The notes beneath the pieces were generated by a model. That model had not been told where the DNA came from, made no database searches, and saw nothing but the letters and a program-made list of their open reading frames with translations. Source: Vermamoeba vermiformis (Eukaryota). From it: a DNA stretch of 44,896 bases. Made by a program: the position numbers and the translations under genes. Below are positions 1-44,896 of this stretch, in pieces; the first letter of the stretch is position 1; the number at the start of each line of letters is the position of its first letter. The stretch lies in assembly GCA_045837725.1 (NCBI GenBank), contig JBEWZL010000215.1, forward strand, positions 248,001 through 292,896, given 5' to 3'.

Positions 1-155
1 GGAAGCAAAGTCAACTTGGGCTATTAGAGTCAGTTATTACAGATTGACGCAGCACTTGATCCGTCACGGAATCTTTGCAAATAATTCGAATTTTTTCCCT
101 GTGACATTGAAACAAGGATATCAAGAGGTTCTGAACCGTTCTTTGGAATGAAGAA

Positions 156-647
156 ATGTACGATAAGGCAGATCTAGAACGATATTTCGGGTTGGCAATT
201 TCTCGTGGATCTGATTGGTTTAATTGGGCCAAGATATTTATTCAAGCAGGAGCTACAGGTTATCAAGAGATCATGTATGCTCTTAAAGAAGATGACGCTG
301 ATTTATTGGAAAAGTTATTGAAACTCGGCGTGAAACCTCACGAAGAGGCCATTCATGCAGCTGCGTCAAAACAAATATTGAAATTATTGCTAGATTACGG
401 CGCAACGGACAATTTCCAAGAAACTTACGTGCCAGCTCAGTCAGACCATCAGCACTTCATGATGAACACTTGGTTCGTGCCTAAACAAAGCACGAAGTTC
501 ATGTCGTTGATAGAAAGAGGTCAATATGCAATGGCAGAAATGTTGTTATTATCAGGCAAAGCTAAAGGCGTTGAAAAAGGTTTGGAGATCGCGCAACAAA
601 AAAATGCAAAATTTGCCCAAGTTATTCTCGACTACTTACAACAATAG
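156..647 (+). CDS. Small ankyrin-repeat-like protein (5' end uncertain)
   Basis: Ankyrin-like helices: 'ALKEDDADLLEKLLKLGV', 'AIHAAASKQILKLLLDYGA', 'LIERGQYAMAEMLLLSG'. Confidence 0.55.
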   Translation: MYDKADLERYFGLAISRGSDWFNWAKIFIQAGATGYQEIMYALKEDDADLLEKLLKLGVKPHEEAIHAAASKQILKLLLDYGATDNFQETYVPAQSDHQHFMMNTWFVPKQSTKFMSLIERGQYAMAEMLLLSGKAKGVEKGLEIAQQKNAKFAQVILDYLQQ

Positions 648-750
648 ATTTGTCGTTGATTCGTATTTTATTATGTATATAAATGTAGCATTAGTATTTA
701 CAAATTCTTCGTTCCGATTTTATTTTGACGCGTGTCAAAGAAAGTCAACT

Positions 751-1671
751 TTAACGACGCTTTTTGTTATTATCTTGTGCGGCTTGAGGTACTAGCTTAT
801 GGAAGAAAAATTGCAGTATCATAAAGGGTATTAGTAGTATAGAAAAGATAACTCGTAAGAACTTCTCTTCAAACGCTGCCGTGTCAAATTTCAAAGGCGC
901 ATCTACCCACGCGTACTTCGTGCTCAATTGTGACGGGGCTATGATATCATCGTCGAAACTAGTTTCATCGTCGTGATCTTTCTTAAGTTCCTTAATCATA
1001 TCTACGACTTCTTGTTTGTGTCTTCTCATAGTTGGTGAGATCTCGCTGACAAGATCCAGAATTTTCTTCAGATCTGAAGCAACTTCAACCTTGCTCTCGG
1101 AGACGATAGGATTCTGTTCTAATATTGGCGTTTCTTCTACTACAGTCGTTGAGGCGGTGATTGGGGCGTTTGGAGAGGCTGGCACTTCTGTTTCAGGAAT
1201 AGATTCGTGTTCGCTAGGATGCAGACTTTCAATGATTTCTCCAATAGGACTGCCGTAGCCTATTTCTTCATATGGTTCTTCTTTAAATTGAACTTTTGAC
1301 GGCGTTTGGTTCAAAGTCTCGTCACTAGCGGATCTTTTTGTTGTTTTAGATCTGTTCGGTCTGAGTCCATCAGCGATCTTCCTCAAAGCCTCCTACATTG
1401 TGCGAGTTATTACAATATTTAAATAATAAATGACATCTTTTTGGTAAAGTCGAGAATTTACGGTCTGAAAACCAGATGCGCTTACCTTAACATTGGTGTA
1501 TGCCTTGCTCTTCTTGCTTGACTTGCCTGAGGGATACGGATAAGGATCAATATCAAGATGCTGCTTAGGCTCGTCTCTAGTCTTTTTACTGCCATGAGAC
1601 ATTGGATGATTATAACCGAATCTATTTACGTGAGGTGATCCGCGAAGAATAATTTGTTGAGGCGTTGTCAT
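751..1671 (-). CDS. Uncharacterised, largely low-complexity protein (2+ exons)
   Basis: ORF 1393-1671 has a GTAAGC donor near 1486 that joins in frame (NVK|EALRKI) through a TAG acceptor near 1393 to ORF 751-1386. The 3' end may contain a further intron. Confidence 0.5.
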
Positions 1672-1956
1672 AACTTCTTAAGTACCCTGATGTGCTATTC
1701 GTTTAATAATTAGAATCAAGGAATGCTTATTGGAATCAGTGGAAGCAATCAATAAATACGATTGAATTTTCTCAGAATTTTTGTTGATTTTTGTACGTGC
1801 TAGCGAGATTGATACATAGACTTCTTGTATTGAACGAACGCTTATTGTTACTATACTACTTTATTGTTTGGAGATTTCAAATTTCAAGCTTGCTAACGCA
1901 TCCGGTGTCTACGTTAAGCATCCGGTTAACTTAACCACGCCAAATAAGTTCCTGCT

Positions 1957-4077
1957 TCAGTAGTATATCCAATAATGTTTTGACCTAGTTTTGCTCGGAT
2001 ATTCGCTCATAAATCTTCGCACGTACGGAACTGAATTTTTCAAATCCTCGTCGAACTCCAAATAAATATTGTTCTTGCATTTTTGGACTAGCATTTCTGC
2101 GTATTGATAAAACATTGGTGGTTCATCGACGAATTCAAGGATTAATCGCAAGATCTCGAATGGCAATGTTTTGATCAGGCACTCTTCGTCTCCATACCGC
2201 CACGCCAATAATAATAACAGCTTTTTTGGCGGAAAAATATTTTTGCAATGAGTTTTGAACTCGCTGAACAGAAAATTAGCCAAGGGACTGTAAATCGATG
2301 GATGGATCGCGTTCAAGATCCACTCGAACTCTAGTTTCGTCCTTGGTGGATCAGCTCTTAATAATTGCCTTATTAAACCGATTGAATTCGTTGTAGCGCC
2401 TTTTTCGAAAAAACTAACGATTAATTTTCGCGTCTCTGGATCTTCCAACATTTCCAATCTATTCCATTCGTGTAAAGTTCTGCAAAGATCGTATGATTGT
2501 CAATTACTTTACTTTACCAAATAAGCAAATTTAAGGCGATTACTTACGATTGCAGTGATGCGCCGTGCTCGCAAAGATATTTAACAATTTCTTCACGAAA
2601 TTCTTTCGCCTTTTGAAAATATTCTGTGACCGGATTTGGTTGATATCGACTTTTTTCCGCATGAAATTCCATCGCTATATAATATCGTTAGCTAACTACG
2701 CAATAATACTTTCATTTACAATGTTGTTCTTGGATCTGCTGGACTTTTTCGAAATCGTTGTTGATCAAGGCCTTATAAAACTCGTAAATATACAAGTCTT
2801 TGGGCGGTTCTATTGGTTTTATAATAAATCTTGAGAATTCCATTTGCGGAGAAAAATTTTCATTTTTCCAAATCAAGCTTTTAGATCCATGTTTGTTACG
2901 ACTAAAGCGTTCAACTATAATCGTTGACCCTTTGAATGTCAATATGCAATTGCTACGTTCTTTTATACGAAAATATTAGAAACGTTGAAAAGTGTTTTGC
3001 AGAAGACAAAAAACTTCGTACCTTCCATATCCCTTGAGAAATTCCCGGGATGCATTTGTCCGTACAATAAACTCTCTGCTTCCTCAAATGTCAATCTCCT
3101 CGGTACTACGTGAATAATAAAATTAATAAAAATAAGCTACAGCTTTAGTTAGAGTACGAACTGAGATAAAATTGTAACCAGGCCGTTGATATCTTTGGCT
3201 TGCTGCTAAAAGGTCTATTCCATTTGCTTCGTATTCTTTCGGCAATTCTTGCATTGAAATTCAATTTTACGCCTTTCTCGATCGCTTCTCTGACGGGATC
3301 CACATCCGCTTGATCCATGATATCAAAATACGTCAAAAACTTCTCGAATAACACTAAAGTCGCATTCTGGTTGTTATTTTCATCAGCTGTTTTCAAAGCT
3401 CGTTCGATTTGACGTGGTGAAAATCCGGGAAAAGGAATTTTGTATCGCAGATCCCTCGCTAAGTACTCTGCGCGTGATATGTGAAGCTTTTTCTCGTTGA
3501 AAAAGTCGATGTAGTCTTCTAGTATAATAGGAAATTGCTTTGTAATGGTAACCAAGTAAGAGTTTAACAATTCAACGGCTTCTCGTCGTGGAACATACGC
3601 AGCCACCAGATTCATGACTAAAAACAATATTTAATTATTGCTTATTCTACAATATAGTACAATACTTACATTCAAACAACTCATCTTTTTTGTTCTCGAG
3701 GATATAGTAGCGGATCCTTCCGTTCATAAAATCAAATCTTGGTTTATCTTTTTGTAAAAATTATTAGAATATTCTCCAAAAATTACGTTATACTTACGAG
3801 GAGCATATCTTGAACTGGCAAGTAGCAGAGCGTCGTTAAAATAATTTTTAGCAGATTTTGAGACCTGAGAAAACCGACATAAAGCTAGAAAAAGGCGCGT
3901 AGCTTCATCTTCACTACTAAAAGTGTCTATAGAGGTTAAAATCAATCTGCACGCATTAGTCTCGTGTCGGCGGCGTTCCCTTTTGGATCTGTGTTCCATT
4001 ATCGCAATTAGTCTTTTAAAAGAACCGAAACAAAAGGCAACGCTACTGAACCAGCGTCAAGTACGTATCATTGTCAT
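1957..4077 (-). CDS. Multi-exon uncharacterised protein with an F-box-like motif near the C-terminus
   Basis: ORFs 3724-3999, 3145-3627, 2712-2942 and 1957-2457 are separated by GTAAGT/GTACGA...YAG introns. The last exon has 'IKTLPFEILRLILEFV'. Start codon is tentative. Confidence 0.5.
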
Positions 4078-4441
4078 ATTATCGTTGTTAATGGCAGAAA
4101 CAGGAGCGTGCTGATTCACATCCGCAGCCGAAAGATCCAGTGCTGTCACGGGAAATCGAATCTTCCTAAGCAATTTGGGTCGATGATGCGATATGGGTAT
4201 GAGGTCAGACCAATCATGTCATAGAACAGCTGAAAACTCGGGTAATAAATTCAAAAAGGAAAAATAAATCTTCGCGTGGCTTGAAAATTCATTTGAGTGC
4301 AAAAGTACACCCACGATTACGCTGTTCATTACCCAATGTTTGTTATAAAAGGAAAAAAGACAAAGCGCGTGGCTGGTACAGCATAAAAGTCTGATTTTTG
4401 ATATTTATTTCATTCGTTCATTGTCGATCGATTAAAAAGCC

Positions 4442-5906
4442 ATGAATATCGCAATAATAGGCACCGGAAATTACGCTCAGGCATTAGGTAAACGTTTGCA
4501 GCAAGCAAAAATTACTGCCTGTTATGGTAAGTTAGAACTATTTATACCATTTCAGATCTGACCCGATTGCATAATTAGGTAGCCCTCGATTTTCAGAAAG
4601 TAGGTCGATTATGCTTAATGGATCTCCTGTTCGCTCAATAGAAGAAGTCGTTCGGGCTGCAACGATCGTTTTTCTTGCCATCCCAATGTCAGCGCACAGA
4701 TCCGTCGTTGGTAAAATATCATCAACTGCACGAGAAGGGACAATACTAGTAGACGTTAGCAACAGACCTCTAGCAGCTAGTAAGGCCCTCGCCCGACAAA
4801 AGAAGGAACAAGTGGCAGATCAGACCCGACACATCCAACAACTAGAAGAAGGACTACTCGTGCAAGAATCCAATTCGCATAACTCTAACTGCAGTGGATC
4901 GTGTCCTCATGGGATATGCTTTAGAGAAGCAGGCCTCGAATCACAAGCGGAGTGGTTGCAAGAGATGCTGCCTCAAATGCACGTCGTCAAAGCGTTCAAC
5001 ACTGTCTCGGCCTATTCACTGAACGCTTCGTTCGGTGAAAACGTCAATGACAGAGTTCACGTTTGCAGTGACCACGAACAAGCTCGCAAGACAGTTATTG
5101 ACCTCGTACAACGCATGGGCATGGTTGCAATGAACGCGGGACCTCTAACCAACGCCAGTCACCTCGAAGAAATTCCTGGAAAGTTGTTTCCGGCTTGGAA
5201 ACCACCTGTCATCATCAACACGGTGTTATTTATCTTAGCGTACACTTACGTTGCAGTTCGCGATGTGATTCTGAGTCCTTCAACGCCCTGGGAGAGAATT
5301 GCGCTCGTAAAGTTCAACATCGTCATGGCTTGGCACGCGACATTGCTGTTCACTGCCACAATAATTCCAGGAATTTTAGCTGCAATTGTTCAGTTGTGCC
5401 GAAACACCGCTAAAAGCTCGTTTCCGAACTGGTTAGCGGAATTTCTCAACGCCAGAAAAGGTCTTGGAATTCTCGGACTTTACTCCGCACTGATGCACGC
5501 TGTTGCTTCGTGCATGGTGAACAGCCTATTCGTCGACAACGATTATATTGACTCGATTGCTGGCTTTGCCTATCAACTCTCGGTCATCATGGCAATCCTA
5601 ACCACAGCTCTGTACATCACTCTTGGAATATCTTCGTTGCCTGGCGTGAGTGCGACACTCTCATGGCGTGAATGGCAATTCGTTCAATCAAAGCTGGGCT
5701 TACTCGCATTCACTGGCGCGTTCCTTCACATCAGCTCAATGTCGTATGCTGTCGGAGATTTGCTGTCGTTCAACGACTGGCCGTACTACTTGCCACCTGT
5801 CTCCGTATTGGCTTGCGTGCCTGTTGCATTGTGTCTCTTGCTCCGATTCATCTTCGGAGTTCCTCCGCTTGGCAGCCGTTTGGATAGGATTCGTGGACTT
5901 GCTTAA
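4442..5906 (+). CDS. STEAP2/3/4-like metalloreductase (F420/NADP oxidoreductase-like domain plus 6-TM ferric reductase domain)
   Basis: Exon 1 encodes the Rossmann motif 'MNIAIIGTGNYAQALGKRL'. Intron 4527-4578 (GTAAGT..TAG) joins in frame. Family motifs 'LVDVSN', 'VVKAFNTVSAY', 'LSWREWQFVQSKLG'; candidate heme His in 'LMHAV' and 'FLHI'. Confidence 0.9.
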
Positions 5907-6167
5907 AGTGCTTCTACAATGTAAATAAATGTCAATTACGTGCGATTTACACAGTTAAAACACGAAAAGAAAGAAATAGTAGTAATTGTGACTTTTAGTG
6001 CTCTGCTCTGGATTCTCAAGTCCATTCAAGGTTTTTTACGAATCACAACTCAGCCACAATTGTGAATCACCTTACCGTTTCAATTTCAAGAAGAATCACA
6101 TGTAACCCGCTTCTGCGACACCAGTTTAAAATGTTTCGTTGCACTTAATTTTAAACAAATTTGTAAA

Positions 6168-7822
6168 ATGCAACACAAAAGCCGGATCGACCTTCTAGAA
6201 CAATGGTACTTCGGCAGTACTATTGCAGAAAAAAAAGTAAGCTTGTAAAAAGTATTTGATAGCGTTGCCGTTGATTTTGTCTTCATGAAAGAAGCATTTT
6301 GACAATTTTTTTTTAGCCGGATGTAGATTTTCTGTTGACACGCAAGCAATATCCAAAACAAATTAGATACCCAAATGCGCCTACTGGTCATTCGGAAAGC
6401 AGAGATATGGCGCCTATTGAGATTTTGCTCAAGCACTGCGCGGATCAAGACAGCAACTACTCAGAAAACTACCTTGCGTATGACGTAGCTACACGCAAAG
6501 CAGATCTTCGTTCAATTATTAGACGGCTGTTGCAAGCGTTATCAGGCGAAGATCTGGGAAAATTGTTGAACTCTAGTTTACTTGCCGGATCGACGGTGAA
6601 AGGTGCCCTCGCCAAATTGGATCTGCTACCAGAAGTACACTCGCATAATTAACAAATGATCCATTAGCTAATATTGTCCCTCTATAGGTCTTTCAAGAGT
6701 CCACAAAATTGTGGCAAGAAAATATCCCGTTTGATCTGGGCGCCATGTCAGTTCTCCCGCCTGAGATTCTTCACCCAATTTTCAAAACTTTGAATATAAA
6801 CGAAGCACGCAGAATCGCTCACGTGTCAAAGTCGTGGTTCAAAGAACTGACGTCACACGAAATTTGGCACGAAAAATCCAACTCGTCAAACCCTTACTTG
6901 GCGCTCTTGAAAAAAGAGTTCTATGCCAAGTATATGCCGCGCAAAAGAATTCATTTTGAAGACGTTGAGGTCGTCAATGGAGAAGGGTTGTTGGTCTACG
7001 AAGAAGGCTTTGAGCATTGCCTGCAACTGAACGGCCAGGTAGTGTCCAACGATCTAGCGAAATTTCATTTGACATTATGTCTAGCGGATTGCTTATGCAT
7101 GCGATGACAACCAAGGCTCCGTTGGACGATGCATGATTCGCTCAAAAGTCCTCACTCGCGAAGAGGTCAACAGCATTGTCGGGAGAATAGGTACGGTAGC
7201 ACGAACGTATATCATATATACTAGCAAAATATTATTCACGTACCATTCGCTTGCAGAGTCGTTCTTGAACGAAGGAGACTTGGATCTGAGTGTGCTGATT
7301 GAGACCATCAAGCCATTCATGCAGTGCTTGGCCAGCGGAACTTATCGCGTTCAAGTGCATCGGGTCGACGAAATTTCTATTGTAGAGTACAACTCGAATG
7401 ACATTCTTAACGAAATGATTCGTAAGTCCCAGCTTATCAATAGTCACTAATGAAAATTCTACCGTGCAGATACTTACCCACTCGACTTGACGATCTATTG
7501 CACGCAGCCTGTTGACAATTTGGATCAAGAACGTGTAACTTACTACGAGGACTTAATTAGACAAGGCAAACGGCCAGCAGTGTTGCTGCTTAACTGCAAT
7601 TGGTGCGATTCGTTTTTGATCGACGGTCATCACAAGGTACATTTCACCTTTCCTATCATCCAAACTCATCTAACGCGTTGCTTGTAACTTCAGCTCAAAG
7701 CCTACGCGAATCTGGGTCTGACAAGAGAGGCCATATTGATCGACATTGTACCCTTCTCCATGCCCGTTGCACGACACGAAGAAAACAACGAGCTCAATCA
7801 GTCAACCGACGGATTGCTCTAA
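6168..7822 (+). CDS. F-box protein with a C-terminal ParB/Srx-like 'DGHH' domain (multi-exon)
   Basis: ORF 6335-6652 splices (LPE|VFQ) to the F-box 'LPPEILHPIFKTLNINEARRIAHVSKSW'. Later exons give 'RPAVLLLNCNWCDSFLIDGHHK|LKAYANLG', stop at 7820-7822. Start uncertain (6168 or 6407). Confidence 0.65.
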
Positions 7823-7922
7823 CTATAACGAATGAGTACTTGTTTTTCATTTGATAATTTCAATTTTACGTTAATAAATACAACTTTTGTTCTTCTTTAC
7901 GTACGCAACTTTAGAGATATTT

Positions 7923-8307
7923 TTAGCTCTTGCGCAAGTACTTAGCGACCTCTTCCATCGTCTAAAGCAAGATAAGTATTAGCACTACGTTAATTTAGGT
8001 AAGTTTAAGCTTACAGGTCGATCAGCAGGATCCCTTTGCCAACACATTTCCATCACTGCTTGAAGCACTGGGTCGCAGCCATCAGGAATAACGGGATGGA
8101 ATGCTTCATCTCTAATCTTGACTCCAACGAACAATTGATCTTCTTCCGCGTGCGGTTCTTTGCCCGTAACGATCTCCCATACTAAGACACTAGTGTCAGA
8201 AATGTTTTTTTGACATGTGACAGGTGTCATAGTTTTTGCCTAAAATACCGTACGTCCATACGTCTGACTTGACGCTGTATGACTTGTCTCTCAAGCTCTC
8301 GGGGGCC
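7923..8307 (-). pseudogene. Orphan 3' fragment of a TKL/tyrosine-kinase-like protein kinase (subdomains VIII-XI only)
   Basis: Exons read 'APESLRDKSYSVKSDVWTYG', 'VWEIVTGKEPH...MEMCWQRDPADRP', 'TMEEVAKYLRKS*'. No upstream exons carrying GxGxxG/VAIK/HRD/DFG were found. Confidence 0.75.
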
Positions 8308-8337
8308 TAAAGACAATTGAATTAGTTAGAGTCCGTT

Positions 8338-8883
8338 TTATCGGTCTAGTTCGCCGTGACTCAGATGGAGATGGGTCAGACTTCGATTTTCAGTCAGTCC
8401 GGTTGCTAAAATTCCCACGATTACAATATTCACTACAAGGATATGTTATAGTAATTAAGTAATTCCCAAGGAAGAGGCGTACCATTTAAAGTAAGAGATT
8501 TAATGGATGTGGTCTCTTTCAAAAGCTGCTCTACTGCCTCGTAAATTTCCTTCTCAAAGTTTTCTATCGTCAAATCTTCTAATGTATTGGAAGTTTTTAG
8601 TGCGGTAATTAATGACGCTATTGATTGCGGTTCTGTAAAGAAACAGCGATTGAATTTTATAACCCGCAGTGAAGTATTTCCTCGTAAAGCTTCGACAAAA
8701 TATTCGTTTTTGCCTAGAAATACTAATTAATAATTATGTACATTATCATAAACTAAATTTGAAACCTTCTGAATACGGCCATACATCTAGATGAGTCATC
8801 GACGGCGCAATTTTAAAGCGGGTTCCTGCGAGATAAGCATTTTTGATATCTTGATCATTGTTAAGACAAGGAATATCTTCCAT
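8338..8883 (-). pseudogene. Truncated member of the LRR-SAM-U-box family (N-terminal exons only; copy F)
   Basis: Exon 1 'MEDIPCLNNDQDIKNAYLAGTRFKIAPSMTHLDVW' matches the family start. LRR-like exons follow ('ALRGNTSLRVIKF', 'LKETTSIKSLTLN', 'GLTENRSLTHLHL'), then TAA at 8338-8340. Confidence 0.7.
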
Positions 8884-9177
8884 TATCGTATTGTGTTGTT
8901 CAATTGACAAATTGAATTGAGTTTGAAAAACGAACTGATCTGCACCACAAGTAGTAAGTAGTAGTAATTACGACTAGCTTTACGCATTGATTAATTAATT
9001 AAGTCCAATTATTATGCTTGGAGATATAATTAGAGCGGTATTAAAGTTGTAAAACCAATTCTCCTCCAAATCACAATTGTAAATTTATCGTATTCTTACA
9101 CTCGGTAGTCTTCTCTTAGGTTTATATTTCCACGATTTATTGTACAAACAATGCAATTTGTAACAAACAAACGTAAT

Positions 9178-11322
9178 TCATTTTTTGTTGTTCGCGTCAA
9201 TGAACTCACGGATCATACTCTTCAACGTGTGCGAAGGAGTGAGTTGTTTGTTTGACAATTGAAGGCCAGTCATGGGAGAAGTATTGTTGTTCTTCAGCCA
9301 CAGTTCGATTGCTGTTCGTTCATAAGTGTGACCGTCACTCGCAAAGACAGGGTCGTTCATGATATCTTGCGTGATCGGGCAGATGAACGCTTCGGGAATC
9401 TTCGTTTTCTTCTCTTTAAGTGCAATTTTCAGCTCCTTGTTGAATCGTTTCATCTCCTCCAGTTGGTGTTCGAGTTGACTATTAGCCACGTTGTTATTAT
9501 TGTTGGCTAGGTTTTGATTAGGCAACATTCGGTCATCTAGTATTGATTCTTTTAGCCTTAAAATCTCTTTTTGAAGTTTGATGACATCGCTGAGTACTTT
9601 GATCTGAAGTTGACCGATCAGATCCACTTTCTCCAAGAACGCAAGATCTGCTCCTGTGATCTACAATAGCATCAAAATAGGCTCACGTTAGTACGTACTT
9701 GGGATTTAAATGTATTAGACGCACCTCGTTCTTCTTGAAGACGTCGACCAAGTGACCAAACTTGTTGTCTTCGAGCCACGTGCACACAGTGTCGTTGTTC
9801 CATTGCAGCACTCCTGGAGGTATCGTGTAGATGTCGTGGTGTGTTTCAATCAAATGGCGATACATGAGCAGTTGTTTGGCGTCCTTGAATGAAACCTCAA
9901 GATTGACAGTCAAGTCACTCGTGTCGAGCGCTTGAAGCACAGCGCCGTCAATGTTGTTGGCCTCAAACACGGAAGCGTATTTCTGCAGACCAACGTCTGT
10001 TAGTAAGAACAAGACATCGTTGTTGGTCCATTCGCTGATATCGGTTTGAAGCTTCTGTTGCCACTCCTTCAACGCTGGTTCGGTACGCTCGAACGACTCT
10101 TGGAACTTCTTCAAGTTGGCGCATAATGTCTCTTGTGCTTGTTTTTTGTCTTGTAAAGCTTTTGAGTCCGATTCAAGCTTTGATTCGGCAACGGCAATAT
10201 TTGATTCGATTTGGGCAAGTCTGCTTTGTAGTTCTTTCCTCTCCCTGGTCAGTACGTCCAATTGTTTGGTTGTTTCTTGTACAGCAACGTCCAACTTGAC
10301 ACTTTCTAGACACGTGTCATCAAGCAAATGCTTCAACGAATGAATCGCAAGCTTGTCTACGAAGGCCTTCGCACTTAAGTTCAGAACTTGCGGATAAACG
10401 TTATTTACAACTTTCTTATGGCAAACTTCTTTGATAACTTTCGCCAATTCTTCCCAATTGCTGTTTTTGATGTGCGACTCAATGTCGTGCAAATTCCGTT
10501 CAATTCCCGTCCTCTTGATCACTACTTTAAAATCACAAGGTTTTCGAGCTTTAAATTGTTACTAAGTGAAAAAAAATTTATCGAGCACTTACAATAGGCC
10601 GAAGGGTCGGTAGGTAGTTTTCTGCCGCTACTTAAAGCACTAAAGAGTTTTTGTGAGTCACATCTAGCGGCGAAAGGTACTTACATCACTGAATAGTCTT
10701 CAATTGTATCGTTGGCCTGCAGTGCAGTTAATATGCTATCGTAGTCTTTCCTAAGGACTGATGTTTCGCATTGATCATCGGGGAGTAGAAACGTTATTTG
10801 TTCTAAGCTTGAATTTGACGCCAATCCCTCTGAAATGATGTCAATGATTGCCGAATGGTCACCGAAGCCTATTAGGTTGTCGAAGTGAGCAAGTTGCCTG
10901 GTTAAACAACGTAAAAATGTTACCCCAAAGCTCGAGTTTTTTGATAACGCAATTTCGTTTTAGAAGTGTATTTAAGGCCATTAATATGTCTTTGCCGTAG
11001 CAATGAACATTTAATTCTTGCAGGGTGAGGGATCGCGTAAAAGCTGTCAAAATATCTGCGGCATCCGCTGCAATAGGAACGTTTATGGTTGCTTGAGTAA
11101 TTGAAGAATTTTTCCTGATAGCTTCTGCCACAAATTCACGGTTTGGCATTTTTTCTGAATTATTTTAATTTAGAAATTAAATAATTAACCTAGTTTCATC
11201 ATCTTACCTGATACTTCAGCCAGATCTACCCTAGTAACAGCTGGTGATATTAAAAATCGTGCTCCTGATTTAATAAATGATTGAATTTCCGCATCTGTCT
11301 TCAGAACCGGAATGATTTCCAT
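9178..11322 (-). CDS. LRR-like / coiled-coil / SAM-SAM / U-box E3 ubiquitin ligase, copy A
   Basis: Start 'MEIIPVLKTDAEIQSFIKSGARFLISPAV'; RI-like LRR exons; coiled coil; SAM 'WTNNDVLFLLTDVGLQKYASVFEANNIDGAVL'; SAM 'WNNDTVCTWLEDNKFGHLVDVFKKNE|ITGADL'; U-box 'IPEAFICPITQDIMNDPVFASDGHTYERTAIELWL..SPMTG'. Confidence 0.88.
9747..9835. repeat. Near-invariant direct repeat in the SAM1-SAM2 linker/SAM2 start (also ~12105, ~15585, ~17928, ~21013)
   Basis: accaagtgaccaaacttgttgtcttcgagccacgtgcacacNgtgtcgttgttccattgcagcactccNggagg is shared almost base-for-base by copies A, B, D and E; copy C differs slightly. Confidence 0.95.
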
Positions 11323-11557
11323 TGGTGTGCTTCACTTGCTGAATCCTTCCAAATAAACTTTCTCTCAATAAATAAATATTCTATCTAACGAGGTAATCCG
11401 AGCTCTGCTTTAAGAATACGAAATTCAATTTCCGCCACAGATGCGAATTGGCAAGCGGGTTCACAATTATAACTCCGAAGCTTTCACGTTAGTACTCTTC
11501 GTATCCAGTGGTTACAGGTTTATTGTAGAACAAAACTATTTGTTCGGAAACCTTTAA

Positions 11558-14500
11558 TCATTTTTTCTTGTTCGCGTCAATGAACTCGCGGATCATACTC
11601 TTCAAGGTGTGTGACGGTGTCAGTTGTTTGTTTGACAATTGAAGACCAGTCATGGGAGAAGTTCTTCAGCCACAGTTCGATTGCTGTTCGTTCATAAGTG
11701 TGACCGTCACTCGCGAACACAGGGTCGTTCATGATGTCTTGAGTGATCGGGCAGATGAACGCTTCGGGAATCTTCGTTTTCTTCTCTTTAAGTGCAATTT
11801 TCAGCTCCTTGAATCGTTTCATCTCCTCCAGTTGGTGTTCGAGTTGACTATTAGCTACGTTGTTATTATTGTTGATTATGTTTTGATTAGGCAACATTCG
11901 GTCATCTAGTATTGATTCTTTTAGCCTTAATATCTCTTTTTGAAGTTTGATGACGTCACCAATTTTTTTGATCCGTAGTTGACCGATCAGATCCGCTTTC
12001 TCCAAGAACACAAGATCTGCTCCTGTGATCTATTACACCCTTATATTAGCACGTGCTCGGGACCTAAATGTATTTCGCATACCTCATTCTTCTTGAAGAC
12101 GTCAACCAAGTGACCAAACTTGTTGTCTTCGAGCCACGTGCACACTGTGTCGTTGTTCCATTGCAGCACTCCCGGAGGAATCGTGTAGATATCGCGATGG
12201 GTTTGTATCAAATATATGTACATCAAAAGCTTCTTGGCGTCTTTGAACGAGACCTCAAGAGCGGAGATCAGGTCATTTGTTTCGAGCTGCAGAAGTACCG
12301 CGCCGTCAATGTTGTTTGACAGGAAGGAGCCACAGTATCGTGCAAGGCCTGTCTCTTTCAGTAATAACGTCACATCGTCCTTGGACCAAGTAGCAAAGTC
12401 CGTTTGAAGCGTTTGTTGCCACTTTTTGAGTGCTGGTTCGTTTTTCTTTATAGACGCTTGAAAATTACGGATATTCGTTGTAAGATTTTCTTGAACACGA
12501 GTACTGTCAGTCAATTCTCGTGATTGTTTCTGTATACTTGTATTTACGGATCTCATCCTTGCTTCAACCTCTGTAAGTTTTCGTTGCAATTCATTTCGTT
12601 CACTATTTAATCCAGCAATGGTCCTACTATTGGCATCGAGCTGCCCTTGCAAAGTAGCGCCTCGTTTCTGCGATTCTTGGAACAAGCCTTTCAGTGAATG
12701 AATGGCAAGGTTATCTATGAATGTTTTGGTGCTTAAACTAAGGTCGCTCGGATAAATTTCTGAGATCACGTGTTCGCCACAATTTTGTTGCAAATATTTC
12801 GCTAGTTCTTCCCAATTGCTGCTCTTTATAAAATTTTCGATGGTGCATAGCTGATTGTCTTTGAACAGCGTTCGCTCAATGGAAAACTCCGTGTGCGTCA
12901 CTAAAAATACGTTGGTATTATAATTGTTTAGTCTGAGTTGTACCTACCTATTGAATTATCATTTTGGTGCCCTGCGAAACATTCATCAGAAACAGATCTG
13001 ACCGAGATCAAAAATTCTTACCCCGTTTAGTAAATTTTGTTATATTCCCGTGATTCAGAAGTGCTTCCTTGAGTTTCTTCTCAAACTCGAATTGACCGTA
13101 GGCACTGGTTATATTCAGGGTCAGTTCGGTCAAGCTAGAATTTGCAGCCAGCCCATCTAAAAGTTGTGTTGCGTAAGAGGGTACAATTACACCTAATTGA
13201 TAATATTAGAAATTATAAAGAAATATTTGCAATAGTACCATCGAGATTTAGGGTTTTAATTGACGAGTTTTGTCGCAGAAAAGTGCTGATCGGAGGTGTA
13301 AGAATGAGGTGGTCTCCAAATTCAACAGTAAGACTAATAAGGGTTTTTGATTGAATAAGTGAATGAATTAAAGCCAGAGATTCGGTTTGGAATTTCCTGC
13401 CGCCGCCAGCGAGAATCGTCACATCCGTCAGTATTGATGACTATTGTAAAAAGAGATAAAGGAAAATTTATGATAAAATTAATTTAAATAGTGCATGCTG
13501 CTGCAAGGATATTTTAATTTATAATTTACGGCATTTCAATATTGTTAAGGTTCATTTTTCCGGTTGCGCCCACGAGATTCGAGAACCGTGAAGTCAATTT
13601 GACCACCGTGGATAAGTTTAGTGGGTTTAGTGGCACTAAAAATATATGACGCCGTTAATTTGCTAGTCGGCTCTAATTAAACTTTGAAATTTTTTACAGC
13701 CACATCCAGCAACGGATCTGCAGCAAAAATTCTTGCAAGCACAATACCATTAATATACATCCTGTTGCGTGATGGTTTTGTGCGAAAAGAAGAGATAGTA
13801 ACAGAAAAAATTTTGCACGAGAAAATATACTTTTTTACAAAAAAGGAAATAGCCGGGCACAAGAAACACGAAGGGTTTCTCTATTAGTAGTGCATCTTTT
13901 TGGTTGAAACTGCGGCTGTATCTTGATAATGTCGATGTACAATTGTTGTGCTTACAAGCATGTTTGAAAAACAATTACATCCGGCCCCTGATCCTGCAGG
14001 GGTTAGCCCTTAAGGGCAAAGTATTAGCTTGTTAAATTTTGAGAGAATAGTATAACTCTCATTACGTCATGGAGTAATACAGCAGGCACTGCCGATCTCA
14101 TTTAATTCGACAGATTGCTCTCAAAATAAATCTAATGGGCTAAACCTAGCTACAAGTATTTATATTGATTATAAAACATTCAAATTATCGCCAAAAACGA
14201 AGTAATTATGCAGACAAAGCGTCAATCCGATCTTCTAAAAAATATTCGCTCCAGAAATTTTTCTTGTGTAATCAAATGCTCAAAAATATATTTATTATTA
14301 GTATTAAAGATATTACGACTATTATCTAACGGAGCAAAATTCGCCGAGGCCTAATCTCACATCTGATCTCATAATTTGCCACAAAAACGAGCACAGCTGT
14401 TAATTATATCTATAATACACTGATGAAATACCTTAGATCATATACTAGCATTTGAACATCTGTTTGTTAATCACAACGGGCACGTGCCACATTCAGATGC

Positions 14501-14855
14501 GATTGCGACTCACTACCAATTTTAATCTCGTTTTGCCTCATTACTAAACAATATGTGTTGCATATAAAGAGTCATTATTGACAGTGTAAACTGTCGGAAC
14601 GCGCAAAAAAATCATGCCGAAATTTTCCTTTATCTCTTTTTACGATAGTTTTTGTTCAGTGACTTATTATTTTGCAAAGCCTCTTCCAGGTAGAGAAAAT
14701 TAGTGCGGGGTCCTAATTAATTTCGAACATTAATATTTCTTTTGCTAAAATAATTAAGATTAATAATTACCCGGGTCAATTTCCACACTTTTTACGTCCG
14801 ATCCTATTTTGCGTTTCTTCCTTGGGCTTGCAACGTCGTTTTTTGTGTTAATCAT
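11558..14855 (-). pseudogene. LRR-SAM-SAM-U-box copy B, disrupted by an insertion and a U-box frameshift
   Basis: Exon 1 'MINTKNDVASPRKKRKIGSDVKSVEIDP' (14855-14771). Exon 2 is interrupted by the 13433-14656 insertion. An 8-nt deletion relative to copy A (gtattgtt missing at 11660/11661) shifts the frame after 'WLKN'. Confidence 0.85.
13433..14656. mobile_element. ~1.2 kb non-autonomous insertion with 30-bp subterminal inverted repeats and a 4-5 bp target duplication
   Basis: actattgtaaaaagagataaaggaaaattt (13440-13469) is the reverse complement of 14620-14649 with 1 mismatch. (t)cagt flanks both sides (13428-13432, 14656-14660). Removing the element restores 'EEALQNNKSLTDVTIL'. No transposase ORF. 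Confidence 0.85.
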
Positions 14856-15026
14856 ATCTGCACTGCTTGTAGGCTTGCTTTGAAACGCGATCAGAAAAAT
14901 GGTTTGATTTTGCAAGAAACACAAATTTGATCCAATTCTCAAAGAATCGATCTAGAATGTAATTTATTGATCGTTATCATAAACAAATGGCGATTATTCC
15001 GTAATGCGGGTGCATCGTTACGTTGC

Positions 15027-17149
15027 TTATTTTTTCTTGTTAGCGTCAATGAACTCACGGATCATACTCTTCAAAGTGTGCGAAGGAGTGAGCTGTTTGT
15101 TTGACAATTGAAGGCCAGTCATGGGAGAAGTATTGTTGTTTTTCAGCCACAGTTCGATTGCTGTTCTCTCGTACGTGTGACCGTCACTCGCCACCACTGG
15201 CTCTTGCATCATGTCTTGAGTGATCGGGCAGATGAACGCTTCAGGTATCTTCGTTTTCTTCTCCTTTAGTGCGCTTTTCAGCTCTTCGTTGAATCGTTTC
15301 ATCTCTTCGAGTTGACGCTCCAATTGCTTGTTGCTTGCATTGCTGTTGCCAGTCTTAAGTTGTGCTTGTAGTCCGTGTTCGTCTTTTAGCGAGTCCTTGA
15401 GTTTCGCTATCTCCAAATGGAGTTTAATAACATCACCAAGCGCTTGGATTTTCAAATGACGTGTCAGTTCTGTCTTCTCTAGGAAGACGAATTCCGCACC
15501 ACAGATCTGTGCGTATGGTTAACAGGAGTAGTATTAACATGTCAAACGCTACCTGATGATTCGCGAATATGTCAACGAGATGACTAAACTTGTTGTCCTT
15601 CAGCCACGTGCACACGGTGTCGTTGTTCCATTGCAGCACTCCCGGAGGTATTGCGTATATGTCGTGTTGGGTTTGAACTAGATACACGTACATAAGAAGT
15701 TTCTTGGCCTCTTTGAAAGACACTTCGAGAGTCGATATCAAGTCGTCCGTTTCGAGCGCTTTCAGCACTGTTCCATCAATTTTGTTCGCCACAAAGACTT
15801 GCGAGTAGTTCCCAAGGCCAATCTCCGTGAGCAAAAATGACACGTCCTCACAGGACCACGTGCCAATGTCCGTTTGAAGCTTTTGCTGCCATTTCTTGAG
15901 AGCTGGCTCGTTCTTCTTCAGCGCATTTTCAAAGCTCTGCATATTTTCGCGAAGGAACAGCTGGGCAGCACTCTTCTCGGATAGCACTTGGCTATTCGAC
16001 TGAATTTGCGAATCGACTTTGATGAGATCTGCTTCGACTCCATCCAGCTGTTTTCGGAGTTCGTCGCGTTTCTTGGTTAGCGCCGAAAACTGCTTGCGTT
16101 TCTCCTCGGTCTCGGATTGAATTTTGTTCTTTTCGTTGGTCGCATCTTCTACCATTTTCTGCAAAGCATGAATTGCCAGCTTATCTACGAAGGTTTTAGT
16201 GCTCAAGTTGTGCCCTTCAGAGTAAAATTTTTTCAAGAGTACGGTCTGGCAGTTGCTTCTTAGAAACTGGGCCAGCTGTTCCCAGTTGCAGTTACTAATG
16301 AGTTCATCGAGTTGGTCTGTGGACCTTCTTTCGATTAGAAAGGACAGGTGCACTAGATCGTCTGGAAACCGTTAGCAGCAGTTGAAAGTATTAAGTTACA
16401 TACCAGTCACAACGGCGTGTGGAGATACGACGGATCCAAGACTTTTGGATTTAGGATTATTCTCTAAAGAGGGATTATCAGAGTGATTAAATATTAGATG
16501 TTTAGTAATTCAACTCACGTCTAATTTCAAATCGCAACACGGTAGGATTTTTCCGCAGTGCAGCGATAATTCTTTTGAAATCGTCGTGTATCTTTTCTCG
16601 CTGATTGTAGTTATCAAACGTTCTTACGTCAAGCGTAGTCAAGCTTGAGTTATCCTCCAGTCCCTTGTAAAACTGATCGGAGTTCATGCAACCGAAGCCT
16701 ATCAAATTGAAATAAGCATATTTACTAGAGTGAAACAGTACTTACCAATGATCGAGAGAGACTTAAGAGACGAGTTCTCCATTAACAGATTTCCCACAGA
16801 AGAAAAAAATCGCTCATTGTTGCTCTCAACTTCCAGTTCTCGAAGGACTTTTGATGCATGCAAGCTTTTAAGAATAGGCGCCAACTTAGTAGGAACAGTT
16901 CGCCACGAGTGGTTTAGTTTTACTGCTGTGATTGAATTGTTTTCTTGCAGCGCATCCGCAACGCAATGGTGATTTAATATTTGTTCTACCGCAATTAAGG
17001 GTTAATCAAGACATTATTGAATATTAATTATATTTACCTGTCCAAAGCTCAATTCTCTTCACTGATGAGGCAATTTTAAAACGTGTGCCATGGGTAATAG
17101 CGTTTTTGATATCCGCTTCGGTGCCAAGAGTGGGTATACTTACTTCCAT
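15027..17149 (-). CDS. LRR-like / coiled-coil / SAM-SAM / U-box E3 ligase, copy C
   Basis: Start 'MEVSIPTLGTEADIKNAITHGTRFKIASSV'; LRR exons 16502-16990; coiled-coil + SAM exon ~15553-16353; U-box exon ending 'REFIDANKKK*'. Confidence 0.88.
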
Positions 17150-17371
17150 CACTAGTGTTTGTAGGTGTATCAAATTAATTGGAATGGTCGGTTTTGTCGT
17201 GTTTCTTTTTTTGAAACGAATCACAAAATTGAATTCTATTCTTTTCCACAAAAGAATAGGTGCCAATATACGCGTGGACAGAAGCAGTAGTGAAATGTTT
17301 CACGTTTTACGATGGTTTTTGCAAGGAGAAGCGTGGAGAGCAGGATAAATCTTATAACCGAAGTGCAGTCG

Positions 17372-20113
17372 TTACTTTTTCTTTTTGGCATCAATGAACT
17401 CGCGGATCATACTCTTCAAGGTGTGCGAAGGTGTCAGTTGTTTGTTTGACAATTTAAGACCTGTCACGGGAGAGCTGTTGCCGCTCTTTAGCCACAGTTC
17501 GATTGCTGTTCTCTCGTACGTGTGACCGTCACTCGCGACCACTGGCTCTTGCATCATGTCTTGCATGATCGGGCAGATGAACGCTTCAGGTATTTTGGTT
17601 TCACGTTGTTTGAGAGTCAGTTTGAGCTCTTCGTTGAATCGCTTCATCTCTTCGAGTTGACGTGCAACGTAGTCATTGACGTTATTGGTTTTCTGGCGTT
17701 GATTTTGCAAGCTATGGTCATTCGATAGCGAATCCTTAAGTATTGAAATCTCTTTTTGCAGCTTAATGATGTCGCCCAGAGCTTGAATTTTTAAGTGATT
17801 GTTTAGATCCACTTTGTCCAAGAAAGCAAGCTCGGCTCCTGTTATCTATTTACCTCAAGTCAGTACTTGAGGTACGCACTGGTGGTCTAAATAAATTTCA
17901 CTTACCTGATGTTTCCTAAAGACTTCGACCAAGTGACCAAACTTGTTGTCTTCGAGCCACGTGCACACGGTGTCGTTGTTCCATTGCAGCACTCCCGGAG
18001 GTATCGTGTAGATGTCGCGATGTGCTTGAACCAAGTGGACGTACATTAATACACGTTTGGCTTCTTTAAAAGTTAATTTGAGGTTCGCTGACGTAAGATC
18101 AATAGTGTCGAGTGCTGAAAGTAAGGCGCCGTCAATCTTGTGGCTTGCAAAAGCGGAGGTGTACGCTTTGAGTCCAATCTCAGAGAGCAAGAACTGGACG
18201 TCTTCCGAGCTCCAGTCAGCCAAGTCAGTGCGTAGCTTTTGCTGCCACCTAGATTTGTTTTTGTATGACTCCCAATAAGCCTCTAGCTTGGTGGCGAGTG
18301 TCTGGATGCAGTTCTTGTACACTCTTGTATTTACATCGAAGTCTTGCTTATTATGCGTCGGTTGCAAGAAGTCTGCCTCGATAATACCAATGACGCCAAC
18401 TGCATCTGGATTGATCTGATTTTGAATTCCGACGCGCAAGTATGGTTTGATGAGGCGATTTCTGTGGTAGAGCATGATGCCATACAAATTAGGATTATCC
18501 ACGTTCATGCCAAATGTAATCCTCGTGTTTTTCTACAAATACAAAAAAAATTAAAATGTGCCAAGGAGTGGCTAATAGCGAAATAAATATAAAGCGCATA
18601 TGCTTAAAATAAAGCCATTACTTACATAAACATCAAACATACGGTTGGCAAGTGAAGCGTCTACAAATTTTGGTTGAACCTTTGTGCCTCGCAAGACGAT
18701 AATCATTCTCGGCTTTGAATATAATATAGAGCAGTATTCCTGATATTAGATAGTGTCATTAGCATGCAAAAGAAGCAGATAGGACTGCTAGACTTACTCG
18801 CAGCGAGAAATCAATCGGACTTTTAACATGCGTGCCCTGGCCTGTTTGGTGCTGTTGGAAATGCAGCCTTTTGCCTTTAGGACTCTGAATACAGATTAGA
18901 TGGTGCATATCCGAGACCTTAAAGCTTACCAATACATTGGCTATCCTAATATCACATGGGTCTGTTTCAAAATCGAGCTCGTATGGCGCATCCCGCTCTG
19001 TTGAAATTTTTAGCAATGGTTGACGTTGATCCAGTTAATTATACGTACCTTTACCAACTGTTCGCAAATTATATACAACGATATGAGTACCAGTGCCTCT
19101 CTTGGTACCATTAGGTATTCTTTTGAATCTGTTCATCATGTCGTGGATCGTTTTGAACGGTGAGTAGGTTTGAATAGCACCTAGACTTTGCTCGGCGGCT
19201 TGAAGCTCTGTAAGACACTCTAAATATAACGGTAAGCAACTTTTAAGTAGCAACAGTGTTCTAATTGGACTTACTTCCAGTCGCATCCCACGTAACCATC
19301 GGAATGAGGACTGAAGTTGCATTTTCAGCGAATAAAAAGGTTTGAGACAACATGCCAATGCTATAAGTACTTTTTGATTTCGAAAAAACGATTACATCTC
19401 GGCCTAAACGCATTGAACCGGATTTGAATCCGTTGCCGTAGTGACCGATCGGTTTATGTCCATTGACTTCTTCCTGCATTGACGGTTATGAAATTAGACA
19501 TGTTTTTAATAATAAAGTAAGTTTAACCCAGACAGAGCTTCGAAAAGCAGTGAATTCGCTCGTGTCAGTCAGTCACGTACCTTCTCACAATATCCAAAAC
19601 TCAGCATTTTGTATAATTTATCGATTTCCATGCCGTAGCCATTATCGGTGAAGCATAATCGAGGCTGGCCGTTTTTTTCTTCTTCGACATCGATCCAAAA
19701 TCTGGTTGCCATAACATCCGGATCTGTCGCATTATCTGTGCAATGTTTTAGTTACGTAACTATAGTAATATTCAGTCGTACGTACCCACGAGTTCGGCTA
19801 TTGCTCCGAAGGCCCAAATGTGACTTGTCGAATTGCTGTGCAAAAATTTGGGATGTGTCTGCAATTTGGATAATAATTAGTACGGGCATGTAAATATAAT
19901 GTAATAATTAATAAATAATTGTAATAATTAATATTGTATCATTTTTGCAATCAATTTGCGAATTGGTGTTCCAGCGAGATCGCTCGAATCTATCTTTTCA
20001 ATTAAATATTTAGAAATAATACATACCATGCTTTGTTCAACAAAGCAATATTTTTTGGCTGCATTTGATTGCGCCTCGTGAGGAGTCGCAGCTGCTGGAT
20101 TACGGATTGCCAT
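17372..20113 (-). CDS. Chimeric MORC-family GHKL ATPase-S5 fused to SAM-SAM-U-box (copy D)
   Basis: MORC motifs '[25 protein letters not shown]', 'FTDNGYGM', '[16 protein letters not shown]', '[11 protein letters not shown]', '[14 protein letters not shown]', '[10 protein letters not shown]'. Within one exon these continue into 'WQQKLRTDLADWSSEDVQFLL' (SAM), SAM2 and then the U-box exon. Confidence 0.9.
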
Positions 20114-20348
20114 CTTCGCGACTGACTGACGATTTAAAATTGAATTGATTCTTCTCTCGCCGTAATAAATATTATTGTAAACGGTGTATTTATTTACAAA
20201 GCTGGGTAGGAGCTGATTTTGGGTCTACTTGCGATCTGCGAACACCCTTTCGAGTATTTTCCAAAATCGCCTCGTGGTTGCTCTATCTACAGAATTTGAC
20301 TGCGTTAGCGCGGCGCCGAAACTTGTTTGACAGAAAACTCTTCCGTGA
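18287..20348. repeat. Inverted segmental duplication, partner at ~42790-44896
   Basis: Exons, introns and upstream DNA all match. For example aaaatcgcctcgtggttg.tctatctacagaatttgactgc (20263-20303) is the reverse complement of 42848-42888. Confidence 0.95.
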
Positions 20349-20473
20349 CAACGCAATCCACAAGAAAGAACGTCTCGATTTGGTTGGCCAATTAATATCG
20401 GCACCTCATTTTTTTAAGCGTCATGAATTACAGTTTATTGTTGAACAAATATTGGTGAGGCCTTTCGTATTGT

Positions 20474-22585
20474 TCATTTTTTCTTGTTAGCGTCAACGAA
20501 CTCGCGGATCATACTCTTCAAGGTGTGTGAAGGAGTGAGTTGCTTGTTTGACAATTGAAGACCAGTCATGGGAGAAGTGTTGTTGTTCTTCAGCCACAGT
20601 TCGATTGCTGTTCTCTCGTACGTGTGACCGTCACTCGCGACCACTGGCTCTTGCATCATGTCTTGTGTGATTGGACAGATGAACGCTTCAGGTATTTTGG
20701 TTTCACGTTCCTTGAGAGTCATTTTGAGCTCTTCGTTGAATCGTTTCATTTCGTCAAGTTGACGAGCTAGTTGATCGTTATTGTTGTCCTTCAGTTCCAA
20801 GATTTGTTCATTGCGTAGCGAATCTCTGAGCTTAGAGCTTTCTTTTTGAAGCTTAACGACGTCGCCGAGAGTAGCGATCTTCAAATGATTGGTCAGATCC
20901 GCTTTCTCCAAGAATGCAAGTTCAACGCCAGTAATCTACACGAAAGCAATGTTAACATCAGTCTGATACGTTAGGTATTATTTTACGTACTTGGTTCTTC
21001 TTGAAGACATCGACCAAGTGACCAAACTTGTTGTCTTCGAGCCACGTGCACACGGTGTCGTTGTTCCATTGCAGCACTCCTGGAGGTATCGTGTAGATGT
21101 CGTGCTGGGTTTGAACCAAGTGAACGTACATTTGCAGCTTCTTGGTGTCTTTAAATGACAAGTGAAGAGTCATCAAATCATTGGTGTCAAGACACGCGAG
21201 TGCCGAGCCATCAATATTGTTGGTTGCGAAGGCGGAAGCGTAGTTTTTCAAACCTACTTCTGCTAGTAAGAGCGATACATCTTCAATACTCCATGTGCTG
21301 AGGTCGGTTTGTAACTTCTTTTGCCATCTCTTTAGCGCTGGTTCGTTTGAACTCAACGCAGCCTGAAATCTGGTCAAGTTCGCAAGAAGGTTATCCAGTG
21401 CGGAGTTTTTTGCCGTTAAAGAGTTTGATTCCGATTTGATCTCCTCGTTGACTTGTTCGAGTTCTGTTTCCAGCGCCAAAAGTTGTCGTCGTACTTCGAT
21501 CAGCTTGGCTGAAAGGGTCTCGGATTTGGTCATCTTTTCAGTGAGGGATGACATCAGTGCGTTAGTCTCCTCTTTTGTTTCGTTGAGTAGTTGACTAATT
21601 GAGTGGACGGCGAGTTGGTCCGCGAAAGTCTTGTTGCTCAAATTGCAATCTTGCGGGTAGATCTGGCCTTCGACGATACGTGCAGGACAGGTCTCTTTCA
21701 AGAACTTGGCCATCGCCTCCCAGTCGGGACTATTGGACAAGAGAAATTCTTTTGCGGGTGCCTTTCGTTCAATTGTAATGCACAAGCGCGCAGCCTGAGC
21801 ATCTGCTGGGGTTAGCAAACATAATACTACTCACGCTTACATACCTGACAGAGATTTGTCGGGCGATATACTGAAGCAAGCTCCCGAGCCACCTTAATCT
21901 AGAATTAAAAAGGGGGATAACTGAGAGCGACTTACTTTGGATCGCAAATTGTTTAATATTTGGATTTAACCGCAAGGCAGCAATGATTTTTCGAAAATTT
22001 TCGTTTATCGCTGTGATGCTAGCACGATTTCCTCCAATACTATAGTTTTCAAGCTCAAACCGAGTTAACTCAAGTCGTAGCAGCGACGAATTTCTTGCCA
22101 AACCTGAATAAAATTCTTCCGGTTTCATGTAGCCCAAACCTGAAAAATATCAGTCTGAAGAATTTTCAATAGTAGTGCTTACCGGAAATAGAAAGCGACT
22201 TGAGCAAAGTATTCTCTTTCAGCAGAGTACCCAGCGCGACATACATATCATCTTTATCACTGACTACGGTAAGCTCTTGCCAAATTTTGGAGTGTTTCAA
22301 ACTCGCTAAAAGTGGCACTATTTGTCCAGGATCTGTGTTCCAAAAGTGATTTATTTTCAAGCTGGTGATGGAGGTGTTATTTCTTAAAGCTTCTTCAACG
22401 TAGTCCTGGCAGGCAATTATATCTATTAATTTATTTTAAAATTATTATAAACAAAAATAAATTGGAATCCGGGTACCTGTCGCTACTTCCAGAGACGTTA
22501 TTTCTGCACCAATTCTGAATCTTGTTCCATCAAGAATAGCGGTGTTTATGTCATCATCGGTGTTAAGAGTAGGTATTGCTGCCAT
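20474..22585 (-). CDS. LRR-like / coiled-coil / SAM-SAM / U-box E3 ligase, copy E
   Basis: Start 'MAAIPTLNTDDDINTAILDGTRFRIGAEITSLEV'; LRR exons 21850-22420; coiled-coil + SAM exon 20990-21810; U-box exon 20474-20936. Confidence 0.88.
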
Positions 22586-22649
22586 CGTTAGCGTTGTCGT
22601 TTGTATTGCGGTTAGAAAGAATAGACGTTTTTGACCCAAAAAAAGAATT

Positions 22650-23548
22650 TTATTCTGCGGACGAAACTTGATAAAAATAATATGAACCCCAAGGTAGCGC
22701 TATCTCCGCTGTATTATATGACGGTTAACGAAGAACGATCAAAGAGGTGTCTAGATCGAGTTATCACTTACCCAAATCTTTAATAACGAGACCACCTTCT
22801 TCTTCGAGCACATATTGATAGACTTCAGGACCAGCAAAAGTAAACATCAAGAATTGTCCATCCGGCTTCAAAACTCGTTTGATCTGTTTTGCAATGTCTG
22901 TTGCCACTGAAAACGTCTCCATTTCAGTAAGCAATGCATCAAGAGTACCTACAATAATATATATTAACGCCTCAGAAGGAGCTAAACACGTAAACCAATT
23001 CGCCAGTTCACAAACTTGAATCCGGATTTACGTTCTGACATTTCTATTACCTTTGTCAATGATGATATCGAAGGACTTTGCATCAAATGATAATTTGCTC
23101 GCGTCCATGGCAATAACTATTTACAAGGATTGTTAGTGGTCGTTTCCAAGCAGATGTGCTTAGAAACTTGCTTACATTTAATACTACGACTCTCTTTGGC
23201 CTTGTTCATTTTTTCTACGACAACTTCGGAGATGTCGATGCAGGTAATGTCTTGAAATCCATCGTCATAGAGTTTGAAACCCAAATCTAAAAGGCGCAAA
23301 AATAATTAAAAATCAGGCGAGTTTCAAACCGCTTAATATTGCATAAAAAAATTATTACCTGATTCGCCACACCCAATAATTAATATTTTATGATTTTTCT
23401 TCAAGATCGGCTCGAATAAAGTCTTAGCAGCCTCGTAGTTCAGATACCAATCCGAATCTCGCTTAGCTGTATCATCTGCGTATACACCATCCCAAAACTC
23501 TTTCTTTCCGTAGTTACTGTTAGTAATATCCTCGTTTTGCGCCATCAT
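22650..23548 (-). CDS. Class I SAM-dependent methyltransferase, EEF1AKMT4/METTL13-N-like
   Basis: 'YGKKEFWDGVY...DWY', 'ILIIGCGES', 'ITCIDISEVVVEKM', 'SFDIIIDK|GTLDAL', 'RVLKPDG' across about five exons. Confidence 0.85.
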
Positions 23549-23891
23549 TGAATGGAATTACTTAAATGATTCTTTCTGGATTCGCCTTAAACTGAACGGG
23601 GCACTTAAAAAATGGCATTTTACCCACATTATATTCTATCCTTACCACGAACAACTCTTCATTAAGCCACATTTCAAGGCAAGATCCAGCCAAAAGAGAC
23701 ACCAAATCCGAGCTAGGTCTGTGACGTTATTGATTTAACGTCGTATTCTGCTCATATTACACAATCTTGGAGTGCTTATATAAATCCTAGTTCATTGATG
23801 GACAACTATATTGTAGGTAAGCCGGATCAGGCGGTTAAAAAAAATAATTTAAATAAAACAACAGGTCTATAAGATAACAATACGGTTCTTC

Positions 23892-24969
23892 TTAATTATT
23901 GTTATTATTGTTCTTATTAGCGTTGCTCGAGTGCTTAATCAACCAATCCAAAGTCAAATCGATATTCACGTTGTTCTTTGCTGAAATTGAATAACAGTTC
24001 ACTTCTCGTCCAGTAATTGTCTTCAAATCCCTATAATATCGATTAATATACATATTGATAATATTAAAATATTCATAGCAAATTTTTGTAACGAGATCTG
24101 GATCGCGAGTCACACTTACATTACTTCAATTAACTCGTCGACGCCAGCAGCATTAGGCAAGTCATTCTTATTGCCCAATAATAGCAGAGGAATATTAGCC
24201 AGTTGTGGTTTTGTTAGCAGTTCATGTAATTCTCGTTTCGCGTTTGGAAATTCTGCTCGATCAGCCGCATCTACAACAAATCTAGATAAAATCAATTAAA
24301 ACGTTGAATATACTAATATCAATGTGTTAATATGGATTATCAATAAACAATAAATTTCAGATAAATGCCGACGATTAAAGTTCGTGAGAGTTTTCCATGA
24401 TCCAAAATTTCGATAAGGAATCGCGTGGATATATTGACAATAATTATAGTAAAATTAATAATATGGTGCTGGAAGCTGAGCTTTAATTAAATTTCAATTA
24501 AATTCATAACAGATGCGATCGAAAAACAATTTTTCAAATAATAGCTGAATAATTAATAATAATTAATAATTATAAGAGTATAAATATGCACGTACACTAT
24601 ACAATTTACACCACGGCAGTATCGTTCCCACATAGTTCTGAATCTTCGCTGACCACCAATATCCCACAATTTAATAGTCACATTGCCCTTGGTGACTTTT
24701 TTCATATTAAATCCAACAGTAGGAATCATATCGTCAGTAAATTGGCCAGTCTAAATTAGATGGATCGAACGTCAGCAAAAGAATATTTTACGCAATTCAG
24801 AAATTAGTAATAATAATTTTAATATTATAAATAAATTACGTACAGCAATGACATTAACTAATGTAGTTTTTCCACTGGCTTGAAGACCAACTAAGGTCAA
24901 CTCCATTTCTTGCTTCCAAAACAAAGATCGGAGCCAATTCATAAACGAGTCAATAATTCTTTTGAACAT
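23892..24969 (-). CDS. ARL8: ADP-ribosylation factor-like GTPase 8
   Basis: '[25 protein letters not shown]', '[41 protein letters not shown]', 'LGNKNDL', 'CYSISAK...LDWLIKHS' in 4 exons. Confidence 0.96.
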
Positions 24970-25130
24970 TTTGGTACTATTGTATTAATATACACAAATT
25001 ATATAACTGTTCGTCACAAAATTTCCAGCGAGAAAATCATGACTTAATCGATCGAGTTAAGTCACGGTTCAAAAAAAGCTGCTTGTTTATGTACAAATAA
25101 GCTTTATATTGACATAGAATATTACAATTA

Positions 25131-27117
25131 TCACCGAACATCGATCATCTTTCGTTCTCCGAGTAACAGCATTCGTAATCCCAAATTCATCGGGCTTTGC
25201 GCAGATTCGTAGAGCTGCGATAGCCAAACACGAATAAATTCCATATAGAACTTGACTCGCTTAGTGTACCTTATGAACGTTATTCTTCCTTCTTTTTGCA
25301 TCCATTCTAACAGCACTAGGACGTTCGGACTCATAATGACAGGCGTGGTCATAAAACTTTTGATGCTTTTCTTTAATGGCTTGCCAGTGAGTTGAATTGA
25401 ATGGGACCTTCGATGCCTTAGCTTGCCAATATTATTAACTGCTTTGACGTCCAACGACTTTCGAATATATTTCGAAGTTAGTTCGTTGACAACAGCCGGA
25501 TCCAACAAAATCTGCGGCGGACTTTGGCTGACTGGTCTTCGTCTATTATCGCTCGTATTAGGACTTCCAGGTGATGATCCAGAAGTAGGTGTGCCTGGTG
25601 TTGGACTTGCGCCAGGTAAGGGACTGGATCCGTTAGGTGGTGTGTGGTGCTGGTTTGACGACGATGGATCTTCGTCGAGATTAAGATTAATGTTCCAAAT
25701 ATTCGACGTGTTGATCCTATTCAGCGTCTCCAATAATATCCTCGTTTGTTTCTGCGAAGAACGCATGCCCATGTCTCTATAGTCCGCGCACATACAGTAC
25801 GCGAACTTGGCTTGATCCGTCAAACTCATCACGAATTCAAATAATATAGGCTCGTCTGTGGTTAAAGGGACTTGTTCAGTATCAACTGGTGGTATTGTGC
25901 TGTATTTTTGACTTAATTTCTTCAAATAGCTGTTGGTCTTCATCACTTTTTTGAAAAGCACATCCGTTTTGTACCACGACTCGAAGATTTCATCCGCGAA
26001 TAGATCAATCTTGTAGTACGGATGAATATGGTGATTGAAATCCAATATTTTGCCTAAAATAAGACGCGTCAGATCCTATTTCTCCGAGAATTTTTTGATA
26101 CGCAAAAGTTGAATCGATAGCTTTGCTCAGGAACAAAAAATATCGCTTAAAATAGATAATTTTATCGTTCAATAATAAAATGATTCGTATTGACCTTTGC
26201 TAAAGCCAAAATTTGAACGAATTTGGATGTAGCTTGCAAAATGTACTTACCGTTCTTATCCAACAGCACTATTATTCTTCCTTCTTGATACATATAATGC
26301 CTATCGTATTTATCGAAGAAATCGCGTACATCGTGAAACGCTACTTGCAAATGCGCAATATTAATTGCTAAAATTTGTTCTTCGTCTTCAGTGAACGTAA
26401 TTTCCTCAGTAGATCGCTCCAAATAGGAGTATTTCTATATATGAACATTATATTAGTGAAAGACCGAATTGAATCACTCAGATTCGAAAGATTTTGATAC
26501 GTAAAATCTAAATTTGAATTCAAAAGCGTTGTTTATGATAAAATTTATAGTGTACTTACGCTTAATAGGTTATGAGTCGTAAAACTACGAATTAAATTTC
26601 TGACTGAAGCGCTACGCTTGATCTGTTTCAAATTTACGAGGCGCTCGAGTCCTGCAGTCATTGTGGTCCAGTTGTGCCATACAGAACGCAAACTGATAAT
26701 AAAAATACTTAGAAAGTGATACTGTGCGTATTTAGAGCGGTTGCTAGCCTTTTAAATCAATTTTCGAAAAAATATCGTAGAAATTTGGGATGCGGCCACG
26801 AAGATTTTACCTTGAATGTTCGTCATATAGTTTACGCGCCTCTCGTTGTCTTGCCTCATTTTGTTGCTGATCAGTGCCGCTGGATTTTTGCTGCCAAAAG
26901 TGCCATGCCTCGTTCAATGCCGAGCTAGATCCGATCATTAGCCAGTTGTAAAGCGATAATAATATTATTATTATATTATGCAAGCTTACTCTGTCTGTTG
27001 TAACTGTTTTACATTGCCCACTGGTACGCTTGGAGCAGATTTAGGTTTTTGTTCTGTTATTTTCTGTTTAAATTCTGACACCAGGCCCGGAGTCACCTCT
27101 ATCGTTGGCCGTTCCAT
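25131..27117 (-). CDS. Uncharacterised multi-exon protein with a Pro/Ser-rich insert
   Basis: Open exons with GT-AG ends run from 'MERPTIEVTPGLVSEFK' through 26162-26422 to the 304-aa last exon. No recognisable domain. Confidence 0.6.
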
Positions 27118-27387
27118 ATTTATTATAATACTACTACTAAGTCAGCTAATTAATAAATTTAAATTAATTAATCAATTAATTCCCCTGTACAGCAAATCCA
27201 ACGCTTACACTTTATTAATTCAACGTCCGCATAGTTCCTATGCTATCGTGGCAATCTAGTACATTGCCTACGTGGTTATTATTTCAATATCAATTGGAAA
27301 ATCCTTCGGAATTTTTCGGCACCGCTTTTTGGAACGCGTTACGCACTTTATTTTGAATCCAGATCGAGTGAATAGCAGGTAACACAT

Positions 27388-28996
27388 ATGCTAAGAAGTT
27401 GTATTCTTGGTAGCCGCCTGTTTAACAACGTAATTTCTGCATCCAAAAGAGCAGGTCCCACCAAACGTATTTTTGGATCACAGATCGCATCTTCTAGAAG
27501 AAAATACACAACAATACCTAATAAAAGTACGTACAATATTTATATATTATTATTTTATAAGCATCATGCAGAAGATCTTATTTCCGTGCATGATTGCGCA
27601 AATTAATTTAACAAGAGGCATGCATGAAAATATGCAACGTCATATTTATTAACTATATTTATACGCGAAATAATATGTTTTGATATTGCAACTCGAACTA
27701 GCGAGATCTGTCGCGCGAACTTTCAACGGTCAATTAATTTTTTATTTCAATATAATATTTTTGCTAATTTTAGGTTGTATTATTAGTGACAGAGTGGGCA
27801 GTATGGGATTTATTTCCTCCAGAGATCGCTGAGCTTCATAAACGGCCTGAATTGGCTTTGGGATCTGCCGCGACCGAATTTACCTTAGTTATCGCAAATC
27901 AACAGTTGCCGCGGTTTTATAAGAATATTTGGAGCAAAGGTAAGTCAAGAATAATTTTTTTTATCGGATTGGAACATTCAGGCTTGATTTCAATTGGAAG
28001 GTTCTAAATCCGGAACGTTATTGACGTCAAAGATGATTACTTTACTAACATAATATTATACAATAGCTGCTAAAGTGGCTTGTGCTGACGGAGGCGCAAA
28101 CCGTGTCTATGATGCGTCAGATGAGGAACGAGAAAAGTAAGGCTTAAAAAAATCTTCGCATTATTGCTTTGTTAACTAATTCTATAATCATGAACGGCTA
28201 TATACACGAATAATAAGCTAATTTATTGTTGAAGATTCGTCCCGCACTTAATTAAAGGAGATTTCGATTCTGTACGCGAAGAAGTTCTTCAATATTATGG
28301 AGAAAAAGGAGCCAAGATTATTAAAGATAATGATCAAGATACAACGGACTTAACGAAAGTATTGAATGAGATAGAAATTGTTTCCAAGGTAAATTACAAG
28401 TTCGATCTCCGGATGCACATCCACAAAAAAATTCAAATGATACAATATTACAATAGGCTAATGTTATTTAATACTAATGTATTTTAATTTCATAGGACCA
28501 AACGATAGTCATTCTTGGAGCCTTAGGAGGAAATTTATCGCAAGAAATGTCGAACTTGAATGCTATGTTCGAACACGAAGCACGATTAATATTCGTTAGT
28601 GATAATAATATAACGTTCTTATTGAAGCCTGGTCGTCATAAGATCCATTCTTACGAGACTTTGAAATGTGGTTTGATCCCGATCGGCAACAAAGTTGCTA
28701 ACATTACAACGGAAGGACTAAAATGGAATTTACGTAAGTAATGGTCCATATGATAATTATAATACCTTAAGTCGGTTTAAAGTTTCTTAATCAAATTTTT
28801 TGGTCTTGAATCTCTCCCCTAAAACTCGATCCGCCTAGCGTTTCATTTGAAATTTCCTTATTACTAATAATTTGTTATAGATCAAAGCGAATTGAAGTTT
28901 GGAGGCCTAATTAGCAGCAGTAATCGAACTGTAACGAAGTCAGTTAACGTAACCACATCCGATCCCGTTTTGTGGACATTTGATTTCTACGAATAG
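27388..28996 (+). CDS. TPK1: Thiamine pyrophosphokinase
   Basis: 'ACADGGANRVYD', 'IKGDFDSV', 'DQDTTDLTK', 'ILGALGG', 'CGLIPIG..ITTEGLKWNL', 'LKFGGLISSSN'; stop at 28994-28996. First exon 27388-27526 is inferred. Confidence 0.93.
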
Positions 28997-29343
28997 ACGC
29001 TAGTATTAGGAAGAACCTTTTAGCGCGTGTAATTAGTTGTAAATAATTTGGCTAGTCGTTTTGTGACTTCAAGTCTTTTAATATTTTTATTTTCAATTTG
29101 GTGCGGTAACACAACTACGACCTTATTTAAAAATATATAACACTGGTATATATATTCGCGAGTACATAGCAACATACAAATCAAGAGAAATGGTAGGAAA
29201 AGGCACTGGATTTGTTCAGGCCGTTTTTCTTGGTTGAAATTATTATTTTTAATTTTAGGTATCATTTCTATATTAACTTCAAGTTAAATTAGCATTTCAA
29301 ACTAATTTTGGACTTTTTCTAATTTTTTTAATCAATTTTCTAG

Positions 29344-31164
29344 CGGAAGATCAAACAGAACCAGCTTGAACGAGTTATTAAGAACGAATCACGATTTCTT
29401 AGTAATATTAGAAGTCTAAAAATTGCTTGGCAGAAGAATTACGTCGATTATACCAATTTTTTCAACAAAATTACAACGTTAACGCAATTTACCGCGATCA
29501 GCTACGAAAGGTCAAGCAACCCCTATTATACTCAAATAAGCGATATAATCGTCAATAATAAGGACAATTTACGAGAAATATCGCTAACGAACAACATGCG
29601 TTCAAAAAATATGATGACAGATCAAAGCTGCATCCAACTTTGTAACGCTCTGCGGAATAACTCAACGATAACCTCGTTATATCTCGACGATTATTTTGGG
29701 ACTATAGAACAAGTTAATATGTTTATGGAGACTATTAAGACGATGAGTGCACTGACAAAGTTAGAGTTGCTAGGAATTTCCGAAATAAGCGGATCTGCTT
29801 CAGCTAATATAATTTACAATGCGCTTCAAAACCATCCATCAATTACTTCATTAGGAATGCTGTATTGGGGACATACAGATGATGCAAAGGCGTTTCATGA
29901 ACTGTTGAAAAATTCTCCGAAATTGTCCGAGATCAAAATATCTTGCAGGAGACGAGGCGAAATAATTGCGTTAAATCAAATTATACAAGATAATAATAGT
30001 AATATAACGTCTATAGTATTCAAACATTACATCATGGAAGTCAATCTATTGCACGGTCTTGGATCCAATCAAAAAATTACGAAACTGGAATTAACTCATT
30101 TTAGAAGCGCCGAAGAATTGGCAAAATTATTGCAATGGTTACAACAAATGAATTCATTGACGGATTTAACGATAAACAATTTCGGAAGCGATGAACAACT
30201 TGCATTATTTTGCGATTATTTGCAATCTGCAAAAATTCAACGCTTGACGATCAAGTTGTTCAAAGAAACCACTGACATGGAGGTGATCGAGAAATTTATC
30301 GGAGTAATTGAAAATCACAAGACAATTACAACTTTGTCCGTGAACAATTTGGCCGTCGGATGTAACTCCGAAGTGGCATTCAGAAAACTTTTAATGAACA
30401 ACAAAACATTAACGGATCTGACACTAACAAGGGTCGATATAACAGAAGAATTCTTAGCAATGTTAGAGGAAGTGTTGGAATCGAATTCATGTCCAAATTT
30501 GGAAAGTTTAGCAATTAAGGAAAAAACGATTTTTTCAAAAGCCGTAATGCAAAGATTTTGTGCGGCGTTAAGTAAGAACGAAACACTAAGGAAATTTAAA
30601 TGCGGATATGTTGGATACTACAACGCTCAAAGTATATATGCATTAATACTAAACAATAACACGATCGAAGAGATGGATCTGCGTTTTGATTATGCCAATT
30701 TTGATGATGTTGATGGGGTGTTTAGGACTTCATTGGTTGAGGCACTTAAAATGAACAAAAATATTACCAAATTTACGGCAAACTATGATTTGGAAGATTA
30801 TGAGCCGTATTTGGAGAACAACAGAAAATTGCGAAACGAGATCCGACAAGATTTTATCATCTTGATGCATAACCTCACAAACAATACTTCACCGTTACCT
30901 ATGGAACTGTGGCACATTATTTTTTCACAGACAAAGATTCAAGCAGTTGATAAAAAGTTCATCGAAAAAGTTTTAAAACTGCGTAACGATTAACACCGCA
31001 AATGTCCATACAACGATGGATTAAATAATATTGTTAATTTATGACCTAACACAGACAAAGACACGGCAAAAAAATTACTGGCGTCTGGCATGCACTGGGA
31101 CCATTCACTTCATCCTAACGCTAACGACCACCAAGAACAGTTCTTTGAGATGCTCTACGAGTAA
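29344..31164 (+). CDS. RI-like LRR protein with an F-box-like motif near the C-terminus
   Basis: Frame is open from an acceptor at ~29343. Repeated 'ALxxNxxITxLxL' motifs; 'LPMELWHIIFSQ'. Probable last intron 30983-31054 and last exon to TAA 31164. Start may be an ATG|GT at 29190. Confidence 0.75.
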
Positions 31165-31499
31165 CGCTTGTCACTGAGATAGCCGTACAACGCCTTTAAT
31201 ATTACCCCTCATAATAACTGCGCTACTAACCTCGTAGATCCGAGAATTTTTATTAACTTGTATGTATTGCTATTAAAGGTGGCAGTTTTGCTATTAATTG
31301 TACAACGGAGTTTATTGTCATCGAAAGCACTGCTGGTCAATTTCGTATAATTTATTGCAAGTTGCCCATTTGATCGGGCTTTGATCGGATCCACAAAAAA
31401 CTTCATTGTGGCTTAGATGGCAAATAATGCCATAACCGTTCTACCATAGCATTAGCATATTATATAGGAGATGAATCGGTCATGTGAGTTGAGTACGAA

Positions 31500-33216
31500 T
31501 TACACTGAGTGGTTTGACATGTCGGTCAAATAACCGAATATTCGCAGCCAAATCTCCAACGGCAACATCGATCCATTTTTCATTATGTTCGCTAACAATA
31601 CGCCTAATGTGACACGCAGTTGTTTGTTACGTTGCAGCCAAATGTCTACGCGATAATCCATAGAAAAAGGTTCGAAGTACAGCAGTGTTGAGTTTGCCTT
31701 GGAAAATTCATTTGCAACCAAATCCACGGCAATATCTCGGTCTGCAACTGGAATTTCCAAATATAGTAATGTTTTGTTGACTTTGAGGACTTCCAATATT
31801 TTTTTGAACGGACCCAGTTTGACTTTTAAGTTCTCGATGATTGATAATGACTGAATGTGCCTGTTGACTCGTAATAGCTTGCATATTGATTCTAGCGCTA
31901 GATCCGACAAAGTATTATGTCCGAGCGATAATTTTCTTAGTTTAGTGTTTTTTTCCAGTCCGACTGCCAATTGAATTGCTGTATCTTCTTCCAGTGATTT
32001 AGTGATATCTAATTCAGTTAATTTACCGTTCACTGAATTCAATCCTTCAATAAACTTTGTCATGTCGAAACTATCTACTTCGTACAATTGTAGTTTGGTC
32101 AATGTGGGCATAATTGGTCGCAAGTCGTTGTAATCTAGTGTACCAATACCATCGTAATAAGAAGACGTTATTGTCATTGATTTGAAGTTGACACTTGATT
32201 TGACACTTTGACACTTGGCCATGACACTTGCAACTGTTGCTCTCGTACAAGCCAAATCAACGATAGATGTCTGTGCCGCTATAGCTTCAATTAATGTTTC
32301 TGATAATGCTATGCTTGTAATATCTAATGATTTGAGGTTCGTCAGGTGTTTGAGCGATCCGGCCAGCTGATCGGCGGAAGGACCGTAAAAACAATTGTTA
32401 ACGACGAGTTTGGTCAAGTTGTAATAGTGTCCTATATCTTTTATGAAGTTTGAAATTCTGATATCTTGCCAATGGAAGTCTCTAAGCTGAAGTTCAACCA
32501 GATTCGTTTTTGGATTCGCGTTGTTGAGATCTTGTAAATTGTATGGATAATCATCGGCACTTATTTCCAAGTTGGATAATGACGTGTTAGCGGCAATTGC
32601 TACGAACATAGTATTTAGTGCGTATTCAACGTTGTCTAATTCCAATGATTTTAAGTTGGAGCAGATCTTCATTGTTTCGAATAATTTCTGGCAATATTCC
32701 TCTCCAAGGCACGTTTGTTCTACACTTAAATTGATCATGACGCTGCCTTTGAGTATTAGCTTGCACAAAGCTTTGTAAGCTCGTCGCAGATCGACTTGTA
32801 AAAACGAGACTTCTTCAAGTGAGCTTATTTTTAGTAATTTTGAGCAAATAACTGCACCATCATCTATAAATTGCGTTCTTTTGAATATTATTGACTTTAA
32901 TGATGGTTTAATAAGCTTGGTGATTTTCTCGTTAGCGGATTTGCCAAAACTGCAATAGTCGAACTTTATCTTGGTGACTAATTCTAATAATTGCGATTGT
33001 TTGTATAATATCTTAATTATTTGTTGCAAATGAGGTTCGTCCAAGTCGTAAAATTTTATACTGGATACTTTTTGATCTTCAATACACGCGCTGTATTCTT
33101 GCCAGTGCGCTACTTTGCTTCTTGTAATTACTATGGTGCTCTATATAATTTTAATAATTAATATTCTATTATTTTCCCACGATACTGTTCAAAACAAAAA
33201 CAAATCTGCTTACCAT
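31500..33216 (-). CDS. RI-like LRR protein with a C-terminal F-box-like motif
   Basis: ATG|GTAAGC micro-exon at 33216-33214 followed by a long exon. LRRs such as 'GLEKNTKLRKLSLGHNTL'; 'MLPLEIWLRIFGYL' near the stop. Confidence 0.8.
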
Positions 33217-33647
33217 CGTATTCAATGGTCGACTCTTTAATTTATTGAATAATCAATCATTTGCTTCCGTTATATTGACTTCAGCTCCGTGCTCTTCTGT
33301 CGCGTAATTCAGGATACAGAATAAAAACAGAAAAGGTTTCAGCGTAAAAATAAACCCCATAACGGTCACATATAACTTAATGACAACGGTATGTTTCTAA
33401 ATAATTGGAAACTTTTCCAAAATAATTTACGAAATATTTCCGTGGCACGATGAAATCAGCTGTAAAAGGATCTGTGAAAGAAATTGTTCGAAGTCCCAGA
33501 TCAGATTTTCTTGGCGATATTTTAATGCATTTATAATACTAATGAGTGCGATCTTTATGAAGCATTGCTACGTCAAAAAAGTGTTCGTAGGTGGAATTGG
33601 ATCTGCACCACAAGTTCAAAGAGTTTACAAAAGTCTAGCATTTATTT

Positions 33648-35265
33648 TTAATGGGACCTTAGTGCTAATATTTGATAGACTGTATCACCGTCTTTGATTT
33701 CATAATCATTCAACGTCTTTTCGTCGATTAATACGCCTTTAGGTTGATACAACAGACGTTGTTTTTCAGGCGGATAACCTTTTTTGTCTTGCATTAATTG
33801 CTTCATTTTATACACCACGTCACTGCCGCGCAATTCTAATGGCACTATTTCGCCCATCAGACATTTCATGTTGACTTTAATTATCGGATCTGTTTGCGGA
33901 TCCACCTAATAATTAAAATAATTAAGCATCCTACTATAATTTGTCTGGTATTTCATATAAGAGTTAGAATTTAAATTATAGATCTTACGAGAAATAAGAT
34001 TTAAATTGAAAAGATTTTGAACGAACGGATGTCGCCATCAATAATCCAGTATAATGCAAAATTAGTAAAGTAAATACGCCTATACATATATTATTATTAA
34101 GTACTTACGACTGGGGCCTTAGCGTTCATGCCGTAAAATCGGATCGCTTCAGGAATTTGATACTTCGTACAAACTTCGTACCAAAGTGTTCGACGCGGTC
34201 CATTTTCGGATTTTTCAACACGATGCACTCCTACTTGAAGTTTAGAGGGTGCTTTATCGTTATAATGCGTCATTGATCGTGCTTCAGATCCGCACCATAA
34301 AACGCATTTCTAGAAAAAATATAAATTTAGGCTTGATGACGGAGTATTAGGCTATAGTAATATGCTTACGTCGATAGGAATAGGTATCCATTGTTTAGTA
34401 GGCAGATCGAGCATACTCAAGCCCGGATTCGTTGAGCCTAAGCTGATCGAAAAAAGACCTGGATCTCCGTGCGAACCAACGAGGGTTCTTTTATCGAGTA
34501 AATCATTATCGTCGTTATTATAGTACTCTACTATATCCAGCATGCCATATCCAGAATATTTAGCCGCAACTTTCAGAGTTAAATTGTTATTGTTCGGATC
34601 TGACGTTAATTTGTAGCCAAAGAACGGAACGCTGATGTTATCGAGGATCTAGTAATGGTTAATACATATTAAATGTTATCTGCACTACTGATGATGAAAA
34701 AAACGTTAAAGACATTTACCTTAAGGCACATCCGATCGAGCGTTAAAGCTAAAGCTGACACGCAGCTTTTTAGCTGTTCAGGAAGATCTAATTCTTGCAC
34801 TAATGGTCCAGTTAATGCACGATATGCCTGTTTACTCTTATGCGCAACGTATCCTGTGGATTTAAAATTTAAAATTCAGATTTGGAAAGATATTTTCTTA
34901 ATTACTCTCTGAGAGTAATTTAATTTGCCAAACAAAAAGTAAGTTAAATACTATACGAGAGGGTAATAAATTAATGCTTACCAAAATTTGTTGTCAATTT
35001 GAATTTAGATTTTTCTTCGTCACGCATCTGAAAGAATTTCTCGGCATCAGCTAATGCCCTATTGCTTATTTTTCGTAAATGTGGAGGGACTTCGACGAAG
35101 CACCACCCTCTAGTGCTCAAAAGCTGCCGCAGATGCAGAATCGTTCCTTCATCTCCGTGAACGATCTTGTCCAAATCAATTCTAGAGTGCACATTACGGT
35201 TAAATCAATATTAATTAGATAGAATTAAATAAAACAGACGTGTTTTCAAGACTGGTGTTCTCCAT
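33648..35265 (-). CDS. 2-oxoglutarate/Fe(II) oxygenase (IPNS/DIOX-like), probably fused to a C-terminal ubiquitin-like domain
   Basis: 'IDLDKI...LSTRGWCFV', HxD in 'GSHGDPGLFS', 'VGVHRV', 'RRTLWY'. A phase-0 intron 34108-33906 leads to 'IKVNMKCLMGEIVPLEL...GYPPEKQRLLY...KTLNDYEIKDGDTVYQILALRSH'. Confidence 0.75.
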
Positions 35266-35725
35266 GCCAAATATTTAGCAGATTAAGTGCCAAATTTACT
35301 TTTCCTCATCAAAGATTGCTGTAAATACATTATTAATTAATATTCTTTTAATGGAAGGTGGTAATTATAATGATTATGCGTATTCAACACGCATAATTTT
35401 TTTTCAACGGTTAATTGATTTTGGCGCCAAAACCCTATCCACTTGCAGCTCGCTGGTTGTCTTAAAATCCCGTACTACAATCCATAAAATATCATCAGTT
35501 GCGGGAATTTAGGATTTGGGCAGCTCTTTTAGAAAGTTTCAAACTTTTCGGCCGGATGTGTGCATCCAAAAACTAACCAATCCTGTGCCGTTGATGCGGA
35601 ATCTTATTTAGATTTAGGTGGTATTTCCGCTGTTTTCCAGATTTGCGGAATGTCCCTGTGAACGGAAAAAGAATAAAAGAAAAAATTGGCGCGCGTTATT
35701 TCAATTCAAATTCAAATCTCTAACA

Positions 35726-36610
35726 ATGGCCACAAGAGCGATTTTAATCGTAGTTGTGGCTTTCGTTATCTTGGAAGTGGCCCAGGCACAGAATTCGTCA
35801 GGTGTACCTCAGGCTGAACTTTTGCTGGTCGGAGAATATCATCACTACGACCAGGACATAATTAGCGCCATCGAAAATGAAGCCACGCGAGGCGAGATCT
35901 GCCTTGCTGTAGAGCGAGGAGAACTGTCAAATGGCGCTGAGAAGCCCTTGGATGGACAACCAAATACGTATGGCCTGGAAGAGAAGAACGTCTATGTTTT
36001 AACTGTTAGCGTGCTCAATCACATGAAAGCCCTCAACTTGACAAGGGAATTTAGCACATACAATTGGGCGTATTCCTTAACACAAAGTCCCCTTGGCCTA
36101 GATGCATGGAAACGCATGAAGAGACCTTTTTCTGATCCGATCGACGAACAACTGGCTTTAAAACTCGACAATATGGACTTTCAAAATCTGAACTCCTATC
36201 ATTATACGAATGTCATTCGAGTAAACCGACAACTCAGCTACACCCTCTTAGATATGTTGAAAGAAGAAAACCAAATGATGCACTTCCTTCCCGAACATCA
36301 GTCTCTGTTTAACAAAGCCTTATCAACCTCAAAACTGGGCCCAGTGCACGCCCGCTTCGAGAAAGAAGTTGCTCTCAATTTAAGAAACAAAATGTTTGCC
36401 AACGTAATCACACCGGTCTACCATCGCTGCAGCCCCACTGTACCTGTAATCAAAGTCATAACTGGTTACGAGCACGTGCCTGGATTGAAGGATCTGTTAG
36501 AGAAAACTCTTCCTGGAGTAGTGATCCGCGAAGAATACTTGCCTAAAGCACGAGAGAACGCATGCAAAGTAAATCACGAGCTCTGCACACGCAAGAATTG
36601 GCGTGTTTAA
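35726..36610 (+). CDS. Intronless secreted protein, TraB/TIKI/EreA-ChaN-like metalloenzyme candidate
   Basis: Signal peptide 'MATRAILIVVVAFVILEVAQA'; motifs 'LLVGEYHH', 'LAVE', 'LRNKMFANVI', 'VITGYEHVPGLKDLL'. Confidence 0.6.
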   Translation: MATRAILIVVVAFVILEVAQAQNSSGVPQAELLLVGEYHHYDQDIISAIENEATRGEICLAVERGELSNGAEKPLDGQPNTYGLEEKNVYVLTVSVLNHMKALNLTREFSTYNWAYSLTQSPLGLDAWKRMKRPFSDPIDEQLALKLDNMDFQNLNSYHYTNVIRVNRQLSYTLLDMLKEENQMMHFLPEHQSLFNKALSTSKLGPVHARFEKEVALNLRNKMFANVITPVYHRCSPTVPVIKVITGYEHVPGLKDLLEKTLPGVVIREEYLPKARENACKVNHELCTRKNWRV

Positions 36611-36686
36611 CTGTTCCTCTGATTCCATTACGCTTTTCTCCTTTAGGAAGGATAAGTGCAATGATGACAAATAAATTTACTTTACA

Positions 36687-39600
36687 TTATGTTGTGTTAT
36701 TATTGTTGTTAAAACTCCGTCGCAACTCGCTACTACTGTTCGCGTCAGTCGGATCCACAACGTTAGATCTGATGAAAACTTTGTCCTTATTGATCTTCTT
36801 AATACGATCTTTCAACTCTTCGTCTTTCACATCGCTCAAATTCACTGCGTATTTATACACGTGCGTGTTCTTAGTCTGACCAATACGATACGCTCTGAAA
36901 GAATTGGGGTTAGAAAAATTGACCGTGAAAAAATACTAAAAGCTTTACAATTACGTGTTCAATTATTCAGAAAATCGCCTTAAAATCAGTTTTGTAACAG
37001 ACTTATTATGATTTTTTAACGTGTAGTATCCGTTAATAATAAATCGAGACAAAAATTCAGTTATTTTCGGTGTCATCCTTAATTGACATTATGTTCCCTC
37101 GCGGTCCAATTACCAAATAAGGAAAATCTTTATCTTACCTTCCGATCGCTTGATCCTCCGAAGATTTTTCAATGTGATCCATCAACACCACGTGATTGGC
37201 TTGAGTTAAGGTCAAACCAGTCGACTGCTTTAACGCACTAAGTAACATGACTCTAATGGCCGCGTTATCTTTGAACGCGTTAATTCTTTCCGCGTGTGTC
37301 TTTTGGGCCGACATTCCTTGCTGAAATTTCACGACGTTAGTTTCAAAAGTTCATTTGGTCCAAATGGTCTTAAGGCTTACCAAGGCTTGACCGGCAGTGT
37401 ATTGGATCGATTTTTTCTTCAGCAAGTCGGCCAATTGAACCAGCGGCTAAAAGATAATCGTTTGTAAGTGACACTTTGTTTGACATTTTGACACTTCGAC
37501 ACGTACCTCGCTCCACGAAGAGAAAACTAAAGCTTTGCATTCCTTGTCTTCGTTCAACTGCTCTTCCAATAGATCAATAATGCGTGCTAATTTCGAGCCA
37601 TAAGCCTCTTCAGGACGTGCATCTTGCAGCAACTTGCGTTCATTTAACAAAAACGCGATGTCTTCGAGCTGCTTTTTGCAGGCTGTAGTCGCCTCCGCAC
37701 GTCGATTGATCGAAGTTTGCTGGTAAAGCGTTAGAACTGAATGAAATTTCGCGGTCCTCAGTGGACTTACGATAATTGTGTTGATCTCTTCTTTGGTCGA
37801 TTCCTCGAAAGTTTTTCGTTCAGCTTTGCTTTCAAACTCTTTCAAGGCCTCAGCGTACTTGGTCAACGCTTCGATGAGGTCAAAGCCAGCCCTGACTTCA
37901 AGCTTAATATACTCGAACTCCTGTTTTTTTAAGCCCTATTGTTAGTATCCGTAAAGAATATGATGCCTAAAGTTTGACGTACTTTAAATTGGGCACTGGC
38001 CTCGTGATAACACAAAGACAAATAATGAATGTTGGCTTCGGTCTTTTTGTTGTACGAGTCGTAGTACTTGTAATGCAAGAACGTTTCAGAAGTCAAGTCG
38101 AACGGCTCTTCCTCTGCAGCCTGATCTTGTTGATTGTTATTGTTGTTTGCATCGTCAGCAACGTTTTCTAGGCCAGGCATGTCGTCTATTTCCACTCTAG
38201 GCTTAAAGACGCTGTCCTGGTGGAATTCTTGGAACGGATCCAAGTTCTCAAAATCGATCTTCTGAGTATTACTATTGTCCTTAATTTCAACTGTCTGAAT
38301 ATTCTTAACGAACTTCATCTCGTTGATTAAGGACTGCTTGTCAACTTCAGTCTTCTCGTCGTTCAAAACGATTGACATGTTGACTTGCTTGTCTTCAGTC
38401 AAAATACTCAAAACTTCTCGGTCTCGAACGTTCGTGGCCGTAGGATTGACAGAACTCTTTGAAAATTCTTTCGGGACGATCAAATGGAAGTAATAGTTCG
38501 AGTCGTTAATGACGATCTTTTCCAAGAACAGAAGAATTCTTTCAGTCTCGTTCAGCTTTGCACTCTTTCTTGTTTGAATCAGCGCGTCTTTTTTGTCCAG
38601 AGCATTGACTGCCTAAAGCCAAAGACATTAGTTTTTGACACGTGTCAACGTTCATGAACGACGTACTGTAGTGTTATCAGGTGTGGCTACCGATGCTTCA
38701 TATTTGGTGAACATGTCATCGGCGTGCTCTACTGCCTTTTCAAAGGCTTCTAACTCTTTCATGGACACAGGCAACTCGCCCTTCAAAGCCTTAATGGCAT
38801 TGGTTCGCGCCTATGAAAAATTGTTAGTTTCAATGACTAGTTGTTAATCGGACTAGTTCAATACTAACCTCGTCCATTTCTTTCAGACCAACAGTAATAC
38901 GTTCAATTAGCTCGTCGATAGATGTCACTGAAAGCTTCAACTCGTCACTTCGATCTTGGGTGAAAATCGTGTTGTAACTTTGAATGACACCAGAGCTATA
39001 ACAAAAAAGTAAGTCACGTGATGCTTCCAAAAAAGGAAATAAGCTTACTTCAAACTCTTGATCAAGCTCTTTTCAGTGAAATGCGGAGACTTGCCATTCT
39101 TGATGAACTTCAAAATGCGAACCCACCAAGGAGATCGATAGTTATTCTTTCTATTATTTGAAATAGCATTGATCTCTCGCCTATGTTTCTTGTATTTCTC
39201 GGCAACTTTAGACACGTCGTTCTTAATTGGACCCAAGTGCTGCAACTGCACTAGTTGCGCACGCTCCAAATAGTCATCGTTCTGAGGGTCTTTGTTGCTA
39301 TCCCGTGATGCTGCCACGCGACTAAGATTTACAAGAGCATGAAAAGTCGCGCCAGGACAAGAAGTCTATCAAAGAATTCAGTTATTTCCTTTTATGGAAG
39401 TCGAAAGTTTTGGACCTACCAGAAGCGCTGGAACATTGACAGAATCATCACCGATATCTATTCTTCCAACCCTATTACAGTAGAGTTTAATAAACTTCTA
39501 AAGTTGGATAGGGGTACGTACTTCATGAACAAATCGGAATCTTTGTTTTCGAAGATCAGATCTAGAATTGATTGGTATGAATCACGAGCCAAATCAAGCA

Positions 39601-42493
39601 TATTCACACGCTTAGGATCTTTTTCGAACATCGCAAATGAAGCGTCTCCAATCTCGTTCATAATGTCACAAAGTTGAGCCTGTTTTTGACGCGTCTCTTT
39701 AAGGGACTCTTCCAGCATAATGCGCAAGCACTATGAAACGACATTAGCACCAGGTTATTATAGTCGTCAATGCGACTTACTGTAGTTTTGTTTTTGTCGG
39801 TAACTTTTGTTTTCTTCAGTTCCATGAGGTCGTAAACTACCGCATACGGAGCGCTGAAAAACTTGGCCAATTCATTTTGCGCATTCTGCGTGTCTTCTCC
39901 GATGCTTTTTTGCTTCTTGACAACAATCTCCAAGCAAAATTTCTCGAACTTGGACAAGTTCAAAGTATGTCGGTGCATCGTTGTGCCCGGAATGGCGATG
40001 TCATCTTGCACATGTGCTTTTGCGTGCCTCCACATGATTTTGCCTAATAAGGGCAATAGATCTTTCGTGGGCTTGTCCCAGTATTCTTGAAGTCCCAAGA
40101 AAATCAAAAGGCCTTCACGAAAAAAACGTAAGAATTATGAAATTTTGGGAATAAGGCACGAATAAAAACATACCTCTAATGTCCTCAAAAGAAGACTTAA
40201 CAGGCGTGCCTGTAACTGCCCATCGATGAATTGCTGGAATTTTGCTCACCATCGCTGCAGCCTACGAAGAGTTAGTGCGTGCCAAGACATTATTTGCGCG
40301 TCATTTTTGCACTTACCTGATTGGTGGAAGTCTTAACCTCCTGCGCTTCGTCAATGCAAACACGCCACCACACGAAATTTACAAGTGGTGTTTTAGGCTT
40401 TTCATACTAAAGAGTAGTGTTAGCCACGCAAAGTGCTGCTGCACGATTGCTTACCACTTGCGAACTGCGTCGAAGGGCCATATGGAAGTCGTCAATATAG
40501 TGAATCTCGGAACGCAAAACTTCGTAGCTCGTGACTACGACATGACTCTTCATGATTCTCTCCTCTAAAATGGCGTGTTATTGATATTCCGAATGAGGAA
40601 GGTATAGCTTACTGGTGACTTCTGGATCTGTCTGCATGCCATCGTAAACTGTGACAACAAGACTTGGTGCGTGCTTTTGGAGCTCGCTGCACCATTGATT
40701 GACGAGAATGTTTGGAGCCACGATCAAAGTATTCTTGACGCGGAACATGTCATCGTCAGGTCTGACCGGCATATTGCCATCGTTGGTGATCGAATCATTA
40801 AGCAAAATAAGCGCTATTAGTTCAATCGTCTTGCCGAGACCCATTTCATCAGCTAGAATTCCTTTGCCACCAAGCACAACGTCAGGACCCCAAGTACATT
40901 TGTCGAGCTCAACGCGTTCTTCGGGCAATCTCGGACGTGTCCTACGCTCTTGTGCGATCATCCAAGCTACAGCTCGTCGTTGATAAGCTAGCAAACTAGA
41001 CTGTAGACCATGAGGCTACACAGAAGAGTTAGAAAATGTATTACATTCGCAACAGAACGAACCTTCTCGGGAGCTTGGTGCGTCCAATCAATTGGTCTTA
41101 AGCACTCATAGAACTTCTCTACGTCAACTTTGTGGCTCGGCTTTTCGATCTTTGTTTGTGAAGGCGACTTTCTAAGCTTGGGACTCTTGCCTTCGGGCGT
41201 GATTGGAGTAGGCGTTGCAGGTGTACTTTCAACTTTGGGTTCAGTTTTCTCTTCAGCTATTACTGCTGGTGTCATATCTTTTTCTTTAAGGGCTTCAAGG
41301 GCAGTAACCCACGACTTGATATCATTGGCTATCAAGTTGCCGTTCTCGCGTGCAGTTGTAACATTGGAGTTACCCGATGAGGCAAAGAAAAATCTCGGGC
41401 TCTTATTCTTCTTCGACGAGCCATCATTAAGCTTCATCTTCTTATTCGGTGTCCAACTATCACCTTCATCTTCATTTTCGTCTTTTCTGCCTCGTTTTTT
41501 ACTTGCGTCTTTCTTCTTGGCCTCTTTTTTATTCGGTGCATAATCATCATCGTCTGAGTCGTATGTACCACGCTTCTTCTTAGCACTCTTTTTCTTCGAT
41601 CCTGGAGTAAAATCTTCATCGTCATCTTCTTCGACAATTTTTCGTTTCTTTTGTTTCGAGGTTTTGTTCGTGTTTGGTGTGGCATTCGTGTTGGGAGTTT
41701 CAACTTGAATTGTAAGTTTAATCTTCGGCGGCGTAGTAACATTGATATTATTGTCCATAATAATATCGTTTGTTTGTTCTTGAGGCTTTTCTGCAGTCAT
41801 AGCGGTTTCGATTTCCATTTCCTCGATTTTCTCGTTGTTATTTGCAGCTGCTAGTGGTTTTTTCTTTGGCTTTTCTTTCTTCTCGGGCTCCTTTTCTTCT
41901 GGAATAGGATCTAGTAATTGATTCGTATTGTTATTATCGTCGCTTGCATTGTCTATGTTCATCGTTGAAAAAGTGATGTTCGCTTGAGATGCTTGATCTG
42001 GCTTACTTGCAGCGTTGGTATTTGTATTGAATAGTCTTATTTCCGTTTGTATTTTTGTAATTGGTAAATTGAAATTATTGGCATTGTTTGAAGGCACGCT
42101 GGTATCCAGAACGACTTCTTCTGCTTGCGCGTTCATGATCCGCTGTTCAACTTCATACAGAGCTCCCTTTATGTTTTATTAATATTTATTTTAATGATAT
42201 ATGTTTAACTTACGTCCATAGGGACTCTAAATGAGCCATCATCGTTGGGAAACATAACCAGATCGAGCTAAAAAACGAACGTCATTTTCAAAAAATCGTA
42301 AAATAATTTTAAATATTATTCTTACGTCTGGTCTTCGCAAAAATAATCCTTCTGATGTTATCAACTTGAATGCTAAAGCCAGATTCGCACTCGTAATTTG
42401 ATTGTAGAACATCCTCTTAATTTCGCCATTATATTTTAGCTGAATAATAGCCTCTTCATCGAATATTGATTTCTTTTTGTTCCTCGGATCCAT
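36687..42493 (-). CDS. SHPRH/Rad5-16-like SNF2 ATPase (many exons) with a long acidic/basic disordered N-terminus
   Basis: 'LLAYQRRAVAWM', 'GILADEMGLGKTIE', 'TLIVAPNILVNQW', 'WWRVCIDEAQ', 'RWAVTGTP', 'KALVFSSW', 'GLTLTQANHVVLM..EDQAIGR|AYRIGQ'. Confidence 0.9.
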
Positions 42494-43067
42494 GGAGTTC
42501 TCGGCTAGGAGTGAAAGATCAGATTGGGCTCGCCTTTCAATATTTGGGCATCGAGTACAATGTGAATTATTTTAGTGGTTTTTATAATATTGTTTTTGTT
42601 TAATATTGAAGAAAAAAGAAACAGATCGCTCTTCTCGGATCTCGAAAAGCTACGCGAAGAGAAAATTGCAGCAACTGTACCTTGCGAAAAAATCTGCGCT
42701 GAGGACTTCACGGTCGAATAAATTGAATAACTGGCAAAAGATGTTCGTTTTTGGCTACACCGACAAAATGATGTTCACGTTTTTTGGATCACGTGGGAAG
42801 AGTTTTCCCGTCAAACAACTTTTGGCTTCCCAAGAGCGGAACGAAAGCAGTCAAATTCTGTAGATAGAACAACCACGAGGCGATTTTGGAAAACACTCGA
42901 AAGGGTATTCGCAGATCGCAAGTAGCCGTTCGCGCCCAAAATCTGAACTTTGAGTGCTCAAACTCAGCATTGTAAATAATTACACCCTTTTGTACATATT
43001 ATTTGTTACTGCAATTACACCTCAGAGAAGAATCAATTCAATTTTAATTCGTCAGTCAGTCGCGAAG

Positions 43068-44896
43068 ATGGCAATCCGTAATCCAGCAACTGCGACCCCT
43101 AGCGAGGCGCAACCAACGTCAGATGCTGCCAAAAAATATGCTTTTGTTCAACAGAGCATGGTATGTATTATTTCTAAATATTTAATTGAGAAGCTAGATT
43201 CGAGCGATCTCCAATCTCCAATTCGCAAATTGATCGCAAAATTGATACAATATTAATTATTACAATTATATTTACATGACCATATTAATTATTATCCAAA
43301 TTGCAGACACATCCAAAATTTTTGCACAGCAATTCGACAAGTCACATTTGGGCCTTCGGAGCAATAGCCGAACTCGTGGGTACGTACGACTGAATATCCC
43401 CATAGTTACGTAGCTAAAACATTGCACAGATAATGCGACAGATCCGGATGTTATGGCAACCAGATTTTGGATCGATGTCGAAGAAGAAAAAAACGGCCAA
43501 CCTCGATTATGTTTCACTGATAATGGCTACGGCATGGAAATCGATAAATTATACAAAATGCTGAGTTTTGGATATTGTGAGAAGGTACGTGACTGACTGA
43601 CATGCGCGAATCCACTGCTTTTCAAATTTCAATTCCAAAGTTCTGTTGGGGTTAAACTTACTTTATTATTCAAAACATGTCTAACTTCATAACCTTCAAT
43701 GCAGGAAGAAGTCAATGGACATAAACCGATCGGTCACTACGGCAACGGATTCAAATCCGGTTCAATGCGTTTAGGCCGAGATGCGCTCGTGTTTACTCGA
43801 TCAAAGAGTACATTTAGCATTGGCATGTTGTCTCAAACCTTTTTATTCGCTGAAAATGCAACTTCAGTCCTCGTACCAATGGTTACGTGGGATGCGACCG
43901 GAAGTAAGCCCCAGTTAGAACACTGTTGCTGCTTAAAAGTTGCTTACCGTTATATTTAGAGTGTCTTACAGAGCTTCAAGCCGCCGAGCAATGTCTGGGA
44001 GCCATTCAAACCTACTCACCGTTCAAAACGATCCACGAGATCATGAATAGATTCAAAAAGATACCTAATAGTACCAAGGGAGGTACTGGCACCCACATCG
44101 TTGTATATAATTTGCGAACAGTTGGCAAAGGTACTTATAAATTAACTGGATCAACGTCAACCATAGCTAAAAATTTCGACAGAGCGGGATGCGCCATACG
44201 AGCTCGATTTTGAAACAGACCCACGTGATATTAGGATAGCCAATGTATTGGTAAGCTTTGAGATCTTGGATATGCATCGTCTAAAATGTATTCAGACTCC
44301 TGAAGGCAAAAAGCTGCATTTCCAACAGCATCGAAATGGCCAGGGCACGCAGGTTGAAATTCCGATTGATTTCTCGCTGCGAGTAAGTCTAGCAGTCCTA
44401 TTTGCTTCTTTTGCATGCTAATGACACTATCTCTTATTAGGAATACTGTTCTATATTATATTCAAAGCCGAGAATGATTATCAACTTGCGAGGCACAAAA
44501 GTTCGAACAAAATTTGTAGAAGCTTCACTCGGCTACCGTATGTTTGATGTTTATGTAAGTAACGGCTTTATTTTAAGCATATGCGCTTTATACTTAGTTC
44601 TCGATAAGATAATCCTTGGCGCATTTTATTAAATTTTTTGTTCGCTCCAGAAAAACACGAGGATTACATTTGGCATGAACGTGGATAATCCTAATTTGTA
44701 TGGCATCATGCTCTACCACAGAAACCGCCTCATCAAACCATACTTGCGCGTCGGAATTCAAAATCAGATCAATCCAGATGCAGTTGGCGTCATTGGCATT
44801 ATCGAGGCAGACTTCTTGCAACCGACGCATAATAAGCAAGACTTCGATGTAAATACAAGCGCGTACAAGAACTGCATCCAGACACTCGCCACCAAG
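43068..44896 (+). CDS. MORC-family GHKL ATPase, 5' part (runs off the window end)
   Basis: Same exons and motifs as 18287-20113 in inverted orientation; ends at '[25 protein letters not shown]'. Confidence 0.92.

Follow-up and report, generated by a model that had tools for sequence, protein, structure and literature searches.

Positions 8338-22585 of the window (the whole 44,896-nt stretch of DNA analysed) hold a tandem array of six related genes, all on the minus strand and spaced 171-360 nt apart, which probably represents a lineage-specific family of modular U-box E3 ubiquitin ligases. Three members (A, C and E, ~625 aa each) are intact and combine a predicted tropomodulin-type LRR head with a ~110-residue helix, two SAM domains and a C-terminal U-box. 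In a fourth intact member (D) the LRR and coiled coil are replaced by a MORC GHKL ATPase and S5 domain fused directly to SAM-SAM-U-box. This domain content gives good support to an oligomeric E3 with swappable heads; target binding by the head, oligomerization and ligase activity are inferred, and an immune role is a guess.

Results

Gene models

The initial annotation had described six same-strand units, and its coordinates coincide exactly with our own gene models (Table 1), in which 8338 is the last base of the F stop codon and 22585 marks the ATG of E. Its report of one pseudogenised, one truncated and one domain-swapped copy likewise stands, these being B, F and D. All five introns of C correspond to CT..AC joints in contigs of the public run X4 (four of these also in the run X7), four of the five E introns are seen in X4/X7 contigs, and four introns of B are joints in X4 contigs. 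The introns of A, D and F and E intron 1 (22423-22476) are predicted. The F model and the five introns of A, which find no support among the listed joints, derive from GT-AG sites and homology, and the acceptor of A intron 3 is ambiguous between several in-frame choices.

Table 1. Features of the array and of related loci in the window
Feature	Coordinates	Strand	Description
Gene A	9178..11322	-	Intact, 624 aa, six exons: LRR, long helix, SAM, SAM, U-box
Gene B	11561..14855	-	Pseudogene in this genome
Gene C	15027..17149	-	Intact, 626 aa, six exons
Gene D	17372..20113	-	Intact, 680 aa, ten exons, MORC-SAM-SAM-U-box
Gene E	20474..22585	-	Intact, 624 aa, six exons
Gene F	8338..8883	-	147 aa, then TAA; exons 8766-8883, 8483-8713, 8338-8432
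SAM2-splitting introns (phase 0)	A 9661-9724; B 12030-12082; C 15507-15552; D 17846-17905; E 20936-20990	-	
Insert in B exon 2	13428..14655		1228 nt; 30-nt terminal inverted repeats at 13440-13469 and 14620-14649
Kinase C-lobe remnant	7923..8306	-	Immediately downstream of F; begins at an intron acceptor, APE..DVWTYG
Second MORC gene	43068..44896	+	Inverted relative to D; nine exons, same structure, open frame

Domain organization

The intact LRR members are ordered as a short N-terminal cap, a predicted LRR of five to six repeats (tropomodulin/ribonuclease-inhibitor, RI, type), a short and conserved helical motif (NWEEL), a ~110-residue helix, two SAMs, a helical linker and a C-terminal U-box. 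The U-box exon of A matches the Pfam U-box model (PF04564) at 5e-22, scoring 78.3 bits where the cut-off is 21.4 and spanning profile positions 1-72 of 73, and RING-type models fall under their Pfam cut-offs; the Pfam U-box scan covered A, and B-E were placed by 84-99% identity to A in the domain. SAM_1 is found by Pfam in A (1.4e-12) and D (7.2e-13). An AF2 model of exon 5 (pLDDT 83.3) shows a single helix at residues 54-163, followed by SAM1, and the helix is expected to form a coiled coil.

Pfam detected no LRR family at E<=0.1 in the four LRR-like exon ORFs. A profile of LRR exon 2, when searched against the PDB, matched the LRRs of leiomodin-2 and tropomodulin at 2e-4 to 0.02; other RI-type LRR proteins were matched as well. 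The AF2 model of this exon (pLDDT 65.8, three repeats only) contains helix-strand repeats, its best PDB match by Foldseek being the tropomodulin C-terminal domain (1io0; E 4.3e-4, TM 0.74), and identity of the model matches to tropomodulin is 15-26%. The 2e-4 PDB profile match and this medium-confidence model together suggest that the head is an LRR. Pfam scans of ten exon ORFs gave no NACHT, NB-ARC, TIR or death-fold domain, and none of the exons scanned contains WD40.

The SAM2 intron and transcription

As noted in the initial annotation, the five U-box copies share an intron splitting SAM2, and in each it is a phase-0 intron following one and the same codon (..KKN[E/Q] / ITG..); the metagenome loci L001 and L002 carry it at the same site. 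RNA-derived contigs show it spliced out of C and E directly; for the last exon of A and B this is visible only in chimeric contigs, and for D none of the 15 joints listed of 30 corresponds to it. The array is transcribed, as GT-AG-spliced contigs occur in X4 and X7, which carry different organism labels; that these two runs are RNA is a guess for which the spliced joints themselves argue. Against this, one X4 contig keeps the E intron 22138-22180. Two raw RNA-seq runs bearing the species label of the dataset with the best DNA match yielded 2 and 3 partly fitting reads per ~13 million each, and as they were scored without a control gene the low counts may reflect either silence or a diverged strain.

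Divergence and conservation along the proteins

Mean pairwise amino acid identity rises from 0.31 in both the LRR and the coiled coil to 0.61 in SAM1, 0.72 in SAM2 (0.61-0.93) and 0.92 in the U-box (0.84-0.99), and ~900 nt of 3' DNA are 72-82% identical between copies. The contrast drawn earlier between barely alignable N-terminal exons and nearly identical SAM2 and U-box exons is overstated, and the suggestion that the LRR is specially hypervariable is unsupported in that form, the coiled coil being equally diverged. When dN/dS is taken domain by domain, as had been proposed, the U-box gives 0.015-0.17 over 10 pairs; in the N-terminal two thirds synonymous sites are saturated (pS 0.7-0.9), so that dN/dS has no estimate there and positive selection is not demonstrable.

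Two short tracts common to all pairs have third-codon-position identities of 0.7-0.93, and for A against B the value is 0.83-1.0 over the region running from SAM2 to the stop codon. Conservation of the tail is probably due in part to gene conversion and in part to strong purifying selection, while nucleotide-level constraint could be an alternative to conversion as the source of its low synonymous divergence. Most copies are old paralogs rather than products of a recent birth-and-death burst.

These data bear on the possibility that the genes have a housekeeping or cytoskeletal role, in which tropomodulin-like caps would bind actin or another abundant partner, the ligases would tune ordinary turnover, and neutral duplication would set copy number. 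In both sequence and fold the head comes closest to actin-binding LRR domains, those of tropomodulin and leiomodin, transcripts turn up in ordinary assemblies of runs labelled as two different organisms, and WDSUB1, whose tail is homologous, is reported to act on the structural protein USH2A (PMC10238197). However, identity to tropomodulin is low and other RI-type LRR proteins match too, and paralog heads that are ~70% different, one of them a MORC ATPase, do not fit a single common partner. We consider such a role quite unlikely.

A MORC chimera and its unfused paralog

In D, Pfam identifies Morc6_S5 (1.5e-24) and, on one exon, HATPase_c_3 (1.1e-4). As in MORC GHKL ATPases, the ATPase is coupled to an S5-fold domain, and the 680-aa model contains ATPase motifs corresponding to the N-box and G-boxes; in place of the usual C-terminal parts of MORC proteins, D has SAM-SAM-U-box. 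The switch occurs after ..YWESYKNKS (~18251/18252), and one X4 contig departs from D at 18252. Among the 22 matches to the junction exon of D none combines Morc6_S5 with SAM, and four relatives carry zf-CW (PF07496).

The second MORC gene leaves the window 40 nt short of the position equivalent to the switch point in D. It is 88.6% identical to D in nucleotides and, over 396 codons, 0.914 in amino acids (dN 0.042, dS 0.143, ratio 0.29), and exon by exon the identity is a mosaic of 82-99%.

Broken copies

Gene B begins with an exon 1 unlike that of the other copies (MINTKNDVASPRKKRK..), and an 8-nt deletion in its U-box causes a frameshift with loss of the last third of the domain. For the insert in its exon 2, TCAGT is a possible 5-nt target duplication, and no ORF of at least 75 aa was found inside its 1228 nt. 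One spliced X4 contig lacks the insert, the skipped stretch having non-canonical ends. Another assembly (P0076) has an exon-5 ORF 93.4% identical to that of B, and open exon-5 ORFs that match their A, B and E counterparts at 93-99% identity also occur in another assembly.

Gene F retains no more than its N-terminal and LRR exons and is joined to a kinase C-lobe remnant. Pfam PK_Tyr_Ser-Thr covers only profile positions 172-250 of 258 in this remnant (E 1.9e-5 and 9.8e-8), and on reading the sequence the N-lobe is absent. An intron within the remnant (7962-8014) is a joint in X4, and X4 contig depth across 7900-8907 is 8.7-10.

With two of six units broken and a transposon in B, the cluster might be decaying and have little present function. 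Four intact ORFs of 624-680 aa, the low U-box dN/dS, the spliced transcripts and the open exon-5 ORFs of the other assembly all argue against this, and we regard it as very improbable. Array duplication, decay (B and F) and head swapping (D), which the initial annotation had also proposed, are each borne out.

Relatives beyond the window

A family search at E<=1e-3 returned 72 representatives, 20 of them reaching <=1e-10, and SAM-SAM-U-box lies within one ORF in five of the 34 representatives scanned. The metagenome locus L001 combines LRR exons with the tail, and L002/L003 join an ankyrin repeat (2.5e-5) to it. The variable heads attached to this one SAM-SAM-U-box tail are LRR, MORC (in D) and ankyrin (in a metagenome relative). 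All source-labelled database relatives are 'hypothetical protein' except animal WDSUB1, and literature searches found nothing published on an LRR-SAM-SAM-U-box or MORC-U-box protein; the family is real, expressed and without a name.

U-boxes 36-63% identical (best segment) to that of the array occur at 33 bacterial loci, plus one at 25%, with no residue matched upstream of position 513 of E. By record title many of the 33 are endosymbionts of amoebae and other protists (Amoebophilus, Protochlamydia, Simkaniaceae, Paracaedibacteraceae, Midichloriaceae, Tatlockia).

Comparison with known ligases and receptors

The closest known systems, neither of them named in the initial annotation, are WDSUB1, by homology of the tail, and LRSAM1, by analogy of layout. 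WDSUB1 also places a repeat-domain head before SAM and a C-terminal U-box; the tail family profile finds it at 3e-22, and the last exon is collinear with the C-terminal half of its SAM, the linker and the U-box (35% identity, 3e-25). Its head, however, is seven N-terminal WD40 repeats, whereas array heads are LRR or MORC, with ANK in relatives. The array proteins further differ in having two SAMs, the ~110-residue helix and NWEEL ahead of them and a longer linker before the U-box, and their genes are diverged paralogs arranged in tandem. With no WD40 in the exons scanned and LRR or MORC as heads, the family counts as a relative of WDSUB1 and not as a bona fide member. A choanoflagellate gene (Monosiga) is described as having two SAM domains and a U-box without WD40 (PMC3087547).

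Two adjacent SAMs are also found in SARM1-type assemblies; the array proteins have neither ARM nor TIR, and their SAM pair is a candidate for self-association. The SARM1 SAM pair forms an octamer, and SAM1 of the array weakly resembles the polymer-forming SAMs of SAMD1/atherin and polyhomeotic (0.004-0.005). With plant PUBs and bacterial U-box effectors such as LubX only the U-box is common, those of PUB12 (9.9e-16) and LubX (1.8e-15) being the most similar among solved chains.

LRSAM1 has the same order as the array: LRR, coiled coil, SAM and a RING-class E3 domain. A review (PMC7874611) lists LRR, two coiled coils, SAM and RING, assigns the LRRs a role in pathogen and substrate recognition and states that the protein self-associates. 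LRSAM1 has RING and PTAP, whereas the array has a U-box, two SAMs and no P[TS]AP motif in any of its six proteins, and the PDB searches returned no LRSAM1 chain and no sequence relation. The likeness is one of layout rather than of membership.

This layout bears on the interpretation given in the initial annotation, that the genes encode dedicated innate immune receptors, in which LRR or MORC heads would sense intracellular bacteria, viruses or their effectors and SAM assembly would activate U-box tagging, as LRSAM1 does in animal xenophagy. In keeping with this, LRSAM1 LRRs serve pathogen recognition according to the review cited above, the tandem array includes a pseudogene and a chimera, the insert disrupting B is present or absent between strains, the heads are interchangeable (LRR, MORC, ANK), and the U-boxes of protist endosymbionts would fit mimicry of host ligases, but such mimicry is unspecific to the array family. 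The central NACHT or NB-ARC NTPase of NLR/STAND receptors is absent from the exons scanned, as are TIR and the death fold; the LRR is a small cap that has diverged no more than the coiled coil; the heads, with saturated synonymous sites, belong to old paralogs; and the literature matches listed (12 of 77, titles and abstract openings) give no immune role for WDSUB1. We consider the dedicated-receptor interpretation rather unlikely, and a role related in some way to conflict or defence, judged from the sequences, is possible without being probable.

Discussion

For an oligomeric ligase with exchangeable heads, the head (LRR, the MORC ATPase in D or ankyrin repeats in a metagenome relative) would bind the target, the coiled coil and SAM pair would gather several chains, and the U-box would recruit a charged E2, leading to ubiquitination of the bound target. 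The array may have arisen by tandem duplication, the heads having diverged long ago to the point of saturation, while repeated gene conversion and strong purifying selection would have held the tail alike. Recombination would have replaced the head of D, and transposon insertion, deletion and truncation would account for the loss of B and F.

An unlikely extension of this scheme is a surveillance system in which unrelated sensor heads, comprising diverged LRR caps, a MORC ATPase and the ankyrin repeats of relatives, are plugged into a conversion-homogenized tail. Because conversion would keep the tail identical, paralogs would co-assemble through their SAMs into mixed ligase complexes, intracellular bacteria of protists would copy the U-box type to interfere, and the MORC chimera would be a new ATP-driven sensor ligase. 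A MORC ATPase head could read nucleic acid or chromatin.

The array offers a compact natural experiment: a single ligase tail is joined to several heads, and alongside stand a dated chimera, D, and the paralog that remained unfused. Should the heads select targets, it would provide a tractable model for E3 specificity swapped by recombination, and would be a candidate for a unicellular parallel to cytosolic surveillance of the LRSAM1 type.

Organization of the array

The six same-strand units proposed in the initial annotation could all be built as minus-strand gene models from contig joints, GT-AG sites and homology (see table). They lie head-to-tail in eukaryotic DNA (34-45% G+C) with spacers of only 171-360 nt. 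Five C-terminal exons appear to encode a U-box (Pfam on the exon of A, 5e-22, profile positions 1-72 of 73), and stop-to-stop ORFs scanned against Pfam give coiled-coil and SAM signals (SAM_1, 1.4e-12) in the large exon upstream of each. In a self-comparison of the window the final ~900 nt of these five copies share 72-82% identity.

A sequence index listed DNA datasets and several runs whose RNA origin is only guessed, and no RNA dataset as such. Aligned over 7900-23000, contigs of two of these public run assemblies, X4 and X7, omit segments of 42-58 nt with CT..AC ends, that is, GT..AG introns on the minus strand. Joints of this kind cover every one of the five introns of C, four of the five of E and four introns of B; introns are predicted throughout A, D and F, as is intron 1 of E. 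The intron said to split SAM2 in every U-box-bearing copy is indeed common to all five, in phase 0 and at an identical codon position, and two metagenome relatives have an intron at this site too. Some contigs connect the last exon of A or B to exon 5 of E; these are best read as assembly switches within the near-identical end of exon 5. For 7900-23000 the raw RNA-seq runs X17 and X19 contain two and three partly fitting reads, respectively, which without a control gene are uninformative either way. Two further differences from the window were seen in X4: an extra TTG at 11808, restoring a codon absent from B relative to A, and retention of the E intron at 22138-22180 in one contig that also carries several differences.

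Features of the array and of the neighbouring sequence
Feature	Positions	Strand	Description
Array	8338-22585	-	six genes
Gene F		-	147 aa, 3 exons, truncated
Gene A		-	624 aa, 6 exons, intact
Gene B		-	broken
Gene C		-	626 aa, 6 exons, intact
Gene D		-	680 aa, 10 exons, intact
Gene E		-	624 aa, 6 exons, intact
Second MORC gene	43068-44896	+	nine-exon structure of D, open frame; window ends 40 nt before the switch point
LRR-like ORF	29344-30993	+	549 aa, intronless
LRR-like ORF	31500-33140	-	546 aa, intronless
Neighbouring ORF	135-647	+	
Neighbouring ORF	4575-5906	+	
Neighbouring ORF	6688-7107	+	
Neighbouring ORF	40578-41015	-	
AATTCAATTT site	3258-3267		
AATTCAATTT site	8909-8918		
AATTCAATTT site	11422-11431		
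AATTCAATTT site	17226-17235		
AATTCAATTT site	20137-20146		
AATTCAATTT site	43035-43044		

Domain structure of head and tail

The head encoded by exons 1-3 is predicted to have five to six LRR repeats in ~170 residues. A profile built from exon 2 of A, C, E and F matched 22 solved chains at E<=10, among them the LRR domains of leiomodin-2 (2.1e-4) and tropomodulin and further LRR proteins of the RI type; no Pfam LRR family was found in the LRR exons of the window or of the metagenome locus L001. Structure models were made of single exons and database relatives. The AF2 model of LRR exon 2, of medium confidence (pLDDT 65.8), has three helix-strand units, and its top Foldseek match is the tropomodulin C-terminal domain (E 4.3e-4, TM 0.74, rmsd 2.4 Å). 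Exon 5 of E (pLDDT 83.3) is modelled as one helix (residues 54-163) followed by SAM1 and the first half of SAM2, and among solved chains the U-box most resembles plant PUB12 (9.9e-16) and LubX (1.8e-15). A complex prediction for two copies of the SAM pair (residues 55-203) of the relative P0008 scored 0.02 against a mark of 0.32, which speaks neither for nor against binding.

Divergence and probable conversion

Divergence is non-uniform across the domains. When the six proteins are aligned with MAFFT, mean pairwise identity is 0.35 for the N-cap, 0.31 for the LRR, 0.41 for the NWEEL helices and 0.31 for the coiled coil, rising to 0.61 in SAM1, 0.72 in SAM2, 0.66 in the linker and 0.92 in the U-box. 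The initial annotation set a variable LRR against a nearly identical tail, which is overstated: the LRR does not exceed the coiled coil in variability. In a per-domain dN/dS comparison the head yields no estimate, its synonymous sites being saturated (pS reaching and exceeding 0.75); the fraction of synonymous differences stays at 0.7-0.9 all the way from the N-terminus to the end of SAM1. In the U-box this fraction is 0.24-0.51 and dN/dS is 0.015-0.17. In a sliding window of third-codon-position identity one tract covers the final 30 codons of exon 5 and another the U-box; both reach 0.7-0.93 in nearly all ten pairs against a background of 0.2-0.5 between them. For A and B it is 0.83-1.0 from SAM2 to the stop, with sequence shared beyond the stop codon as well. 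From these sequence comparisons we read the pattern in the tail as the probable outcome of gene conversion combined with purifying selection.

Degenerate and truncated copies

B is the pseudogenised copy of the initial annotation and carries two lesions. First, a spliced X4 contig passes directly from 13427 to 14656, and the intervening 1228 nt has non-splice ends, 30-nt terminal inverted repeats (97% complementary) and perhaps a TCAGT duplication, and it lacks any ORF of at least 75 aa. The ends, the repeats and the lack of such an ORF together identify the insert as a non-autonomous inverted-repeat transposon, present in the window and absent from the X4 organism. Secondly, 8 nt are missing from the U-box relative to A, shifting the frame at a spot outside X4 coverage. 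Exon 1 of B is unrelated to exon 1 of the other copies and contains a PRKKRK stretch.

F is the truncated copy: the frame stops after 147 aa and is followed directly by the 3' half of an intron and then by kinase C-lobe exons, making F a deletion chimera. The kinase remnant is of the Tyr/Ser-Thr type and matches solely at profile positions 172-250 of 258. Within 7923-8432, a GTAATC in the third exon of F, near 8428, might serve as in-frame donor for the kinase remnant acceptor at 8307, in which case the product would be an LRR and kinase-C-lobe fusion protein; none of the 15 joints listed links these two sites.

The MORC head of D

D bears out the proposed domain swap, a MORC head on the SAM-SAM-U-box tail. 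Its upstream exon matches Morc6_S5 in Pfam (1.5e-24) and an exon further upstream HATPase_c_3 (1.1e-4); the protein has canonical MORC ATPase motifs and an S5 domain, and after ..YWESYKNKS it changes to RWQQKL.., where the SAM tail starts. An X4 contig agrees with D as far as 18252, and its next 255 nt are unrelated sequence (5 of 30 letters agree), from which it follows that an unfused MORC form exists and that 18251/18252 is a recombination breakpoint. None of 22 matches to the junction exon of D combined Morc6_S5 and SAM in one protein.

The MORC part of D recurs, inverted, at the end of the window (88.6% identity by self-comparison). Over 396 codons D and this second MORC gene differ by a dN of 0.042 and a dS of 0.143, and the ratio of 0.29 fits constraint on both. 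Identity per exon forms a mosaic, from 82% to 99%, suggesting conversion.

Relatives of the family

A HMMER scan of a representative library with exon 5 of E returned 72 proteins at E<=1e-3 (20 at <=1e-10, 7 at <=1e-30), the stronger of which (E<=1e-10) are mostly ORF-sized pieces, many stopping at the SAM2 intron site. Domains were scanned in 34 of the 72, those of up to ~470 aa with a match beyond one SAM, excluding long multi-SAM proteins and the weakest matches; SAM was present in 32 of the 34, a U-box in the same ORF in five and a RING in one. A search for homologs among longer proteins with exon 5 of A gave 2436 candidates, none at E<=0.001, and an Atlas search with the protein P0030 led to a U-box cluster (best score 0.82, a lead only). 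In another assembly exon-5 ORFs match those of A, B and E at 94.6%, 93.4% and 98.6% identity, and more paralogs are present. Among metagenome contigs 8 of 30 pattern matches were confirmed: L001 combines RI-type LRR exons with the entire tail, while L002 and L003 join an ankyrin repeat (PF00023, 2.5e-5) to it. The exon-5 alignment scan of viral contigs confirmed 0 of 11 pattern matches.

Separately, 33 bacterial loci (L009-L041) encode a U-box 36-63% identical to that of the window (25% in one), with sharing confined to this domain. Going by their labels, many of these bacteria have amoebae or other protists as hosts, in which they are endosymbionts or pathogens; they include Amoebophilus, Protochlamydia, Chlamydiales, Simkaniaceae, Paracaedibacteraceae, Jidaibacter, Midichloriaceae and Tatlockia.

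Neighbouring genes and a shared motif

The two intronless ORFs, divergently placed, are full of RI-type LRR-like repeats, and both terminate in LPxE[IL]WxxIF, resembling the start of an F-box. Pfam matches are marginal and confined to the second (LRR_6, 0.02; F-box-like, 0.015-0.022), and the array LRR profile aligns weakly to the 549-aa and 546-aa ORFs (hhalign probability 31% and 2%). An F-box (5.4e-7), ankyrin repeats (6.9e-5) and a STEAP-like reductase occur among the four other neighbouring ORFs; the reductase is closest to animal clusters in an Atlas search (score 0.88-0.90). One ORF carries a DEMGLGKT motif, presumably SNF2-helicase-like.

The 10-mer AATTCAATTT, a motif found post hoc, occurs six times in the window against 0.83 expected, and at least six times in 0 of 100 shuffles. 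Five of the six sites lie 24-109 nt upstream of the start codons of F, A (inverted), C, D and the second MORC gene, the last two being duplicates; it may be a general promoter element.

Relation to known systems

Of eight proteins matched by a profile of the tail, the sole named one is snail WDSUB1 (3e-22), and the window's last exon is collinear with the SAM-U-box of this protein (3e-25). Marín (2010, PMC3087547) describes WDSUB1 as WD40-SAM-U-box, together with a Monosiga gene that has two SAM domains and lacks WD40. LRSAM1 is given in a review (PMC7874611) as LRR-CC-SAM-PTAP-RING, its LRR having a role in pathogen recognition. The immune receptor locus initially proposed is a possibility drawn from the analogy with LRSAM1 and the style of the array; the proposed mechanism, a sensor joined to a putative oligomeriser and an E3, is a reasonable inference from the domains. 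The array family itself is real and expressed, an unnamed group of predicted U-box ligases of modular build, in which swappable heads sit on a WDSUB1-type tail.

What the first reader, a model, noticed from the sequence alone, without database searches (positions are those of the whole stretch)
17372..20113. MORC ATPase integrated into a tandem-SAM/U-box E3 ligase array
Seen in sequence: a MORC GHKL+S5 module with intact ATP-binding motifs (ELVDN, DNGYG, GHYGNG, GT) and the S5 'PTHNKQDF' lysine. It runs in frame, inside one exon, into the SAM-SAM-U-box tail shared with the neighbours. The junction is at ~18250-18265 ('YWESYKNKSR|WQQKLRTD' versus paralog 'EPALKKWQQKLQTD'), exactly where the paralogs' LRR/coiled coil ends. 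Established: MORCs are ATP-gated DNA clamps that silence transposons and viral DNA, and normally continue into CW and/or coiled-coil regions; U-boxes are E3 ligases. I do not know of a described MORC-SAM-U-box protein. Inference: either a DNA/chromatin-sensing ubiquitin ligase, or an 'integrated decoy' for pathogen factors that target MORC, analogous to plant NLR integrated domains.
Basis: partly seen in the sequence, partly recalled or inferred. Interest (0 to 1): 0.92.

Follow-up and report, generated by a model that had tools for sequence, protein, structure and literature searches.

The report
Young MORC ATPase–U-box ligase chimeric gene
A recently duplicated front half of a MORC DNA-clamp ATPase gene has been joined in frame to the SAM–SAM–U-box ubiquitin-ligase tail of a neighbouring gene family, giving an intact chimeric gene with no counterpart found in the databases searched, though its expression is still unshown.

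Summary
On the minus strand, 20113-17372, ten GT-AG exons give a 684-aa open frame. It contains a MORC3-type GHKL+S5 ATPase module, two SAM domains, a helical stretch and a U-box. The S5-to-SAM junction lies inside one exon.

The head is a copy of about 2.1 kb of a canonical MORC-CW gene that lies inverted at 43068-44896. The copy includes about 235 bp of upstream DNA. Identity is 89% and dS is about 0.14. That other locus is the ancestral one.

The head replaced the head of one member of an old tandem SAM-SAM-U-box family; tail dS to its nearest paralog is 0.90. The breakpoint is at 18252/18251.

A read-derived contig bridges the junction.

The frame is intact and 85 of 86 MORC-invariant positions are kept. 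Even so, the head evolves about four times faster in protein than its parent (omega about 0.52 against 0.14).

No protein or locus joining S5 to SAM or U-box turned up in five database searches or in three paper searches.

The three RNA runs gave no usable reads, so expression is untested. Function as a DNA- or MORC-directed E3 ligase is inference.

Verdict: a real, young, lineage-specific chimeric gene, and a new variant of known kinds.

The parts
20027..20113 (-). Exon 1 of the chimeric gene (ATG at 20113)
   Evidence: Splice model. The start 'MAIRNP' is shared with copy 2, P0001 and L002.
19786..19858 (-). Exon 2 (start of the GHKL N-box, ...AIAELV)
19581..19735 (-). Exon 3 (DN of the N-box; DNGYG G1 box)
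   Evidence: HATPase_c_3 at E 6e-4 on this exon alone; alignment.
19275..19473 (-). Exon 4 ([11 protein letters not shown]2 box)
   Evidence: HATPase_c_3 at E 1.6e-5, 25.4 bits against a cut-off of 25.
19049..19219 (-). Exon 5 (GTGT motif)
   Evidence: The donor choice is supported by L002, which keeps 'TTGKE' at the same place.
18930..18997 (-). Exon 6
   Evidence: the same exon exists in copy 2 and in L002.
18798..18884 (-). Exon 7
18626..18739 (-). Exon 8 (start of the S5 domain)
   Evidence: Morc6_S5 at E 5e-5, profile positions 5-44.
17906..18532 (-). Exon 9: end of the S5 domain with PTHNKQDF, the fusion junction, SAM 1 and the first half of SAM 2
   Evidence: One open frame. Morc6_S5 at 1.3e-24 and SAM_1 at 2.1e-12. 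Best solved relative of residues 1-106 is MORC3, PDB 6o1e.
17372..17845 (-). Exon 10: second half of SAM 2, a helical stretch, the U-box and the stop codon
   Evidence: U-box at E 9.5e-22. Solved relatives are LubX, PUB12 and CHIP U-boxes.
18251..18252 (-). Recombination breakpoint between MORC-derived and tail-derived sequence
   Evidence: In run X1 a contig matches the stretch down to 18252 and then runs on for 255 other letters. By my hand translation these read as a MORC S5-to-CW linker (table 7). Paralog alignment. Metagenome relatives match query residues 1-94 only.
20114..20345 (-). Upstream DNA duplicated together with the MORC head (candidate promoter and 5' UTR)
   Evidence: blastn similarity to copy 2 runs to 20306. 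By eye it continues to about 20345. Over the blastn-aligned part there are 17 mismatches in 192 aligned bases.
43068..44896 (+). Parental MORC gene (copy 2), exons 1-9; the window ends about 35 bases before the breakpoint equivalent
   Evidence: The ancestral status of this locus rests on L002, which has the same neighbour gene, the same exon structure and a CW finger downstream.
20474..21326 (-). Tail (SAM-SAM-U-box) of upstream paralog E, the nearest relative of the fusion's tail
   Evidence: 81.8% nucleotide identity; dS 0.90 and omega 0.17.
15027..15891 (-). Tail of paralog C
11577..12421 (-). Tail of paralog B, with its U-box broken by a frameshift
   Evidence: alignment.
9178..10063 (-). 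Tail of paralog A

Best explanation
What it is. This is a real, young, lineage-specific chimeric gene. About 2.1 kb of a canonical MORC3-like MORC-CW gene was duplicated in inverted orientation into an old tandem array of SAM-SAM-U-box genes. The copied piece ran from about 235 bp upstream of the ATG to the last helix of the S5 domain. It replaced the whole head and coiled coil of one array member. The join fell in frame, inside an exon, immediately before SAM domain 1.

What is shown:
- the structure of the gene;
- its parentage;
- the breakpoint;
- the relative ages of head and tail;
- that the reading frame and all MORC-invariant residues are kept, while the head's protein sequence evolves about four times faster than its parent's.

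What is inferred (how it works). In this family the tail is the constant ubiquitin-ligase part, and the head varies between relatives: LRR_6 or ankyrin on the same SAM-SAM-U-box tail, and kinase, Kelch or armadillo among more distant U-box matches. The head is therefore most likely the target-recognition part.

The chimera should then be a U-box E3 whose targeting module is a MORC ATPase. ATP-driven head dimerisation would bring the ligase to wherever a MORC3-type head goes. Two destinations are possible. One is DNA or chromatin. The other is the parental MORC itself, through a mixed head dimer.

The SAM/helix/U-box tail would take over the constant C-terminal pairing role of the lost MORC coiled coil. 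The CW histone reader, and whatever control it exerts, is lost.
For: Structure:
- Ten GT-AG exons give a 684-codon open frame.
- Pfam finds Morc6_S5 and SAM in one exon and a U-box in the next.
- MORC3 is the best solved relative, with the alignment running to the end of the ATPase cassette.

Parentage:
- Identity to copy 2 is 89.4% over 2077 nt, introns and upstream DNA included.
- Metagenome locus L002 carries a canonical MORC-CW gene with the same nine-exon structure. Its upstream neighbour is the same as copy 2's (62% identity, E 8e-28).

Age:
- Head dS is 0.14; tail dS to its nearest paralog is 0.90.
- No remnant of a paralog head lies in 18253-20480. The best tblastn E was 0.13, while positive controls gave 1e-9 or better.

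Junction in reads:
- X1 contig record 3 (260 nt, 18042-18301) has 0 differences and depth 403, like the other exact single-copy contigs at 339-400.
- The shared S5 segment sits at 857, about double.
- A second contig branches off at 18252.

Constraint:
- 0 frameshifts or stops, and one in-frame 6-nt gap in 1200 head bases. Introns show 6 gap events in 605 bases.
- 85 of 86 MORC-invariant ATPase-module columns are kept, and none of the 26 fusion-specific changes hits one. By my arithmetic about 5.6 hits would be expected, P about 0.002.
- On the fusion branch there are 13 synonymous and 25 non-synonymous changes. Omega is about 0.52, and the one-sided test against neutrality gives P = 0.047.

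Variable heads on related tails: LRR_6 (P0196) and ankyrin (P0198) sit on the same SAM-SAM-U-box tail. More distant U-box matches carry ankyrin, kinase, Kelch or armadillo domains.

From papers (passages of PMC5651269): the MORC C-terminal coiled coil is needed for homodimerisation, and MORC paralogs form heterodimers.
Against: - No transcript evidence. RNA runs X21, X22 and X23, which carry the same species label as X1, gave 0, 0 and 1 reads on 17200-20400. About 46-48% of each run was read, at min_likeness 96. The tool flags this as no test, because the organism's presence in those runs was not shown.
- The junction is bridged by a single short contig. It comes from a run that may be the assembly's own sample.
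- In X1 the window's own letters at 18321 and 18323 are not seen; only the copy-2 letters appear.
- Relaxed constraint: omega is 0.52 on the fusion branch against 0.14 on the parent branch (Fisher P = 0.028). The test against neutrality is only borderline.
- 10 differing sites could not be polarised.
- The time since fusion is too short to show constraint on the tail.
- One sister tail (paralog B) is frameshifted, so members of this array do decay.
- No orthologue of the fusion was found in any other sample, so there is no conservation evidence.
- No biochemical property was tested.
Confidence: 0.62

Rival explanations
1. Evolutionary accident on its way out. The chimeric gene is real DNA but has no function. 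It is either not expressed or makes a useless protein, and its intact frame only reflects its youth.
For: - The head's omega rose to about 0.52 from about 0.14 in the parent.
- The fusion has 26 derived amino-acid changes against 3 in the parent.
- No RNA reads were found (flagged as no test).
- No orthologue was found elsewhere.
- Sister tail B is already frameshifted.
Against: - At the intron indel rate (6 events in 605 bp for both lineages together), about 6 indels would be expected in the 1200-nt head on this branch alone. Only one is seen, and it is in frame. By my arithmetic the chance of no frameshift is about 0.01.
- None of the 26 changes hits any of the 85 invariant columns.
- All ten splice-site pairs are intact.
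- Non-synonymous changes are fewer than neutral expectation (P = 0.047).
Confidence: 0.22
2. Integrated decoy. The MORC head is a bait that mimics the parental antiviral MORC. Attack on it by a viral or bacterial factor would switch on the U-box tail. This resembles the integrated domains of plant NLRs or the self-guarding described for human MORC3.
For: - The abstract of PMC13373173 (search listing) states that MORC3 is an antiviral protein frequently inhibited by viruses.
- The head sits in a family whose relatives carry variable recognition-type heads such as LRR_6 and ankyrin.
- The head's surface evolves fast while its core is conserved. That pattern is compatible with bait-pathogen conflict.
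Against:
- Every catalytic motif is kept, which a pure bait would not need.
- An omega below 1 gives no sign of positive selection.
- The organism was not identified.
Confidence: 0.1
3. Assembly artefact. A MORC copy and a U-box family tail were wrongly joined at a short shared or repeated sequence.
For: - The region is a tandem array of paralogs with a second MORC copy nearby.
- Only one bridging contig was displayed (8 of 99 laid records were shown).
- X1 may be the sample the window was assembled from.
- The S5 segment next to the junction is nearly identical in both MORC copies (4 differences in 246 bases).
Against: - Its depth equals that of the flanking single-copy contigs.
- The head is not the parent mis-joined. 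It differs from copy 2 by 10% in introns and by 26 derived residues.
- The join is in frame and sits exactly at a domain border.
- The window contains no N.
Confidence: 0.05

Closest known systems
MORC3 / MORC4-type MORC-CW ATPases (solved: human MORC3 ATPase-CW cassette, PDB 6o1e)
   Same: The N-terminal GHKL + S5 ATPase module is the same. MORC3 is the best solved relative of the S5 part (E 1.2e-26). 85 of 86 columns that are invariant in 15 canonical MORCs are kept. The exon structure is identical to the canonical gene in L002.
   Different: Everything after the last S5 helix is missing: the CW zinc finger, the long charged region and the C-terminal coiled coil, all of which P0001 and L002 have. 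Two SAM domains, a short helical stretch and a U-box stand in their place.
WDSUB1 and related SAM + U-box ligases (WD40-SAM-U-box in animals; a 2xSAM + U-box gene in Monosiga)
   Same: A SAM domain or domains is followed by a C-terminal U-box. This architecture is described in passages of PMC3087547.
   Different: Pfam found no WD40 in the exon frames scanned (10, 4 window frames). Here the tail has two SAM domains. Relatives carrying this tail have LRR_6 or ankyrin heads. Sequence kinship of this U-box to WDSUB1 was not tested, because no WDSUB1 sequence was on hand.
The local family: head + coiled coil + SAM-SAM + U-box (window paralogs A, B, C, E; P0194-P0196 elsewhere)
   Same: The tail is homologous from 'WQQKL' to the stop. 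It is about 82% identical in nucleotides to paralog E, with the same intron position inside SAM 2.
   Different: The family head and coiled coil are entirely absent and are replaced by the MORC ATPase module.
TRIMCyp (TRIM5-cyclophilin A) chimeric restriction factors (recalled from general knowledge; no call)
   Same: Works alike in principle: an E3 ligase whose target-recognition part was replaced by a duplicated copy of another gene, giving a young lineage-specific chimera.
   Different: TRIMCyp has a RING/B-box/coiled-coil scaffold, and its insert arrived by retrotransposition without introns. Here the donor copy keeps its introns and promoter, so this was a DNA-level segmental duplication. 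The ligase part is C-terminal, and no antiviral role is shown.
Integrated domains of plant NLR immune receptors (recalled; concept only)
   Same: A copy of a host protein that pathogens may target is built into a member of a tandemly expanded, variable-head family.
   Different: There is no NB-ARC or TIR module, no known effector, and no evidence of immune function.

Membership tests
MORC ATPases | GHKL ATP-binding motifs (N-box E..DN, G1 DxGxG, G2 GxxGxG, lid GT) | tested here: met
   [20 protein letters not shown] and GTGT are present. 85 of 86 invariant ATPase-module columns of 15 canonical MORCs are kept. HATPase_c_3 matches exon pieces.
MORC ATPases | S5-fold domain with the conserved basic residue (PTHNKQDF) | tested here: met
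   Morc6_S5 at E 1.3e-24 on exon 9 and 5e-5 on exon 8. The motif is identical to MORC3 in the alignment.
MORC ATPases | C-terminal CW zinc finger and/or long C-terminal coiled coil (typical, but not universal) | tested here: not met
   Pfam finds no zf-CW in exons 9 or 10, whereas P0001 and L002 have it. The MORC-derived sequence ends at 18252.
MORC ATPases | ATP hydrolysis, ATP-dependent head dimerisation, DNA binding | not testable with these tools
   This needs purified protein. The spliced protein could not be handed to the folding tools, which accept only unspliced window sequence.
U-box E3 ubiquitin ligases | Complete U-box domain | tested here: met
   PF04564 at E 9.5e-22, profile positions 1-72 of 73. 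20 solved U-box chains match at E from 8e-16 to 6e-6.
U-box E3 ubiquitin ligases | E2 binding and ubiquitin transfer | not testable with these tools
   A biochemical assay is needed.
WDSUB1-type ligases | WD40 repeats N-terminal to SAM and U-box | tested here: not met
   Pfam found no WD40 family in the exon frames scanned.
WDSUB1-type ligases | SAM domain followed by U-box | tested here: met
   SAM_1/SAM_2 (two stretches) and a U-box.
Local head-coiled coil-SAM-SAM-U-box family | Homologous tail with the shared intron inside SAM 2 | tested here: met
Local head-coiled coil-SAM-SAM-U-box family | Family head and the coiled coil before 'WQQKL' | tested here: not met
   tblastn of 11 head and coiled-coil pieces against 18253-20480 gave a best E of 0.13. 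Controls gave 1e-9 or better.
Young chimeric (fusion) genes | Both parents identifiable, a defined breakpoint, and the donor younger than the recipient | tested here: met
Young chimeric (fusion) genes | Transcribed and spliced as one mRNA | tested here: inconclusive
   0, 0 and 1 reads in three RNA runs. The tool calls this no test.
Integrated decoys of immune receptors | The bait is targeted by a pathogen factor and coupled to an immune output | not testable with these tools
   No data are available.

The most novel reading that the evidence does not exclude
The chimera is a working ATP-gated ubiquitin ligase. A MORC clamp head closes on foreign or transposon DNA, or is attacked by a viral anti-MORC factor. 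Through SAM-driven clustering this switches on a U-box E3. That would couple nucleic-acid or effector sensing directly to ubiquitination, a link between MORC silencing and ubiquitin signalling that has not been described.
Probability: 0.15. Interest if true: 0.85.

Novelty: new variant of a known kind. Interest (0 to 1): 0.55.

Why it matters
MORC ATPases are DNA clamps used for transposon and virus silencing. How their ATP cycle is coupled to downstream effects is an open question.

Here nature has cut the ATPase cassette exactly at its C-terminal border and attached an E3 ligase. If the protein is expressed, that gives a ready-made construct for asking two things. One is whether MORC head closure can drive another enzymatic activity. 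The other is whether a MORC head can serve as a targeting or bait module.

Independently of function, the locus is a clean, datable example of exon-level domain swapping. Both parents, the breakpoint, the co-duplicated promoter and the asymmetric rate change after fusion are all visible in one 45-kb window.

If it turns out to be untranscribed, it is simply a short-lived by-product of a recombining tandem array.

Tried and rejected
- Whole genome: none is held for this window. The 3' part of the parental MORC could therefore only be inferred, from a loose contig end and from relatives P0001 and L002.
- RNA evidence: X21-X23 gave 0, 0 and 1 reads. The tool calls this no test.
- Complex prediction on two copies of exon 10 (helix + U-box) scored 0.05 and 0.04 against a mark of 0.32. 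That is no verdict and was not used either way.
- ESM Atlas on the junction exon gave a best score of 0.80, below the useful range. Atlas on the SNF2 neighbour gave no taxonomic clue.
- Folding the chimera was not attempted.
- Organism identity was not established. The best named MORC relatives are cnidarian at 58% over 47% of the exon, so no close annotated genome is in the databases.
- An LRR identity for the window's paralog heads is not supported by Pfam.
- I considered gene conversion as an explanation of the head's apparent youth. Synonymous changes are symmetric (13 against 14), and introns are 9.9% diverged throughout. Conversion may therefore explain only the nearly identical S5 exon segment (4 differences in 246 bases).
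Full report
**1. What is in the sequence**

The window is eukaryotic DNA with short GT-AG introns. On the minus strand between 20113 (ATG) and 17372 (stop) I could join ten exons, each flanked by a canonical acceptor and donor. Together they give one 2055-nt frame of 684 codons.

The translation carries the GHKL motifs [20 protein letters not shown] and GTGT, and the S5 motif PTHNKQDF.

- Exon 9 (18532-17906): Morc6_S5 at E 1.3e-24 (residues 4-87) and SAM_1/SAM_2 at 2.1e-12 and 6.6e-10 (two stretches each).
- Exon 10: a complete U-box, E 9.5e-22.
- Exons 3, 4 and 8: pieces of HATPase_c_3 and the start of Morc6_S5.

Among solved structures the S5 part is closest to human MORC3 (6o1e, E 1.2e-26). 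That alignment runs to the last helix of the ATPase cassette, just before the linker to the CW finger. The U-box is closest to LubX, PUB12 and CHIP U-boxes.

**2. Where the two halves come from**

*The head.* A second MORC gene lies on the + strand at 43068-44896 and is cut by the window's end. blastn aligns 20306-18287 with 42844-44896 at 89.4% over 2077 nt, including all eight introns and the upstream region. By eye the upstream similarity continues to about 20345.

Copy 2 is the ancestral locus. A metagenome contig from a relative (L002) carries a MORC gene with the same nine exon borders. That gene continues into a CW zinc finger (E 5e-18). It also has the same divergently oriented neighbour gene as copy 2 (62% identity, E 8e-28). 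P0001, an 898-aa intron-free relative, is likewise MORC-CW.

*The tail.* The tail belongs to a tandem family on the same strand. Tails of paralogs A, B, C and E end at 9178, 11577, 15027 and 20474. They share the stretch from 'WQQKL' to the stop and the intron inside SAM 2. The nearest is E, at 81.8% nucleotide identity.

*No leftover head.* tblastn of 11 head and coiled-coil pieces of paralogs A, C and E against 18253-20480 found nothing (best E 0.13). The same queries found gene C at E 1e-9 to 1e-28. The family head was therefore cleanly replaced.

**3. The breakpoint**

- Paralogs read '...NEPALK(K/R/E)|WQQKL', and the chimera reads '...YWESYKNKSR|WQQKL'.
- In the DNA run X1 one contig matches the stretch down to 18252 and then continues for 255 other letters (table 7). 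Reverse-complemented and translated by hand, the first 30 of these read as a MORC S5-to-CW linker, similar to the one in L002 and P0001.
- The two closest metagenome relatives match exon 9 at 91% over residues 1-94 only.
- The join is therefore at 18252/18251, one to two bases before the Arg codon that precedes WQQKL. No clear microhomology is visible.

**4. Is the join real DNA?**

The window has no N.

In X1, 99 contigs were laid: 71 at 99% or more and 28 at 95-99%. Only 8 were displayed.
- Record 3 (260 nt, 18042-18301) has 0 differences and crosses the junction with more than 31 letters on each side.
- Its depth is 403, like the other exact single-copy records (339-400).
- The S5 segment shared by both MORC copies (record 4, 18272-18511) has depth 857. 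It shows only the copy-2 letters at 18321 and 18323.

This fits two loci sharing that segment, one running on into the tail and one into the CW linker.

Caveats: there is one bridging record, and X1 may be the assembly's own sample. However, small differences from the window (11 listed places) suggest it is not the identical data.

The head cannot be the parent mis-joined, because it differs from copy 2 by 9.9% in introns and 5.9% in exons.

**5. Age and selection**

*Age.* Between the two MORC copies, dS is 0.141, dN is 0.041 and omega is 0.29 (Nei-Gojobori). The tail against its nearest paralog gives dS 0.90 and omega 0.17. The tail lineage is thus far older than the head's arrival.

*Branch rates.* With the L002 nucleotide sequence as outgroup (395 codons, 10 sites ambiguous), one search gives:

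| Branch | Synonymous | Non-synonymous | Omega | P, fewer non-synonymous than neutral |
|---|---|---|---|---|
| Fusion | 13 | 25 | about 0.52 | 0.047 |
| Parent | 14 | 7 | about 0.14 | 1e-5 |

The two branches differ (Fisher P = 0.028). Synonymous rates are equal.

With P0001 as a protein outgroup, 26 derived residues fall on the fusion, 3 on the parent, and 5 are ambiguous.

*Conserved positions.* Of 96 columns invariant in 15 canonical MORCs, 86 lie within the compared ATPase module. Both copies keep 85 of them. The one departure is a gap shared by both. The fusion-specific departures at nearly invariant columns are three conservative ones: A132V, T136S and V162I. By my arithmetic, if the 26 changes fell at random over 395 positions, about 5.6 would hit the 85 invariant columns, and P of none is about 0.002.

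*Indels.* Introns show 6 gap events in 605 aligned bases. The upstream region shows 5 in 192. The 1200 exon bases show one, of 6 nt and in frame. At the intron rate about 6 events would be expected in the head on the fusion branch alone, so an unbroken frame is unlikely under neutrality (about 0.01 by my arithmetic).

*Reading.* Constraint is relaxed but real. Alternatively, constraint is mixed with some adaptive change on the surface. The time since fusion is too short to say anything about the tail. Its lineage-specific changes (20 of 265 columns) are within the range of its sisters, at 11-21. Sister B has a frameshifted U-box.

**6. Is the architecture known or found elsewhere?**

| Search | Query and scope | Result |
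|---|---|---|
| | Junction exon, word-indexed, proteins of 367-2000 aa | 49 hits among 1022 candidates. All MORC (46 list zf-CW). None lists SAM or U-box. None covers more than 57% of the query. |
| | Junction exon, proteins of 114-366 aa | 22 hits among 104 candidates. None has both S5 and SAM. |
| | Junction exon, exhaustive HMMER over 1.84 billion representatives | 557 hits, best 150 listed. Matches either end by query residue 112 or start at 62 or later. |
| | U-box exon, longer proteins | 20 hits among 638 candidates, none with a MORC domain. |
| | Junction exon, metagenome contigs | 31 loci, none matching beyond residue 106. |

Two follow-ups:
- Its only two-stretch MORC, P0055, is a tandem MORC-CW.
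- The tail-type hits I scanned (P0050, P0052, P0054, P0057, P0171, P0185) have SAM only.

In one search the hits sharing the SAM-SAM-U-box tail had LRR_6 or ankyrin heads. More distant U-box matches carried kinase, Kelch, armadillo or Sel1 domains.

Caveat: the chimera's own exon is also absent from these libraries, so this organism is only partly represented. P0050 is nearly identical to paralog E's exon and comes from a 2-kb NCBI contig.

Papers:
- MORC + U-box + SAM domain: 1 paper, unrelated.
- HATPase_c_3 + U-box: 0 papers.
- MORC + GHKL + U-box: 5 papers. I checked two by passages (PMC5651269; PMC3417536) and neither links the two. The other three were seen as listing and abstract only.
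- Passages of Iyer et al. 2008 (PMC2292703) list MORC partner domains without U-box or ubiquitin terms. Its supplements could not be opened.
- Passages of PMC3087547 describe WDSUB1 (WD40-SAM-U-box) and a Monosiga gene with two SAM domains and a U-box. These are the nearest described relatives of the tail's layout.

**7. How it most likely works (inference)**

In this family the SAM-SAM-U-box tail is constant and the head varies. The head is therefore most plausibly the part that chooses the target. Swapping in a MORC ATPase cassette should send the ligase wherever such a cassette goes.

Passages of PMC5651269 state two relevant things. GHKL ATPases need a separate C-terminal dimerisation element, since deleting the coiled coil abolishes MORC3 homodimers. 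And MORC paralogs heterodimerise.

The chimera lacks the MORC coiled coil but has SAM domains, a helical stretch and a U-box, all of which commonly self-associate (general knowledge). Two concrete modes follow:
- (a) A homodimeric clamp on DNA or chromatin that carries an E3.
- (b) A mixed head dimer with the 92%-identical parental MORC (366 of 400 residues), bringing an E3 to it.

The co-duplicated upstream DNA suggests the chimera is expressed like the parent. The decoy reading is possible but has no support of its own. None of this was tested, and the one complex prediction gave no verdict.

**8. Verdict**

The gene is a genuine, young, lineage-specific chimera of a MORC3-type ATPase cassette and a SAM-SAM-U-box ligase tail. 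It is intact and under some constraint. Expression is unshown, and there is no counterpart in the databases or papers searched.

It is a new variant of known kinds rather than a new kind of system. Interest is moderate until a transcript is shown.

Noticed in passing
window 11577-12029 (-): The U-box exon of paralog B is frameshifted after 'ELWLKN' and lacks one residue in the helix before it. This array member looks like a pseudogene or a truncated ligase.
   Followed up: partly
window 18272-18511 and 44651-44896: The S5 exon segment is almost identical in the two MORC copies (4 differences in 246 bases, against 5.9% for all exons). In run X1 only the copy-2 letters are seen at 18321 and 18323, at double depth. 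This may be local gene conversion, or a strain difference from the assembly.
   Followed up: partly
window 17375-17845 (-): The best solved relative of this eukaryotic U-box is the Legionella effector LubX (E 8e-16), ahead of plant PUB and CHIP U-boxes. This hints at a free-living microbial eukaryote but is no evidence for one.
   Followed up: no
window 17300-17372, 20345-20474: Genes of the array are packed very tightly. Only about 70-170 bases separate one gene's stop from the next gene's first coding exon or duplicated promoter piece. How each gene gets its own promoter is unclear.
   Followed up: no
window 29344-30993 (+) and 31500-33140 (-): Two long single-exon frames (549 and 546 aa) have a repeat-like build and end in an F-box-like 'LP.E(I/L)W..IF' motif. 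Pfam gives only weak LRR and F-box-like matches for the second (E 0.015-0.02) and none for the first.
   Followed up: partly
window 37447-42571 (-): A large SNF2-family gene is the divergent neighbour of the parental MORC. Its SNF2 identity rests on the Atlas best cluster, SNF2-rel_dom at score 0.92. The same neighbour relation is seen in metagenome locus L002.
   Followed up: partly
window 8433-8726 (-): A head-type exon frame similar in style to the paralog heads lies downstream of paralog A, with no SAM/U-box tail visible after it in the ORF list. It may be a remnant or a differently built member.
   Followed up: no
runs X21-X23: Three 2026 RNA runs carry the same species label as the best DNA holder. 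They gave essentially no reads on a 3.2-kb stretch that includes segments conserved among five paralogs. Either the strain differs by more than 4% or the family is silent under those conditions.
   Followed up: no
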